64,000 nt of DNA from an uncultured delta proteobacterium (lineage in GTDB: Bacteria > Myxococcota_A > Polyangia > Polyangiales > Polyangiaceae). The notes below the pieces were generated by a model, which did no database searches, had not been told where the DNA came from, and saw nothing but the letters and a program-made list of their open reading frames with translations. Where the stretch lies: contig CAWAIF010000003.1 in assembly GCA_963782055.1 (NCBI GenBank), positions 5,952,001-6,016,000 of the forward strand, given 5' to 3'. Numbering within the stretch: the stretch's first letter is position 1; each line of letters begins with the position of its first letter. The position numbers and the translations under genes are program-made. Positions 1 through 64,000 of this stretch are shown in pieces.

Positions 1-958
1 CGGCGAGCGCGGCGAAGGGCGCCTTCACCGGCGTCCCCTGCACCTCGTCCTCCGGCAGCACGTCCGCCGCGGCGCTGGAGTCGAGCCGCACGGGCACGCC
101 GAGCACCGCGCCGCGCGACCGCAGGGGGGCGCGACCCTCGCCGAAGTACACCGCCTCGACGTCGCCCATCGCCGAGCCGCCGACGCGCGCGAGCATCGAC
201 CGCACCGCGGCCACGCGCGCGGGGGCCTTGCCGTCGTCGAGCACCAGCACGCGGCGCTGGATCAGGATGGAACGCCGGGCCGGATCGAGCCCCAGTCGGT
301 CCGCCGCGTCGATGGTGCGGGTGGGCGAGTCGCTCGCCATGTCCAGCACGGCGAGGGCGAGCTGCGCCCGCGCGAGGGCCGTGTTCGGACCGACGGGCGC
401 CGAGAGCGCGAGGACGGTGCCGTGCTTGCGCGCGTGATCGCCGAGGAGCTTGCTGCAGGCGTCGTACGTCCCCGGCGCGATGCCCGCGCGCGGGTCGTGG
501 GCGCGCGGCGTGGGATGCCCGGCGCCGGCGATGTCCCCGCCGATGAACGCGTAGATGCGCCGCAGCTCCCGCGCCTGGTCGGGGTGGGCCTCCAGGTCCG
601 GCGTGTGGGCGAGGACCGCGTCTGCGCGAGCGAGCAGGCCGCGGACGACGGCGGGCGCCAGCACGTTGCGTGACGCGGCGGACCCCGGGCCGAAGAGCAC
701 CTCGTGCAGGAAGGCGACGCGCGCGTCGGTCACCGGCGTCGCCACCAGCGCGGTGGACATGGCCTGAGCCGACTCCGCGGCGGAGAGGTCCGGCCGGGCG
801 ACCAGCGCGCGTACCTTCTGCGCGCTGGCGCGCTGCGCCCCCTGCGTGAACTGGCGGATGACGGCCGTCTCGCCGGGCGTCAGTGATGCCTGCGCGCCTG
901 CGGGCGCCAGCAGCGCGGCCGCGAGCGCGAGGGCTCCTACGATGCTTGCATTGCGCAT
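1..958 (-). CDS. Secreted hypothetical protein, truncated by the left window edge
   Basis: Manual translation from ATG at 958 (GGGGGAGG RBS upstream) gives MRNASIVGALALAAALLAPAGAQA, a signal peptide; the frame stays open to position 1, so it is absent from the ORF track. Confidence 0.75.
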   Translation of the reverse strand, partial: MRNASIVGALALAAALLAPAGAQASLTPGETAVIRQFTQGAQRASAQKVRALVARPDLSAAESAQAMSTALVATPVTDARVAFLHEVLFGPGSAASRNVLAPAVVRGLLARADAVLAHTPDLEAHPDQARELRRIYAFIGGDIAGAGHPTPRAHDPRAGIAPGTYDACSKLLGDHARKHGTVLALSAPVGPNTALARAQLALAVLDMASDSPTRTIDAADRLGLDPARRSILIQRRVLVLDDGKAPARVAAVRSMLARVGGSAMGDVEAVYFGEGRAPLRSRGAVLGVPVRLDSSAAADVLPEDEVQGTPVKAPFAALA

Positions 959-1045
959 GACCTCCCCCGTGAGACGGCGCGCGCGCGCTTTGTGTGCACA
1001 CGCGCCGCCGTGGAGTGGAAGACCGGGGCGACGGCCGCCGCACGC

Positions 1046-1777
1046 TCAGCTCGGAGCGTCGGCGACCTCCTCCTCGTCCTCGTCTTCGTCGTCGTCGTCG
1101 TCAGGCTCGTCGGGCAGGTTGGGCAGCGAGGCGGAGGGCGGGGGCTGGTAAGGCTTGCCCTCCTTCTCCGCCTGCTGGCGGGCCTTCTCGGCCGCGGCCT
1201 TCGCCTGCGAGACCTTCTGCAGGATGGCGGGCTTGGGCGCGACCAGCACGGTCATCGTCCGGGCCTCCATCATGGCGCGCGTCTCCACGTTGCCGAGCTC
1301 CTCGATCCCCGCGATGACGTAGGTGAGCTGCTCCTGCGCCTTCTCGGGGTGGGTGATCTCGCGGCCGCGGAAGCGCACCGTGAACTTGACCTTGTGACCG
1401 GCCTCGAGGAAGCGGCGCGCCGCCTTGACCTTGAAGTTGAGGTCGTGGTCGTCGGTCTTGGGGCGGAGCTTGATCTCCTTGATCTCGACGACGGTCTGCT
1501 TGCGCTTGGCCTCGGCCGTCTTCTTCTTCTCCTCGTACTTGTACTTGCCGAAGTCGAGGATCTTGCACACCGGCGGCTCGGCCTTGGGATTGACCTCCAC
1601 GAGATCGAGGCCCTGTTCCTGGGCCATGCGCATCGCGTCGTGGGTCTGCATCACGCCGAGCATCCCGCCGTCCGCGCCGATGACTCGGACCTCGGGGACG
1701 CGGATGCGGTGGTTGACTCGAATCTGGAACTGGCGCTGGTTCTGGCGCGGATCAAAGCGGGGACGGCCCATTGCCAT
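1046..1777 (-). CDS. infC: Translation initiation factor IF-3 with Ala/Pro/acidic C-terminal extension
   Basis: RVNHRIRVPEVRVI, GLDLVEVNPKAEPPVCKILDFGKYKYE, KEIKLRPKTDDHD, KVKFTVRFRGREITH. Confidence 0.97.
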   Translation of the reverse strand: MAMGRPRFDPRQNQRQFQIRVNHRIRVPEVRVIGADGGMLGVMQTHDAMRMAQEQGLDLVEVNPKAEPPVCKILDFGKYKYEEKKKTAEAKRKQTVVEIKEIKLRPKTDDHDLNFKVKAARRFLEAGHKVKFTVRFRGREITHPEKAQEQLTYVIAGIEELGNVETRAMMEARTMTVLVAPKPAILQKVSQAKAAAEKARQQAEKEGKPYQPPPSASLPNLPDEPDDDDDEDEDEEEVADAPS

Positions 1778-1956
1778 AACTTGGGATTTGCCTCCTGAGA
1801 GATGTGCGGGAAACTACGTGTCGTGCGAGCGCCGAACGACGACGCGCGGGAAAGGTTGACCTGAAGACTCGGCCCTCGCCCGCGGATCCCGCCCCGCACA
1901 GATAGACGACCGGCTGCCCTGTGTCCAGACAGCCCGGGCCGCATTAGAGTGGGTCC

Positions 1957-3075
1957 GTGGCAGCGAACCTGGGGGCGATCTCCGACCGGCTTTTCCGGGA
2001 TTTCATGGCGCCGCTGGTGGTCGGGGGGGCCATCGTGCCGGGCCGCCCGGTCGGGGGAAAGAACGCCCTGCTGCTGGACGAGCACCAGGCGCTCACCGAC
2101 CCCGACCTGGTGTCCCACGTGGAGGTGGCGCGGGTCCGGGCGGCGCGGGCGCTCTGGCCGCTCGACCGCGTGGAGGGGCCGACGGGCCCGGAGTGGGCGC
2201 TCGTGGCGGCGCTGCACGATCTGGTGCAGACCACGCACCCCGACCTGTCCGGCCTCTTCCGCGGGAGCGCGTCGGAGCGGCTCCTCCGGGTCGTCGACCT
2301 CACGCTCGACCGGATCCCACCACCGGCGTCGGTGGGCGACGCGCTGTCGCGGCACACCTGGATGGCGCGCATGCTGGAGATCGCGCGGACCGACACCAGC
2401 GTGCACTTCTGGGTGGGGTCGCGGCAGTTCCTCGGCGAGGAGCCGCCGGCGCGCCTGCTGGCGTGGCCGGAGCTGCGGCGGGTGCGCGTCGACAAGACCC
2501 CGCACGCGCTGCTGGACCTGCCGGCGGCGGGCGGGCACGTGGACCCGGCGCGCTTCGCCTCGGCGGTGGCGCACGTGCTGTCGCGCACGCCGCTGACCGA
2601 CGTGGCGACGTGCACGCGCCTCGAGCCGGCGTTCGCGTGGACGCCGGAGAACCTGGCGCTCGTGGCGACGCGCGGCGGCCGCACGCTGGCGCTGCGTGCG
2701 CTGGCGCGCCAGCACGAGTTGGACGTGGACGCCGCGCTCGGACGCGCGACGGCGATGCTCGTCTCGGTGAAGGCGGTGCCCGCGCTGACCATCGCCGCCG
2801 CCGTGCTGGGGGAGCGGGCGCTGGGTGCGGCGGAGGACCGGGCGCAGCGCGGCGTCCACGCGCCGGAGACGACGGCCGACGACGCGCTCTGGGCGCGGGG
2901 CGTCGGGGCCTACGTGGCGACGCAGATGATCGCGGCGCGCCCGGAGGCGTTCGCGCCCTCGCTACGCGAGGCGATCCTGGCGCAGCTCCGCCCGGAGCTG
3001 GGCGGCACGCCTGCGCGGACGGTGGGGGCGATGCTCTCGCCCGCGGCTACTTCTTCTTCAGCTGCGGGAAGCTGA
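1957..3075 (+). CDS. Hypothetical protein
   Basis: 372-aa ORF with host-like codon usage, divergent from infC; no motif recognised. Confidence 0.75.
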   Translation: MAANLGAISDRLFRDFMAPLVVGGAIVPGRPVGGKNALLLDEHQALTDPDLVSHVEVARVRAARALWPLDRVEGPTGPEWALVAALHDLVQTTHPDLSGLFRGSASERLLRVVDLTLDRIPPPASVGDALSRHTWMARMLEIARTDTSVHFWVGSRQFLGEEPPARLLAWPELRRVRVDKTPHALLDLPAAGGHVDPARFASAVAHVLSRTPLTDVATCTRLEPAFAWTPENLALVATRGGRTLALRALARQHELDVDAALGRATAMLVSVKAVPALTIAAAVLGERALGAAEDRAQRGVHAPETTADDALWARGVGAYVATQMIAARPEAFAPSLREAILAQLRPELGGTPARTVGAMLSPAATSSSAAGS

Positions 3076-3775
3076 CCGGCTCCGGCGCGTCCTCGAGGAC
3101 CTCGATCTTGCTGTAGGTGATGATGCCGTCGAGCGGATCGGACTCGACGCCGTTGGACGACTTGCTGAAGTTCACGCCGTACTTGCCGGTGACCTTCACC
3201 TTGGCGCCGATGGCGGGGAGCGGGTACGGGATGGGCACCGCCCAGAGCTCGTCCTGGAGCAGGTCCTTGTCGTCCGGTGCCTTCTTGAGATCCTTGTACT
3301 TCTTCCAGGCGTCGAAGACGTTGGCGAAGTTGGAGGCCCAGCCCATCACGCGGACCTTCCACTGGCTGCTCTTGTCGCCCTTGGCATCGGCGAGGGTGAA
3401 GGAGGGGATCTGCGTGGTGCAGCCGTCGGGGTCCTTCTTGCCGGTGGGGTGCAGGGCGCACGGGTCGACCGTGTCCATGTTGGAGTCGACGATGTAGCCG
3501 ACCACCGTGATCTCCTTGCTGGTGACCTCGGCGCTGTGGATCTCGCTGTTGAGCTGGTGGATGGCGCCGTAGACCGTGTACGCGTCGCCGTTCTTGATCG
3601 GGGTGCTCGGCAGGGTGGGCACCGCCGGCAGGTTGACCTTGCGACCCGACCACGCGGGCACCGGCTTGTACTTGTTCTCGTTGTTGCTGCACCCCGGCAG
3701 CAGCGAGGCGAAACCGGTGGAAGCAGCGAGGACCAGCAGCACGACGCCCTTGAGTTTCATCTTCCGTTTCTCCAT
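3047..3775 (-). CDS. Hypothetical lipoprotein
   Basis: MEKRKMKLKGVVLLVLAASTGFASLLPGC signal peptide with lipobox; start 3775 or 3760. Confidence 0.8.
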   Translation of the reverse strand: MEKRKMKLKGVVLLVLAASTGFASLLPGCSNNENKYKPVPAWSGRKVNLPAVPTLPSTPIKNGDAYTVYGAIHQLNSEIHSAEVTSKEITVVGYIVDSNMDTVDPCALHPTGKKDPDGCTTQIPSFTLADAKGDKSSQWKVRVMGWASNFANVFDAWKKYKDLKKAPDDKDLLQDELWAVPIPYPLPAIGAKVKVTGKYGVNFSKSSNGVESDPLDGIITYSKIEVLEDAPEPVSFPQLKKK

Positions 3776-3913
3776 CGCAGCCGGGACGAAAAGAGGGCCC
3801 GGGCGCCTGACAGCACCGAAAAGCGCGCCGGATCGAGATATCACGGGCCGGAGCGGCGGGACAAGCGAGGTCTTTCGAGGGACAAAGCCCCGGGATCCTT
3901 GGGTGTCGCGGGC

Positions 3914-6195
3914 TCAGCCCACTCGCTTCGGGCCGTCGGCCCGCGGGAGGCGCGGCGCCTCGGCCGTCTCCAGCGCGAGCACGTCGGCGGCGCGCACCAC
4001 GTCGCCCTCGCACCGGGCGACCAGGTGCAGCACGATGGTCGCGACCTCGGCGTCCTCGCCGGAGAGCGGCCACTCCACCAGCCGCGCGAAGGCGGCATCG
4101 TCCATGCCCACCGGGCGGCCGCGCACGCGCAGCCCCTCCCGGGCGAGGCGGTCGGTGAAGATGGCGCGCAGGTCCTCCGGGCGCTCGGCGATGCTCGGCA
4201 GCCGCACCGGCGTCTCCAGCGCGGCGCCAAGGCGCGAGGCGAGCACCGGATCGAGGCGGCCGGACTCCACCAGCGTGGCCGGCTCCGCGACGGTGGTGAG
4301 CGCGAGGATGACGTCCAGCGGCTCGGCCCGCTCCCAGGGCGCGCGGCGCTCGGCGATCGACTGGCCGATCGCGCGCTGCACGTCCGCCGGGAGGGCGGCG
4401 CCGTCGAGCAGGACGAGGACGCCGCCGTCGGCGAGGGCGAGGGGCGAGGCGATGGGATCCTTCCAGCGGGCGAGGTCGTGCTCGCGGGCGCTGGTGCCGT
4501 CCACCAGGACGAGCGGTCCCTCGGCGCGTGCACCCGAGAGGTGTGCGCGGGCGAGGAAGGGCACCGGGTCGACGCCGCTGCGCGCCACGGCGACCACCGG
4601 CGCGCCGGCCTTCGCCAGCCGCTCGAGGGCGTCGTATGCCATGCGCGAGGCGGCGGCGTAGATGCCGACGGTGGCGGGCCGCGCGAGGCGCGAGGTGGCC
4701 CGGACGTGATGCGCGGCGGATCGCGAGAGCGCGTGAGCGAGCCGCTCGGCGCGGGCGTCCATGTCCTCCGCGGTGCGGGCGGCCTCCGACTCGCGCGCCA
4801 TGCTGCGCGCCAGCGCGGCGCGGGTGGTGCACGTCGCGCCGAGCTCGTCGGCGAAGGTCTTGGTGGCGCGCACCTCCTCCAGCGACATGGGGTCGCCGCG
4901 CGTCCCGCGGGGCAGCACGAGCAGGCCGACCGCCTCGCCCGCCGCCGTGACGAGGGAGGCCGCGATGGCGTTGCGATCGTCCAGGAAGGCGAGCAGCGCT
5001 CGCAGGTCGGGGCGTCGCACCTCCAGCGCGCGCAGCGCGTCGGCGCGCAGCGTCGCCTCCGGCTCCGCGGCGGCCACCTCGAGGAGGTTCGCCGGCAGCT
5101 CGGCCGGACGGGAGCGCGCGTACCCCGCGGCGTCGACGGCGAGGACGGAGGGCGGGTCGAGCAGCCACAGCTCCGGGGACGCGGCGTTCTCCCCGGCGGC
5201 GCGGCGCAGCAGGACGAGGGCGTCGGCGAGCGCGGCGTCCGGATCGTTGCGCCGCAGGGCGCGCGACGCCGCCGCCAGCGCGGCGAGGAAGTTGCCCTGC
5301 ATGGGCTGGAGCTGGGTCTCCAGGAGCGGAAGCGCGGCGCCCACCGCCAGCGCGCCGGCCACGCCGACCACCACGATCGCGCTCGCGGCGTACGGCCGGT
5401 CGGCGGCGGCGATGCCCACCAGCATCGCCACGAAGGCACCTCCCCCCCGAGCACGACCGCGCGGCGCCCGGCGCGCGCGACGCCCACCGGATCCCCCAGG
5501 CGCAGCGCGGCGACGGTCACCACCGAGGCGACGGCGGCGAGGAGCGGGAAGCCGGAGCGGAGCGGGAGCAGGCGCATGAGCAGGACGGCAAGGGTGCCGG
5601 CGCTCAGGAGCAGCAGCAGGGTGCCCGCCGCGCCGAGGCGATCTGCCGGGCCGAGCTCCAGGCGGCGATCCAGGCGCTCGACCATCACCAGGAGGAGGAG
5701 CGCGGCGACCGAGATGGCGGGTACGGCGATGGAGAAGGCGGCGGCGTGGCCGGCCAGGGACGGCGCGGCGTGGAAGGCGCTGGCCAGGTGCGCGACCACC
5801 GGTAGCGCCCACGGCAGGCCCACGAAGGTGAGGGCGAAGAAGCGGGTGCGCGGGCGCGGCACCACGACGCCGCCCAGGCCGGGCACGTTGCGCAGCGCCC
5901 ATGCCGCGGCGGAGAGGCCCACCACCCCCGCCACCGCGGCGGCGGCGCCCAGGAACCCGGGCGCGTCGTCGCCGCGGGCGAGCACCGCGATCGCCACCCC
6001 GGCCGCCCAGAGCGCCCACCCGAGGGCTCGCTCCCCGGCGCGGGCGGCGAGGCCGGCCAGGACGAGGCCTGCGAGCACCAGCGACACGCTCTCCAGGTCG
6101 GTGTGGCCGCGGTGATGCAGCGCCGCGCCGCCCACGTAGGCGACGCTGGCGAGCGCCGGAAGCAGGGCGCGACGGCGGAGGAGGGCGGCGAGCAC
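3914..6195 (-). CDS. Multi-pass membrane protein fused to a degenerate sigma-54 activator-like AAA+ domain; one frameshift at ~5442-5448
   Basis: TM segments in ORF 3841..6195 join ORF 3914..6019 across a G7 run; C-terminus ESGRLDPVLASRL..VRLPSIAERPEDL..AFARLVEWPLSGEDAEV resembles the bEBP C-terminal motifs; no GAFTGA or Walker A lysine. Confidence 0.65.
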
Positions 6196-6247
6196 GGAGA
6201 CAGGTGTTTTACTTCAGATCAGGCCCTGGCGGGCTAGCATCTCCTTC

Positions 6248-7417
6248 ATGACCAGCGTGCCCATGGCGTCCCCCATCGAGCTTTCGCGCTCGCGCGGGCG
6301 CGGAGGGCGCGTGGCGGAGCTGCTGCTCGTGGGCGGCGTCACGCCGCTGCTCTTCGCCCTCTCGTGGCTGCTGCGCAAGGCGGTCGGGCTGGACGCGGCG
6401 GAGCTCGCCGCCGGCTTCACCACCTTCTACGCGGCGTTCATCGTCAACGACCCGCACTTCTCGGTCACCTACTTCCTCTTCTACAAGGACGCCCGCGCGC
6501 GCGCGTTCGGTGGCGCGTTCCGCCCGGCGCAGCGGGCGCGCTACCTGGTCGCGGGGCTCGTGGTGCCGCTGGTGCTCGGCGCCTACGCCGCCTGGGCGAT
6601 CGCCATCCGGTCGGGGCCCGCGATGGGCCTGCTGCTGCAGCTCATGTTTTTGCTCGTCGGCTGGCACTACGTCAAGCAGGGGTTCGGCGTGCTGACGGTG
6701 CTCTCCGCGCGGCGCGGCGTGCGCTTCACCCCGCGGGAGCGGCTCGCGCTGCTGGCGCACTGCTTCGCCGGCTGGGCGTACGCGTGGGCGAGCCCGTACG
6801 ACCCGGGGCGACCCGCGCAGGAGAAGGGCGTGGTGTACATGACGCTCGCGCACCCCGTGGGGCTGGAGCGGCTGACGCACGTCGTCTTCCTGGCGACGAT
6901 CGTGCCGCTGGTGTGGGTGCTCGTGCAGAAGTGGCGGCGGGAGGGACGGCTCCCCATCTTCACGCCGCTCGTCGCGTACCTGTGCAGCATCTGGGTGTGG
7001 TCCGTCTACTCGGCGGTGGACCCCGTCGTCGTCTACTTCATCCCGGCGCTGCACTCGGTCCAGTACCTGTATTTCGTCTGGCTGATGAAGCACAACGAGG
7101 GCCGCGCGCGGGAGGGGCCGCCGCACTTCGAGCTGTCCGCCAGGGTGCGCGTCGGCACGCTCGCCGTCTCCGCGCTCGCGCTGGGCTGGGTGCTGTTCCA
7201 CGGCGCCCCGACGGCGCTCGACGACATGCTCGTCCACCGCCGCGCCGCGTTCGACACGGCGCTGGGGCCGACACCGTATTTTGCGGCGCTCTACGCCTTC
7301 GTCAACATTCACCACTACTTCATGGACTACGTCATCTGGCGCCGGGACAACCCGGACACGCGGTATCTCGTCGCCGGGGCGGCACGCGTCGAGAGTCGCG
7401 ACCCCTTCGCCACCTGA
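6248..7417 (+). CDS. Multi-pass membrane protein with conserved-looking His motifs
   Basis: About 10 hydrophobic segments; PHFSVTY, WHYVKQGFG, HSVQY, HHYFMDYVIWR. Confidence 0.8.
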   Translation: MTSVPMASPIELSRSRGRGGRVAELLLVGGVTPLLFALSWLLRKAVGLDAAELAAGFTTFYAAFIVNDPHFSVTYFLFYKDARARAFGGAFRPAQRARYLVAGLVVPLVLGAYAAWAIAIRSGPAMGLLLQLMFLLVGWHYVKQGFGVLTVLSARRGVRFTPRERLALLAHCFAGWAYAWASPYDPGRPAQEKGVVYMTLAHPVGLERLTHVVFLATIVPLVWVLVQKWRREGRLPIFTPLVAYLCSIWVWSVYSAVDPVVVYFIPALHSVQYLYFVWLMKHNEGRAREGPPHFELSARVRVGTLAVSALALGWVLFHGAPTALDDMLVHRRAAFDTALGPTPYFAALYAFVNIHHYFMDYVIWRRDNPDTRYLVAGAARVESRDPFAT

Positions 7418-7509
7418 AGGCTTCGCGTGGAGGCGAGGGCTTCGGCCCTCCCGGAGGGAGACAGCGAGAGCGCCGTCAACGCGCCTCTGGACGGCTCCCG
7501 AGCGGTGCT

Positions 7510-8376
7510 ATGGTCTGGCTCGTGCCGGCCGGTGCTCCGCAGCTCCCCAACCGTCGGGCGCGCACGCGCGCGCTGCTGGCGCTCGCGCTGGCGCGGACGA
7601 CGGACGGCATCATGACCAAGCTGCTCCTCGGCCTGGGCGCGGTCATGGCGATCGGCATGGTGGTGCTCGGGGTGATCGCCGGCCGCTCCAGCGCGCCGCC
7701 GGACCTCGAGCGCGTGCCCGTCGCGACGACGATGGTGATGGCGTGGGGCGCCGGCGTGCTCATCGCCTTCTCCGCCGCGGCGCGCTCGTACTACCGCGAC
7801 CTGGACGAGGGCTACTTCGCCCTGGCCGCGCTGCGCGGGGCCTCGCCGTCGCGCTTCGTCATGGCGCGCGTCGCCGCCCTCGCGCTGGTGCTCTTCGGCA
7901 TCGCGGCGTGCGGCGCGCTGCTCGCGGGCGCCGCCGCCGCCCTCGCCGCGCACGGTGGCCGCGCAGCGCTCTACGCCTCTCGCGGGCTGATCCCCTCCTT
8001 CGCCTACGCCGCGGGCTTCGCGGTGACGGTCGCACCCCTCTCCGCCGCCATCCTCGGCACCCGCACGCGGACGGGCGGCTACGGCCTGCTCTTTTTGCTG
8101 CTCATCCTGCCTGCGCTGCTCTCCGACTGGACCGCGCAGCTCGTCCCCGCACCGTGGGCCGAGCTGCTCTCCATCCCCGGCGCGCTCGATGGCCTCGAGG
8201 CCTCCCTCTCCACGGCGTCGTTCGATCTCCTGCAGGCCGTACGCGCCATCGCCATGGTCGCCGCGTTCGCCTTGCTCGCGCTGGCGTGGGTCCGCGTGCA
8301 GGCGGCGGCGCTCGGGTCCGATCGGCGCGCGAGCGAGCGGCGCGCGCTCCAGGCGGCGCGCGGGGTGACGCCATGA
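7510..8376 (+). CDS. ABC-2-type permease-like membrane protein
   Basis: About 6 TM segments in the 3' part of ORF 6364..8376; stop overlaps the next start (ATGA); start uncertain. Confidence 0.6.
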   Translation: MVWLVPAGAPQLPNRRARTRALLALALARTTDGIMTKLLLGLGAVMAIGMVVLGVIAGRSSAPPDLERVPVATTMVMAWGAGVLIAFSAAARSYYRDLDEGYFALAALRGASPSRFVMARVAALALVLFGIAACGALLAGAAAALAAHGGRAALYASRGLIPSFAYAAGFAVTVAPLSAAILGTRTRTGGYGLLFLLLILPALLSDWTAQLVPAPWAELLSIPGALDGLEASLSTASFDLLQAVRAIAMVAAFALLALAWVRVQAAALGSDRRASERRALQAARGVTP

Positions 8377-9410
8377 TCGAGCTCGCCGGCGCCGCCGCGC
8401 GGCAGGGCGGCCGGCTCTTCCGCCGCGGGCCGGCGGGGATCGACCTCCACCCGACGACGCTCTCCCTCGGCGAGGGCACGCACGCGCTGCTCGGCCGCGC
8501 GGAGGACGGCGTGGGCGTCGCCCTCGCCGCGATGGCCGGCGCCCTCCGCGCGCGAGGCACCCTGCAGGTCCTGGGGGAGCCACCGCGGCGCGTGCGCAGG
8601 TCCATCGCCTACATGCCGGCGGACCCCGTGCTGCCCGAAGCGCTCAGCGTCGAGCGCGCGCTCGCCGTCGCGGCCTCCATCCGCGGCGACAGGCCGAAGC
8701 CCGCGCGCGAGGTGCTGGCCCCGCTCGGGGTGGAGGCGCTGGCGCCGCGCCGCGTGGCCTCCCTCTCGCTGGCGGAGACCCGCACGGTGGTGCTGGCGGA
8801 GGGGCTGGCGTCCGCCGCGGTGAAGGTGCTGCTGCTCTTCGAGCCCCTGCTCGGCATCGAGGCGCCGGCGGTGATCGCCCTGCCGCGCCTGCTCGCGGGT
8901 CGCCAGGGGTGCGTGGTCGTCGCCACCGCCTCCACCGAGACGGCCCTCGCCCTCGCGTCCTCCTGCGCGCTCTTCGATCGCGGCCGCCTCCTCCGCGTCG
9001 GCCCGACGGAGGAGGTCCGCCGCTGGGCGCGCGGCACCGCGCGCTTTCGCGTGGACGTGTCCGACCCGCGCGCGGTCGCCGCCCTGTTGGCGAAGGATCC
9101 CGCGGTGGCCGCCGTCGCGCTGGAGCCGCCGGGCCTGATGGCGGACGGTCCGGATCGCGACGCCCTCGCGCGGGCCATCGCCCGGGCGGTGGTGGACTCG
9201 GAGGTCGCGGTGCGGCGGATCGAGCCGCAGCCGCCGCCGGTCGAGGAGCTGAAGGCCAACGTCCTCGGCCACCTGATGGGCGTCTACCAGGCCGCGGTGG
9301 AGAAGGCGCGGACCGAGCGGGTGGCGGCGGAGCAGGCCACGACGAAGCCCCCGGCAGAGGCGCCGGCGCACGCCCCCCGGATGAACGGGACGGGCGGAGG
9401 TCACGCGTGA
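8373..9410 (+). CDS. Degenerate ABC ATP-binding-like protein
   Basis: ABC layout with altered motifs: LLGRAEDG (Walker A), IAYMP (Q-loop), LSLAETR (signature), LLLFEP (Walker B), LFDRGRL. Confidence 0.65.
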   Translation: MIELAGAAARQGGRLFRRGPAGIDLHPTTLSLGEGTHALLGRAEDGVGVALAAMAGALRARGTLQVLGEPPRRVRRSIAYMPADPVLPEALSVERALAVAASIRGDRPKPAREVLAPLGVEALAPRRVASLSLAETRTVVLAEGLASAAVKVLLLFEPLLGIEAPAVIALPRLLAGRQGCVVVATASTETALALASSCALFDRGRLLRVGPTEEVRRWARGTARFRVDVSDPRAVAALLAKDPAVAAVALEPPGLMADGPDRDALARAIARAVVDSEVAVRRIEPQPPPVEELKANVLGHLMGVYQAAVEKARTERVAAEQATTKPPAEAPAHAPRMNGTGGGHA

Positions 9411-10090
9411 TCGCCGCGCTCGCCGCCCTGCCCTTCGCCCGCGTCACGCGCACCCGCCGCGCGCTCTGGCCCATCGCCGGGTGGGCCGTCGCGGCGGTCG
9501 GCGTCACCCTGATCACCCGGCAGCTCGGCGAGTCCAGCGCCGACCGCGCGATGCTCGGGCTCTTCGCGCCCTTCGTGCTCCCGCTGCTCGCCTACGCGCT
9601 CGCCGGCGCGGCCACCGGCGGGTCGAGCGTGCGCGAGGGCATCCGTCCGCTGGTCGCCTTCGGCGCGGGGGGCAGCCGTGCGGCGCTGGCGCTCGCCGCG
9701 GTCACCGGCGGCGCGGCGGCCGTGCTGTCCGCCGTCCTCGCGTGCGCGCTGCTCGCCATCGCGCACCGCGTCGGGGACGTCCCCCTCGGCCACGACCTCG
9801 CCACCACCGCGTGGGTCTCCGCGCTCGCCGGCGCGACGCACGCCACCTACTTCCTCGCCGGCGCCGCCTTCGGTCGGCGGGGCGGCGGGCGGGGCGTCAT
9901 GCTCTTCGCCGACTGGCTCCTGGGCTCGTCGCACGGCGCCGCTTCCCTCTTCTCGCCGTACGCCCACACGCGCAGCCTGCTGGGCGGCGTCGCCGCGATG
10001 GGGGTCTCGCAGCGCGCGAGCAGCGGGCTGCTGATCGCGCTGATGGCGGTGAGCGTCGGCGTCGTCGCGTGGCGCGGCCGCGGGGCGTGA
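9407..10090 (+). CDS. ABC-2-type permease-like membrane protein
   Basis: GTG overlaps the upstream stop; about 6 TM segments. Confidence 0.6.
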   Translation: MIAALAALPFARVTRTRRALWPIAGWAVAAVGVTLITRQLGESSADRAMLGLFAPFVLPLLAYALAGAATGGSSVREGIRPLVAFGAGGSRAALALAAVTGGAAAVLSAVLACALLAIAHRVGDVPLGHDLATTAWVSALAGATHATYFLAGAAFGRRGGGRGVMLFADWLLGSSHGAASLFSPYAHTRSLLGGVAAMGVSQRASSGLLIALMAVSVGVVAWRGRGA

Positions 10091-10154
10091 CCTCGCCCCC
10101 AGCCCCGTCTCCGCCTCACCCCCCAGCCCCCTCTCCCTATGAGGGAGAGGGGGA
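10091..10154. repeat. REP-like palindromic element between convergent genes
   Basis: CCTCACCCCCCAGCCCCCTCTCCC-TATGA-GGGAGAGGGGG plus a degenerate half-copy at 10091-10112; a second copy lies at 46637. Confidence 0.75.
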
Positions 10155-10168
10155 GCGTGAGGGGGAGG

Positions 10169-11830
10169 TCATTTCGGGTTGGGGGGGGGCGGGGCGCAGT
10201 CGCCGCCGCCTTCGATCTGGGCGTTGACGCGGAAGGTGTTCAGCTTCGCCCAGCTCTTCGGCATCTGCTTGGGGATGGTGCCGTCCTCGCGGACGTTCTC
10301 CACGCTGTAGGCGTGCTGGTTCCAGATGCGGCGCGTGGGGATCCAGCGCTTCTGCGCGTCCTGCAGCACCTCCACGGTGTTCTTGTAGTTGGCCGGGTTG
10401 GTTCCGCCCTTGTTGGAGACGACGACGATGTCCGCCGAGCCGTCGTTGTCCACGTCCGCCACGACCGGGTACTCGATGAGCGTGCCGCTCGAACGGGGGT
10501 AGGTGAGCTCCTGCTTCCCGGTGGCGCCGTCGAAGATGTAGAGCGCGTCCTGATCGCCGTAGACCGCGTCGGCGATGCCGCGGCCGAGGAAGTCGAACGC
10601 CGTCGCCGAGGCGAGGCCGCTGGTGTCGTCGATGGGCTGCGACCAGCTCACCGAGAGGTTGGTCCCGTTGAGGTGGTAGATGGTGAAGTGGCTGCAGCTG
10701 GAGTTGGCGATGTCGGCGTGGCCGTCGCCGTCGAAGTCGGTGACCACCGCGGGCTTGGACCAGCAGTTGGGGCTCGTCGTCTTGTCGTAGAGCTGCACCG
10801 GACCGAGCTTCACCGTGCCGTCGTTCTCCAGGACCATGACGCCATCCTGCCGCGCGACGAAGATCTCCGGCTCCGGATCGGAGTCCAGGTTGGCCACCTG
10901 CGGCTGCCCGGGCGGCCCGGGGATCTTCCAGTACAGGCTGCCGTCGGAGTGCAACGCGGCGTTTCCGAAGATGACCTCCAGCTTGCCGTCGCCGTCCAGG
11001 TCCGCCGCGGTGTTGGCCGGGCACCAGTATTGCCCCTGGAAGGCCGACTCGTCGTAGGCGAACTTGTGGTTGCCCTTGTTGTCGAACACCTCGAACGCCG
11101 CGATGATCTCCGGGCTGCCGTCGCCGTCCAGGTCGTAGATGCCGATGGCGTGGCAGTACGAGTTGGTGTTCTGCTTGTAGATGCCCACGTCCTTGCCGAC
11201 CCACTTGATCTTGCCGTGGTTGTCGTACGCCACCAGGTGGCCCTGGACGTCGTTGGTCACCACCTCGGGGATGCCGTCGCCGTCGATGTCCCCGAACGCC
11301 GGGCTGACGCTCGCGTCCACGGTGCCCTCGAAGGTGTACTCCACCTTCCCGGTGTCGCCGGCGAGCATGTAGATCTGGCCGGCCGCGCCCGGACCGCCGC
11401 CGCTGATGGTGACGATGACGTCCGGCACGTCGCAGAGGTTCACCTCGCCGTCGCCATTGTCGTCGGTGAAGTTGCCGACGAGCGGCGTGACGATGCTGCC
11501 CTCGATGCCGTACCCGCCGCCCTGGGGCGGCGGCGCCGTCCACGTCCACTTCACCTCGGGGGTGAAGGAGTTGGGCGGGGAGGACTTGGTGCACGTACCG
11601 GCGTTCTCCCCGTCCGGCGGGACGTGGCACTTGTCGATCGGCGGCGGCGCGACGTCCTTCTGCACCACGTCGCCGAAGTTGGCGCCGCTGTCGTCCGGCT
11701 GCAGGACGCCGGAGTCGCCGCCGTCCGCGTCGCCGAACACGGCCTTGTCGCTGCTGCCGCACTGCGCGCAGAAGAGGAAGATGCCCACGCCCGCCGCGGT
11801 GAGGGCAAGAAGAGAGTGCCGCATGTCCAC
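10169..11830 (-). CDS. FG-GAP/VCBS-repeat secreted (lipo)protein
   Basis: Signal peptide ending AQC; repeated DxDGDG motifs (DIDGDGIPEVV, DLDGDGSPEII, DLDGDGKLEVI, DFDGDGHADI, DVDNDGSADIV); RRIWNQHAYS. Confidence 0.9.
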   Translation of the reverse strand: MDMRHSLLALTAAGVGIFLFCAQCGSSDKAVFGDADGGDSGVLQPDDSGANFGDVVQKDVAPPPIDKCHVPPDGENAGTCTKSSPPNSFTPEVKWTWTAPPPQGGGYGIEGSIVTPLVGNFTDDNGDGEVNLCDVPDVIVTISGGGPGAAGQIYMLAGDTGKVEYTFEGTVDASVSPAFGDIDGDGIPEVVTNDVQGHLVAYDNHGKIKWVGKDVGIYKQNTNSYCHAIGIYDLDGDGSPEIIAAFEVFDNKGNHKFAYDESAFQGQYWCPANTAADLDGDGKLEVIFGNAALHSDGSLYWKIPGPPGQPQVANLDSDPEPEIFVARQDGVMVLENDGTVKLGPVQLYDKTTSPNCWSKPAVVTDFDGDGHADIANSSCSHFTIYHLNGTNLSVSWSQPIDDTSGLASATAFDFLGRGIADAVYGDQDALYIFDGATGKQELTYPRSSGTLIEYPVVADVDNDGSADIVVVSNKGGTNPANYKNTVEVLQDAQKRWIPTRRIWNQHAYSVENVREDGTIPKQMPKSWAKLNTFRVNAQIEGGGDCAPPPPNPK

Positions 11831-11846
11831 CTCCGAGACCGAAAGC

Positions 11847-12110
11847 TTACGCCCCGCCGCCCTCTCCGGCGAGGCCCGAGAGGCGAGCCCGCAGCTCCCT
11901 CGTCAGGTCGATGACGCGCCCCTCCACGACGAAGGTCCCGTCCTCCTGGCGCTTGCAGGCGTGCACCTTGATGCGCACGGGGGCGCCGTCGTTCAGCACG
12001 CCGGAGGGGCGCGAGCCCGGCGGGGAGGAGGTCGTGGACACCAGGGCGATCGCCTCGCCGTCCAGCCGCCGCACGTCGGCCTCGCCGCCCTTCTCCCAGC
12101 GCAGGTGCAT
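11847..12110 (-). CDS. Small hypothetical protein
   Basis: ATG immediately after the smpB stop; MHLRWEKGGEADVRRL, 87 aa. Confidence 0.6.
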   Translation of the reverse strand: MHLRWEKGGEADVRRLDGEAIALVSTTSSPPGSRPSGVLNDGAPVRIKVHACKRQEDGTFVVEGRVIDLTRELRARLSGLAGEGGGA

Positions 12111-12112
12111 CC

Positions 12113-12616
12113 TCAGCCCCTCTCCCGTTCCTTGCGCGAGCGCCCGATCGCCTCGCGCGCCTCGCGGTCCGCCTCCCGCTTGGCGATCTCCTGGCGCTTG
12201 TCGCCCTTCTTGCGGCCCTTCGCCACGCCGAGCTCCACCTTCACCTTCCCGCGCTTGAAGTACAGGCGCAGCGGGATGACGGTGAAGCCGCCGCGCTTCA
12301 CCGCCTCGTGGATCTCGGCGATCTCCCCGGCGTGGAGCAGCACCTTGCGCGAGCGCCGCGGCTCGTGGGGGAACGCGGTGGCCTGCTCGAAAGGTGCAAT
12401 ATACAGCTGCTTCAGCCACACCTCCCCGCGCTCCTCCGTGGCGTAGGCGTCGGCCATCTCCACCTTGCCCGCGCGCAGCGACTTCACCTCGCTGCCCACG
12501 AGCACCAGCCCGCCCTCGTAGCGCTCCTCGATGGCGTAGTCGAAGAACGCACGCCGGTTTTTGACGATGACCTTCTCGCCGCTTTCTTCGGGCTGCTTCA
12601 CGGGGCCGGGGAACAT
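12113..12616 (-). CDS. smpB: SsrA-binding protein SmpB
   Basis: NRRAFFDYAIEERYEGGLVLVGSEVKSLRAG, HEPRRSRKVLLH, IPLRLYFKRGKVKVELGVAKGRKKGDKR. Confidence 0.97.
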   Translation of the reverse strand: MFPGPVKQPEESGEKVIVKNRRAFFDYAIEERYEGGLVLVGSEVKSLRAGKVEMADAYATEERGEVWLKQLYIAPFEQATAFPHEPRRSRKVLLHAGEIAEIHEAVKRGGFTVIPLRLYFKRGKVKVELGVAKGRKKGDKRQEIAKREADREAREAIGRSRKERERG

Positions 12617-12654
12617 AGCGCAACGGCCGACGAACGCATGGTACAAGAACCGAC

Positions 12655-12855
12655 ATGCTCGTGCGGTCGGTCCCCCTCGCGGTCCTCGCCGCGCTTGCGC
12701 TCCTCGCCGGCGCGGCCTGTCACGACAACAGCGTGCGCCCGCCTCCCTCCATGCCGCCGGTGGCTCCGGCGGCGGTCTCCGCCGCGCCGGCGGCGAGCGT
12801 GGCGGCGCCTTGCGACGACGCCCACGCCGACCCCGCCGGGACGTGCGAGCGGTGA
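12655..12855 (+). CDS. Possible small lipoprotein
   Basis: Hydrophobic leader ending LAGAAC; stop overlaps the NUDIX start. Confidence 0.45.
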   Translation: MLVRSVPLAVLAALALLAGAACHDNSVRPPPSMPPVAPAAVSAAPAASVAAPCDDAHADPAGTCER

Positions 12856-13433
12856 CACGCCGCGCGCGCCCCTTCGTCCTGCCCCCTCCCCGCATCGCGC
12901 CGTGGACGGTCGGGCCCGGGGAGCGACGCGGCTCGTACTCCGTCTTCGACGTCGACCGGTACCCGCTGCGCGACGGGCGCGGCGACGACCGCGGCGAGGC
13001 CTTCCTGATCGCCGCGCGCGACTGGTGCAACGTCGTCGCGCTCACCGAGGAGGACGAGCTGGTGCTCGTCTGGCAGTTCCGCTTCGGCCCGCGCGTCATG
13101 TCGCTGGAGCTCCCCGGCGGCGTGATGGACGACGGCGAGACGCCCGCCGGGTGCGCGCGTCGCGAGCTGCTGGAGGAGACGGGCTACGAGACGGCGTCGC
13201 TCGAGCCGCTGGTGGTGGTGCACCCCAACCCCGCGCTGCAGGCCAACCGCCTGCACGCGTTCCTGGCGCGCGGCGCGGTGAGGACACGGGATCCCGCCTT
13301 CGACGATCAGGAGGAGTGCGAGGTGGCGCTCGTCCCGGTGGAGCACGCCGCGCGCCTGCTCGACGAGGGCCACATGACCCACGCCCTGTGCCACGCCGCG
13401 CTGGGCGCCTTCCTGCGGCGCCGCGCCGGCTGA
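12852..13433 (+). CDS. NUDIX hydrolase (ADP-ribose pyrophosphatase-like)
   Basis: Nudix box GGVMDDGETPAGCARRELLEETGY; QFRFG..SLELPGG. Confidence 0.9.
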   Translation: MTRRARPFVLPPPRIAPWTVGPGERRGSYSVFDVDRYPLRDGRGDDRGEAFLIAARDWCNVVALTEEDELVLVWQFRFGPRVMSLELPGGVMDDGETPAGCARRELLEETGYETASLEPLVVVHPNPALQANRLHAFLARGAVRTRDPAFDDQEECEVALVPVEHAARLLDEGHMTHALCHAALGAFLRRRAG

Positions 13434-13510
13434 CGGACTCCATTGCGCATTACGTCGGTTCCGGATCAGTGCTGTAGGTACATGTGCCGCGCCGATTGCC
13501 ACCTTGTCCG

Positions 13511-13538
13511 TTGACACGGCCGAGCTGGCTCGTATGCT
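13511..13538 (+). promoter_or_regulatory. Sigma70-like promoter of the lipoprotein operon
   Basis: TTGACA (13511-16), N16, TATGCT (13533-38); GGGAG RBS 7 nt before ATG 13588. Confidence 0.55.
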
Positions 13539-13587
13539 CATCGAGCCTCGATCGCACGTCGTGATCGTGGGGGACGGGAGCAAGGCG

Positions 13588-15311
13588 ATGAAGCGGCTGG
13601 GCTGGGCTGGGCTGGGCTGGGCTGTAGTCTTCTGGGCTTGATGCTCGCCGGTTGCCCCCCGCAACCCCCGCCGGGCCCATCCTCCTCGGCCGTGACGTAC
13701 GACATCGAGATCCGCTCTCACGGCAACCTCGTCTTCGGCGACGTGCTGAGCTCGACGAACACGTCGTGGGAGTGGGGGCCCGGATCGATCCAGCCGGTGC
13801 CCACCTTCGAGCTGCTCGGCAGCAACGATCTGAGCGCCCGCCTGCGACTCGCTGGCTCCTCCATCTCCAGCCAGAACCTGGCGCAGCTCGCGCTCTTCGC
13901 GCGCGATCCGCGCGAGGTGACCGACACCCTGGACACCACGTTCGATCCCACAGTCTGGGAGGCGACGACGAACCCCTGCGCGCTGCCCGGCGTGCGGTTC
14001 GTCACGGCGGAGAGCATCCCCAACGCGGCCTACCAGGAAGGCAGCACCACGGCCCCCATCGTGACCGGGGACTTCTGGACCGACCCGCCCTGCGCCACGG
14101 GCCCTGGCGCGGTGCCCGACGGGCATGGCAGCATCAAGTCCATGCGCACCTACCGCGAGGGGCTGTGCCGCGCCTCGGTGCCGCTCGGGCCCATCGTGCA
14201 GCAGATCGTCGGCTCGCTGAAGCAGGAGCTGGCGGGCGCCGTGCTGAAGGCGCCCTACTGCTCCGACGCGTTCGTGCAGTACATGGACACGACGACCTAC
14301 CTCTCCCACCAGAGCACGGCGTCCGATCGGCTGCCGGACGCCGTCCCTTCTGGAGGCTTCTCCTTGCTCTTCGGCTCCCAGTTCCACCACTACCTCCCCA
14401 TCCCCGACACGTTCACGCAGGTGAGCTACCGCTACGAGCTGCGCCTCTCCGACGGCCGGCTGACGGCGGCGCCCTTCAAGAACGAGCTGGCCGCGCAGGG
14501 CTACAGCGCGTCGGACGCGATCACCGCCCTGCAGGGCGGGCTGGAGAACGACATTCCGGCCGCGATCAACCAGGCGTCCGACTTCAGCCAGGTGATCGCG
14601 CCGGCGCTTGAGAACAATCAGACGACGTGCACGCAGGATGAGGAGTGTGGACCCAGCGAAGGTTGCCTGCCTTCGCCAACTTTGCCGGGCAAGCGCACCT
14701 GCCAGCACTACACACTCGGGACCTGTGAACCGGAGACGGACCCCTCGACGGGGAAGCCGGTGTCGAGCATCACGGCGGACTTACTCCTGTGCAAGGGTGC
14801 ACGGGACCTATTCCGTACGGCAATCGACCGTGGCGCCGACCAGCTCGGGCTCTCGTCGGCGGACAAAGGCGCACTCGAGGCGACGGCGGATCATTTCACG
14901 CTGCAGAAGTACGACAACTGGCGCTGCCGCCAACCCACGAACGGCCGCGACGACCCCACCGAGCACTACCGGTGCGAGTACGTCGTCCGGGCGAAACGCC
15001 TCAACGTGTACCCGGAGAAGGTCGACCTCGTCTTCTTCGACGAGAAGGAGCTACAGAACGAGGCCTACGCGGCCTATGTCGCGCTGGCAAGCCTGGGTGC
15101 GACCTCGCAGATGTGTACCTCGGGCCCCGACACCACGGCCTACCGCGCCTTCTACGGCAGCGATAATCCGCACGACGAGCAGCTCGTGGTCGCAAAGTAC
15201 CGGGACGCGATCACCTGCGTGGGCAACAATCCCGGATACTTCTGGGACAAGCTCACCCCCTGGCAGTACTACTTCTTCGGGGTACTCGCCGGGCTTTCGC
15301 TGGCGCCCTGA
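13588..15311 (+). CDS. Large Cys-rich lipoprotein, out of frame at the (GGCTG)6 tract as assembled
   Basis: ORF 13638..15311 has a lipobox (LAGC) but no signal n/h region; with 5 repeat units ATG 13588 reads MKRLGWAGLGCSLLGLMLAGC in frame. Confidence 0.75.
13595..13624 (+). repeat. (GGCTG)6 simple sequence repeat in signal-peptide coding region
   Basis: Six perfect pentamer units directly after ATG AAG C. Confidence 0.95.
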
Positions 15312-15313
15312 CC

Positions 15314-16111
15314 ATGCGGATCGCGTCTTGGTCTTGCGCGCTCGTGGTGCTGGCGAGCCTCGGCTGCGGCGCCGTGGCGCCGGATGACTCGGACGGGGGC
15401 TCGGCGAACGACGGGGGCACGCGGGACGCGGCAGATGGCATGGCGGAGGCCGAAGCGGGCTGGACCCAGTGCTCGGCCCCAAACGGGTTGGCAGTATGTG
15501 ACGGCCCCAACTGTCCATCCATCTCGGACACATGCAACTGTGCCGATGACGCGCTATTTGGCAAAGCGGACGGCGGCGCACTCTCGTACTGTGTGAATGA
15601 TGCGTACGCTCAATACGGATCACCTGCGGATGATTGCGAGTTCGGTTGCCTCGACGGCAACTACTGCATGGCGCTGGTGTGGCACTGGCCCGACAACTTC
15701 GTCTGCTCGCCCCCCGATATGAAGCGCCTCTACGAGCAGAACGGCGCGGCCGACCGGATCCACTACGCCGACTGGAGCACCTACACCGGTGACGCCCTCC
15801 CGACGCCGGCGACCTGCCCCACCCTGCCCGGGGTCCCGCTCTGCGGAGGTCCCTGCGCGCCCTGCGGGACGGCGCAGCGCTGCACCGGCCGGTCGCCGCT
15901 GCACCCCTACAGCCTCTGCGTCCCGGAGGTCGGGAACCTCAACCCGGGGTGCAGCACCGCGAAGCCCGCCTGTCCTGCCGGCCACTCGTGCTTCACCTTC
16001 AAGGTGGACTCGGCCTCGCAACCGCTCGCCGACTCCCACGGCTACTGCATGCCCACCGCCGACTGCCAGGCCGCGGCGTCCAGCCTCCCAGGAGGCGGGA
16101 GCTGTCAGTGA
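15314..16111 (+). CDS. Cys-rich lipoprotein (paralog 1)
   Basis: LASLGC lipobox; many Cys; YADWS..TCP..CGGPCAPC..CTGRSP motif shared with the next gene. Confidence 0.85.
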   Translation: MRIASWSCALVVLASLGCGAVAPDDSDGGSANDGGTRDAADGMAEAEAGWTQCSAPNGLAVCDGPNCPSISDTCNCADDALFGKADGGALSYCVNDAYAQYGSPADDCEFGCLDGNYCMALVWHWPDNFVCSPPDMKRLYEQNGAADRIHYADWSTYTGDALPTPATCPTLPGVPLCGGPCAPCGTAQRCTGRSPLHPYSLCVPEVGNLNPGCSTAKPACPAGHSCFTFKVDSASQPLADSHGYCMPTADCQAAASSLPGGGSCQ

Positions 16112-16911
16112 CGCGCGCCGCGCTCCTGGGGGTGCTCCTGGCGCTCGGGTGCGGCGGCCGCACCGGGCTCGGCGTCACGGGCTCCGGCCGCGACGGGAGC
16201 GCCGGGCGGGACGGCTCGGCCGACGGGGGCGACGCCGGCCCGGTGGACCCCTGCGTCGTGGACGGCGTACGCCTCTGCGGCCCCGGCTGTCCGCCGATCG
16301 GGACGCCCGCCTGCTGCGTCGCCAGCCTCGACCGCGAGACGGACTCGCCGCTCGGGGCAGGGCTCTGCTGGACCGACCTGGCCGATCAGGGCCAGCGCTC
16401 CTGCGTCGCGTGCCGCGACGGCGAGGCCTGCGTCGAGCGGGCGCCCGGATCGCTCGTGTGCGTTCCGCTGGGCGTCTGCGAGCGGCTGTACGCGATGGGC
16501 GCGGGCCGGGCCTGCCGCTACGCCGACAAGAGCCCGTACGACGGCCGACCGCTCGCAGCTCCGACGGACACCTGCCCGAACGACATCGACGGCAAGAGCC
16601 TCGCCGGCCGCTACATCGTCTGCGGCGGCGCGTGCGGTGCCTGCGCCGCGGACTACGTGCCGTGCACCGGGCGGTCCGCCGACCGCTCCTTCGGCATCTG
16701 CCCGTCGCTCGACGAGATCGCCCCGACCTCGCCGGACCGGGCCATCCGCTGCTCCAGCGGCAAGCAGTGCCTGGGCGCCCACGACGGCCTGTGCGCCGTC
16801 TTCGACGTGGACCCGGCGGACCAGTCGACCGCGCACAGCTACGGGACCTGCCTGGACCCCTGCACGCTCGCGCTGCCCGGCGGCCACATCACCTGCTACA
16901 CGGCCCAGTGA
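16108..16911 (+). CDS. Cys-rich lipoprotein (paralog 2)
   Basis: GTG overlaps the upstream stop; LLALGC lipobox; YADKS..TCP..CGGACGAC..CTGRSA. Confidence 0.85.
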   Translation: MTRAALLGVLLALGCGGRTGLGVTGSGRDGSAGRDGSADGGDAGPVDPCVVDGVRLCGPGCPPIGTPACCVASLDRETDSPLGAGLCWTDLADQGQRSCVACRDGEACVERAPGSLVCVPLGVCERLYAMGAGRACRYADKSPYDGRPLAAPTDTCPNDIDGKSLAGRYIVCGGACGACAADYVPCTGRSADRSFGICPSLDEIAPTSPDRAIRCSSGKQCLGAHDGLCAVFDVDPADQSTAHSYGTCLDPCTLALPGGHITCYTAQ

Positions 16912-17050
16912 CGACGCCTGTGCCCCTGCGACGCGGGTCCACGCGGCGCTCTCGCCCGCTCGCGCTCCCCCTTTCGCGCCCACACGCATCGGGCTCGGGA
17001 CTCCGGCCACCAGGGTTTGGCGGCGGCGCTCCGTGCAGGCGGCCTGGACC

Positions 17051-17374
17051 TCAGTGCCCGCCCACGAGTCGCACCAGCGTGCCCAGCACGTGATCGATCC
17101 GGCTGCGCAGGTCCGCCTCCAGCTCTGGCACGTACCCCATCGCTGCGCCGACCTCGAAGCAAGCCTGCACCTCCCGCAGCGATCCCAGCGCCGTGTGGTA
17201 CCGGGCCGCCCTGTTCCGTCCGCGCGAGTACATCCCCTCCGCCACGTTCAGCGGCGCGCTCGCCAGCGCCCGCCGGCACTGCCGCGCAAGATCCGGATCG
17301 TGCCGCTCGACCTGCCGCACCAGAGGCCCAAGCGTCCGAACCAGCTCCAGCAACACCGGGTAGATACGCAACAT
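17051..17374 (-). CDS. Four-helix-bundle protein (23S rRNA IVP / Avd-like family)
   Basis: 107 aa; DLARQCRRALASAPLNVAEG, ALGSLREV; GGAG RBS upstream. Confidence 0.85.
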   Translation of the reverse strand: MLRIYPVLLELVRTLGPLVRQVERHDPDLARQCRRALASAPLNVAEGMYSRGRNRAARYHTALGSLREVQACFEVGAAMGYVPELEADLRSRIDHVLGTLVRLVGGH

Positions 17375-17429
17375 CGACTCACTCCTTGCAGCGCGCCCGC
17401 GCACCGCGCGCGGGGGCTGAATGCCCACA

Positions 17430-17555
17430 CCCGCCGCGCGCAGGAGCTGTCGAGGCTGCGAGCGAAGCGAGCACCGCCCGGAGCCACGCGCAGGGCGCGC
17501 AGCGCCCGAGCATGGCGAGGACGGCCCCGGCCTCGACAGCTCCGAGCACGGCGGG
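17430..17555. repeat. Long imperfect inverted repeat upstream of the four-helix-bundle gene
   Basis: Arms CCCGCCG..GGAGCTGTCGAGGC (17430-56) and GCCTCGACAGCTCC..CGGCGGG (17530-55); internal GCGAGCGAAGCGAGC and GGGCGC-GCA-GCGCCC hairpin. Confidence 0.75.
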
Positions 17556-17750
17556 ACCATCGCGTCCCCCGAGCGAGCTCCCCCTCCCGTCAGCGAAGTC
17601 GGTCCTGTTCCCCCTCCCCCCCGCGCCCGCGCCCGCCCCCCCTCACGCACTCGCCCCCGCCCCCCTCACGCGCCCGCGCTCCCTTGCGCCCCCGCCCCCC
17701 TGGACCCCGGCCTCGGGCGCGTCCTGCCATCACTGGCGACGCGCGACACC

Positions 17751-18743
17751 TCAGCTCCGCTCGGTGTCGTGCTCCGGCAGCACGCCCTCGGTCATGTCGA
17801 ACAGCGCGCGCTGCAGGAACGCCCGCCCGTCGCCCACGCCCAGCGCCAGCGCCTCGCGGCGCAGGTCGTAGCCCATCACGCCGGCGTGCGCGTAGCGGAC
17901 GCGCGGATCGGGATCGAGGGCGCGGTCCAGCACCGCGGCGAGCCCCTCGGGCAGGACGGGGTCGGTGACCGCGCGACGCACGTAGCCCTCGCGCGCCAGC
18001 TCGAAGACCGCGCGCTCGTCCAGGTGCGGGTCGAAGCGCGGCCCGCGCAGCAGCTCGTGCAGCATCACGCCCAGGGCGAAGACGTCGGCGCGGGCGTCGC
18101 CCGGACCGCCGCACGCCACCTCCGGCGCCAGGGCGGCCAGCCGCCGTCGCAGCGCCTCGCCGGTGCGGCGCACGCCCGACGCCACCAGGCTCTCCCCGCG
18201 GGTGCCGAAGTCGGACACCTTCACCTCGCCGTTCCACGAGAGGAGCACCTGCCGCGGGGAGAGATCGCGGTGCGACATGTTGAGCATGACGCCCTCGTCG
18301 TTGCGCGCGGCGCGCGCGCCGGTCAGCCCCTCCGCGGCCTCCACGCCAACGAACAGCGCGATGTCGAGCGGCACGCGCCGTCCGGCGGCCTCGTAGCGCT
18401 CGGCGAGCGTGGCGAGGGAGCAGCCCTCCACCAGCTCGCTCACGACGCACGGGTGCTCGTCGAGCATCAGCAGCTCGTGGACCTGGACCACGTTGGGATG
18501 CCGGACGCACGCGACGCGGCGAATGGTCTGGGCCAGACCGTACATCGCCTCCGTGTCGTTGCCCGTCACGTCCAGCACCTTGGCCGCCACCCGGACGCGC
18601 AGGCCGAAGCCCAGCGCGAGGGTGGCCACGTGGAGCGTCCCGAAGGTGCCCCGGCCCACCGCCGGCCCCAGCACCAGGTGGCGGGTGCCCTGGATGGGGT
18701 AGACGTCCGCGGGGAGCGGCCGGGGGGTGAGCGGTGCGGTCAT
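17751..18743 (-). CDS. Ser/Thr protein kinase family protein (atypical motifs)
   Basis: GRGTFG, VAAK, RHPNVVQV, HRDLSPRQV, DFG, APE, DARADVFALGVMLHELL. Confidence 0.9.
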   Translation of the reverse strand: MTAPLTPRPLPADVYPIQGTRHLVLGPAVGRGTFGTLHVATLALGFGLRVRVAAKVLDVTGNDTEAMYGLAQTIRRVACVRHPNVVQVHELLMLDEHPCVVSELVEGCSLATLAERYEAAGRRVPLDIALFVGVEAAEGLTGARAARNDEGVMLNMSHRDLSPRQVLLSWNGEVKVSDFGTRGESLVASGVRRTGEALRRRLAALAPEVACGGPGDARADVFALGVMLHELLRGPRFDPHLDERAVFELAREGYVRRAVTDPVLPEGLAAVLDRALDPDPRVRYAHAGVMGYDLRREALALGVGDGRAFLQRALFDMTEGVLPEHDTERS

Positions 18744-18931
18744 GCTGGAGAGGACCTAGCAAGGTCCGAACCGCACCGGGAAAGCTGCCGCCACCTCCAC
18801 TTTTCGCGGATCTCGTCTCCGGCGAGCGACGCGCTGGATCCGCGCGGATCCTCCGCCGGAGATCCACGCGGAAACGTGGGTCAATCCGCGTGCGGGTGGG
18901 CGGCGCTCGCCCTTTGTGGGAGGCTCGGCGC

Positions 18932-19231
18932 GTGAGAGAGGTCGCGCGACCACGGCTGCACTTCTTCGTTTGCGGAAACGCGCGTGACGCCGGCTCCCCC
19001 CTCGGGGCAGGATGTGGCGCACGAGGTCAAGGCGTGTACGAGGCGATGAAGGACGAGGTGGCGCGGCGCGGAGCCCACGCGGAGGTGTGGGTGACCCGGA
19101 CGGCATGCCTGGGCGTCTGCCCGAAGACGGGGTGCGCGGTCGCGGAGTACCCGCGCGGCCGCGTCGCCGCCGAGGTGACCGCCGCCGAGGCCGTCGCCTG
19201 GCTGCGCGCCGCGATGGACGAGGGCGCATGA
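18932..19231 (+). CDS. Thioredoxin-like (2Fe-2S) ferredoxin
   Basis: HFFVCGNAR..GC..VTRTACLGVC..YP. Confidence 0.8.
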   Translation: MREVARPRLHFFVCGNARDAGSPLGAGCGARGQGVYEAMKDEVARRGAHAEVWVTRTACLGVCPKTGCAVAEYPRGRVAAEVTAAEAVAWLRAAMDEGA

Positions 19232-19467
19232 CACAGGTCCAGCTCGATTCGGTGCAGAAGCTGGTGGAGGAGATGGAGGAGCTGCAGCGGCGGAAGGTGC
19301 TCGAGCTCGCGCGACGCCTTCGCCCGGACCTCACGCCGGAGGACGTGCGCAACCCGCACGACTTCCCCGAGCTCGACGACAAGGACTGGCACTACGAGGA
19401 CGGCGTGCTCACCGGCATCCAGAGCGTGGCGAGCGCGCTCCGCGCGCTGGGGCGAGGTCCGGCGTGA
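19228..19467 (+). CDS. Small hypothetical protein
   Basis: Translationally coupled on both sides; LTPEDVRNPHDFPEL..WHYEDGVLTG. Confidence 0.75.
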   Translation: MTQVQLDSVQKLVEEMEELQRRKVLELARRLRPDLTPEDVRNPHDFPELDDKDWHYEDGVLTGIQSVASALRALGRGPA

Positions 19468-20114
19468 GCGGCAAGAAGGTGAAGAAGGGGCACCCCTTCG
19501 CCGCGCTGCGCGACGTGAAGCTCGAGCCGAAGGCGCAGCCCGCCGCGCCGCGCCCTCGCAAGGCGCCGAAGGTCAGCGCCCAGGACGAGGAGCTCGCCTT
19601 CCACCGGATGATGGCGGGCGTCACGCCGATGCGGGGCAAGTCGCGCATGCCGCGCAGCGTGGAGGTGCCCCAGCCCAGCGCGGAGAAGAAGGCGGCCCAG
19701 CGCGCGCAGCTGGAGCCGGAGCGCGACGCCGAGGACGCGCGCTCGCGGCTGGACGGCCTGGTGAAGACGCGCTTCGAGGTGCGCGACGACGGGCGGCGCG
19801 CGGAGGGCCGCCGCGTCGAGACGCCGCCGGCGGTGCTCCGGCAGCTCAAGCAGGGACGCTTCCCCATCGATGCGCGGCTGGACGTGCGCGCGCTGCCCTC
19901 CGCCGACGCGCGCGTCTCCATCGATGCCTTCCTCCGCAAGATGCGCTCGCGCGGGGAGCGCTGCGTGCTCGTCGCTTACGGCGCCGAGGAAGGCAAGACC
20001 CTGCGCGGCGAGGTCACCGCGTGGCTCTCGCAGGGCGCGACGAGCGCGCAGGTCTCCGCCTTCGCCACGCCGGCCGACGACGAGCACGCCGTGGTGATCC
20101 TTCTCCGCCGCTGA
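19464..20114 (+). CDS. Smr/MutS-domain protein
   Basis: F..MMAGVTP, LRQLKQGRFPIDARLDV, RCVLV, LRGEVTAWL, VSAFAT, AVVILLRR. Confidence 0.8.
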   Translation: MSGKKVKKGHPFAALRDVKLEPKAQPAAPRPRKAPKVSAQDEELAFHRMMAGVTPMRGKSRMPRSVEVPQPSAEKKAAQRAQLEPERDAEDARSRLDGLVKTRFEVRDDGRRAEGRRVETPPAVLRQLKQGRFPIDARLDVRALPSADARVSIDAFLRKMRSRGERCVLVAYGAEEGKTLRGEVTAWLSQGATSAQVSAFATPADDEHAVVILLRR

Positions 20115-20276
20115 CGGGAGCCCCCCCGAGACTGAGCCGCGACCGGTCATGACGCGCAGCGGCACGGCGAAGAACGCCATGGCGTCGCGAAGCGACGGGT
20201 ATTAGGCTCGCCGGACCTGCGGGCAAGCCCCCGCGGCGAGCGGTGTGAAGGGGGCAGCCGACTTTCGGAGCACAAG

Positions 20277-21194
20277 ATGGTCGACAAGGTTCAGAAGATC
20301 TGGCTCGACGGCGAGCTCTTGGACTGGGACGCGGCGAACGTCCACATCCTCACGCACAGCCTCCACTACGGGCTGGGCGCGTTCGAGGGCATCCGCGCCT
20401 ACAAGCGACCGAACGGGTCCTACGTCTTCCGCCTGAAGGAGCACATCGACCGCCTCTACGACACCTGCAAGCTGACGCTGCTGGCGCCCAAGCCCTCGCA
20501 CGCGCAGGTGATGGAGGCGTGCGTCGAGCTGCTGCGCGCCAACAAGATGGAGGAGGGCTACCTCCGGCCGATGGTCTTCGTGGGCGAGGGCGCGATGGGC
20601 ATCTACGCGCCGAACAACCCGGTGCGCACCACCGTCATCGCGTGGAAGTGGGGCGCGTATCTCGGCGACGAAGCGCTCAAGAACGGCATCCGCGCCAAGA
20701 TCAGCTCCTTCGCACGGCACCACATCAACGTGTCGCTGGCCAAGGGCAAGATCATGGGCCAGTACACCAACAGCGTGCTCGCCAAGCGCGAGGCGAAGTT
20801 CGGCGGCTACGACGAGGCCATCATGCTCGACGTCCAGGGCTACGTCTCGGAGGGCACGGGCGAGAACATCTTCATCGTGAAGGACGGCGTGCTCATCACG
20901 CCGGATCTCTCCGCCTCCATCCTCGCCGGCATCACCCGCGACACCGTGCTGACGCTCGCCCGCGAGGAGGGCATCCCGGTGCGCGAGGAACGCATCACCC
21001 GCGACCAGCTCTGGCTCGCCGACGAGGCCTTCTTCACCGGCACCGCCGCCGAGGTCACGCCCATCCGCGAGGTGGACAACCGCACCGTCGGCGAGGGCAA
21101 GCCCGGACCGGTCACGCTGCGCGTACAGAAGCGCTTCTTCGACATCGTCAAGGGCAACGACGCCTCGCACCCCGAGTGGCTCACCAAGGTTTGA
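20277..21194 (+). CDS. ilvE: Branched-chain amino acid aminotransferase
   Basis: THSLHYGLGAFEGIRAY, EGTGENIF, ILAGITRDTV, ADEAFFTGTAAEVTPI. Confidence 0.97.
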   Translation: MVDKVQKIWLDGELLDWDAANVHILTHSLHYGLGAFEGIRAYKRPNGSYVFRLKEHIDRLYDTCKLTLLAPKPSHAQVMEACVELLRANKMEEGYLRPMVFVGEGAMGIYAPNNPVRTTVIAWKWGAYLGDEALKNGIRAKISSFARHHINVSLAKGKIMGQYTNSVLAKREAKFGGYDEAIMLDVQGYVSEGTGENIFIVKDGVLITPDLSASILAGITRDTVLTLAREEGIPVREERITRDQLWLADEAFFTGTAAEVTPIREVDNRTVGEGKPGPVTLRVQKRFFDIVKGNDASHPEWLTKV

Positions 21195-21832
21195 GGCTGG
21201 CGCTCACGGTCGCCGTCACGGTCGCGATCGTGGGGTGCGCGGGCGGCTCCTCCAGGCCTGGCCCGGCGCCGCCCCCGGCCGCCACCGCGCCCTCCGGCCC
21301 GCCCACCTTCTCCGCACGAGCGCGCTACCCGCGCTTCCACTCCACGCGCTTCGGGCTCTCCCTGCCGCTGCCCGAGGGCAAGCAGTGGCGCATCGACGAC
21401 CACTCGCATCGCGAGCTCCGGGCCACGCACGCGCCGACGCGCTCGGAGGTGCGCGTGTATGCCTGGCGAGAGCGCGACCTGATGAACCGCGCCCGCTGCG
21501 AGGGACGCGCGCGCGATCTTGGCCTGGTGCCCGACCTGGACGCCACCATGCTCGAGCAGGAGGTGGTGACGCAGCCGGCGGGATGGGACGGCCGCGTGTG
21601 GCTGGGCCTGGAGACCCGGAGCACCGGCGCGGGAAAGCCCACCCTGATCGGCCACCTGATGGAGTTCTCTGCACGGATGAGGCGCTGCCTCTTCTTCTAC
21701 TACCGGACGGAGGTGCCCGGCGGCGATGAGCGGATGCTCTCCGCCCGCCTCGCCGTCATCCGCCTGCGGGTGCTGGGGGACCTCACCGTGGACTCCTTCG
21801 GAGTGGTCCAGCGCCAGCCTTTCGAGGAGTGA
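21191..21832 (+). CDS. Hypothetical lipoprotein
   Basis: TTG overlaps the ilvE stop; VAIVGC lipobox. Confidence 0.65.
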   Translation: MRLALTVAVTVAIVGCAGGSSRPGPAPPPAATAPSGPPTFSARARYPRFHSTRFGLSLPLPEGKQWRIDDHSHRELRATHAPTRSEVRVYAWRERDLMNRARCEGRARDLGLVPDLDATMLEQEVVTQPAGWDGRVWLGLETRSTGAGKPTLIGHLMEFSARMRRCLFFYYRTEVPGGDERMLSARLAVIRLRVLGDLTVDSFGVVQRQPFEE

Positions 21833-22120
21833 CCGGCCCGCTCCGGCCCCCTGCATCTCTTGCGCTTACCGCCGATCCGGGTTCTCCTCGGTGGGTCACG
21901 ACTGTTTCCGGTTTTGACACGACGCTCTCTCCGATTCTGGAGAAGGTCGCGGCGCGCGGCGAGGTTTCGTGGCGGGCCCGTTGGGTCGCAGCAGGCAACG
22001 GCACGTGGGGCAGGCGGGGTCCCCTCCTGCAGCTCTCGCGCGGTGTTGGCGGCCCCTCCGTGTCAGAGCGCGTGGCGCGTTCCGCGCACCCCTGGGCCGT
22101 CCACTGCGAGACGATCAACC

Positions 22121-22537
22121 ATGGGTACGAGGCTCTACGTCGGGAATCTTTCGTTCAGCTCCACGGACGACACGCTGCGCGCGGCGTTCGCCGAATCGGG
22201 CGAGGTGGTCGATGCCCACATCGTCAAGGACCGTGAGACCGGCCGCTCCCGCGGCTTCGGCTTCATCACCATGGGCAGCGACGAGCAGGCGCAGCGCGCC
22301 ATCCAGTCGATGAACGGGGCGATGCTCGACGGGCGCCCGCTGCGCGTCAACGAGGCGCAGGAGCGCGCCGACCGCGGCTTCGGCGGTGGCGGTGGCGGGG
22401 GCGGCGGGGGCGGCGGCTACGGCGGCGGGGGCGGTTACGGCGGTGGCGGCGGCTACGGCGGCGGCGGCGGGCGCGGCGGACGCGGCGGCGGGCGTGGCGG
22501 CGGCGGGCGTGGAGACCGCGGCGGCCGCGGACGCTGA
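22121..22537 (+). CDS. RRM RNA-binding protein with Gly/Arg-rich tail
   Basis: RNP2 LYVGNLS, RNP1 RGFGFITM, DRETGRS; GGGGY/RGG tail. Confidence 0.95.
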   Translation: MGTRLYVGNLSFSSTDDTLRAAFAESGEVVDAHIVKDRETGRSRGFGFITMGSDEQAQRAIQSMNGAMLDGRPLRVNEAQERADRGFGGGGGGGGGGGGYGGGGGYGGGGGYGGGGGRGGRGGGRGGGGRGDRGGRGR

Positions 22538-22560
22538 TCGGCGCGCCCTACACAGGACAA

Positions 22561-22610
22561 CGGCCCGGTCCCCCACGTGAGCACGTGAGGGCCGGGCCGC
22601 CTTGCTTTGT
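22561..22610 (+). terminator. Probable intrinsic terminator
   Basis: GC-rich hairpin CGGCCCGGTCCC..GGGCCGGGCCG followed by CCTTGCTTTGT. Confidence 0.45.
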
Positions 22611-22697
22611 CCCGCGCGCTCGCTCGATACCGGGCCACGATCTTTGTGGACGATTTGTCGCCGCCGGCGTCCTCGCCCCGCGCGTAGCGTCGAGCGC

Positions 22698-24347
22698 ATG
22701 AAGAGCACCCCAAGGGAGGGCATCGCCCGGGTCGTCAATCTGGTCCTCGTCATCGCCGCGGCAGCATGCTCCGGCAACCACGAGGACGTCGGAACGGGCG
22801 CGCAGAAGCTCATCTCGCTCGGAAGCCTCGTTCACGTGGACGCCGCCGACACCACGGCTGAAGACCACAACCTCTCCGGTGTCTTCACCCAGGCCTCCAG
22901 CCCGACGGCGCCCAACATCTACGCCGTCGGATTCGAGAACGACGAGACAGACTACTCAAATCTGCCGAACTATCCGTTCGGCTGGGCGTGGTCAACGTCG
23001 AGTTCCGGGTCCTACACGAGGTGCTATGATCACGCGACGGGTTGTACGGCGCTCCATACCAGCGCCATCTCCGACTGGTACGCCTGGGGCGGACAGCCGA
23101 GCCTCGCCGCGGACGGGGTCGGGAACGTCGCGTACGTCACCCTCTACAAGTCATCGTCCACGTCGGGCCTCGACCAGGTCGCGGTCGTCATGTCGCACGA
23201 CGGCGGCGAGACCTTCGGGGGGAGCGACGGCAAGATGCTGTCCCTCACCGACGGCGCCGGGGAGGGGTGCGACTCGGGCACCCAGCGCCTCCCCAACGTG
23301 GCGGTGGACATCACCACGACGCCCCCGACGTACTGGGCGGTCTGGGGCCACAAGGGGTCGGGGTCGTTCGGTGGCTGCATCCGCAGCTTCACCTACGATC
23401 CGACCAGCGACACGGTGAGCACCGGCGGCCCCGCCGCGGCAGGCTACACCATCGACAACATGGAGCGCGAAGGGCTCGACGATGGCCAGGGTGCGCTCAT
23501 CGTGCAGGCCGCCGACGGCATGGTCACCGTCGCGTACGACAACCAGGACAACGTCGCCTCGAGCTGCCCCGCGGGCAACAACGGAATGGCGTGGGAGACG
23601 GTGAGCACGGTCAACGGGGCGGACTGGACCTCCAAGAGCCGCGTCGTCCACACCAGCACATTCGACTGGTGCGCGATCGGGAACACCGACGGCACGGACG
23701 ACTCCACGTCGCGGATCATCAAGGGCACTCGTGAGTTCGACTTCATCGTCGCACCCGACGGCAACTCGTACCTGGCCGTGAACGACACCAACGACTCCAT
23801 CCGGCTCTACATGAGCGCGACGCGAGGTGTGAAGATCCCCGGGATCGGCGCCACCAACGACAGCCCGTGGCGAGAGTATTGTGACGGGGGCAGCGGGGCC
23901 ACCAGTAACTGGACCGCTCCCGGCGCCGCATGCTCTACCGCGCTCGTCGCCCCCGGGACGGAGGTGTTTCGCCCGGTGCTCTCGGCCGACGGCAACAGCC
24001 GTATCTCGCTGATGTGGTACCAGCGTGTGGACCCTGTGGGTGGCGGGCACGGCGTGGAGGTCGAGTACATGGGCAACGTGGCCCCTCGAATGCAGTCGAG
24101 CCCCGCGTCGGGGTTGCAGGGCGGCAGCTTCCAAGGCCCAACTACGCTGGAGAGTTTCTTCGATCCGAACCCGAGCCTGTACACCGATCGTCATAAGGCC
24201 CTGGGGTTCTACATGACCATGCCCTCATCACGGCTGGCTGCTGCAGCCGCGCTCGGCACCAACGACGCGCAGCCGTACTGGACGTTCGTAAGCAGCGCGC
24301 CCTTGCGTGTCATCGACACGCGGAGCGTCACGCTAACGCCTCCTTGA
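22698..24347 (+). CDS. Large lipoprotein with Asp-box (sialidase-like beta-propeller) features
   Basis: IAAAAC lipobox; SHDGGETF Asp-box; Ser/Thr/Gly-rich beta-type sequence with paired Cys. Confidence 0.75.
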   Translation: MKSTPREGIARVVNLVLVIAAAACSGNHEDVGTGAQKLISLGSLVHVDAADTTAEDHNLSGVFTQASSPTAPNIYAVGFENDETDYSNLPNYPFGWAWSTSSSGSYTRCYDHATGCTALHTSAISDWYAWGGQPSLAADGVGNVAYVTLYKSSSTSGLDQVAVVMSHDGGETFGGSDGKMLSLTDGAGEGCDSGTQRLPNVAVDITTTPPTYWAVWGHKGSGSFGGCIRSFTYDPTSDTVSTGGPAAAGYTIDNMEREGLDDGQGALIVQAADGMVTVAYDNQDNVASSCPAGNNGMAWETVSTVNGADWTSKSRVVHTSTFDWCAIGNTDGTDDSTSRIIKGTREFDFIVAPDGNSYLAVNDTNDSIRLYMSATRGVKIPGIGATNDSPWREYCDGGSGATSNWTAPGAACSTALVAPGTEVFRPVLSADGNSRISLMWYQRVDPVGGGHGVEVEYMGNVAPRMQSSPASGLQGGSFQGPTTLESFFDPNPSLYTDRHKALGFYMTMPSSRLAAAAALGTNDAQPYWTFVSSAPLRVIDTRSVTLTPP

Positions 24348-24378
24348 CCTCGTGGCACAAGCTGCTAAACCGCGGAGG

Positions 24379-25122
24379 ATGCGGCGAGCCGCGCTCCGAT
24401 TCATCGCCCTCGTGGGCGCCGGTGCCCTCATCGTCGCTGGCGCCTGCGGGGGCAAGCTCGTTGGCTACGACACCCCCGGTGGCTTCGATGACGCTGGCGT
24501 GTTCCATCAGCCCGACGGTGCTGTCCTGTTCGGGCCGGGCTCCGGCTGCGCCGGCTTCGACGCGGCGGCGTACACGCCCGCGCCGGCTTGTTCACCGCTC
24601 TCGCCGGTGCACGACCTCGTCGCAGACACGAACTCAACGTGCAACACGTGGGCAGGGAACTTTTCCATCGGGTACCCCGTGTACACCCTGTGCTGGGCGT
24701 GTCCCTCCGCCCAAGATCCTCGATGTGCCCAGGACGCCGGACCGTACGCTTGCGGTGCCCAACTCGACCCCCGGAAGGATGGGGGTGCTCCGGTCCGGTG
24801 CAACCCGGGGCCTGAGGGCGACGCGTACTGCGCGGCGTTCTACCAGCAGTTCGTCCGCGGCGACGGGAAGGCGATGGGCAGATGCGACATGGTCTGCCTC
24901 CCGAACGACAACTGCGATTGTTGGAAGGATGCTCCCTATGAGAGGAACGGCACGGACCACAAGTACGGGGACTGGGGGTACAGTCCGCGATGCCCGGACC
25001 GGGACTTCGTCGGGATGTGCGTCGACCCCTGCGGAGGAGGGCATGCCGTACCGGAGAGCCTGTGCGTCAAGCGGCCTGGGAGGACGGCGTCGATGGAGGG
25101 GTACTGCGCCGATCCGCCGTGA
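24379..25122 (+). CDS. Cys-rich lipoprotein A
   Basis: VAGAC lipobox; paralog of 27839..28597 (DDAGVFHQPDGA, RCNPG..GDAYCAAF.QQ, HKYGDW, PRCPD.DF, CADPP). Confidence 0.85.
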   Translation: MRRAALRFIALVGAGALIVAGACGGKLVGYDTPGGFDDAGVFHQPDGAVLFGPGSGCAGFDAAAYTPAPACSPLSPVHDLVADTNSTCNTWAGNFSIGYPVYTLCWACPSAQDPRCAQDAGPYACGAQLDPRKDGGAPVRCNPGPEGDAYCAAFYQQFVRGDGKAMGRCDMVCLPNDNCDCWKDAPYERNGTDHKYGDWGYSPRCPDRDFVGMCVDPCGGGHAVPESLCVKRPGRTASMEGYCADPP

Positions 25123-25203
25123 TCCGTCGAGCGCTACCGGGCCGGGACGAGCCGGTAGCCCAGCCCGGCGACGGCCTCGATGACGGCACGAGAACCGGCG
25201 AGC
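25016..25203 (+). repeat. ~190-bp direct repeat, copy 1 (3' end of lipoprotein A plus 3' end of the convergent response regulator)
   Basis: Near-identical to 28611..28806. Confidence 0.92.
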
Positions 25204-25329
25204 CACCCTGGTCCGTCCTTCCAGTGACACCGGACGGCCCCACTTCGCATAAGTAAGAGTCGATTGCGTGAGCGCGCCGGGTCGCGGCGCCGGTCGCGTG
25301 GCGCGGGTGCGCGGTCGCGAAATCGACGG

Positions 25330-25355
25330 TTGGACGAAGCCGGTGCGCGGCAGCG
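25330..25355 (+). repeat. 26-bp inverted repeat, left
   Basis: TTGGACGAAGCCGGTGCGCGGCAGCG; reverse complement of 27742-27767 with one mismatch. Confidence 0.9.
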
Positions 25356-25580
25356 GCGAGGCGGTGGCCTCGGAGCCCTATGGGGAAGTTGGCGGCGTGT
25401 GGGTCACGTGTGCGGGTGCGCGAGGTGCCGAGCGGGCGGCGGGACGGCGCTCGACGCGGGCGTCCCGGAGCGCGCAGCGGGCAGCCGTGCGTGCTCGGAG
25501 GGCGGGTTTTCGTGGCGCGGATGGACAGGGGCCTGGGCCGCACTCGTGGAGCGAGCGCAGTGGAGCACGACGCGGGGAGA

Positions 25581-26738
25581 TCATGCGGCCCCCGGCGGGG
25601 CGCGAGCTCGGGGCTCGGGCAGCGCGGTGCGCACGAGGGCAGGCGTGTGGCAAGCGGGGCAGCGGCGCAGGTCGATGCCCGCGATTCGCAGCAGCAGGTC
25701 GGCGGCGTCGGCACGGCGCTCCGGTCGCGCAGCGGGCGCGTGCGGACCCAGTCTGCGGCGCGCGGTCTCGAGGCGCGTGGTGGCGTGGCTGGCGGAGTGC
25801 AGGCCGTAGTGGCGGATCTTGACGAAGCCGCGCGGCAGCACGTGCTGGACGAAGCGCGCGAGCAGCTCCTCGGCCGGGACGGTGACCGACTTGCCGTCTC
25901 TGGTGCGGAAGGTGACGCCGCGCTCGCCCATCGAGACGAAGCGGTGGTTGCAGATGCCGACGCGGTGCGTGTAGCGACCGAGGTAGCGGATGACCTGAGC
26001 GGGGCCGCCGAAGGGTCGCTTGGCGTAGACGACCCAGGCCTTGCGTCGGAGCGCCAGCAGGTCGACGCCGCCCAGGTCGACGAGGCCGCGCGCGTGGGCG
26101 CGCTCGAGAGCGGCGAGCATCTTGCCGCGAAAGAGGGCGCCCATCACGCGCACGGGGAAGAGGAAGCGACGGCGCGCGCGCACCCAGCGCGCGGCGTCGC
26201 CGGTGAGTCCGCCGCCGGTGACGATGGCGTGCACGTGGGGGTGGAAGAGCAGCGCGCGCGTCCAGGTGTGCAGGACCATCGTGACGCCGAGCTCGGCGCC
26301 GAGCCACTTCGGATCCCGCGCGAGGGTGGCCAGCGTGTCGGCCGCGCTCGCGAAGAGCATGTCGAAGACCCGCGCGCGCGAGCGCCGCGCGACGGTGCGC
26401 AGCTCGGCGGGGAGCGTGAAGACGACGTGGAAGTAGTGCACGGGCAGAATGCGCTCGAGCCGCGTGGCGACCCACCGCGCCTGCGCGAGCGACTGGCACT
26501 TGGGACAGTGCCGGTTGCGGCACGAGTTGTACGACGGTCGCTCGAGCCCGCACGCGGTGCACACGTCCAGATGTCCGCCCAGCGCGGCAGTCCGGCATCG
26601 CTCGATCGCCCGCAGCGCCGACCGCTCCTCGGGACGCAGCACGCGGCCGCCGGCGAAGGCCTCGCCGTGGGCGCGCACCACGTCCGCGAGCTCGATGGGC
26701 GCCGCGCGCGTGCGCGCGGGCGCACACGACGGGTGCAT
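25581..26738 (-). CDS. IS91-family (Y2/HUH) transposase with Zn-binding N-terminus
   Basis: CRTAALGG, YNSCRNRHCPKCQ, YFHVVFTLP, LHTW..FHPHVH (HUH), YLGRY, HVLPRGFVKIRHYG. Confidence 0.95.
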   Translation of the reverse strand: MHPSCAPARTRAAPIELADVVRAHGEAFAGGRVLRPEERSALRAIERCRTAALGGHLDVCTACGLERPSYNSCRNRHCPKCQSLAQARWVATRLERILPVHYFHVVFTLPAELRTVARRSRARVFDMLFASAADTLATLARDPKWLGAELGVTMVLHTWTRALLFHPHVHAIVTGGGLTGDAARWVRARRRFLFPVRVMGALFRGKMLAALERAHARGLVDLGGVDLLALRRKAWVVYAKRPFGGPAQVIRYLGRYTHRVGICNHRFVSMGERGVTFRTRDGKSVTVPAEELLARFVQHVLPRGFVKIRHYGLHSASHATTRLETARRRLGPHAPAARPERRADAADLLLRIAGIDLRRCPACHTPALVRTALPEPRARAPPGAA

Positions 26739-26744
26739 CGGGGC

Positions 26745-27588
26745 TCAGGGCAGCGCGTCGAGGGGGCTCTGAATCGACTGCACGCGGGCGGTGCTCACGT
26801 GCAGGTAGGCCATCGTGCTCCTGAGCGACGCGTGCCCGAGCAAGACCTGCAACGTGCGAAGGTCGGTCCCTGCGTCGAGCAGGTGCGTGGCGAAGCTGTG
26901 GCGCAGCGTGTGCGGCGACACGCGCCGGGTGATGCCCGCGCGCCGCGCCGCCTTGAGGATCGCCCGGTGGACGGCCGCGCGCGTGAGGAGCGCCGGGCAC
27001 GCGCCCCGGAAACAGCTGCGGTCCTGCGGGTCGTGACGCCTTCCAGTACGCGCGCAGCGTCGCCAGCAGCCTCGCGCTGAGCATCACGTAGCGCTCACGC
27101 CCGCGCTTGGTGTGCCGCACGTGCAGGAGCATCCGCTTCGGATCGATGTCGTCCACCCGGAGCTTGCACACCTCGCTCACGCGCAGCCCCGCCCCGTAGG
27201 CGAGCATCACCAGGGCCCGGTGCTTGTGGCTCGTGAGCGCCGCGAGCAGCCGCGCCACCTCCGCGCTCGTCAGCACCACCGGCACGTGCATCGGCACCCG
27301 CATGCGCGCCATCCCCAGCGTCGCCTCCGGCCGCTCCAGCGTCACCTCGTAGAGAAACCTCAGCGCGGCCGCGTGCACGTTGACCGTCAGCGCCGCCAGC
27401 CTGCGCTCCGCCACCAGGTGCAAGAGGAACGTCCGGATCTCCGCCGCCCCCAGCGCGCACGGCGACCGCCCGTGGTACTGCGCGAACCGCCGCACGCACC
27501 CCACGTACGTGGCGATCGTGTTGGCGCTCATCCCTCGCAGCGCGAGGTCCTCGCTCATCGTGTCCCGCAGTCTTCGCTTCGCACCCAT
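26745..27588 (-). CDS. Tyrosine recombinase/integrase with N-terminal SAM-like domain; one frameshift at ~26988
   Basis: [15 protein letters not shown] in ORF 25378..27588; a second frame continues [35 protein letters not shown] to the stop at 26745. Confidence 0.9.
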
Positions 27589-27741
27589 CGCGGCCTCCTT
27601 CGGCTCCGCGCGCGCCCACGAGCGGGCGGCGCGCGCCGCAGGATCGCCCGCATCACGGCATGCGAGGGCTACGAGGCGGGCTCGTCACCGCGCACACGCT
27701 CGCGAGGCTCCCGGCTCGCGAGCGAGCTTGATGCGGAGCCA

Positions 27742-27767
27742 CGCTGCCGCGCAGCGGCTTCGTCCAA
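27742..27767 (+). repeat. 26-bp inverted repeat, right
   Basis: CGCTGCCGCGCAGCGGCTTCGTCCAA. Confidence 0.9.
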
Positions 27768-27838
27768 GAGGGATGTCGTAAACTTTCGCGCCCGACCGCG
27801 CTAGCATTTCCTATGCGCGGCTGCTATCCAGACCCCAA

Positions 27839-28597
27839 ATGCTCAGGGCCGCGCTCCGGATCACGACCATCGCATGCGCCACAGGTGTCTTCGCTGCTGG
27901 CGCGTGCGGTGGCATGGTGGTCGGGTACGACATCCCGGGAGGCCTCGATGACGCCGGGGTGTTTCACCAGCCGGACGGCGCGATCCTCTTTGCGCCCGGA
28001 TCGGGCTGCACCGGCTTCGACGCAGCCATCTTCGAGGCGCCGCCGTCGTGCCAGATACAAGTGCGCTCGTCAGAAGTGGATCCGATTCCGGATGAGAACT
28101 CGCGGTGCGCAGTCTGGGGGGCTGGAGCGCTCACGATTCATTATCCTGTCGACACTTACTGCGTCCCCTGCGACCTGGGCGACAAGTGCGCGGCGGACGC
28201 GGGCAAGTGCATCGCCGTGCTGGGGGCGCCTAAGACCCCAGCCCTCAGGTGCAATCCGGGAGCGGCTGGCGATGCGTATTGCGCCGCCTTCTTTCAGCAG
28301 TACGTCCGTGGTAATGGCGTAGCTGCTGGCCGATGCGAACGTCTGTGCTACCAGAACAATAATTGTCAATGTTTCAAGACGAGTCCGGATTCGTCTGGGA
28401 CGCACAAATACGGCGATTGGGACTCCAACCCGCGCTGCCCTGACGAGGATTTCATGGGGACTTGTGTTCCGGACGGACCCGGACCTCATTTCTGCAGCGA
28501 GCACGTAACGTTTGGCGTGAAGCTCCCTGACGGGCTGTGCGTGAGCCGAGACGGGAAGGAGGCCACGCCTGAGCCATTCTGCGCCGACCCTCCTTGA
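27839..28597 (+). CDS. Cys-rich lipoprotein B (divergent paralog of A)
   Basis: AAGAC lipobox; same motif order as 24379..25122; visibly more A/T-ending codons than host genes. Confidence 0.85.
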   Translation: MLRAALRITTIACATGVFAAGACGGMVVGYDIPGGLDDAGVFHQPDGAILFAPGSGCTGFDAAIFEAPPSCQIQVRSSEVDPIPDENSRCAVWGAGALTIHYPVDTYCVPCDLGDKCAADAGKCIAVLGAPKTPALRCNPGAAGDAYCAAFFQQYVRGNGVAAGRCERLCYQNNNCQCFKTSPDSSGTHKYGDWDSNPRCPDEDFMGTCVPDGPGPHFCSEHVTFGVKLPDGLCVSRDGKEATPEPFCADPP

Positions 28598-28610
28598 TTA
28601 CATGAGCGCG

Positions 28611-28806
28611 TGTGCGTCGACCCCTTGCGGAGGGCGGAGGAGGGCATGCCGTCGCGGAGAGCCTGTGGGTCGAGCGGCCTGGGAGGACGGCGTCGATGGA
28701 GGGGTACTGCGCCGATCCGCCGTGATCCGCCGAGCGCTACCGGGCTGGGACGAGCCGGTAGCCCAGCCCGGCGACGGCCTCGATGACGGCACGAGAACCG
28801 GCGAGC
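28611..28806 (+). repeat. ~190-bp direct repeat, copy 2
   Basis: Near-identical to 25016..25203; here the lipoprotein-A part is an orphan remnant with small indels, and the regulator part continues into the full gene. Confidence 0.92.
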
Positions 28807-29459
28807 TGCTCGCGCAGGCGGCGGATGGCGGCGCTCACCGCCTTCGGCGCGGGCGTTCGCGCGTAGCCGTCGCCCTCGACAGCTCGGCGTAGGTGGCGAC
28901 TCTGGGCGACCTTGCGGCGAGGACGAGCAGCAGCGTCCGCTGTCCGGGCGTGAGCTCGCGAGGCTCGCCGTTCACGCGAATCTCGCCGTGGTCCGGGTCG
29001 AGGACGAGCCCCTCCACCTGGACCGGAGCCGCGAGCATCCGCCCGGACTCGCGGCGCACGAGGGCGGCCAGCAGCGCGAAGAACTCCGCCAACGCCCCGA
29101 TCGGGCAGGACATCACGGCGTCTGCGCCGTCACCGAACGCGCGCACGCGCTCGGCCTCCGTCCAGTCAGCGCCGGTATACAGCAGGAGGGGGACGGAGCT
29201 CGGGAGCGCGCGAACGGCCCTCACCAGCTCGTGGCCGTCCATCGAACCCGGGCCGAGGTGAACGTCGATCGCCGCGACGTGGACAGCGGACTTCTGCACC
29301 AGGGGGATCGCCTCGGCACCAGAAGATACGAACCGGCAGCTCCAGCCGTGCGCGTCGGCCACCAGCTTGCTCGCGTCCGCCCCCCAGCGCGCGCTTCAGC
29401 GTGGAGTGGACCAGCGTGTCGTCGTCGACGACGAGCAGACTCCTCGGCGCCGTCCCCAT
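28737..29459 (-). CDS. OmpR/PhoB-type response regulator with two frameshifts (~29383 and ~28880); pseudogene or assembly error
   Basis: LLVVDDD start, AAIDVHL, LLLYTG..RVRAFGDGAD, LTPGQRTLL, then a third frame AIRRLREQL..IEAVAGLGYRL. Confidence 0.8.
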
Positions 29460-29542
29460 GAAGCCAAGAATAGCAAGGTAGGCGGCGAATGCACACCTCG
29501 AACTGGTGACAACCTCGCAAAGCCCTTGTTGCAGGGCGCCTC

Positions 29543-30825
29543 TCAGAACTGCGCCTTCTCGGTCGAGCCCTCGAGAGCGAGCGTGGAGGCCGCGCCGCCG
29601 GAGATGACCTGCGCCACCTGGTCGAAGTAGCCGGTGCCCACCTCGCGCTGGTGGCGCGTGGCGGTGTAGCCGTCCTTCTCCGCCGCGAACTCGGCCTGCT
29701 GCAGCTCGCTGTAGGCCGCCATGCCGCGGTCGCGGTACTCGTGCGCCAGCTCGTACATGCCGTAGTTGAGGGCGTGGAAGCCCGCGAGGGTGACGAACTG
29801 GAACTTGTAGCCCATCGCGCCGAGCTCGCGCTGGAACCTGGCGATGGTGGAGTCGTCCAGGTGCTTCTTCCAGTTGAAGCTGGGCGAGCAGTTGTAGGCG
29901 AGCATCTTGTTCGGGAACTCCTTGCGGATGCCCTCGGCGAAGCGCTTCGCCTGGACGAGGTCCGGCGTGGAGGTCTCGCACCAGATCATGTCGGCGTAGG
30001 GCGCGTAGGCGAGCCCGCGCGCGATGGCGGTCTCCAGGCCATTCTGCAGGTGGTAGAAGCCCTCGGCCGTGCGCTCGCCCTTCTTGATGAAGGGGTGATC
30101 GCGCTCGTCGATGTCGCTGGTGAGGAGCTTGGCGCTGTCGGCGTCGGTGCGGGCCACCAGCACGGTGGGCACGTCGTAGACGTCCGCCGCGAGGCGCGCG
30201 GCGACGAGCGTACGGATGAACTGGCTGGTCGGCACGAGCACCTTGCCGCCGAGGTGCCCGCACTTCTTCTCGCTGGCGAGCTGGTCCTCGAAGTGGACGC
30301 CGGCGGCGCCCGCCTCGATCATGCTCTTCATCAGCTCGTGGGCGTTGAGCGGGCCTCCGAAGCCGGCCTCGGCGTCGGCCATGATGGGCGCGAGCCAGTA
30401 GCGCTCGGCCTTGCCCTCGGCGACCTCGATCTGGTCGGCGCGCAGCAGCGCGGCGTTGATGCGCCGCACGACGGCGGGCACGCTGTCGGCGGGGTAGAGG
30501 CTCTGGTCGGGGTACATGCGGCCCGCCGTGTTGGCGTCCGCGGCGACCTGCCAGCCGGAGAGGTAGACGGCCTTGAGGCCCGCGCGGACCTGCTGCACGG
30601 CCTGGTTGCCCGTCAACGCGCCCAGCGCGGCGACGTAGTCCTCGGTCTGGAGCAGGTGCCAGAGGCGCTCGGCGCCGAGGCGCGCGAGGGTGTGCTCGAC
30701 ACGGAAGGAGCCGCGGAGCCTGACGACGTCCGCCTGGGAGTAGGGCCGCTCGACGCCGTCCCAGCGATCGCTCCTGCGCGCGTGCTGCCCTGTCTGGAAG
30801 TGGGTGGGGAGGGTGGTGGCGGCGC

Positions 30826-30829
<4 letters not shown>
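29543..30829 (-). CDS. aceA: Isocitrate lyase
   Basis: [11 protein letters not shown] signature, [23 protein letters not shown]. Confidence 0.98.
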
Positions 30830-32439
<1,610 letters not shown>

Positions 32440-32518
32440 GGGCTTCCTCCTTGCGGCGGCGCGGCTCCTCTCGAGCCTCGCTAGTGCACCGCGTCAACAA
32501 CATGCGGTCGCAGACCTC

Positions 32519-32606
32519 ACATTGCAAGGTTCTGCCGCTGAAGGCTGCGAATTGCATGTAACGTGTTGTCAATGACAGCGTGTAGTGTTGTCACATTCGT
32601 CAATTT
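32519..32606. promoter_or_regulatory. AT-enriched divergent promoter/operator region of aceBA and its regulator
   Basis: Repeated TTGCA motifs (CATTGCAAGGTT resembles RamB-type boxes) and the near-palindrome TGTCAATGACA. Confidence 0.45.
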
Positions 32607-32632
32607 GCGCGAGCCGTGCTAGCCTTGCGTCC

Positions 32633-34096
32633 ATGCGTTCTCGCAAGTCCTCGACAGAAGGTCCGCGCCTCGGTGCGAAGGTGCGCGCGGTGCGCCGGCG
32701 GGAGGGCCTCACCCAGGTCCAGCTCGCCGAGCGGCTGGGCATCTCGCCGAGCTATCTCAACCTCATCGAGAACAACCGCCGCCCCCTGCCGGCGCCGCTG
32801 CTCATCAAGCTGGCCCAGCAGCTCAACATCGACCTGCAGACCTTCGCCACCGACGAGGACGCGCGGCTGGTGAGCGATCTCATCGAGGTCTTCGCCGACC
32901 CGCTCTTCGAGGAGCAGGGGCTGACCTCCGCCGACGTGCGGGAGATGGCGACCTCCAGCCCGAGCGCGGCGCGGGCGGTCCTCTCCCTGTACCGCGGCTA
33001 CCGCGCGGCGCGGACCGCCGCCGACGACCTGTCGTCGAGGCTGCTCAGCGCCGGGGAGGACCCGGGCGCCGTCGACCGCACGCACGTGCCCTCGGAGGAG
33101 GTGAGCGATCTCATCCAGCGGCACAACAACCACTTCCCCGAGCTGGAGGCGGGCGCCGAGGACCTGCTGCGCCGCGCGAAGCTGAACACCGACGACCTGT
33201 ACGCCGGCCTGGTGCGCTACCTGGAGAAAGAGCACGGCATCCGCGTGGAGATCGCCCGCACCGAGGCGGAGCGCGGCACGCTGCGGCGCTACGACGCCGA
33301 GCGCAAGGTGCTGACCCTGTCCGAGCTGCTGCCGACGCGCAGCCGCAGCTTCCAGCTCGCGTACCAGATCGGCATGCTCACGCAGCACCCTCGGCTGGAG
33401 TCCATCGCGCACGACCCGTACGTGACGACCACCGAGTCGCAGACGCTCGCGCGCGTGGCGCTGGCCAACTACTTCGCCGGCGCGGTGCTCATGCCTTACG
33501 AGCCGTTCCTGCGCGCGGCGCGCGAGGAGCGCTACGACATCGACGTCATCGGCCGGCGCTTCCGCGTCGGCTTCGAGCAGGTGTGCCACCGCCTGACGAC
33601 GCTGCGCCGGCCGAACGCGGAGGGCATCCCCTTCCACATGATCCGCATCGACGTGGCGGGCAACATCTCCAAGCGCTTCAGCGCCTCGGGCATCCGCATC
33701 GCGCGCTTCTCCGGCGCGTGCCCGCGGTGGAACATCTTCGCCGCGTTCCTCACGCCGGGGATGGTGCGCATCCAGGTCTCGCGGATGCCCGACGGCCACG
33801 CTTACTTCTGCATCGCGCGCACGATCCAGAAGGACTCCGGCGGCTACCACGCGCAGCAGCCGGTGATGGCGCTCGGCCTGGGGTGCAAGCTGGAGCGTGG
33901 GCGGGAGATGATCTACGCCGACGGCATGGACCTGGACAACCCGGGCATCGTCACGCCGGTGGGGGTGACCTGCCGCCTGTGCGAGCGCACCGACTGCGAT
34001 CAGCGAGCCTTCCCGTCCCTGCGCCAGCCGCTCGTCGTCGACGAGAACGTGCGGGGCACGTCCCTCTACTCCGCCGTGCCTCCCGCGACCGGCTGA
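32633..34096 (+). CDS. ramB: XRE-family short-chain acyl-CoA regulator (RamB/ScfR/PrpR family)
   Basis: HTH LTQVQLAERLGISPSYLNLIENNRRP; LANYFAGAVLMPY; EQVCHRLTTL; GNISKRFSA; CRLCERTDCDQRAFP; divergent from aceBA. Confidence 0.9.
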   Translation: MRSRKSSTEGPRLGAKVRAVRRREGLTQVQLAERLGISPSYLNLIENNRRPLPAPLLIKLAQQLNIDLQTFATDEDARLVSDLIEVFADPLFEEQGLTSADVREMATSSPSAARAVLSLYRGYRAARTAADDLSSRLLSAGEDPGAVDRTHVPSEEVSDLIQRHNNHFPELEAGAEDLLRRAKLNTDDLYAGLVRYLEKEHGIRVEIARTEAERGTLRRYDAERKVLTLSELLPTRSRSFQLAYQIGMLTQHPRLESIAHDPYVTTTESQTLARVALANYFAGAVLMPYEPFLRAAREERYDIDVIGRRFRVGFEQVCHRLTTLRRPNAEGIPFHMIRIDVAGNISKRFSASGIRIARFSGACPRWNIFAAFLTPGMVRIQVSRMPDGHAYFCIARTIQKDSGGYHAQQPVMALGLGCKLERGREMIYADGMDLDNPGIVTPVGVTCRLCERTDCDQRAFPSLRQPLVVDENVRGTSLYSAVPPATG

Positions 34097-34097
34097 C

Positions 34098-36416
34098 TCA
34101 GCTCTTCGGTTCCTGCGACTTCTTCAGCAGATCGCCGAAGGTCCCGAACTTCGCCTCGGCCTTCACCTGCTGCCTGTACGCCTTGTAGGCGTTGCGCTCG
34201 GTGTCTTCCTTCACGGCCTTGATGGAGAGCTTCACCTCGCCGCGGCGCGGGTCGATGTCGATCACCTTGGCGTCGTGCTCGGAGCCGACGGGGAAGCTCT
34301 TGCGCAGCTCGGTCCCGCGCGGGGTGCCGGTGCCGGCGCCGGTGATGTAGCCCCGCGCGCTGCGGCCGGTGGCGCCGAGGACCTTCACGTGCAGGCCGCT
34401 CGGGTCGATCGCGGTCACCTGGACGCGCACGATCTTGTGGAGGGAGACCCTGGTGAAGGGCTGGTCCGGCGACCAGTCCGCGGGGACGGGGTGCAGGCCG
34501 ATGCGGTGCGCCCCGGCGTCGACGTGAGCGACGAGCACGTCGATCTCGTCGCCCACCTTCACGACCTCCGAGGGGTGCTCGATGCGCTTCACCGAGAGGT
34601 CGGCCGTGTGGATGAGGCCATCGATGCCGGTCTCCAGCTCGACGAAGACGCCGAAGGGCTGGATGCGGGCGACGGTGCCCTTGTGGCGCGTGCCCTCGGC
34701 GTACTTCTTCGCCACCTCCGACCACGGGTCGGTGAGGCACGCCTTGTGGGAGAGCCACACCTTGCCCTTGACGTCGATGCGCTGGATGAGGACCTGCACC
34801 GGCTGCCCGGCGGAGAAGACGTCGTGCGGGGTGTCGCCGCGGTTGTGGCTCATCTCGGTCAGCGGGACGAGGCCCTCGATGCCGCCGACGTCGATGAACG
34901 CACCGAAGGGGACGACGCTGCGGACGGTGCCCTCGACGACGTTGCCGACGACGAGCTTGCGAAGCGCCTCCTCGCGGTGGGTCTTGGCCTCCGCCTCGAT
35001 GAGGGACTTGCGCGAGAGGACGATGTCCTTGCCGCGCTTGGCGTACTGCGTGACGAAGAAGGGCAGGCGCTTGCCGATGAGGTAGTGCAGGTCCGCGCCG
35101 TGGCGCATGTCCACGTGCGAGCCGGGCGCGAAGGCGCGCAGGCCGTCGATGTCCACCTCGATGCCGCCCTTGATGACGCCGGTCACCAGGCCGAGGACGG
35201 TGGTCTTCTCGCGGAGCGCCTTGGCGGCGCCGGGCTTGGCGAGGCGCGCGCGGCGCGGGTGGCGGGTGAGCACGACCAGGCCACCCCGGCCGCCGTCGTT
35301 GTGGACGACGCCGACGAAGTTGGCGCCCATCTCCAGCACGACGGGCGGGAGGGTGACCACGACGGGGGCCTCCGCTGGCGTGGCGGCGAGGCTGATGCTC
35401 TCGGCCTTCGTCTCGCTCGGCTCGTCGGACTCCTCGGTGTCGGTATCGGCGTGGGGGGCGGAGCCGGGCGCGGGCGCGGCGCCGGCCTCTGCCGTGGCGG
35501 TCTCCGCCTCGGCGTCGGCGGTGGGAGCGGGGGTGTCGGCGGGAGCAGCCGTCTCGGGCGCGGCCTCCGCCGGCGCGGTGTCCGCGGCCGGCGTGGGGAG
35601 CTGCACGATGCGCGCGGCGCGGCGCGGGAACGGCTCGGTGGCCGGCTCCTCCTCGGTGGGCTCGGCGCTCGCCTCCGCGCCCTCCTCTCCCTCCGCCCGC
35701 GGGGGCGGCGGGGGGAAGTCGTCGTCGTCGTCGATCTCGCTGCCGGGGCCCTGGGCGGGCTCCTCCGGCAGGTCGAGCTCGCGGCGATCGAAGATCGCCT
35801 TGCCCTTGCCGGAGAGATCGACGAACAGGCACTCCTCGGTGATCTCGATGATCTTGCCGAAGACCACGTCGCCCATGCCGAAGGCGGGCCGCTCGCGCGG
35901 GCCTTCCTCGCGACGCCGCTTCTCCTTCTTGCTGCGGCGCTCCTCGCGCTTCTCGCCCTCGCCCTCCGGCGTGGCGGCCGCAGCGGCCTCCTCGCCCTCG
36001 GCGCCCTCGGCGGCCTCGGCACCCTCGGCACCCTGGCCCTCGGCGTGCGGGCCCTTCTTCTTGCGGCGGCGGCGGCGCTTCTTCTTCGGCGCGCCCTCGG
36101 CGCCGGGCGTCGCGCCGCCGGCGGCCTGCGCGGCCTCCCCTGCCGACTCCGGCTTGCCCTCCGCCCCCGGCGCAGCCTGCTCCTGCGCGGCCTGCTCCTG
36201 CGGTGCGGCCTGCTCTGCCGATGCTTGCGACTCCGCGGCTACCGCGCCCTGCTCGGGCGGCGCGGGCGGTGCGGCCGGCTCGGCCGGCGTGGGCGGTGCC
36301 GCCTGAGCGACCGGGGCGGTCGGCTCGGCGGCAGGGATCGGCTCAGGCGGCGCGGCGGGCTGGGGCGCGGTCGCTTCGCTCTCGGGGTTGGGCGGCGGTG
36401 AATCAGGGGACGTCAT
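34098..36416 (-). CDS. S1 RNA-binding repeat protein (RpsA-like) with long low-complexity N-terminus
   Basis: Several S1 motifs (GLRAFAPGS, PFGAFIDVGGIEGLVP, PFGVFVELETGIDGLIH, VKLSIKA); C-terminal FGTFGDLLKK. Confidence 0.9.
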   Translation of the reverse strand: MTSPDSPPPNPESEATAPQPAAPPEPIPAAEPTAPVAQAAPPTPAEPAAPPAPPEQGAVAAESQASAEQAAPQEQAAQEQAAPGAEGKPESAGEAAQAAGGATPGAEGAPKKKRRRRRKKKGPHAEGQGAEGAEAAEGAEGEEAAAAATPEGEGEKREERRSKKEKRRREEGPRERPAFGMGDVVFGKIIEITEECLFVDLSGKGKAIFDRRELDLPEEPAQGPGSEIDDDDDFPPPPPRAEGEEGAEASAEPTEEEPATEPFPRRAARIVQLPTPAADTAPAEAAPETAAPADTPAPTADAEAETATAEAGAAPAPGSAPHADTDTEESDEPSETKAESISLAATPAEAPVVVTLPPVVLEMGANFVGVVHNDGGRGGLVVLTRHPRRARLAKPGAAKALREKTTVLGLVTGVIKGGIEVDIDGLRAFAPGSHVDMRHGADLHYLIGKRLPFFVTQYAKRGKDIVLSRKSLIEAEAKTHREEALRKLVVGNVVEGTVRSVVPFGAFIDVGGIEGLVPLTEMSHNRGDTPHDVFSAGQPVQVLIQRIDVKGKVWLSHKACLTDPWSEVAKKYAEGTRHKGTVARIQPFGVFVELETGIDGLIHTADLSVKRIEHPSEVVKVGDEIDVLVAHVDAGAHRIGLHPVPADWSPDQPFTRVSLHKIVRVQVTAIDPSGLHVKVLGATGRSARGYITGAGTGTPRGTELRKSFPVGSEHDAKVIDIDPRRGEVKLSIKAVKEDTERNAYKAYRQQVKAEAKFGTFGDLLKKSQEPKS

Positions 36417-36530
36417 GGTCCGTACTCGCGGATGCGAAGCGGGGTTCGAACGGGGCGCGGAGTCTAGCGAACGCCGGGCCGGGCGTCACGCGGTCAAATC
36501 GGGGGCGGTCCGGGAGGGGTGCGCCCGGAG

Positions 36531-38189
36531 TCAGGCCGCGGCTCGGCCCCTCGGCTTGATGGCGTCGAAGGCCAGGCCGTGGGCGGCCAGCCGGTTCTGG
36601 TAATAAAAGAGGAGGCGGGTGTCCTCCAGGATGATGTCCGTCGCCCCGGCGACGAGGACCGAGCTGGTGTGGTAGCCGGCGAAGGCACGCAGCGCCGCGG
36701 CGACCACGGCGTCGGGCCGCGCCGCCCCCAGCGACGGGGCCAGGACGATCTCCCCGCGCCCCTCCATCACCCGCGCCCTGTCGAGCAGCCGCTCCACGCC
36801 CGCGATGAGCTCGGTGCGTGGCATGCGCACCGCGTCGCGCTGCGCGAGGATGGCGAAGAGATCGCCGCTGCCGACCACGCCGCGCAGGTGCTCGAACGCC
36901 ACCGCCGCCACCACGTGCGTGGGCATCGCCACGGTGTCACGCCGGTACGCCGCGCAGATCGCCTCCCCCAGCTCGCGGGTGTACTGCGCGTCGCGCGCGG
37001 GGTCGCGGTGGGCCTCGCCGTCGTTGCCGACGAGGTAGCCGACCGGATCCACCGGCCGGCCGCGGCCGTCGTGCGAGACGCCGTCGCCGTCCACCTCGTT
37101 GCCGAAGCAGTCGAGCGGGCGGGAGAAGCGGATGACCACGCTGGCGTCCAGGCCCATCAGCTTCTGCGCGAAGGCGACGATGCGCCCGATGCGCGTCGAC
37201 TCGTCGTCGTCGATGATGTAGCGCGCCTTGCCCTCCTCCTGGAGGAAGTCGTCGATGAGGGTCTCCGCCTCGAGCGTCAGCAGGTAGTTGATGGTGGCGG
37301 GGACGAAGAAGACGGGGTGGGTCTTGCCCGATTCGACGCTCCGGCCGTAGGCCTCGATGCCGGTGCCCGCCAGGCCGAGCTTCAGCCTCCGCTCCACCCC
37401 GCCGGAGCGCGACCGCGTGCCGCCCGGGAAGAAGAGGCTGTGGTAGCCGCGCTCGATGAGCAGGGCCGAGTAGGCCTTGAGGACATGCTTGTAGAGCGCA
37501 TGCTTCAGCCTGCGGTCGACGCGGTACGCGCCCAGGTTGTGCATGAAGTAGCTGAGCACGGGGTTGGTGAAGAGGTTCTTGCCCGCGCCGTACGTCGCCG
37601 GCGGCAGCCCGGTGCGCTCCAGGGCGAAGCCGAAGACGACGGAGTCCAGGTTGGACAGGTGCGTCGGCACGAAGACGAGCGTGCCGATCTCGGCGAGACG
37701 CGCGATCTCCTCGGTGGGCCCCTGCACCAGGATGCGGTCGTCCAGCGAGAGCAGGCTGGCCGAGACGTGGTGGTGGGACGCTTCGCCGCGGTGACGAAGG
37801 TCGTCGAGGATGGTGCTCGCCATGCGCGGCAGGTTACGCGCGGCGGCGCGCGGCGAGAGGAGCGCGCCCAGGATGGGGGCCATCGCCTGTGAGGCAAAAC
37901 GGTAGACGCTGGGGTTGAAGTTGCCGGCCACGTCCCACGCGTAGTGCTCGGTGAGCTCCCGTAGCTTCGCCTGCATCTCCTCCGGGCTCATCCGGCCGAG
38001 GTGACCCGCCAGCGAGCGCCAGTCGGCGTACTCGGCCCCGCCGTGGCGGGCCAGGCGGCGGACCTCGTGGAAGGCGGCCTCGTTCAGCGTGAGCTTCACG
38101 TCCCGCGTGTCTTCGAGGACGCGGCGGGTGACCTCCCGCACGATGCCCTCCTTGGCGTCGTTGAACCCGAAGATGGGCGTCTCGTGCAT
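36531..38189 (-). CDS. Glycerol-3-phosphate acyltransferase (PlsB/PlsC superfamily)
   Basis: VPTHLSNLD (HX4D), GAGKNLF, GAYRVDRR, FPGGTRSRSG. Confidence 0.9.
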   Translation of the reverse strand: MHETPIFGFNDAKEGIVREVTRRVLEDTRDVKLTLNEAAFHEVRRLARHGGAEYADWRSLAGHLGRMSPEEMQAKLRELTEHYAWDVAGNFNPSVYRFASQAMAPILGALLSPRAAARNLPRMASTILDDLRHRGEASHHHVSASLLSLDDRILVQGPTEEIARLAEIGTLVFVPTHLSNLDSVVFGFALERTGLPPATYGAGKNLFTNPVLSYFMHNLGAYRVDRRLKHALYKHVLKAYSALLIERGYHSLFFPGGTRSRSGGVERRLKLGLAGTGIEAYGRSVESGKTHPVFFVPATINYLLTLEAETLIDDFLQEEGKARYIIDDDESTRIGRIVAFAQKLMGLDASVVIRFSRPLDCFGNEVDGDGVSHDGRGRPVDPVGYLVGNDGEAHRDPARDAQYTRELGEAICAAYRRDTVAMPTHVVAAVAFEHLRGVVGSGDLFAILAQRDAVRMPRTELIAGVERLLDRARVMEGRGEIVLAPSLGAARPDAVVAAALRAFAGYHTSSVLVAGATDIILEDTRLLFYYQNRLAAHGLAFDAIKPRGRAAA

Positions 38190-38291
38190 GGGGGGATGCT
38201 ATCCCCGCGGAGCCGCAGGCGGCGGCAAAAGGCGCGCGGATGGCGCGAAGCTGCGACCGCGCCCCCACCCGGCGCGTAGTATAAGGCGCCC

Positions 38292-39077
38292 ATGTCCGAC
38301 GACCTCCAGGCGGAGCTGCTCGCGCTCCTGCTCGCCCCTCGCCCGGACCGCCTGAACGCGGCGGTCACCGAGCAGATGCCGGCGGAGGTGCGTCCGGCCG
38401 CGGCGGCGGTCGCCGAGACGCTGGCCGCGCTCCCGCTCGCGGAGCCCCCCGCCGCCCCCGCGCCCGCGCTGCGCGCCCGGATCCTGGCGACGGTCGCGCA
38501 GCCGGAGTCCGCGCGGCGCGCGCTGGTCGTCATGGACATGATCCGCGACCACCTCGAGCCAGGCAGCGTGCTGGAGGTCCCCCGCGCCCGGACGATCGTC
38601 GAGGCGCTCCGCCGCCGCCTGGACGAGGCGCGCGCCGCGGGCATCCCGGTGGTCTACGTGCTGGACCGCCACGACCCCGCCGACTCCGATTTGAAGGTGT
38701 GGGGGACACACGCGGTGGAGGGCTCGCGCGGCGCGGAGGTGTGGCCGGACCTCGCCCCGCACCAGGGCGATCGCGTCCTGACGAAGCCGAGCTACAGCGG
38801 GTTCTTCCAGTCGGACCTGGAGAAGGTGCTGGACGAGCTGGAGGTGGACACCCTGGTGCTCACCGGCTGCGCGACGGACGTGCAGCTCTTCGTGACGGCG
38901 GCCGACGCGATGCAGCTCGGCTTCGCCGTGGAGGTGCCCGCCGATTCGCAGGCTGGCTTCTCCGCGGACGCCGAGGCGGCCGCCCTGGCGACGATGAGCG
39001 TGCTGGTGCCGTACGGCCCCTCGCGCGACGCCCGGCTGGCGCGGCTGCGGGCCCACGCCGCCGCCCCCTCGCCGTGA
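38292..39077 (+). CDS. Isochorismatase-family cysteine hydrolase with ~70-aa N-terminal extension
   Basis: ALVVMDM, KPSYSGFF, LVLTGCATD. Confidence 0.85.
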   Translation: MSDDLQAELLALLLAPRPDRLNAAVTEQMPAEVRPAAAAVAETLAALPLAEPPAAPAPALRARILATVAQPESARRALVVMDMIRDHLEPGSVLEVPRARTIVEALRRRLDEARAAGIPVVYVLDRHDPADSDLKVWGTHAVEGSRGAEVWPDLAPHQGDRVLTKPSYSGFFQSDLEKVLDELEVDTLVLTGCATDVQLFVTAADAMQLGFAVEVPADSQAGFSADAEAAALATMSVLVPYGPSRDARLARLRAHAAAPSP

Positions 39078-39101
39078 CACCGCCCGCCCGCGAGTGACCG
39101 A

Positions 39102-40328
39102 CTACTCCCGGCGCAGAGCCTCGATGGGATCCAGCCGGGAGGCGCGGCGTGCGGGCACGAACCCGAAGACGATGCCGGTGAGCGCGCTCGTGCCGATGCT
39201 CACGGCCAGCGCGGTGGGGCTGATGCTCATCGACCAGCCCAGGACGCTGGCCGCCACCGCGATGAGGCCCTCGCCCACGGCCGCGCCGGCCACGCCGCCG
39301 AGCACCGCCAGCACGATCGCCTCCACCAGAAACTGCGTGCGGATGTCGTGCTCCCGCGCGCCGATGGCCATGCGGATGCCGATCTCGCGCGTGCGCTCGG
39401 CCACGCTCACCAGCATGATGTTCATCACGCCGATGCCCCCGACGACGAGGCTCACCGCGGCGATCCCGACGAGCAGGATGGTCAGCAGGCCGTAGATCGC
39501 CTGCTGGATCGCCGCGAACTCCTTCTGCGTGCGGATGGCGAAGTCCGGCTGGCGCCCCTCCTCGATGTGGTGGCGCTGCCGGAGGATGGAGTCGATCTGC
39601 GCGACGGCGCGGTCCGTGGTGTCGGCGCTCGTCGCCGAGATCATGAGCGCGCCGGCGAAGCCGGGCGGGGTGCGCATGACGCGCGCGCGCATGCTGGAGA
39701 TGGGCATGAGCACGACGTCGTCCTGGTCGCCGCCGAAGGGCGCCTCGCCCTTCTTCGCGAGCAGGCCGATGATCTTGTACGGGTAGCGCCCGATGCGGAT
39801 GGTCTGCCCGACGGGATCCTGATCGCCGAAGAGGTTCTGCCGGACCGTCTCGCCGACGACGCACACCTTGGCCTTGATCGTCTCGTCGTGGGGCTCCCAC
39901 ATCGCGCCGGTCTGCACCTTCCAGTTGCGGACCGTGAGGAAGTCCAGGTTGGAGCCGATGACGCTGGTCGACCAGTTCCTGTCGGCGGAGACGACCTGCG
40001 CGCGCACCCGCAGCACCGGCGCGACCGCGGCGACGCTCACCGCCTCGCGCTTGATGGCGGCGCCGTCGTCCTCCGTCAGGCGTACGCCGGAGCCCTGCGC
40101 GCCCTTCGCCCCGGAGGCGCTCGCGCTCTGCGGGAAGACGATGACGAAGTTGGAGCCGAGCGACTCGATCTGCGCGCCGACCGACGCACGCGCGCCGGAG
40201 CCGAGCGCCGTCACCGTGACGACGGCCGCCACGCCGATGAGGATGCCCAGGATGGTGAGCGACGCGCGCAGCACGTTGCGCCGGATGGCACGCAGGGCGA
40301 GACGCAGCGCTCCGAGGATGGATCCCAT
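39102..40328 (-). CDS. MacB-type ABC permease
   Basis: SLTILGILIGVAAV; VGGIGVMNIMLVSVAERTREIGIRMAIGA; PARRASRLDPIEALR. Confidence 0.95.
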   Translation of the reverse strand: MGSILGALRLALRAIRRNVLRASLTILGILIGVAAVVTVTALGSGARASVGAQIESLGSNFVIVFPQSASASGAKGAQGSGVRLTEDDGAAIKREAVSVAAVAPVLRVRAQVVSADRNWSTSVIGSNLDFLTVRNWKVQTGAMWEPHDETIKAKVCVVGETVRQNLFGDQDPVGQTIRIGRYPYKIIGLLAKKGEAPFGGDQDDVVLMPISSMRARVMRTPPGFAGALMISATSADTTDRAVAQIDSILRQRHHIEEGRQPDFAIRTQKEFAAIQQAIYGLLTILLVGIAAVSLVVGGIGVMNIMLVSVAERTREIGIRMAIGAREHDIRTQFLVEAIVLAVLGGVAGAAVGEGLIAVAASVLGWSMSISPTALAVSIGTSALTGIVFGFVPARRASRLDPIEALRRE

Positions 40329-40331
40329 CGC

Positions 40332-41561
40332 TCACTCCACCCGCAGCGCTTCGATGGGATCCAGCTTGGCCGCGCGCCGCGCCGGAAGGTAGCCGAAGAG
40401 CACGCCGATGGCGGCGCTGGTGGTGGCGGCGAAGACGAGCGCGCCGACGCCGGGCGAGACGGGCCAGTCCAGCGCGCGCCCCAGGCCGAAGGTGGCGCCC
40501 ACGCCGAACGCCATGCCCAGCAACCCGCCGAGCAGGCTCAGCACCACCGCCTCCACGAGGAACTGCACCAGGATGTCGCGCTCGCGCGCGCCGATGGACA
40601 GGCGTATGCCGATCTCGCGCGTCCGCTCGGCGACGCTCACCAGCATGATGTTCATCACGCCGATGCCGCCGACGAGCAGGCTGATCGCGGCGACGCCGAG
40701 GAGCAGCGCGGAGAGCGCGCCGGAGATGGCCTCCTCGGCCTGGCGGAACTCCGCCTGGGTGTTGACCTTGAAGTCCGCCTCCTGCCCGGGCTGGATGTGA
40801 TGGCGCTGGCGGAGGATCTCCTCGATCTCCTTCTGCGCGCGCTGGCTGGTGTCCTCCGAGGTGGCGCTGGCGATGAGCATGTCCACCCGGCCCGGCGCCG
40901 TCGGCATGATCCGCGCGCGGAAGCTGCCGATGGGCATGAAGATGCGATCATCCTGATCCTCGCCGAAGGGGGAGCTGCCCCTGGGCGCGAGCACGCCGAG
41001 CACGCGGAAGGGGAACCCCGCCACGCGGATGGTGCGCCCGACCGGGTCCTGCGAGCCGAAGAGGTTCTCCACCACCGTCGGCCCGAGCACGCACACCTTG
41101 GTCTTGAGGAGCTCGTCGGTCTCGGTCCAGAGCTCGCCGCGAGCCATGTCGAACTTGCGGATGGGGAAGTAGTCGAGCGTGACGCCGTAGAGGGTGGTCT
41201 GCGTGTTCTTGTCGCCGTTGATGGCCTGACCCAGGGCGCTGAGGAACGGCGCCACGCCCGCCACGCTCACGGCCTCCCGCGCGATCGCGCGGCCGTCCGC
41301 CTCGGTCAGGCGCACGCCGTTGGTCTGCCGCACGCCCGACTCCTGCGTGGGCTGCGGGAAGACGAAGATGGCGTTGGCGCCGAAGCTGTCGATCTTGCCG
41401 CCGACCTGCTCCGACGCGCTCTTGCCGAGGGCGGTGACGATGATCACCGCCGCCACGCCGATCAGGATGCCGAGCACCGTCAGCGCGGCGCGCGTCTTGT
41501 TGCGGGAGATGGAGACGAGCGCCGACCGGACGGCTCCGAGGAGGACGCCGAGGCCGGTCAC
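40332..41561 (-). CDS. MacB-type ABC permease (paralog)
   Basis: Same FtsX/MacB motifs; GTG start overlaps the upstream stop. Confidence 0.93.
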   Translation of the reverse strand: MTGLGVLLGAVRSALVSISRNKTRAALTVLGILIGVAAVIIVTALGKSASEQVGGKIDSFGANAIFVFPQPTQESGVRQTNGVRLTEADGRAIAREAVSVAGVAPFLSALGQAINGDKNTQTTLYGVTLDYFPIRKFDMARGELWTETDELLKTKVCVLGPTVVENLFGSQDPVGRTIRVAGFPFRVLGVLAPRGSSPFGEDQDDRIFMPIGSFRARIMPTAPGRVDMLIASATSEDTSQRAQKEIEEILRQRHHIQPGQEADFKVNTQAEFRQAEEAISGALSALLLGVAAISLLVGGIGVMNIMLVSVAERTREIGIRLSIGARERDILVQFLVEAVVLSLLGGLLGMAFGVGATFGLGRALDWPVSPGVGALVFAATTSAAIGVLFGYLPARRAAKLDPIEALRVE

Positions 41562-42823
41562 GCGGGCCGCTCCTTGCGGCGCGCCGCGCGCGGCCTGGAG
41601 AAGAGGGACAGGAGCAGGAAGCGGAGCAGGGCGAGCGTCCCGAAGCCGAGGACGGCGGCGGCGAGCAGGATCGCCGGGCGCTGGTCGAGCTGGTGCAGGA
41701 CCGGGGCCGGGAGCTTCGGGATGGCGAACCAGAAGATGACGAAGAAGAGGAGCGCGTGCGCCACGGTGTAGGTGACGGCCACGCGCGAGCGCTGGTCGCG
41801 CGTCAGCGGGCGCCCCAGCTTGCCCCGCGCGAACCGCGCGGCGACCATGGACTCGAAGACCAGCGCGAAGACGCCGGGCGTCCAGCGCACGTGCGCGCCG
41901 ACGACCCACGCGTTGTACATCAGGGCGAGCACCAGCCCGACGACGGCGCCGAGCACCATGCCCGCGTAGACCACCGCCGGGACGGGGCCCCCGCGGCCGA
42001 CCCGCGCGCTGCGCGCCGGGCCCGCCCCCTCGTCCTGCGAGTCGCCGGTGTCGGCGCGGGGTAGCTCGGAGAGGGCCTTCTGCGCGTCCATCGGCGCGGC
42101 CTGCCGCTCGTCGGAGACGATGCGGCCGTCGCGGAACTGGATGACGCGGCTGGCGCACGACGCGATGTCGTGCTCGTGGGTGACCAGCGCGACGGTGATG
42201 CCGCGCTCGCGGTTGAGCCGCTGGAGCAGCGCGAGCACCTCCAGGCTGGTGCGGGTGTCCAGGTTGCCGGTGGGCTCGTCGGCGAGGAGCAGCGGCGGGT
42301 CGGTGACGAGCGCCCGCGCGATCGCCACGCGCTGCTGCTGCCCTCCGGAGAGCTGGTTGGGCTTGTGGTCCATGCGGTCGCCCAGACCGACGGCGCGCAG
42401 GGCCTCCTCCGCGCGGCGGCGCCGCTCGCGCACGCCGACGCCGCGGTACTGCAGCGGCAGCTCCACGTTCTCCAGCGCCGTCGTGCGCGGGAGCAGGTTG
42501 AAGCCCTGGAAGATGAAGCCGATGAGGCGGTTGCGGACGATGGCGCGCGCGTCGTTGCCGCGGGCGCCCACCTCCAGCTCGGCGAGGCGGTAGCTGCCGT
42601 GGGTGGGGCGGTCGAGGCACCCCAGGATGTTCATCAGCGTCGACTTGCCCGAGCCGCTGGTGCCCACGATGGCCACGAACTCGCCGCGCAGGATGTCGAT
42701 CTGTACGTCGCGCAGGGCGTGAACGACGCCGCCGCCCGTCGCGTAGTCCTTGCCGACGTCGCGCAGGGTGATGAGCGACTCGGGCGGCTCGGCAGCCCCG
42801 GGGGCGGACGCGGCGTCGGGCAT
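41558..42823 (-). CDS. MacB/LolD-type ABC ATP-binding protein with C-terminal membrane extension
   Basis: GTSGSGKST, LSGGQQQRVAIARAL, LLADEPTGNLD; about 4 TM segments at the C-terminus. Confidence 0.93.
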   Translation of the reverse strand: MPDAASAPGAAEPPESLITLRDVGKDYATGGGVVHALRDVQIDILRGEFVAIVGTSGSGKSTLMNILGCLDRPTHGSYRLAELEVGARGNDARAIVRNRLIGFIFQGFNLLPRTTALENVELPLQYRGVGVRERRRRAEEALRAVGLGDRMDHKPNQLSGGQQQRVAIARALVTDPPLLLADEPTGNLDTRTSLEVLALLQRLNRERGITVALVTHEHDIASCASRVIQFRDGRIVSDERQAAPMDAQKALSELPRADTGDSQDEGAGPARSARVGRGGPVPAVVYAGMVLGAVVGLVLALMYNAWVVGAHVRWTPGVFALVFESMVAARFARGKLGRPLTRDQRSRVAVTYTVAHALLFFVIFWFAIPKLPAPVLHQLDQRPAILLAAAVLGFGTLALLRFLLLSLFSRPRAARRKERPA

Positions 42824-42831
42824 GGCGTCGC

Positions 42832-44088
42832 TCAGAAGGGGCCCTTCTTCTTCTTGGTGTCGATCTCGTCGGTCACCACCTTGGTGCCGACGGAGAGCTC
42901 GTCGCCGGTGAGCTGGGTGTAGATGCCGTCGGTCACGCCGACGTGCACCACCCGCTCCTCCTCCTTCTCCTCGCCCAGCTTGTCGTTGACCAGGACGTGC
43001 ACCCGGGCCTCCCCCTTGGGGAGCGCGGGCTCCGGCGGCATCGGCTTCGGCTTGCCGTCGGGGCCGAGCGGCGGCGTGGGCTTGTAGCGCAGCGCCGCGT
43101 TGGGGATGCGCAGGGTGCCCTTGGCCACCTTGGTGTCGATCGTCACGGTGGCCGTCATGCCGGGGCGCAGCTTCTCCTCCGGGTTCTCCACCTGGACGAC
43201 CGCCGAGTAGGTGACGACGCCCTGCACGTTGTTCGGGCTGTAGCGGACCTGCTCCACCACGCCGTGGAACTTCTCGCCGGGGAAGGCGTCGACGACGGCC
43301 TCGGCGTTCATCCCCGCCTTGAGCAGGCCGACGTCCGCCTCGTCCACGTCCGCCAGGACGCGCATCTTGCGGAGGTCCTGCGCGATGACGAAGAGCACCG
43401 GCGCCTGGAAGCTGGCGACGACCGTGGCGCCGGGGTCGATGTTGCGCGTGACCACCACGCCGTCCACCGGGGAGTAGATCTTGGTGAAGCCGACGTTGGT
43501 CTGCGTCTGGGCGAGCTGGGCGCGCGTGGCGCGGATGGCGGCCTGCGCGGCGGTGACGTTGGCCGTGGCGACCTCGTACTGGCCGCGCGAGGTGTCGACG
43601 TCCGCCTTGCTGGCCAGGTTCTGCGCCTGGAGCTTCTGCATGCGCTCGTAGGTGATGCGCGCCGAGTCGGCGGCGGCCTTGGCGCTCTCCATCTGCGCGC
43701 GCTGCGACTGCAGGTTCGCCTCCGCCTGGCTCACCTGCGCGCCGTAGATCGTCGGGTCGATCTCGGCGAGCACGTCGCCCTTCTTCACGACCGAGTTGAA
43801 GTCGACGTACACGTCGGTGATGCGCCCGTTGGCCTGGGCGCCCACGTTGACCTGAAGGAGCGGCTGCACCGCGCCGGTGGCCTGCACCTTCTGGATGACG
43901 TCGCCCTTCTGGACCGTCTGCGCCACGTACTTGGCGGCCGGCGGGGGCCGGTGGGTGACGCGCCACGCCAGCCCGCCGCCCACCAGCACCAGCACCACCC
44001 CGAGGGTGGCGAGACGCCGGAGCCATACGCGGCTCCCCTCCTCGGCAGCGAGGGCTCTACGTAACTCGTCGACGGCGGCGTTGGACAT
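42832..44088 (-). CDS. MacA-type periplasmic adaptor (membrane fusion protein)
   Basis: N-terminal TM; VDFNSVVKKGDVLAEID; IYSPVDGVV; LRPGMTA; IPNAAL. Confidence 0.95.
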   Translation of the reverse strand: MSNAAVDELRRALAAEEGSRVWLRRLATLGVVLVLVGGGLAWRVTHRPPPAAKYVAQTVQKGDVIQKVQATGAVQPLLQVNVGAQANGRITDVYVDFNSVVKKGDVLAEIDPTIYGAQVSQAEANLQSQRAQMESAKAAADSARITYERMQKLQAQNLASKADVDTSRGQYEVATANVTAAQAAIRATRAQLAQTQTNVGFTKIYSPVDGVVVTRNIDPGATVVASFQAPVLFVIAQDLRKMRVLADVDEADVGLLKAGMNAEAVVDAFPGEKFHGVVEQVRYSPNNVQGVVTYSAVVQVENPEEKLRPGMTATVTIDTKVAKGTLRIPNAALRYKPTPPLGPDGKPKPMPPEPALPKGEARVHVLVNDKLGEEKEEERVVHVGVTDGIYTQLTGDELSVGTKVVTDEIDTKKKKGPF

Positions 44089-44611
44089 GGGCAGGCTCGG
44101 AAGGGGGGGTCCCGGGGCGCCTACTGTAAGCACCGCGGGAGGACGCGCATCGTAAACCGCATGAAGAAACGTGTACGACGTTCTGGATGCCGCCTTTCGA
44201 CGGCGCTGGCGGCCCAAGCGCGGGACCTCATCAAGGCATGCGAGGAAGCCCGACGCGTAGCGGAGGGCCCGCGTGGGGAGGGGCCCCGCCCAATTTACTT
44301 GGGCGGGGAGGGGCGGCGCGTGCCGCCCCTCCCAGGCATGCCCTGGACCGAACGTCCGGCGAGACGTAAACCTCCGGAAGTGCGACGTTCTTCCCGTGGG
44401 CCCCAAGGGCCGGACGCGAGTTTTTGTCTAATCCGACGTGATTCAAGTATCGTCGGAAAAGACCACCATTTTCGGCAGCCAGATGGGCACCGGCGTGGGG
44501 TCGTGCTGGCTCTGGCCGCTTGCGACGGGCCCCGCCGCGGGGCCGAAGCCCGGGGTCTTCGGCCGGAGCCGTCTCGGGCGGTACGGAGTGAACACAGGTG
44601 CCAGGGCCAGT

Positions 44612-45199
44612 ATGGCGAGACTCTCCGATCGCGACCTCGTTGACCGCGCACGCCAGGGTGACGTCGAAGCCTTCGGCCAGCTCGTGCGCCGTCACCAACC
44701 CCGCATTGTACGCCTCGCCATCCACATGCTCCGCGACAGGTCGGAGGCCGAGGACGTCTCGCAGGAGACCTTCATCCGCGCCTACCAGGCCCTCGCCCGG
44801 TTCGACGGCCGGAGCGAGCCGTACACCTGGCTCTATCGCATCGCCGTCAACCTCTCCCTGAACACCATCCGCGCCCGCAAGACCTCCCGCCACGCGGGCG
44901 ACGCCAGCGACCCGCGCCTCGAGGCGCTGATGGTGGAGACCCGCCCGGAGGCCGACCCGCGCAGCGCCGCCGCCGACCGGCAGCAGTACGCGGTGGTCTG
45001 CGAGGGCATCGACACCCTGAGCGAGACGCTCCGCACGACGCTCATCCTGGTGTGCATCGACGGCGTCTCGCACGAGGACGCGTCCCACATCCTGGGCGCG
45101 CCGGAGGGGACGATCGCCTGGCGCGTGCATGAGGCACGGCGCAAACTGAGGGCGTTTCTGTCCCAGCGCGGCTTCGCGCTGGAGGGAGACGAGTCGTGA
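44612..45199 (+). CDS. ECF RNA polymerase sigma factor
   Basis: SDRDLVDRARQGDVEAFGQLV, AEDVSQETFIRAY, TWLYRIAVN, GTIAWRVHEARRKL. Confidence 0.93.
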   Translation: MARLSDRDLVDRARQGDVEAFGQLVRRHQPRIVRLAIHMLRDRSEAEDVSQETFIRAYQALARFDGRSEPYTWLYRIAVNLSLNTIRARKTSRHAGDASDPRLEALMVETRPEADPRSAAADRQQYAVVCEGIDTLSETLRTTLILVCIDGVSHEDASHILGAPEGTIAWRVHEARRKLRAFLSQRGFALEGDES

Positions 45200-46635
45200 C
45201 CGACAAGAAGCTCGACAGCCTGCTCGCCTCCTGGCCCCTGCCCGAGCGCACCCCCCTCGACGTCGACGAGGCGGCCGGACGCGTGGTGGACGCCCTGCGC
45301 GCCGGAGAGAAGCCGCTACGCAGCGCAGCAATCGATGACGCAACGCTCCTTTCGCCGCCGCTTCCGCAGCGTCCGGAAGAGGGGCAAACTTCGCCCCGTG
45401 AGCCATCCGCCGCCCCCGGTCGTCTGACTTTGGGTGGCACCGCCGTGGAGAACAAGATGTCCAAGGAACGAGGTCGGGACCGTACCAGCCGCTCCAGCTT
45501 CCAGGAGCTCGCGAAGCTCGCCAGCATGCCGCCCTCGGCCCCCACCCCCACGCCTCCGCCGACCTCCGCCTCGTCGTCGGGCCCGACAGGCGTCGTGCGC
45601 GGAGAAGAGGCGTCCAGCGACGACTCCGGCATCGTCGATCTGAAGGCCATCGCCACGGCAGACCCCGCCGCCGCGCAGCGCGCGCAGGCGACCCCGCTCG
45701 CCGCGGAGGGACTGTTCGACGAGGACGCGCCCCCGCCGGCCTCCGCCACGCTGCCTGCGCAGTCGGCACCGCCCACCGCGGCTGCCGTCGCGTCCGCCGC
45801 ACCGCCGCCCGTGACCGCCGCCCCGCAGGCCGCGGCCAGGGCCGCCGCGCCTGGCGAGAAGAAGAAGGGCGGAGGGATCGTCATCGCCATCGGCGCCATC
45901 GTCGCGCTCTCTGCGGTGGCGGCGGGCGGCTTCTTCGTCGTCAAGTCACGCTTGCACGCCAAGGAGACGCCGGTGGCCGCCACGACGGTCGCCGCGCCGG
46001 ACACCGCGCAGACGGCCGCGGCCACCGCCACGGCCCCCGCGGCGAGCGTCGCCGACACCGAGCCCTCCGCCTCCGACGACTCCACCAATCTGGACAACCT
46101 GCCGGAGGACAGCCCGCAGAAGGCGCGCCTGCGCAAGATCACCGCCACCAGCGGCAAGCCGATCGCCAAGTCGACCACCGGCACCGACGCCAAGAAGCCG
46201 CCGCCCGCCGGCTCGGTCGATCCCAAGCTCATCGCCAACATCCCGACAGGCGGCGGCGGCAACGGCAACTCCGGAGACTTCAACGACGCGCTGAAGCACG
46301 CGGCCGGCGGCGGCATGGGCGTCGGCAAGGACGCCACGCAGACGGCGGCGGCGGTGCCGACGGGCAACGTGCCGCAGAAGCCCTCGCAGGGCATGGTCGT
46401 CGGGGCGATCGGTCAGGTGCTGCCCAAGGCGCGTAGCTGCGTCAACGAGGGCGAGCCCATCTCCCACGCGACGGTCGTCTTCGGGTCGATGGGCACGGTC
46501 AAGAGCGTCTCGGTCAGCGGCTTCGCGGCGGGCAGGCCGGCGGAGGCGTGCATCAAGGCCGCCCTGGGCAAGGCCAAGGTCCAGCCCTTCGCCGAGCCGA
46601 GCTACAGCTTCCCCGTCACCATCCGCTCCAACTGA
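45196..46635 (+). CDS. Single-pass membrane protein, putative anti-sigma partner
   Basis: Coupled to the ECF gene; Pro/Ala linkers, one TM, C-terminal domain with two Cys resembling myxobacterial TonB-C/AgmX-like domains. Confidence 0.7.
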   Translation: MTDKKLDSLLASWPLPERTPLDVDEAAGRVVDALRAGEKPLRSAAIDDATLLSPPLPQRPEEGQTSPREPSAAPGRLTLGGTAVENKMSKERGRDRTSRSSFQELAKLASMPPSAPTPTPPPTSASSSGPTGVVRGEEASSDDSGIVDLKAIATADPAAAQRAQATPLAAEGLFDEDAPPPASATLPAQSAPPTAAAVASAAPPPVTAAPQAAARAAAPGEKKKGGGIVIAIGAIVALSAVAAGGFFVVKSRLHAKETPVAATTVAAPDTAQTAAATATAPAASVADTEPSASDDSTNLDNLPEDSPQKARLRKITATSGKPIAKSTTGTDAKKPPPAGSVDPKLIANIPTGGGGNGNSGDFNDALKHAAGGGMGVGKDATQTAAAVPTGNVPQKPSQGMVVGAIGQVLPKARSCVNEGEPISHATVVFGSMGTVKSVSVSGFAAGRPAEACIKAALGKAKVQPFAEPSYSFPVTIRSN

Positions 46636-46636
46636 G

Positions 46637-46682
46637 CCTCACCCCCCAGCCCCCTCTCCACTTCGTGGAGAGGGGGGTGAGG
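46637..46682. repeat. REP-like palindromic element between convergent genes
   Basis: CCTCACCCCCCAGCCCCCTCTCCAC-TTC-GTGGAGAGGGGG; same family as 10114. Confidence 0.75.
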
Positions 46683-48821
<2,139 letters not shown>

Positions 48822-48904
48822 ACCCGCGCAATGTCCGCCGAGACGGGAGGGAGCGCAAGGGCAAGCGTCCCCGCCGCCTTCGGGCCGTCGGGTATGCTCG
48901 CGGC

Positions 48905-49837
48905 ATGACGAAGGATCGCAGGTCGAAGGCGCCCTCCATGAGGCCGCCGCCCAGCGGCGGCGCGCGCCATCAGGGCGCGAAGGTCGCGTTCGTGGGACTG
49001 GGCACGATGGGGCGCCCCATGGCCGAGCGGGTGCTCGACGCGGGCTACGCGACCACCGTGTTCAATCGCTCGCCCGGGAAGGGGCGCGCGCTCGCCCAGC
49101 GCGGCGCGAGCGTGGCGAAGACGCCGCGCGAGTGCGTGGCGGGGGCGCAGGTGATCGTGAGCATGGTGTCCGACGCGGCCGCGCTCGAGGCGCTGGCGGA
49201 CGGGCCGGACGGCGCGCTCGCGGGCCTCGCGCCGAAGACGCTGTGGGTGGACATGTCCACCATAGGCCGGCGGGCGGCGCGGGCGTTCGCCGCGCGGGTG
49301 CGCGAGGCGGGCGGCCGCTTCGTGGACGCGCCGGTGAGCGGGACCGTGGGGCCGGCACGGCGCGGCGAGCTCGTCGCCTTCGCCGGCGGCTCGGTGAAGG
49401 ACGTGGCCCGCGCGGAGAAGGTGCTCTCCGCGTTCTGCAGGCGCGTGGTCCACGTCGGGGAGGTGGGGCAGGGGCAGGCGCTCAAGGTCGTGCTCAACGG
49501 CCTGGGCGCCCACCACCTGGTCGCCTTCGCCAGCATGCTCGCGCTGGGGGAGCGCGCCGGCCTGGCGCGGGAGCTCGTCGTCGAGGCCTTCACCACCGGC
49601 GCCTTCGCCTCCCCGAGCTACGTCGGCAAGAAGGCGAAGGTGCTCGCCCGCGACTGGTCGCCGGAGTTCACCCTCGCGCTGACGCAGAAGGACGCCGCGC
49701 TCAACCTGGAGCTGCAGAGGGAGACGGGGCTCAGGCTGCCGGTGATGGAGGAGCTCGCGCGCGCCATCGAGGCGGGGATCGAGATCGGCCTCGGCGACCT
49801 GGACCTCTTCGCCCTGGAGAAGGTCTACGAGCGGTAG
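48905..49837 (+). CDS. NAD(P)-dependent oxidoreductase, 3-hydroxyisobutyrate dehydrogenase family
   Basis: [36 protein letters not shown]. Confidence 0.93.
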
Positions 49838-49894
49838 GAGCTCACCACCCGGACGGCGTTGACGTTGCCCGCGTGGACACGCCGCCGCGCGCGT

Positions 49895-51154
49895 TCACGC
49901 GCGGCGCTCCAGCTCCTCGAGCTGCTCGGCGATCGCGTCCTCGTCGCCGTCGAGGGCCACGCGGAGACCCTTCCGTAGCGCGTCGGAAGCGGACGTCTCG
50001 ATGACGCGCGCGACGCGTGCCTTTCCCTCGGCGTCGAGCAGTGGTCCGAGCGCGACGGCCGCGGCGACGCGCTCGACGGAGCGGGTCGCAGGACCCTCTA
50101 GTGCTCGCCAGAGGATTGCCGAGTCCACCGATGACGCGCGGTAGTTGCCATACCGTGGATCGGCCAACACGGCCAGGTATTCGACCCATTGGCCCATAGT
50201 GTACGCGCCCCGACGAAGGCATAACAGTCCCACGCTCCCAACACAAGCAGCCTCCCGATAAGCCTTGAGCTGGGTGTCAATGGCCCGCCAGAGAGCGTCC
50301 AGCGTACCCAATCCAATCGGATCCCGAGAGCTTACGTGCCATGCGACCGCACCCCCAGCGCGCAAGACAACTACCAATTCGGCACCGTTGCAACGGATTG
50401 CTTCCACATTCTGAAACCCTTGGTAGCAAGGACGACCGCACCGCCGCCCGTACCGTAGCCCCTCGGCCCCGACCGAGACCCAGGCATGGCCTCGAGCGAG
50501 GAATGCCACACCGGCAACGGCGAGCGCGAGCAGGCAGTACTTCACCGCGCCCAACGACACAAGCCCGAGATCCGTCAATACCGCTTGCGTCAAGGCGACA
50601 GACACTGCGATGGCAAGCCAACGCATGTTGCGGCGACGCTGTGAGGAGTCGCCATGAATTAGCAGCTTGAATGTGGTGACGGAGTTGCGCGCCCCCAACC
50701 GCAACCGGCGCCGGATCTCGGCCTCGACAGCGTCACTCTGTACCTCGAGCGCGAGTTCAGGACGGAGCCACCGACGAGAGAAGCACAGATACCTGCGGCC
50801 CCAGCGGTGGCGGCAATACGCATGCACAATACTCTTCCGAGATGCCAACAACTTCGAGCCAACCCAGAGCCCCCTTTCATCGACGCCAACGTTGCCTCCC
50901 CGGACCACAGGTGTCCGATCGCAGAATCGTCCGAGAGCCAGGAGAGGCAGCAATGCCGCCAGCAACGCGGCCACTTCGGCACCGAGCGCAGTGACGCCTC
51001 CGGCCACAAACCGCAGCGATGCACGCAGACACAAACCGCTTACCGCACCGGATAGCACCACAGCGAGGACCAATAACCATCTACGATGATACCGCACGAC
51101 CAACCCAGGCATCATGCGCCGCGCGGCCTCCCGTCCCGATGTCCCCTGCACCAT
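49895..51154 (-). CDS. Protein Z1: membrane protein with variable lower-GC N-terminus and conserved helical C-terminus
   Basis: TM pairs followed by beta-rich segments; last ~75 aa highly similar to 54219..55466; start 51154 or 51115. Confidence 0.7.
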   Translation of the reverse strand: MVQGTSGREAARRMMPGLVVRYHRRWLLVLAVVLSGAVSGLCLRASLRFVAGGVTALGAEVAALLAALLPLLALGRFCDRTPVVRGGNVGVDERGLWVGSKLLASRKSIVHAYCRHRWGRRYLCFSRRWLRPELALEVQSDAVEAEIRRRLRLGARNSVTTFKLLIHGDSSQRRRNMRWLAIAVSVALTQAVLTDLGLVSLGAVKYCLLALAVAGVAFLARGHAWVSVGAEGLRYGRRCGRPCYQGFQNVEAIRCNGAELVVVLRAGGAVAWHVSSRDPIGLGTLDALWRAIDTQLKAYREAACVGSVGLLCLRRGAYTMGQWVEYLAVLADPRYGNYRASSVDSAILWRALEGPATRSVERVAAAVALGPLLDAEGKARVARVIETSASDALRKGLRVALDGDEDAIAEQLEELERRA

Positions 51155-51167
51155 CGCCGTGACTATC

Positions 51168-52370
51168 TCAGGTACGAGGGCCGATGGGTCCGACACCATC
51201 CTCAGGATTCGGAAAGTACGTGCGCGAACGGGGGCCGCCGCCGGCCGTACCCTCGGGGTTCGGGAAGTACAGATCCGCGCGTCGCAATCGTCCACGTGGA
51301 CCACCGACACCGAGGCCATCGGGGGAGTCTGGCGCCGGCATTTCCGTTGCTGCACGAGGGCCACCCACGCCACCGCCGCCGCCGGGGTCGTCCGGCGCAG
51401 GCATCGACCCGCCCCCATCATGGTGCTTGGCCAGCGCCTGTCCCACGAAGTAGCCGATCAATAACCCAACTATTGCCCCAGCCACCATCCCCTCCGGCCC
51501 CTTCCATTTCCAGCCAACGTATCCGCCTGCTACGGCTCCGACGGCCATCGTTCCCTCGACGATGGCAGCGTGCTCTGGGTCAACCCTCTTGGGTGGTGGT
51601 GTATTCGTATCCTTGGATGCAGGACCCTTCTGATCCGTCTTGATACCGACTCCGGAATTTGGTGTCATGGGCTTCGCATGGCTCATGTCGACGCCTTGAT
51701 CATGGCCCCCATGTTGGGCACCTACGGAGTTTGGGTTCGGACCGGGGCCCTGGGATGATGTCCCGCCATCTCCACCTGCGTCGACTCCACCATCCGGGTC
51801 GTCATGCTCCCACCTCCCGGGCGGCATCCCCCTGCGCGGATCCGCCCGGTTCGGGTCGTACCCGTGCCCCAGCGACCCGAGCCACTTCATCACCTCCCGC
51901 CGCTGCTTCTCCATGTGCGCGTGCACGTCCGGCAGGTGGTGCGACGGGTGGCGGTAGCCGCCCGTCGGGTCGAAGCCCGGCAGATCGTGCAGGTGCCCGA
52001 ACATCTCTCCGAGGATAGCAGCCGGATCGCCCTTGCCCAGCGTGCCGCCAGGATTCGACGAGATGGGGATGTTCCCGCCGAAGTAGTGCTTCGAGATGTG
52101 GTCGATCACCTTGCCGATGTCGCTTGGGCCGGGCAGACCCGACCCTGGCGTGTGCGTCCCGAGGTCGCCTCCGCCCAGCCCGAAGGGTCCCCCGAAGTGC
52201 TTCGCGATCTGGCCGATCAGGTCGCCGAGTGAATCGCCCCCGGTGCCGCCGATGACCTGCCCGCTCGGGAGCACGACGCCGGTGCCTTCCTCCGGCGGCC
52301 GCCAGTCGATGCGGCGAGGACCGGTGTACTCCGGCTCCGGCACCTCGTTCACCGCACGGCGTTGCATCAT
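51168..52370 (-). CDS. Protein Y1: constant Gly/Pro/His-rich N-terminus, glycine-zipper TM hairpin, C-terminal repeats
   Basis: ATG overlaps the stop of the X2 remnant; first ~185 aa nearly identical to 55497..56576. Confidence 0.8.
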   Translation of the reverse strand: MMQRRAVNEVPEPEYTGPRRIDWRPPEEGTGVVLPSGQVIGGTGGDSLGDLIGQIAKHFGGPFGLGGGDLGTHTPGSGLPGPSDIGKVIDHISKHYFGGNIPISSNPGGTLGKGDPAAILGEMFGHLHDLPGFDPTGGYRHPSHHLPDVHAHMEKQRREVMKWLGSLGHGYDPNRADPRRGMPPGRWEHDDPDGGVDAGGDGGTSSQGPGPNPNSVGAQHGGHDQGVDMSHAKPMTPNSGVGIKTDQKGPASKDTNTPPPKRVDPEHAAIVEGTMAVGAVAGGYVGWKWKGPEGMVAGAIVGLLIGYFVGQALAKHHDGGGSMPAPDDPGGGGGVGGPRAATEMPAPDSPDGLGVGGPRGRLRRADLYFPNPEGTAGGGPRSRTYFPNPEDGVGPIGPRT

Positions 52371-52483
52371 CCCATCCTCGCCGAGGTGACGCGGTTCGCC
52401 GTCACCAGCACGCGGAAGGTGACGTCCCAGGGCCCGCTCGAGCCCGTCGGATGCAGGCGCCAGCGCACCCACGTCGCGAGGGG
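52367..52483 (-). pseudogene. 3' remnant of gene X2
   Basis: PLATWVRWRLHPTGSSGPWDVTFRVLVTANRVTSARMG; DNA matches 56758..56874. Confidence 0.85.
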
Positions 52484-52560
52484 GCCCGGCGCGTGCGCGA
52501 GCTCAAGCTGCGAGCCGCGGCCGACACGCGACCGCACGACGCCCGCGCCAGAGGGCTCGC

Positions 52561-52938
52561 TCACCTCCCGCGCCGCAGCGCCGCGCGCACCATCCCCACC
52601 GCCCGGTTGACGCTGTCCTCCACCACCGCCGCCTCGAGCCGGAGCACCCGGAAGCCCAGCGACTCGATCGCCGTCTGCCGCCGCGCGTCCGCCTCCGGAT
52701 GCCCCGGCTCCCGGTGCACCCCGCCGTCCACCTCCACGACGAGCCGCTCGCTCAGCGCCACGAAGTCCACGATGTAGCTACCGCCCAGCACGTGCTGCCG
52801 GCGAAACTTCACCCCGCCGCACCGCCGATCTCGAAGCTCCCGCCACAGCATCGCCTCCGATCGCGTCGCGTCCTTTCGCCGCATCCGCCGCGCGTGGTGG
52901 TGAAGGATGCACAGAGAGGGAGCTTCGTGCGGTGCCAT
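52561..52938 (-). CDS. DUF559 (Vsr-like endonuclease fold) protein, copy 1
   Basis: ARRMRR..TRSEAMLWRELR..GVKFRRQH..YIVDF..LVVEVDGGVH..DARR..LGFRVLR. Confidence 0.9.
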   Translation of the reverse strand: MAPHEAPSLCILHHHARRMRRKDATRSEAMLWRELRDRRCGGVKFRRQHVLGGSYIVDFVALSERLVVEVDGGVHREPGHPEADARRQTAIESLGFRVLRLEAAVVEDSVNRAVGMVRAALRRGR

Positions 52939-53051
52939 GCCCTCCCAAGGCGACAGAAGCGTGACAGCCGCCGTCTAGCTACCCGCGAGCACACCGAAGG
53001 CTGGCGCGCTTCTTTCGCCCTCCCGGGCGTGGCACCGCACGAAGCTCCCTC
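52916..53051 (-). promoter_or_regulatory. 136-nt hairpin covering the DUF559 RBS and start codon, copy 1
   Basis: Arms GAGGGAGCTTCGTGCGGTGCCATGCCC / GGGCGTGGCACCGCACGAAGCTCCCTC plus inner stems that covary with copy 2. Confidence 0.75.
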
Positions 53052-53322
53052 GCGCGTGCCTGCGCAACATCGAGGGGAGGCCATTCGCGGGGGAGGGCCC
53101 GTTCCCACCGTTTCTACCGTCCACAGCCCGTCACCAGCGCCCCGAACATCCTCCCCGCCCGAGCGAGCGCGAGCGAGCGATGGGCCGGGGGAGGACGCGT
53201 GCGCGCAGGGCCCACGCGCAAGCTCGCGCGCGCGCCGGAGCCCGTGCACCACGTACCCATCGACCGGCGCGCGCGCGAGCGAGCATGGGCCCGAGCACAC
53301 GCGAGGAGGGGCCCCCCCTCTC

Positions 53323-53463
53323 TCACTCCTGAACGATCACCCCGGGTGCCCGGAGAACACGATCGCATCCATCAGGTGCTCCTCCTCCACCAGCGCCAGC
53401 GTCGGGTGCCCGCGATCGATCCGCACCGTCCCCCCGGCGCGCCCCACCCGCACGCCGCCGCGC
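53323..53463 (-). pseudogene. Duplicated 3' fragment of hutF
   Basis: Near-identical to 58685..58828 (TVRIDRGHPTLALVEEE.LMDAIVFSGHPG). Confidence 0.9.
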
Positions 53464-54124
53464 TCGACGCGCTCGCCGAGGGACCGGACGGCGCGCTCGC
53501 GGGCCTGGCGCCGAAGGCGCTCTGGGTCGACATGTCCACCATAGGCCGGCGGGCGGCGCGGGCGTTCGCCGCGCGGGTGCGCGAGGCGGGCGGCCGCTTC
53601 GTGGACGCGCCGGTGAGCGGGACCGTGGGGCCGTGGGGCCGGCACGGCGCGGCGAGCTCGTCGCCTTCGCCGGCGGCTCGGTGAAGGACGTGGCCCGCGC
53701 GGAGAAGGTGCTCTCCGCGTTCTGCAGGCGCGTGGTCCACGTCGGGGAGGTGGGGCAGGGGCAGGCGCTCAAGGTCGTGCTCAACGGCCTGGGCGCGCAC
53801 CACCTGGTCGCCTTCGCGAGCATGCTCGCGCTGGGCGAGCGGGCGGGCCTGGCGCGGGAGCTGGTGATCGACGCCTTCACCAGCGGGGCGTTTGCCTCGC
53901 CGAGCTACGTGGGCAAGCGCGCCAAGGTGCTCGCGCGCGACTGGTCGCCGGAGTTCACCCTCGCGCTGACGCAGAAGGACGCCGCGCTCAACCTGGAGCT
54001 GCAGAGGGAGACGGGGCTCAGGCTGCCGGTGATGGAGGAGCTCGCGCGCGCCATCGAGGCGGGGATCGAGATCGGCCTCGGCGACCTGGACCTCTTCGCC
54101 CTGGAGAAGGTCTACGAGCGGTGA
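53457..54124 (+). pseudogene. 5'-truncated duplicate of the oxidoreductase gene
   Basis: Near-identical to ~49178..49835; lacks the Rossmann N-terminus; 8-bp tandem duplication (CCGTGGGG) near 53630. Confidence 0.9.
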
Positions 54125-54218
54125 GGGGACCCGCCCGGCAGGCCGGGTCCGCCAGCTCCCGCTCGAGGTCCCACGAGCGATGGATGAGGGCCTCGATCCT
54201 CCGGTCCGTCACACGCGC

Positions 54219-55466
54219 TCAAGCCCGCCGCTCCAGCTCCTCGAGGCGTTCGACGATCGCGTCCTCGTCGCCGTCGAGAGCGACGCGCAGTCCCTGCCGG
54301 AGGGCGTCGGAGGCGCACGTGTCGATGACGTCGGCGACGCGGGCCTTCCCCTCGGCGTCGAGCACGGGCCTGAGCGCAACGGCCGCCGCGACGCGCCGGG
54401 GAGCGGGTTCGTCTGGGCTCTCCACCACACGCCACAAGGTGTCGGGAGGCGCAGCGGCGACGCGGTAGCGGGTCCGCGACGGGGTCGCGATGGCGCGGAG
54501 CTCGCGGACCCATTCGCGTACGGTTTCCTCGTGGCGGTCGAGAACATATGGCCGGTCCACCGCTTGTCGCACGCGTGCATCGAGATGTTGCCGCAAGTTG
54601 ATCCTCCCCCGGTCGGCGCCGACGCCCCAATGGTTACGCAGGTACTGCTGGTTCCGAGCCAACTCCACCAAGAACCACACAACAGCCGGAGCATCCTCGC
54701 CGAGTGCACACAGGAACGCCAGTGCCTGGTCTGGCCTACCGCGTACCACTCTCAAGATTCGCTCCCCGCACGATGCGTCTAGCGGTGTTCGCGATGCCGC
54801 TGCGGCGACCCAGGACACTGGTTTGCCCTGGAACAGCCGCCGCAAGACATCCTGCGACATCCAACCTTCGCGATAAACTCGAACACCGGACCGTTCCAGT
54901 ACAACGGCCCAATCAGCAAACGAGTGCGCCGACACATGATGCTGAACGGGAACGAACTCGCATTCTGCAAGCTGCCTCGTCCAGCGCGGCCTCCCCACTC
55001 GCGACCGCCCGATCCGGAGCGACGCCCACCGCTCGGCATGCCACACGAGTCGGGCCCCACTTCGCAGGCATACACAAGTATTGCCGTCGGCGTCGTAGCG
55101 GATTGAATCGAGAGCATCGAAGCTAACTATCGTGCGCCGGAGCCCGGTCCACGAGGAGAGGACGATCCCGGAGTTACCCATTGAAATCTCACACTTTGCA
55201 AACACGACCAGCGTCGTCCACACGACGGTGACGGCGCTGGCGAGGACGAACCACAGGCCATGAGCAGGTAGGCAGATACTCAACAGGGTAAACAGGCATG
55301 CAAGCGCCATGAAGCAACAGTTAACCCAGTGTGCCGTCGACGCGGCGCCGAGTACGCACGAAACCAGGACCGTCACAGTCGCAGATCCTCTAGGCAGCGA
55401 CTCTTCGCGGGAGGACTTTCCACGGAACGGCGGCGCGTGCAGCCACGATACTGCGAACGAACTCAT
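54219..55466 (-). CDS. Protein Z2: membrane protein, variant of Z1
   Basis: Lower-GC N-terminus with TM segments; C-terminus LWRVVE..RVAAAVAL..LDAEGKARVA..ASDALRQGLRVALDGDEDAI..LEELERRA shared with Z1. Confidence 0.72.
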   Translation of the reverse strand: MSSFAVSWLHAPPFRGKSSREESLPRGSATVTVLVSCVLGAASTAHWVNCCFMALACLFTLLSICLPAHGLWFVLASAVTVVWTTLVVFAKCEISMGNSGIVLSSWTGLRRTIVSFDALDSIRYDADGNTCVCLRSGARLVWHAERWASLRIGRSRVGRPRWTRQLAECEFVPVQHHVSAHSFADWAVVLERSGVRVYREGWMSQDVLRRLFQGKPVSWVAAAASRTPLDASCGERILRVVRGRPDQALAFLCALGEDAPAVVWFLVELARNQQYLRNHWGVGADRGRINLRQHLDARVRQAVDRPYVLDRHEETVREWVRELRAIATPSRTRYRVAAAPPDTLWRVVESPDEPAPRRVAAAVALRPVLDAEGKARVADVIDTCASDALRQGLRVALDGDEDAIVERLEELERRA

Positions 55467-55496
55467 GGAACTCCAGGGATGGAAGTTTGTGAAGTG

Positions 55497-56576
55497 TCAG
55501 GATCGCGGGCTGGTTGGACTCCCGATATCCTCGGGGTTCGGATAGTAATCCCGAGAGCGCGGGCCGCCACTTCCCGTACCTTGCGGGTTCGGAAAGTACC
55601 GGTCTGCACGACGCAGCCGGCTGTGGGGGCCGCTTACGCCGATTCCCTCGGGAGGGTCCGGCGCAGCCATCTCGGTACGCCCCCGTGGGCCCCCGACTCC
55701 CGTACCGCCCGACGGGTCCTCCGGTGCTGGCATCTCGTTCCTGCTGTGCGGACCTCCGCCACCGGATCCTCCGGACGGATCCTCTGGCGGAGGCATACGT
55801 CCAAATTTTGGCGGAGGCACATGTACAAATTCTCTGCGCTCCAGGGCGGCTATTGCCGCCCCTCTGAGGAAGCCTAGTTCGCCTCCAGCGATCAGCCCTG
55901 TCATTCCTCCAGTTACTAAGCCAACAAGCATGCCTATCGCCGTAAACACTGCGACGGTGTAAGCTTCATTAGACTTTTCCCTTTGGATGGCTTCTTTTTC
56001 TTCGTCATCCTGTTGCTCCCATCGTCCGGGCGGGAGCCCCCTGCGCGGGTCGCCCCGGTTTGGGTCATACCCGTGCCCGAGCGAGCCGAGCCACTTCATC
56101 ACCTCCCGCCGCTGCTTCTCCAGGTGCGCGTGCACGTCCGGCAGGTCGTGCGACGGGTGACGGTAGCCGCCCGTCGGGTCGAAGCCCGGCAGATCGTGCA
56201 GGTGCCCGAACATCTCTCCGAGGATAGCAGCCGGATCGCCCTTGCCCAGCGTGCCGCCGGGGTTCGACGAGATGGGGAGGTTCCCGCCGAAGTAGTGCTT
56301 CGAGATGTGGTCGATCACCTTGCCGATGTCGCTCGGGCCGGGCAGGCCCGACCCCGGCGTGTGCGTCCCGAAGTCGCCTCCACCCAGCCCGAAGGGGCCG
56401 CCGAAGTGCTTGGAGATCTGGTCGACGAGATCCCCGAGCGGATCGCTCCCCGTGCCGCCGATGACCTGACCGCTCGGGAGCCGCACGCCGGTACCCTCCT
56501 CCGGCGGCCGCCAGTTGACGCGGAGAGGGCCGGTGTACTCCGGCTCCGGCAACTCGCTCATCGTGTACCGCCTCAT
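55497..56576 (-). CDS. Protein Y2, variant of Y1
   Basis: ATG at 56576 overlaps the upstream stop; same constant N-terminus, different TM hairpin, five C-terminal repeats. Confidence 0.8.
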   Translation of the reverse strand: MRRYTMSELPEPEYTGPLRVNWRPPEEGTGVRLPSGQVIGGTGSDPLGDLVDQISKHFGGPFGLGGGDFGTHTPGSGLPGPSDIGKVIDHISKHYFGGNLPISSNPGGTLGKGDPAAILGEMFGHLHDLPGFDPTGGYRHPSHDLPDVHAHLEKQRREVMKWLGSLGHGYDPNRGDPRRGLPPGRWEQQDDEEKEAIQREKSNEAYTVAVFTAIGMLVGLVTGGMTGLIAGGELGFLRGAAIAALERREFVHVPPPKFGRMPPPEDPSGGSGGGGPHSRNEMPAPEDPSGGTGVGGPRGRTEMAAPDPPEGIGVSGPHSRLRRADRYFPNPQGTGSGGPRSRDYYPNPEDIGSPTSPRS

Positions 56577-56761
56577 CGCGTCCTCGCCGGCGCGACGCGG
56601 GCTGCGGTCCCCGCCACGCGGACGATCGCATCCCACGGATGCGTCGAGCGCAGGCGCCAGCCCACCCCCGCGCCGAGGCCGTCTCCGCCCCGGGACGACA
56701 GCTCGCGCAGGTCCAGCCAGAGCCCATGCTCCCGCAGCTCGCTCATCCCGTACGCGCTCAT
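56573..56761 (-). CDS. 62-aa mosaic mini-ORF X3 (Y-like start plus X-like pieces)
   Basis: ATGA-coupled at both ends; MSAYGMSEL resembles Y2 MRRYTMSEL; LWLDLRELSS and WRLRSTHPWDAIVRV resemble X2. Confidence 0.55.
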   Translation of the reverse strand: MSAYGMSELREHGLWLDLRELSSRGGDGLGAGVGWRLRSTHPWDAIVRVAGTAARVAPARTR

Positions 56762-57174
56762 CCCATCCTCGCCGAGGTGACGCGGTTCGCCGTCACCAGC
56801 ACGCGGAAGGTGACGTCCCAGGGCCCGCTCGAGCCCGTCGGATGCAGGCGCCAGCGCACCCACGTCGCGAGGGGAATGTTCGGGTTGGTCGCCAGGAGCA
56901 CGCGCGGGAGGCCGCCCGCGGGCGGGATCGTGTACGGCCCGGTGCCCGCCGCGATGCTGGTGACCGAGAGCATCGACTGGAACAGCGCCTCATCCTTGCT
57001 CGGGGACGTGTCGAGGTGGAAGTCGACGGTGCTCGTGACCTCGCGCACGTCCAGCCAAAGCACCAGATCCTGGAAGGAGCTGAAACCCATCCAGTCGCGC
57101 TCGCCCTGGATGATGTCGTTGGTGACGCTGGTGCCGCGAATGGTGATCCAATCCTGCAGAACGTATCCGTACAT
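56758..57174 (-). CDS. Protein X2: small beta-rich hypothetical protein
   Basis: AAGGAG RBS; LQDWITIRG..FQDL..DVREVTS..PSKDEALF..NPNIPLATWVRWRL..WDVTFRVL; paralog of X1. Confidence 0.85.
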   Translation of the reverse strand: MYGYVLQDWITIRGTSVTNDIIQGERDWMGFSSFQDLVLWLDVREVTSTVDFHLDTSPSKDEALFQSMLSVTSIAAGTGPYTIPPAGGLPRVLLATNPNIPLATWVRWRLHPTGSSGPWDVTFRVLVTANRVTSARMG

Positions 57175-57188
57175 GGCGAGCTCCTTGG

Positions 57189-57566
57189 TCAGCAGAGGGT
57201 GTTGCCGGTGGCGAGGATGCGGAAGGTGACGTCCCAGGTGGCCGCGGCCGCGTTGAGCTTCCAGCGCGTCCAGGCGCCGATGGGCACGTTGGGGTTGGCC
57301 ACGAGCAGCACGTTGCCCGCGTTGAGGCCGACGCCGAAGCCGCCGGCCGAGAGCTGGGGGGCCACCGCCTCCAGGAACAGCGCCGGGTCCTTGCTCGGCC
57401 CCGTCTCGATGCTCATCGTCGGCGAGCTCGTCATCTCCGCCACGTCGACGAGGAACGTCATGTCCTGAAAGGGGCCCGTGAAGAGCCACTGCCCCACGTC
57501 CTGGATGACGCTCGTGTTCGCGGCGCCGCGGATGGTGATCCAGTCCTGCATGATGATCGGTCGCAT
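57189..57566 (-). CDS. Protein X1: small beta-rich hypothetical protein
   Basis: AAAGGAGG RBS; MQDWITIRG..FQDM..PSKDPALF..NPNVPIGAWTRWKL..WDVTFRIL. Confidence 0.88.
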   Translation of the reverse strand: MRPIIMQDWITIRGAANTSVIQDVGQWLFTGPFQDMTFLVDVAEMTSSPTMSIETGPSKDPALFLEAVAPQLSAGGFGVGLNAGNVLLVANPNVPIGAWTRWKLNAAAATWDVTFRILATGNTLC

Positions 57567-57782
57567 CTTGCCTCCTTTGCTGACGACGCCGCGCCGGGTG
57601 CGGTCGCGGCGAAGACTTGCGGTGAGTGCGCCGCGAGCGCGCGCGACACGGCCCTGCGCAGGCGCGGGCGAAGCGCGCCATCACGCACACGCGAGCGGCG
57701 CGACGGGAGCGATCCGCCGCCGCGCTGCGAGCGTCGCGCCAGGCGACGACTAGGCGCGCGCGCGGACGGCCCGCAAGGACTG

Positions 57783-57810
57783 CTGCCTGCCTGCCTGCCT
57801 GCCTGCCTGC
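57783..57810. repeat. (CTGC)7 simple sequence repeat upstream of the X-Y-Z operon
   Basis: Seven perfect tetramer units. Confidence 0.93.
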
Positions 57811-57942
57811 GCGAGAACCATGCCCACCATCCGATTCCTGATCCCAGACCAGCATGTAGGGCGCAGCATGGCAAGGGTCAGGGAGGTAAAATCCACATCA
57901 CCACTAGTGTGCTGTGAATTAACGCGCACTTGCGTCATCGAT

Positions 57943-58335
57943 CTACCACCCAGGGTGTAGATCCCAGGCCCGCAGCGCCGCGCGCACCATCCCCACCGCC
58001 CGCTTCACGTTCCCCTCCACCACCGCCGCCTCGATCCGGAGCACCCGGAACCCCAGCGACTCGATCACCGCCTGCCGCCGCGCGTCCGCCTCCGCGTGCC
58101 CCGGTTCCTGATGCACCCCGCCGTCCACCTCCACCACCAGCCGCTCGCCCAGCGCCACGAAGTCCACGATGTACGTCGCCGCCAGCACGTGCTGCCGCCT
58201 GAACTTCACCCCGCCGCACCGCCGCGCCTTGAGCTCCTGCCACAGCGCCGCCTCCGATCGCGTCGCGTCCTCCCGCCGCATCCGCCGCGCGTGGTGGTGA
58301 AGGAAGAAGAGAGAGGGAGCTTCGTGCGGTGCCAT
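57943..58335 (-). CDS. DUF559 protein, copy 2
   Basis: Same motifs as 52561..52938; MAPHEAPSL start. Confidence 0.9.
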   Translation of the reverse strand: MAPHEAPSLFFLHHHARRMRREDATRSEAALWQELKARRCGGVKFRRQHVLAATYIVDFVALGERLVVEVDGGVHQEPGHAEADARRQAVIESLGFRVLRIEAAVVEGNVKRAVGMVRAALRAWDLHPGW

Positions 58336-58448
58336 GCCCTCCCCATGGCGGAAGAAGCATGACGGGCGCAGTGTCGCCCCTTCCGCGCACCCGGAAGCCC
58401 GGCGGGCTTCTTCCGCCCTCCGGGCGTGGCACCGCACGAAGCGCCCTC
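58313..58448 (-). promoter_or_regulatory. 136-nt hairpin covering the DUF559 RBS and start codon, copy 2
   Basis: Outer arms as in copy 1; inner stems GGCGGAAGAAGC/GCTTCTTCCGCC and CGGGC/GCCCG. Confidence 0.75.
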
Positions 58449-58684
58449 GCTCGTTCCGTCCCAGCCTCGAGGGCGAGGGCCATCGCGGGGGAGGGCCCGT
58501 CCCCTCCGCGGTCACCGGCAGAAAGTGCTCGGCTCGGGCTCGGGAGGCGTGCGCACGCCGTCCACAGCCCGTCACCAGCGCCCAGGACATCCTCCCCGCC
58601 CGAGCGAGCGACAGCGAGCGATGGGCCGGGGGAGGAGTCGCGCGCGTCAGCGCGCGGCAGGAGGGGCCCCCCCCTTGCCCTTCC

Positions 58685-59827
58685 TCACTCCTGAACGATC
58701 ACCCCCGGGTGCCCGGAGAACACGATCGCATCCATCAGGAGCTCCTCCTCCACCAGCGCCAGCGTGGGGTGCCCGCGATCGATCCGCACCGTCCCCCCGG
58801 CGTCGTCCCACCCGCACGCCGCCGCGCCCTCCAGCGATCCCTCCCGCCAGAGCTGCTCCGCCGGCGTGCCCTCCGCCGGCGAGAACGTCACCCGCGCGCG
58901 GGTGCGCAGCCGCTCGTGCGTCTCGAGGGCGCGCAGGTCGTCGATGGGATCGGTGACGACGTGGCTGTCGATGCCGGTGCACAGCCGCGCCCCCGTCGCG
59001 CGCAGCGCGCTCACGTCGGCGAGGCCGTCCCCCAGATCCCGCTCCGTCGTGGGACAGAGGCACGCGAAGGCGCGCGCCTCGCCGAGCAGGCGCGCCTCGT
59101 GTGGCTGCAGGTTGGTGCAGTGCACCCCGCAGAAGCGATCGGAGAGCACGCCCAGGTCGGCGAGCAGCTCCACCGGGCGCTTGCCGGTCTCCGCCACGCA
59201 CTCGTCCACCTCCCGCTGCTGCTCGGCGACGTGCATGTGGAAGGGCATCGCGTGCGCGCGCGCGTACTCGGCCAGCGGCGCCAGCCAGGCGGGCGGCACC
59301 GCGCGCACCGAGTGCGGCGCCACGCCGACGCGCACCATCGGGTCATCCTTGTATTTTACACGCAACGTCTCCACGTCGCGCAGCACCGCGTCGACGTCGG
59401 GATCGCAGAAGCGGCGCTGCCCGGGCTCCGGCGGCCGCCCCGGCCCCGCGCGGTGGTACGCCACGCGCAGCAGCGTCACGCGCAGGCCCTCCGCCTTCGC
59501 CGCCTCGACGACCCGGTCGGCCAGGATGGTGCGGTCGTGGTAGGGCGTGCCGTCCGGCTGGTGCTGCACGTAGTGGAACTCCCCCACCGTACGCACCCCG
59601 GCGCGCGCGAGCTCGCGGAAGGCCACCCGGCTGATGGACGCGATGGACTCCGGCGTGAGCGAGCTCGCGAGGCGATACATCTGCCCGCGCCACGTCCAGA
59701 AGTCGTCGCGCGGGTCGGGCCCGCGGCGCTGCGCGGCGCCGCGCATGCCGCGCTGGAAGGCGTGCGAGTGCGCGGTCGCGAGCGCCGGCAGCGAGAGCGA
59801 GGCGCCGTCGCGCGCGAGCAGGCTCAC
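58685..59827 (-). CDS. hutF: Formimidoylglutamate deiminase (amidohydrolase)
   Basis: AHSHAFQRGMRG, DDFWTWRGQMY, VGEFHYVQH, APHSVRAV, HMHVAEQ, CPTTERDLGDG. Confidence 0.93.
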   Translation of the reverse strand: MSLLARDGASLSLPALATAHSHAFQRGMRGAAQRRGPDPRDDFWTWRGQMYRLASSLTPESIASISRVAFRELARAGVRTVGEFHYVQHQPDGTPYHDRTILADRVVEAAKAEGLRVTLLRVAYHRAGPGRPPEPGQRRFCDPDVDAVLRDVETLRVKYKDDPMVRVGVAPHSVRAVPPAWLAPLAEYARAHAMPFHMHVAEQQREVDECVAETGKRPVELLADLGVLSDRFCGVHCTNLQPHEARLLGEARAFACLCPTTERDLGDGLADVSALRATGARLCTGIDSHVVTDPIDDLRALETHERLRTRARVTFSPAEGTPAEQLWREGSLEGAAACGWDDAGGTVRIDRGHPTLALVEEELLMDAIVFSGHPGVIVQE

Positions 59828-60366
59828 TGGCGCATCTGGGAGGCGGCCGCCTTGGTCACGTAGAAGTAGCGCGGCCAGTGGCGGTAGTACGTGACGCGCA
59901 TGATGGGGCCGCCGTCGGTCGGGTCCACGTCCTCGCCGAAGACGCCGACCAGCCGGAGCAGCGAGCCGCCGCCCACCGAGTGCTCGCCCACGTCGTCCTC
60001 GCCGTGCAGGGCGACGTTGGCGTGGACCACGCCGAAGTCGGCGTCGCTCACCGTGACGCGGCAGGTGTCCTCGTCGGAGTGGCTCTCGCAGAGGTTGCGA
60101 GGCTCGAGGCGCCGGACGCTGAGGGTGAGGTACGCGCCGCCGCCGGGGCCGGAGCCGCGGTTGGTCACCACGCCGAAGAGGGCGACCGGCTTGCCGCGCC
60201 ACTGGTCCGGCTGCCGCTGGAACATGACCGGGTCGTACTCCTTGGCGCCCTGCACCGCCTTCGCCTCGTCCGGGAGGGGGGCGTAGTTCACCGAGTGGCC
60301 GTACTTCCCGCCCCCGCCGCAGGCCACGAGCCCCACGAGCGCACACGCCATGAGCCAGGATCGCAT
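59824..60366 (-). CDS. Hypothetical lipoprotein
   Basis: MRSWLMACALVGLVAC lipobox; stop overlaps the hutF start. Confidence 0.75.
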   Translation of the reverse strand: MRSWLMACALVGLVACGGGGKYGHSVNYAPLPDEAKAVQGAKEYDPVMFQRQPDQWRGKPVALFGVVTNRGSGPGGGAYLTLSVRRLEPRNLCESHSDEDTCRVTVSDADFGVVHANVALHGEDDVGEHSVGGGSLLRLVGVFGEDVDPTDGGPIMRVTYYRHWPRYFYVTKAAASQMRQ

Positions 60367-60434
60367 GGCGCGGACCTTGCCAAAAAAGGGCATCGCCCGC
60401 AATCGCGAAGGGAGCGGCCTCCCCGACCTCAGGC

Positions 60435-62435
60435 CTACCCCGACACCGTCGGCGCGTCCTCCCCCGCAGCCGTCCCCCGCGGCTTCCCCGCCCGCGCCCT
60501 CAGCACCAGCTCCACCACGAGCAGCGCGAGCAGCGCGAGCGCGACGCGCGACGAGATGTCCACCAGCGTGCGCGTCGCGCCCAGGTGCGTGCCCGCCGCC
60601 TTCGCCGCCTTCGCGCGCGGACGCAGGTCCACCTCCCGCGCGACCGGCGCGGCCACCCGTAGCTCGTCCTCGTCGCCGTCCTTGATGTGGTAGGCGCCGA
60701 TGAGCGGCGGGGACACGTGGGCGCGCGTGCCGTCACGGACGACGTCGATGTCGGCCCCCTTCGTCTTGCTGCCGTCCGCGAGCACCCGCGGGGCGAGCGT
60801 CACGTGCGCGGAGGGCGAGACCGTCCACAGCGCGCCGACGTCGGTGCGGCGCGGCCGGGCGCGCACGCGGGCGAGATCGGCGAAGGCGTCGAGCAAGGTC
60901 AAGAAGCCGGGCCGCAGCACCAGATCGCTCTGGTCGGCGGAGAAGGGGAGCGTGACCACCCACGCCTCGCCGCGGCCGATGTGCCTGCGCGCCACGAGCG
61001 GCGCGCCGTCCGACCACGGCACCAGCGTCTCGAACGCCGACAGGTCCTCCGGCGCGAGGGTGGCGCGATGCGTGGCGCGGAGATCCGCCAGGCTCGCCGT
61101 CGACTCCCCGAGCAGGTCCCGGGCCTTGTCCGCGTCCGCCCCGCGCGCCGAGGTCTCCCCCCACGTCACCGCGCGCGTGACGATGGGCTCGAGCGAGGCG
61201 CCGAGCGGCGCCGCCGCCGCGCGCGGCCCGAGGGCGAGGAGCACCACGCCGCCGCGATCCATGTATCCTGCAATGGATCGCCGCTGCTCCGGCGTGAGGC
61301 CGGGCGGGTCGTCCAGGATCACACCTAGGAACGGCGCCAGATCCTCGGCGCGCTCGGGGACGGCGGGGATGGGCTTCACCGCGAGGTCGAGCCGCAGCGC
61401 GGAGAGCGCCTGCTCCAGCACCGGCGGCCCGCCCGTGGCGACGCTCTCCTGCGCGGCGTCGGCGACGATCGCCAGCGCGCCCGGCCCGCCGGAGACGACG
61501 ACCGGCGCCTCGTCGTCGGCCGCGATGGCGTCGGCGCCGTCCAGCCGTGCGACGAGGTTGGTCTTCGGCGCGTCCTTGGGGAGGGCGACGGTGATCTCCC
61601 CGGCGGCGCCCGGCGCGCTCGCGATCGACTTGCCGGCAGAAGCGATCTCCACCGTCCGCCCGTCCGCCGAAGCGCCCTTGCCGCAGGCGACGCGCACGCG
61701 CACGCGGCCGCCGAGATCGTCGGCGGAGAGCACCGCGCAGTCCGGCGCGTCCTTCGCGATGTCGTCGAGCGGCACCCACACCGGGAGGCTGGCCGACTCC
61801 CCGACAGGCGGCGCGTCGGGCCGACCGTCCGCCAGATCGGACAGCACGATGACCCGCTTGTCGACCTGCGGCAGCTTGTCCACGAGCGACTGCGCGATGG
61901 TGATGGCGCCGTCCAGGTCGGTCGCGCGGTCGCTCGGCGCCACGGTGTCGAGGGCGGCGCGGGCGGCGGCGAGATCCGTCGTGGCGGCCAGGCCGACGCG
62001 CGGCGGCGCCCCGGCGAGGACGATGGCGACCGCGTCCCCTTCCCGCGCGCCGGCGAGCAGGTCCGACGCCGCGTCCTTCGCGCGCTCGAAGCGGGTGCGA
62101 CCGCCGGACGCCGGCGCGCGCATGCTCATGGAGTCGTCCAGCACGATGGCCAGCGCCATGGAGGCGCCGGAGGAGCGCTCCACCGAGAGGCGCGAGCAGC
62201 GCACCAGCGGCGAGGCGCCCAGCAGCGCGAGCGCGGCGACGGCGAGCGCGCGCACGATGAACAGGGAGCGGTCCTCCAGGCGGGCCCGGCGACGAGCGCG
62301 CGGCGGCGCCGGCGCGACGAGGTGCGCGGCGGCGAAGGGGCGCTCGTCGGCGCGCTGCCGGCGCAGGCGGTGGGCGAGCAGCGGCAGCGCCACGAGGGCC
62401 ACGATCCCCAGGGCCAGCGCCGTGACGAAGCTCAC
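60435..62435 (-). CDS. BatA-like N-terminal TM plus vWA domain protein
   Basis: MSF..AL..LPLLAH; MIDAS DDSMSM; VLSD; C-terminal TM. Confidence 0.85.
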   Translation of the reverse strand: MSFVTALALGIVALVALPLLAHRLRRQRADERPFAAAHLVAPAPPRARRRARLEDRSLFIVRALAVAALALLGASPLVRCSRLSVERSSGASMALAIVLDDSMSMRAPASGGRTRFERAKDAASDLLAGAREGDAVAIVLAGAPPRVGLAATTDLAAARAALDTVAPSDRATDLDGAITIAQSLVDKLPQVDKRVIVLSDLADGRPDAPPVGESASLPVWVPLDDIAKDAPDCAVLSADDLGGRVRVRVACGKGASADGRTVEIASAGKSIASAPGAAGEITVALPKDAPKTNLVARLDGADAIAADDEAPVVVSGGPGALAIVADAAQESVATGGPPVLEQALSALRLDLAVKPIPAVPERAEDLAPFLGVILDDPPGLTPEQRRSIAGYMDRGGVVLLALGPRAAAAPLGASLEPIVTRAVTWGETSARGADADKARDLLGESTASLADLRATHRATLAPEDLSAFETLVPWSDGAPLVARRHIGRGEAWVVTLPFSADQSDLVLRPGFLTLLDAFADLARVRARPRRTDVGALWTVSPSAHVTLAPRVLADGSKTKGADIDVVRDGTRAHVSPPLIGAYHIKDGDEDELRVAAPVAREVDLRPRAKAAKAAGTHLGATRTLVDISSRVALALLALLVVELVLRARAGKPRGTAAGEDAPTVSG

Positions 62436-62468
62436 CGGTGGTGACCTACCACGCGCCCCCCGGGCCCG

Positions 62469-63380
62469 CTATCGGATGGCCTCGATCACCCGGCGCACGA
62501 CCGCAACCGGATCGTCGGCGGTCGAGGCGATGACCAGCGCGCCCCCCCGCGCGAGCAGCTCGTCCCGCCAGCTCTGCTGGAGCGCAGCCAGCGACTCCAG
62601 GTAGCGCTCGCGCGTGGTCTCCACGTCGGTCTCCACCACCAGATCGCCCTCCAGCGAGCGCAGGCGCACCGTGCCCTCGAAGGGGAGGTCCACTTCGTCG
62701 GGGTCCAGGACCTGCAGGACCACGACGCTGCGGCCGCGCAGCGCGAGGCTGGAGACGAGCGTGGGCGCGTCGGGCGGCAGGTCGAGCAGATCGCTCGCCA
62801 GCACGACGACCGAGCCGCGACGCGCGGCGCGGGAGAGCGCCATCAAGGACCGGTCGAGCAGGGAAGGGTCGCGCCGCGCGTCCCCGGAGCACTCGACCTC
62901 CTCGAGCGAGCCGAGCACCCAATCGAACCCCTCGCGCCCGCCGGCGACCGGCACCGCGCGGGCGCCCTCGCCGGCGATGTACGCGAGCCCCACCGGGTCG
63001 CCGCTGGCGACGGAGATGCGCGCCAGCACCGTCGCCACGAGCGCCGCCATCGCCAGCTTGCTGCCCTGCGCGCGGGAGCCGCGGTAGGCCATGGACGCGC
63101 TGGCGTCGACGACGAGCCGCAGCGCGCGCTCGGTCTCGGTCTCGAACTGCCGCACCAGCAGGCGGTCGTGGCGCAGCAGGGAGCGCCTGTCGATCCAGCG
63201 CAGGTCGTCGCCGGGGACGTAGGCGCGGTGCCCGCCGAACTCGATGCCCGCGCCGCGCCGCGCGCTCTTGTGCGCGCCGGCGTAGATGCCCTCGGCCACC
63301 AGCTTGGAGCGGATGCGCAGGGGGCCGAGGCTCCCCCAGTCGACGCGGAGCGCCGCGTGGGAACGGGGCGCGCGCGCCAT
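62469..63380 (-). CDS. DUF58 domain protein (MoxR-associated)
   Basis: GAHKS..GAGIEF..HRAYVPGDDLRWID, VRQFE, VVDASASM. Confidence 0.92.
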   Translation of the reverse strand: MARAPRSHAALRVDWGSLGPLRIRSKLVAEGIYAGAHKSARRGAGIEFGGHRAYVPGDDLRWIDRRSLLRHDRLLVRQFETETERALRLVVDASASMAYRGSRAQGSKLAMAALVATVLARISVASGDPVGLAYIAGEGARAVPVAGGREGFDWVLGSLEEVECSGDARRDPSLLDRSLMALSRAARRGSVVVLASDLLDLPPDAPTLVSSLALRGRSVVVLQVLDPDEVDLPFEGTVRLRSLEGDLVVETDVETTRERYLESLAALQQSWRDELLARGGALVIASTADDPVAVVRRVIEAIR

Positions 63381-64000
63381 CTACGGGAGGGTGAGGCCGG
63401 CGGGGGGCGGCACCGGGGGCAGCGCCGTGCCGACGAGCTCGCGCGCCATCTGCGACTCGAGCAGGTCCACGCCGGGGCCGGTGGCGACCTGGGCGAGCCC
63501 CGGCTTCGCGCCGGCGGCGTCGCCCTTCGCCCTGCGCTCGAGCGCGGCGTAGAAGAGCGCCTCCTCCTTGCGCGAGGGGCTCGTCGCGGCGTGGCTCAGG
63601 GCCGCGGCGTCGATCTTGCCGCGGCCGAAGGCGGCGAGCCTGGAGGCCCAGCGGCCATCGTCGCCGATGGAAGCGAGCACGCGCTCGGCCACGCCGTTGG
63701 TGCGCGCGTGCTGCTCGCGCTCGAGCGACTGCACCCAGAGGGCGAGGTAGACGAGAATCCTCGTCGGCCAGGTCGGCGCCCACGCCGCGGGAGAGGGCAT
63801 CGCGGGCGGCGTCCAGGTCCCCGTGCACGTACGCGCGCGACGCGGCCAGCGCGAGCGTCGCCGCCGCCTCCGCCTTGTGGTGCGGCGCCGCCTCGTACGC
63901 GCGCTCCAGCGCATCCCCCGCTTCCTTGCGCATGCCGAAGCGATCCAGCACCTGCGACAGGGCGCGCTCCACGCGGGCGCGCACGCGCGCGTCGCCCTTG
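63381..64000 (-). CDS. C-terminal part of a helical-repeat (TPR-like) protein, truncated by the window edge; frameshift at ~63757
   Basis: ..DAARDALSRGVGADLADED continues in another frame as LVYLALWV..EEALFYAAL..LLESQMARELV. Confidence 0.6.
   Translation of the reverse strand, partial: RATRACAPAWSAPCRRCWIASACARKRGMRWSARTRRRRTTRRRRRRRSRWPRRARTCTGTWTPPAMPSPAAWAPTWPTRILVYLALWVQSLEREQHARTNGVAERVLASIGDDGRWASRLAAFGRGKIDAAALSHAATSPSRKEEALFYAALERRAKGDAAGAKPGLAQVATGPGVDLLESQMARELVGTALPPVPPPAGLTLP

Follow-up and report, generated by a model that had tools for sequence, protein, structure and literature searches.

To our knowledge, the weapons of predatory soil myxobacteria beyond type VI secretion (T6SS), outer-membrane exchange and Tad-like killing have been little described. 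The SitA toxins of myxobacteria, which belong to outer-membrane exchange, bear a lipoprotein signal and a lipobox. Here we analyzed a stretch of 64,000 nucleotides (the window) from an uncultured member of the Polyangiaceae, in which two alleles of a candidate effector (Y1 and Y2) are encoded beside putative membrane partners (Z1 and Z2) and genes of a small-protein family (X). Unlike SitA, Y1 and Y2 showed in a sequence scan no Cys and no hydrophobic or signal-like N-terminus.

Several described systems resemble parts of this locus, as judged from the available portions of the cited reports. The CDI, Rhs and MafB loci (PMC3482391) share with it stacked cassettes, lower-GC exchangeable blocks, an effector beside its partner and JAB-type cargo domains; however, their variable part is C-terminal, whereas here it is N-terminal or central, and the stacking in the window is a duplication that extends into flanking housekeeping genes. 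The Xanthomonadales T4SS pairs X-Tfe/X-Tfi (PMC6759196) are similar to the cargos encoded behind X arrays in relatives in having a variable N-terminal effector domain, cell-wall hydrolases included, a conserved C-terminal region (XVIPCD in X-Tfe) and an upstream partner gene, sometimes for a lipoprotein. Unlike XVIPCD, the tail of the X-array cargos is a low-complexity repeat, and the jelly-roll arrays have no T4SS counterpart.

In Cdz of Caulobacter crescentus (PMC5380434), glycine-zipper toxins are accompanied by a small membrane immunity protein, which recalls Y beside its membrane partner; nevertheless, Y has 360 to 400 aa with a constant Gly/Pro region and a repeat tail, and Z is a 415-aa PH-fold protein, unlike the small CdzI. 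Z is also similar to YdbS/YdbT and DdE/DdF (PMC8657885), in which transmembrane hairpins alternate with PH folds beside a leaderless membrane-active protein, but it adds a conserved helical C-terminal domain and belongs to a large myxobacterial family. Such PH-domain membrane proteins have been tied to bacteriocin export rather than to immunity, and deletion of DdE/DdF affects bacteriocin transport (PMC8657885). For its part, X is predicted to be a single jelly-roll of 125 to 140 aa without signal peptide, like XepA/YomS (PMC6834076) and phage cement proteins, although its genes form tandem arrays in the chromosome, with neither capsid nor tail genes.

Organization of the locus

The preliminary description had proposed an X1-X2-(X3)-Y2-Z2 operon followed downstream by an X2 remnant, Y1 and Z1. 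All the named genes were found, on the minus strand, and the frames of X1, X2, Y1, Y2, Z1 and Z2 were open. The features of the locus are the following:

48905..49837, plus strand: 3-hydroxyisobutyrate-dehydrogenase-like gene, intact, left flank; contains one duplication breakpoint
49895..51154, minus strand: Z1, about 419 aa; two modules, each a transmembrane hairpin plus a PH/PTB fold, and a helical C-terminal domain
51168..52370, minus strand: Y1, 400 aa; N-terminus as in Y2, a different middle with a glycine-zipper hairpin, and a repeat tail
52367..52483, minus strand: X2 remnant, the 3' 117 nt of X2, 100% identical to the X2 3' end
52561..53330, minus strand: DUF559 element, copy 1; DUF559 gene at 52561-52938 and a palindromic repeat upstream; dispersed element
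53304..53463, minus strand: duplicate of the amidohydrolase 3' end
53452..54124, plus strand: duplicate of the dehydrogenase gene without 5' end; 8-bp duplication (frameshift) and patchy, synonymous-rich differences from the intact gene
54219..55466, minus strand: Z2, 415-aa membrane protein; helical Z-family C-terminal domain and a distinct N-terminal architecture
55497..56576, minus strand: Y2, 359 aa; constant Gly/Pro-rich N-terminus (1-188), variable hydrophobic-hairpin middle and C-terminal repeat tail
56573..56761, minus strand: X3, 62-aa degenerate X-like remnant; overlaps the X2 stop and the Y2 start
56758..57174, minus strand: X2, 138 aa, predicted single jelly-roll; in relatives, X of this subtype stands ahead of cargo modules
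57189..57566, minus strand: X1, 125 aa, unnamed X family (X HMM, E = 2e-37); single jelly-roll predicted by homology to X2
57567..57942, minus strand: region upstream of X1, found in the complete copy only
57943..58680, minus strand: DUF559 element, copy 2; DUF559 gene at about 57943-58335 and the repeat upstream; dispersed element
58685..60346, minus strand: amidohydrolase gene (Amidohydro_1, E = 1e-29), presumably for a formimidoylglutamate deiminase; intact, right flank; contains the other breakpoint

X1 and X2 were 39% identical, and a 70-aa equivalent of X3 precedes an X2-type gene in a relative (locus L027). A weak sigma-54-like site, matching at 5 of 7 scored positions, was located about 260 bases upstream of X1.

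The module with Y1 and Z1 had been regarded as a plain downstream orphan of the CDI/Rhs type. Instead, the two modules constitute a tandem duplication (49173-53463 and 53452-58827) that includes the flanking housekeeping genes, within which its breakpoints fall, and one DUF559 element per unit. At the junction, about 12 bases (53452-53463) were common to the duplicated dehydrogenase and amidohydrolase pieces, and the repeat spacings between the dehydrogenase copies were 4287 and 4279 (an 8-bp difference). X1, the 5' part of X2 and the upstream region have been deleted from the copy with the X2 remnant, Y1 and Z1. The flank duplicates differed by 22 silent and 7 replacement changes (15 and 4, and 7 and 3, respectively), and such synonymous-rich differences suggest that one of the two copies came from a sister strain. 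In the host genome there were 20 DUF559 tblastn matches and 55 matches to the repeat, each X/Y copy beginning right behind a DUF559/repeat element; three further partial copies were found elsewhere (L001, L002 and L003), and 3 of the 5 Y loci were broken.

Y alleles and the swapped block

The identity between Y1 and Y2 was 88% over the first 188 residues, 13% in the middle and 69% over the last 78 residues. The abrupt switch reported after PPGRWE thus held, while the description of the N-termini as near-identical was slightly strong because they differ by 22 amino-acid and 26 silent codon changes. GC3 dropped from 0.89-0.90 in the Y N-termini to 0.62 and 0.45 in the middles, was 0.62-0.65 in the tails and 0.67 and 0.70 in the Z N-termini, and was back to 0.87-0.89 in the last 62 codons of Z. 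The Y middle, the Y tail and the Z N-terminus are one continuous lower-GC swapped block, to which the tail belongs because GC3 returns to high values only in those last codons of Z. Since one block runs from the Y middle to the Z N-terminus, the co-variation of Y and Z in the window corresponds to physical linkage. Silent changes outnumbered replacements in both the Y N-termini (26/22) and the Z C-termini (17/11).

A glycine-zipper hairpin had been proposed for both proteins. Y1 yielded a Gly-zipper_Omp Pfam match below the curated cut-off (E = 4e-4), whereas Y2 gave no Gly-zipper Pfam match and displayed only a hydrophobic segment at residues 203-232. The C-terminal tail of Y2 repeats the motif P[ND]PE..GG.PRS, and Y-type repeat tails had no match in Pfam or NCBIfam.

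Z proteins

The predicted model of Z1 (pLDDT 82) matched FERM-F3/PTB/PH folds in structure comparison (Z-score of about 12), and the Atlas gave a bPH_6 lead. No Pfam match above the cut-off was obtained for Z, and one homologue had a sub-threshold bPH_10 match. The conserved C-terminus claimed for the two Z proteins was recovered, given that the last 111 residues of Z2 align to the Z-family profile, but only these residues do, and Z2 cannot be described as a diverged full-length Z1. Its front looks like a single membrane-plus-PH module together with another, degenerate C-terminal domain copy (weak self-match, E = 0.03), the module count differing from that of Z1.

The Z family was present, in multiple copies, in 114 of 201 genomes of the family. 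About 10 Z loci were found in the host genome, 4 of them adjoining Y, and none of 27 Z loci outside the training set had X or the tail within 1.5 kb. Z is common, mostly unlinked to Y and not dedicated to it. The linkage proposed for X, Y and Z was nevertheless encountered beyond the window: the order X2-Y-Z recurred at L061, an unrelated metagenome contig retrieved by the Y tail motif alone (the one locus returned by a tail-motif scan of the JGI metagenomes), and a Y-Z pair occurred in G031 (locus L034). Seven zipper-plus-tail genes had context, and a Z homologue directly followed 5 of them, which represent three genomes because 3 of the 5 lie in the host genome. Beside one of the others lay a membrane/PH-like ORF in convergent orientation (hhalign 25%, E = 8e-4); the last was accompanied by an unrelated two-helix membrane ORF.

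X family

From its predicted model (X2, pLDDT 82; 259 homologues), X is predicted to be an unnamed single jelly-roll family with XepA and phage cement proteins nearest. The fold neighbors of X2 included XepA (Z-score 9.1, rmsd 5.0, 115 aligned), CBM86 (Z-score 8.7), Bbp16, the cement protein of BPP-1 (3j4u_H; Z-score 8.7, rmsd 8.5, 114 aligned), the Carin1 cement protein (8cjz_B; Z-score 8.2, rmsd 3.4, 110 aligned) and the KHP40 cement protein 7dou_4, the cement/XepA range being 7.6-9.1; common beta-sandwiches also reach scores of this order (7-9), and a carbohydrate-binding module scores as high as the cement proteins. The Atlas neighbors of X were mostly viral (0.92 to a Bbp16-bearing cluster), and X gave no sequence match with phage cement proteins or XepA.

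Tandem arrays of X were detected in 13 of 200 genomes of the family (about 6%) and across the phylum. Thirty-one of the 37 X loci had at least two X copies and 13 at least four; in 8, X was fused to a C-terminal domain that matches the phage virion structural family phrog_10356 (E = 2e-23). A GT2 gene adjoined 8 of the 37 arrays, its nearest NCBIfam family being SunS-like, far below the cut-off. There were no capsid or tail genes in the X loci read, and no X loci in viral contigs. No curated family exists for X, Y, the tail or Z.

Cargos and partners in relatives

Stacked cargos behind X arrays had a common Gly/Pro/Asp C-terminal region and N-termini of lysozyme (phage lysozyme, E = 5e-30), JAB-like (E = 6e-4, below the cut-off) and helical types, most N-termini having no Pfam match. 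In the 4 pairs of stacked cargos measured, the last 170 aa were 51-92% identical and the first 110 aa 16-20%. By these comparisons, the family-wide constant part is the cargo C-terminal region, and not the N-terminus stressed in the preliminary description. The partner differed by cargo in L027, L062 and L162 (linkage only). FGE-domain proteins were among the upstream partners in L027 and twice in L162, and non-zipper cargos were paired with lipoprotein-like partners in place of Z. According to the available part of one report, the FGE domain acts as an immunity protein in T6SS pairs (bioRxiv 10.1101/2021.05.21.445229). Judged by sequence, the array layout in relatives is that of polymorphic effector-immunity loci. 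A variable effector with a co-varying partner, as originally proposed, finds its counterpart in these stacked cassettes with immunity-like partners, whereas in the window the co-variation amounts to one swapped block.

The tail repeat pattern was defined after the tails had been inspected; with it, at least two repeats were counted in 7 of 29 non-Y cargo ORFs, one in 2 and none in 20, the latter comprising all 11 cargo ORFs from other families. Tail genes without X were found at L003, L118, L160 and L161, the last two near contig ends, and L003 contained a tail-only ORF. Several X-array cargos were not toxin-like (beta-helix, Kelch, beta-propeller, serine hydrolase and subtilase proteins), one array had a kinase-LanC enzyme, and the cargos of GT2-bearing arrays were mostly without tail.

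Delivery machinery

In agreement with the earlier failure to recognize a known delivery domain, X, Y and Z gave no Pfam or NCBIfam match to Rhs, FHA, VgrG/PAAR, LXG or VENN. A search for the T6SS sheath (PF05943) gave nothing in the host genome, which is 97% complete, or in 4 of the 5 relatives, and neither the contractile sheath (PF04984) nor VirB4 (PF03135) was found in the five genomes searched for each, the host included; one sub-threshold tube-like match lay in a lone gene 0.8 Mb away. There were no type I secretion genes between 44000 and 64000, and the window had neither modifying enzymes nor proteases or transporters.

Proposed function and alternatives

We favor, with modest confidence, the interpretation of the locus as a reduced member, with two alleles, of a family of polymorphic cassettes in myxobacteria that consist of X rows, an exchangeable cargo (likely an effector) and a partner (likely for immunity). 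It is probable that the system is a new variant of the polymorphic toxin systems, with X as a hypothetical carrier, and the putative weapon is probably undescribed. Y would likely be an antibacterial effector that damages membranes through its hydrophobic glycine-rich hairpin, and Z a membrane protein that likely confers immunity on the producer. Export of Y and the other cargos may proceed without a Sec signal, and the C-terminal repeat region of Y's cassette family, which is of low complexity, may act as a signal for loading, export or processing. X subunits may assemble with one another into a coat, ring or fibre by which the cargo is carried or displayed, and in complete arrays the fused virion-type domain could be a tip adhesin. 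The second allele was likely brought in by a DNA fragment from a sister strain, which integrated as a tandem duplication; after loss of X1, X2 and the upstream region, this allele would serve as a reserve of immunity or as the source of a spare block. A bolder version, which we regard as doubtful, is that Myxococcota made a stand-alone delivery structure out of capsid cement from phages and an adhesin domain from virions (an X ring, fibre or shell with an adhesin tip and tail-loaded, signal-less effectors, without T4SS, T6SS or contractile tail), the window holding a minimal two-subunit form with two pore-forming alleles.

If the cassette interpretation is true, it would add a class of toxin-immunity pairs, and perhaps a delivery structure, to those of predatory soil myxobacteria, and the two alleles in one genome offer a ready comparison of cognate and non-cognate pairs. 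A carrier derived from phage cement, if true, would be a novel example of capsid parts being domesticated and would differ from the machines that derive from tails. No curated family covers X, Y, the tail or Z, yet X arrays recur in family genomes and across the phylum, and therefore searches that start from the X gene and the tail can serve to find many effector domains that lack annotation.

X arrays could instead form a surface appendage or coat, such as Bacillus Ena-like fibres or a lattice of the cement type, which the adjacent glycosyltransferase would sometimes glycosylate; the cargos, Y included, would be displayed as adhesins, identity tags or hydrolases and would not be toxins aimed at kin, and Z would be a signalling partner or a receptor. 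The X fold neighbors do include Ena1/2/3 fibre subunits and CBMs (Z-score 6.7-8.7), 8 of the 37 arrays adjoin GT2, many of the cargos are of beta-helix, Kelch, propeller or hydrolase type, and the PH/PTB folds carried by Z are peptide-binding modules in eukaryotes; we nonetheless consider it unlikely, given that N-termini of lysozyme and JAB-like type, partners with FGE and stacked swap cassettes are more in keeping with conflict systems and that X showed neither a Cys pattern nor a signal-like N-terminus in a sequence scan. It is quite improbable that Y is a glycine-zipper bacteriocin and Z an accessory for export or membrane transport rather than allele-specific immunity: the lower-GC Z N-termini were swapped along with the Y middle, Z2 differs from Z1 in module count, and zipper-less cargos have lipoprotein-like partners, even though the membrane-helix plus PH layout is that of DdE/DdF of enterocin DD14 and of YdbS/YdbT, deletion of DdE/DdF affects bacteriocin transport (PMC8657885) and Y has no Sec-like signal. 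Even less credible, to the point of being far-fetched, is a tail that acts as a RiPP-like precursor, from which enzymes encoded nearby would process repeated modified peptides, with the rest of Y as leader. The repeats do end in a PR/S-like motif, and the tail-only ORF, the kinase-LanC enzyme and the eight GT2 genes would suit it, but the window lacks processing functions of the kinds searched for, the tail is attached to folded enzyme domains such as lysozyme, and GT2 loci have mostly tail-less cargos.

The Y-Z link might also be incidental, with Z belonging to a membrane family that is large, mobile and general, and with the window containing cargo in decay, without current function, that the DUF559 repeat element has shuffled. 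The abundance of Z, mostly alone, and the position of all host-genome X/Y copies behind that element, 3 of 5 being broken, are in line with this; however, the open frames, the excess of silent changes and the recurrence of X2-Y-Z and Y-Z in two other organisms leave it a poor chance. The stacking, as distinct from the system itself, would be an artifact if the tandem arrangement were an assembly chimera of two co-occurring strains with one allele each. The flanks differ as orthologues would, the run labelled 'X1' showed both alleles as exact short contigs of similar depth (2-3.6), and none of the pieces listed for that run spans the junction. Still, we attach little probability to a chimera, as genome contamination is 0.29%, and as a strain switch would yield neither a duplicate of the dehydrogenase gene that is without its 5' end and carries an 8-bp frameshift nor a junction of two different genes over about 12 shared bases.

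Two alleles of the Y-Z pair in the window

The system consists of small jelly-roll genes (X), a candidate effector (Y) and a candidate membrane partner (Z), the last two present as the alleles Y1-Z1 and Y2-Z2. Its genes, together with two copies of a dispersed DUF559 element, were located as follows:

57943-58680, DUF559 element copy
57189-57566, minus strand, X1
56758-57174, minus strand, X2
minus strand, X3, an X-like remnant of 62 aa
55497-56576, minus strand, Y2
54219-55466, minus strand, Z2
52561-53330, DUF559 element copy
52561-53330, DUF559 element copy
51168-52370, minus strand, Y1
49895-51154, minus strand, Z1

X1 and X2 are paralogues (39% identity). Identity between Y1 and Y2 amounts to 88% across 188 residues, drops to 13% in the middle and reaches 69% for the final 78 residues, and the homology between Z1 and Z2 is confined to the final 107 to 111 residues. 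In each copy GC3 revealed a single foreign-looking block, running from the PPGRWE motif of Y through its C-terminal repeat (the tail) to the C-terminal domain of Z. The outline of the locus in the preliminary description thus stood, but the co-variation of the Y middle with the Z front, taken there as a hallmark of CDI/Rhs-type polymorphic toxin loci, occurs in the window because both sit on one piece of DNA.

Origin of the stacked copies

Self-comparison of the window revealed a tandem duplication (units 49173-53463 and 53452-58827) with one end within a dehydrogenase gene and the other within an amidohydrolase gene, and both units contain the DUF559 gene with its upstream palindromic repeat. 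In the dehydrogenase duplicate the 5' end is missing and 8 bp are duplicated; relative to the intact gene it has 22 silent and 7 mostly conservative changes in a patchy distribution. Such silent-rich, patchy differences would be better accounted for by a piece of a sister-strain chromosome than by neutral decay after duplication in place. The tandem arrangement could also be an assembly chimera. The one public DNA run for the host (no RNA run was listed) yielded exact short contigs for both alleles at a depth of 2 to 3.6; none of those listed bridges the duplication junction, and for this reason a chimera keeps a small share of the probability.

Three further partial copies were found elsewhere in the host genome:

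L001, X1-X2-Y3 (frameshift)-half Z
L002, Y front joined to Z end
L003, ORF consisting of the tail only

Each of them begins directly behind a fragment of the DUF559/repeat element, for which the host genome gave 20 protein matches and 55 repeat matches. The element comprises a nuclease-like gene and the upstream palindromic repeat, its copies being 67 to 85% identical, and every X/Y copy in the host genome starts right after one, with differing cut points. The pattern is as if the element moved or deleted downstream DNA. At L001 (∼6100-6183 and 9182-10768), a stretch similar to the 3' end of the adjacent carboxylesterase gene is separated from that gene by the X-Y-Z cassette; it has an inverted repeat copy and parallels the gene ends that are duplicated in the window.

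Distribution and predicted fold of X

Relatives of X2 were found in 13 of 200 family genomes, and the X profile matched 17 of 401 phylum genomes, host included. A large database contained 259 proteins matching X2; the 120 of these that were listed had no Pfam family or name, and the named records with X2-type genes belonged to Polyangiaceae or Myxococcales. X genes form arrays: among 37 distinct loci, 31 had at least two X domains and 13 at least four. X was fused to a 230-aa domain in 8 of the 37 loci, and in 8 a GT2 glycosyltransferase gene adjoined the array. The fused domain, presumably "LamG-like," matched the phage virion structural family phrog_10356 (E value, 2e-23). The glycosyltransferases (L100, L101, L102, L103, L107, L112, L115, and L067), mostly from families other than that of the host, had a SunS-like protein as the nearest NCBIfam entry, far under the cutoff, and may modify X or the cargo, the variable gene behind the array.

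The X2 model (58 aligned sequences; pLDDT, 82) was a single jelly-roll, with XepA (Z score, 9.1), CBM86 (8.7), and BPP-1 cement (8.7) as the best fold matches, followed by Carin1 (8.2) and KHP40 cement (7.6), and with the PirA and Ena fibre subunits just below. Since these scores are near those of common beta-sandwiches, the predicted fold class is safe, while a cement ancestry is a lead, to which the mostly viral Atlas neighbours of X add. Foldseek found nothing in the PDB for X at an E value of ≤0.001 and listed four weak viral matches; searching PDB sequences with the alignments of X and of Z and with the fusion domain yielded nothing meaningful, and neither X nor Y nor Z reached the threshold of any family in Pfam, NCBIfam, PHROGs, or PADLOC. 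Neither X2 relatives nor tail matches were found in viral contigs, so a prophage location was dropped, and no capsid or tail genes were seen in the loci read. That X arrays are a delivery structure derived from capsid cement seems rather doubtful. Complex prediction of X1 and X2 with the Y2 tail scored 0.00 with the controls not folded, a value uninformative either way.

Sigma-54-like sites occurred in 4 of 33 upstream regions versus 6 of 282 control genes, a weak signal; the site in the window agreed with the consensus at only 5 of 7 scored positions. Sites close to consensus lie upstream of some arrays (L030, L034, and L102), and a sigma-54-type activator gene (L034, 11474-12451) immediately precedes the array of genome G031. 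Four X arrays occur in genome G025, two of them followed by related beta-helix-like proteins without signal or tail (L031, 12390-16168; L032, 7002-8150). At L035 (8806-11868), two X pairs flank a kinase-LanC enzyme (class III/IV lanthipeptide type) that is preceded by a Cys-rich ORF. At L162, the small genes that occupy the X position gave no alignment with the X profile (hhalign, 0.3%), and the fused domain there aligned to that of X loci. This second small beta-rich pair (14711-16178; 125 aa plus a fusion to the virion-type domain) replaces X ahead of stacked FGE-cargo modules; homology to X was not detectable, and weak DUF6385 and phage tail matches were obtained.

Stacked cargos and partners in relatives

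The polymorphic layout is easier to see in relatives than in the window. In genome G182, a seven-gene X array is followed by three stacked cargos, of which two each have an X2-type gene and a partner gene in front; stacks of two cargos occur at L062, L033, and L162. In the four stacked pairs measured, the first 110 residues were 16 to 20% identical, and the last 170 residues were 51 to 92% identical. The N-termini included a phage lysozyme (E value, 5e-30) and a JAB-like domain (6e-4), the majority having no Pfam match; JAB domains have been catalogued among those of polymorphic toxins (PMC3482391). Partners with an FGE domain were found once in L027 and twice in L162, and this domain has been demonstrated to act as an immunity protein (bioRxiv 10.1101/2021.05.21.445229). 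For the non-hairpin cargos seen, the partners were lipoprotein-like. Many X-array cargos resemble beta-helix, Kelch, propeller, or hydrolase proteins.

Not all X-array cargos carry the tail: with a pattern formulated after tails had been inspected, 29 non-Y cargo ORFs were tested, and 20 had no repeat, among them each of the 11 that came from other families. Stacked cargos that follow X arrays in other families have, by eye, a short N-terminal leader in common and no C-terminal tail:

L105, 2055-2855 and 4601-5674
L117, 1056-3958
L113, 3646-7240

The Y family and its tail

What defines the Y family is its C-terminus. Y is rarely found at full length, being represented by three host proteins and P0004 alone among 8000 candidates, and the 200 family genomes gave one weak match, probably due to chance. 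The tail, made of repeats of P[ND]PE..GG.PRS, matched 36 representatives and was present in 15 longer proteins, four of them among the 36. Of the 30 representatives read, about ten carried, by eye, a glycine-rich hydrophobic hairpin just ahead of the tail, several had unrelated, folded-looking N-termini, and one, P0151, was a false positive; five of the other six representatives were already known. A first tail profile matched only the training genomes among 401; these scans score 12 to 14 candidates per genome, so the counts are too low. A JGI metagenome scan with the tail motif only gave one locus, L061, with the order X2-Y-Z, and in G031 (L034) Y-Z lies upstream of a six-gene X array with a second tail cargo behind it. 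Two more pairs, P0132 with P0055 and P0156 with P0042, were suggested by the equal size of their source contigs only. In the Y relatives of four organisms, the break falls at a common motif, GG.P..WW (PPGRWE in the window), after which the middle varies.

Tail genes also occur without X (L003, L118, L160, and L161). That of L118 (7085-8842, host genome) encodes a 585-aa protein with a helical N-terminus and is surrounded by insertion sequences, close to an Rhs-like gene. NPxY/F-like motifs in some tails were considered as ligands of the PTB-like domains of Z, an idea set aside because cargos bearing them lack Z.

Z and its association with Y

The Z1 model (26 sequences; pLDDT, 82) predicted two modules, each a transmembrane hairpin plus a PH/PTB domain, followed by a helical C-terminal domain. 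Z is widespread, often multicopy, in 114 of 201 family genomes, and none of 27 nontraining Z loci had X or the tail within 1.5 kb; thus, Z does not predict Y. In the host genome, four of approximately ten Z loci adjoin Y. To a degree, Y predicts Z: among seven hairpin-plus-tail genes with context, Z follows in five (three genomes); of the other two, one lies opposite a membrane ORF that is weakly PH-like, and the membrane ORF behind the second is unrelated. Immunity would be compatible with a large partner family whose scattered members are recruited next to effectors. Membrane immunity proteins are known to accompany glycine-zipper toxins, as in Cdz (PMC5380434), and PH-domain membrane proteins have also been linked to bacteriocin export (PMC8657885). 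Tandem runs of two to four Z-family genes (G110, C1, 5776727-5782104; L134; L147) resemble poly-immunity arrays.

Relation to known systems and putative export

We lean slightly towards the view that the window holds a reduced member of a so far undescribed polymorphic effector-partner system of myxobacteria, recognisable by its jelly-roll arrays, with Y as a putative membrane-active effector and Z as its putative partner. Judging from the genes, it would work like known toxin-immunity cassettes. No description was found in open-access full text combining myxobacteria, Myxococcota, or Polyangiaceae with polymorphic toxins, glycine zipper, jelly-roll/cement, Bbp16, C-terminal repeats, or type III secretion, although tables in supplements could still hold one.

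The membership tests that could be run placed the system outside CDI, Rhs/T6SS, T4SS-XVIPCD, contractile systems, SitA, and Cdz. The stacked-cargo layout resembles that of Xanthomonadales T4SS effectors, whose XVIPCD is a conserved C-terminal region and whose partner lies upstream (PMC6759196), but neither VirB4 nor the contractile sheath family PF04984 was found in any of five genomes searched, and the T6SS sheath was found in neither the host nor four of five relatives. The host and its relatives possess a type III export gate, which remains a putative export route for the cargo. Its co-occurrence proved uninformative as a pointer to the route because the gate is near-universal in the family (FliP in 138 of 171 genomes). 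In the host genome (G000, C3, 3066446-3068293 and 6390716-6391318), the FlhA-like and FliP-like genes are singly scattered, and they are present in most family members.
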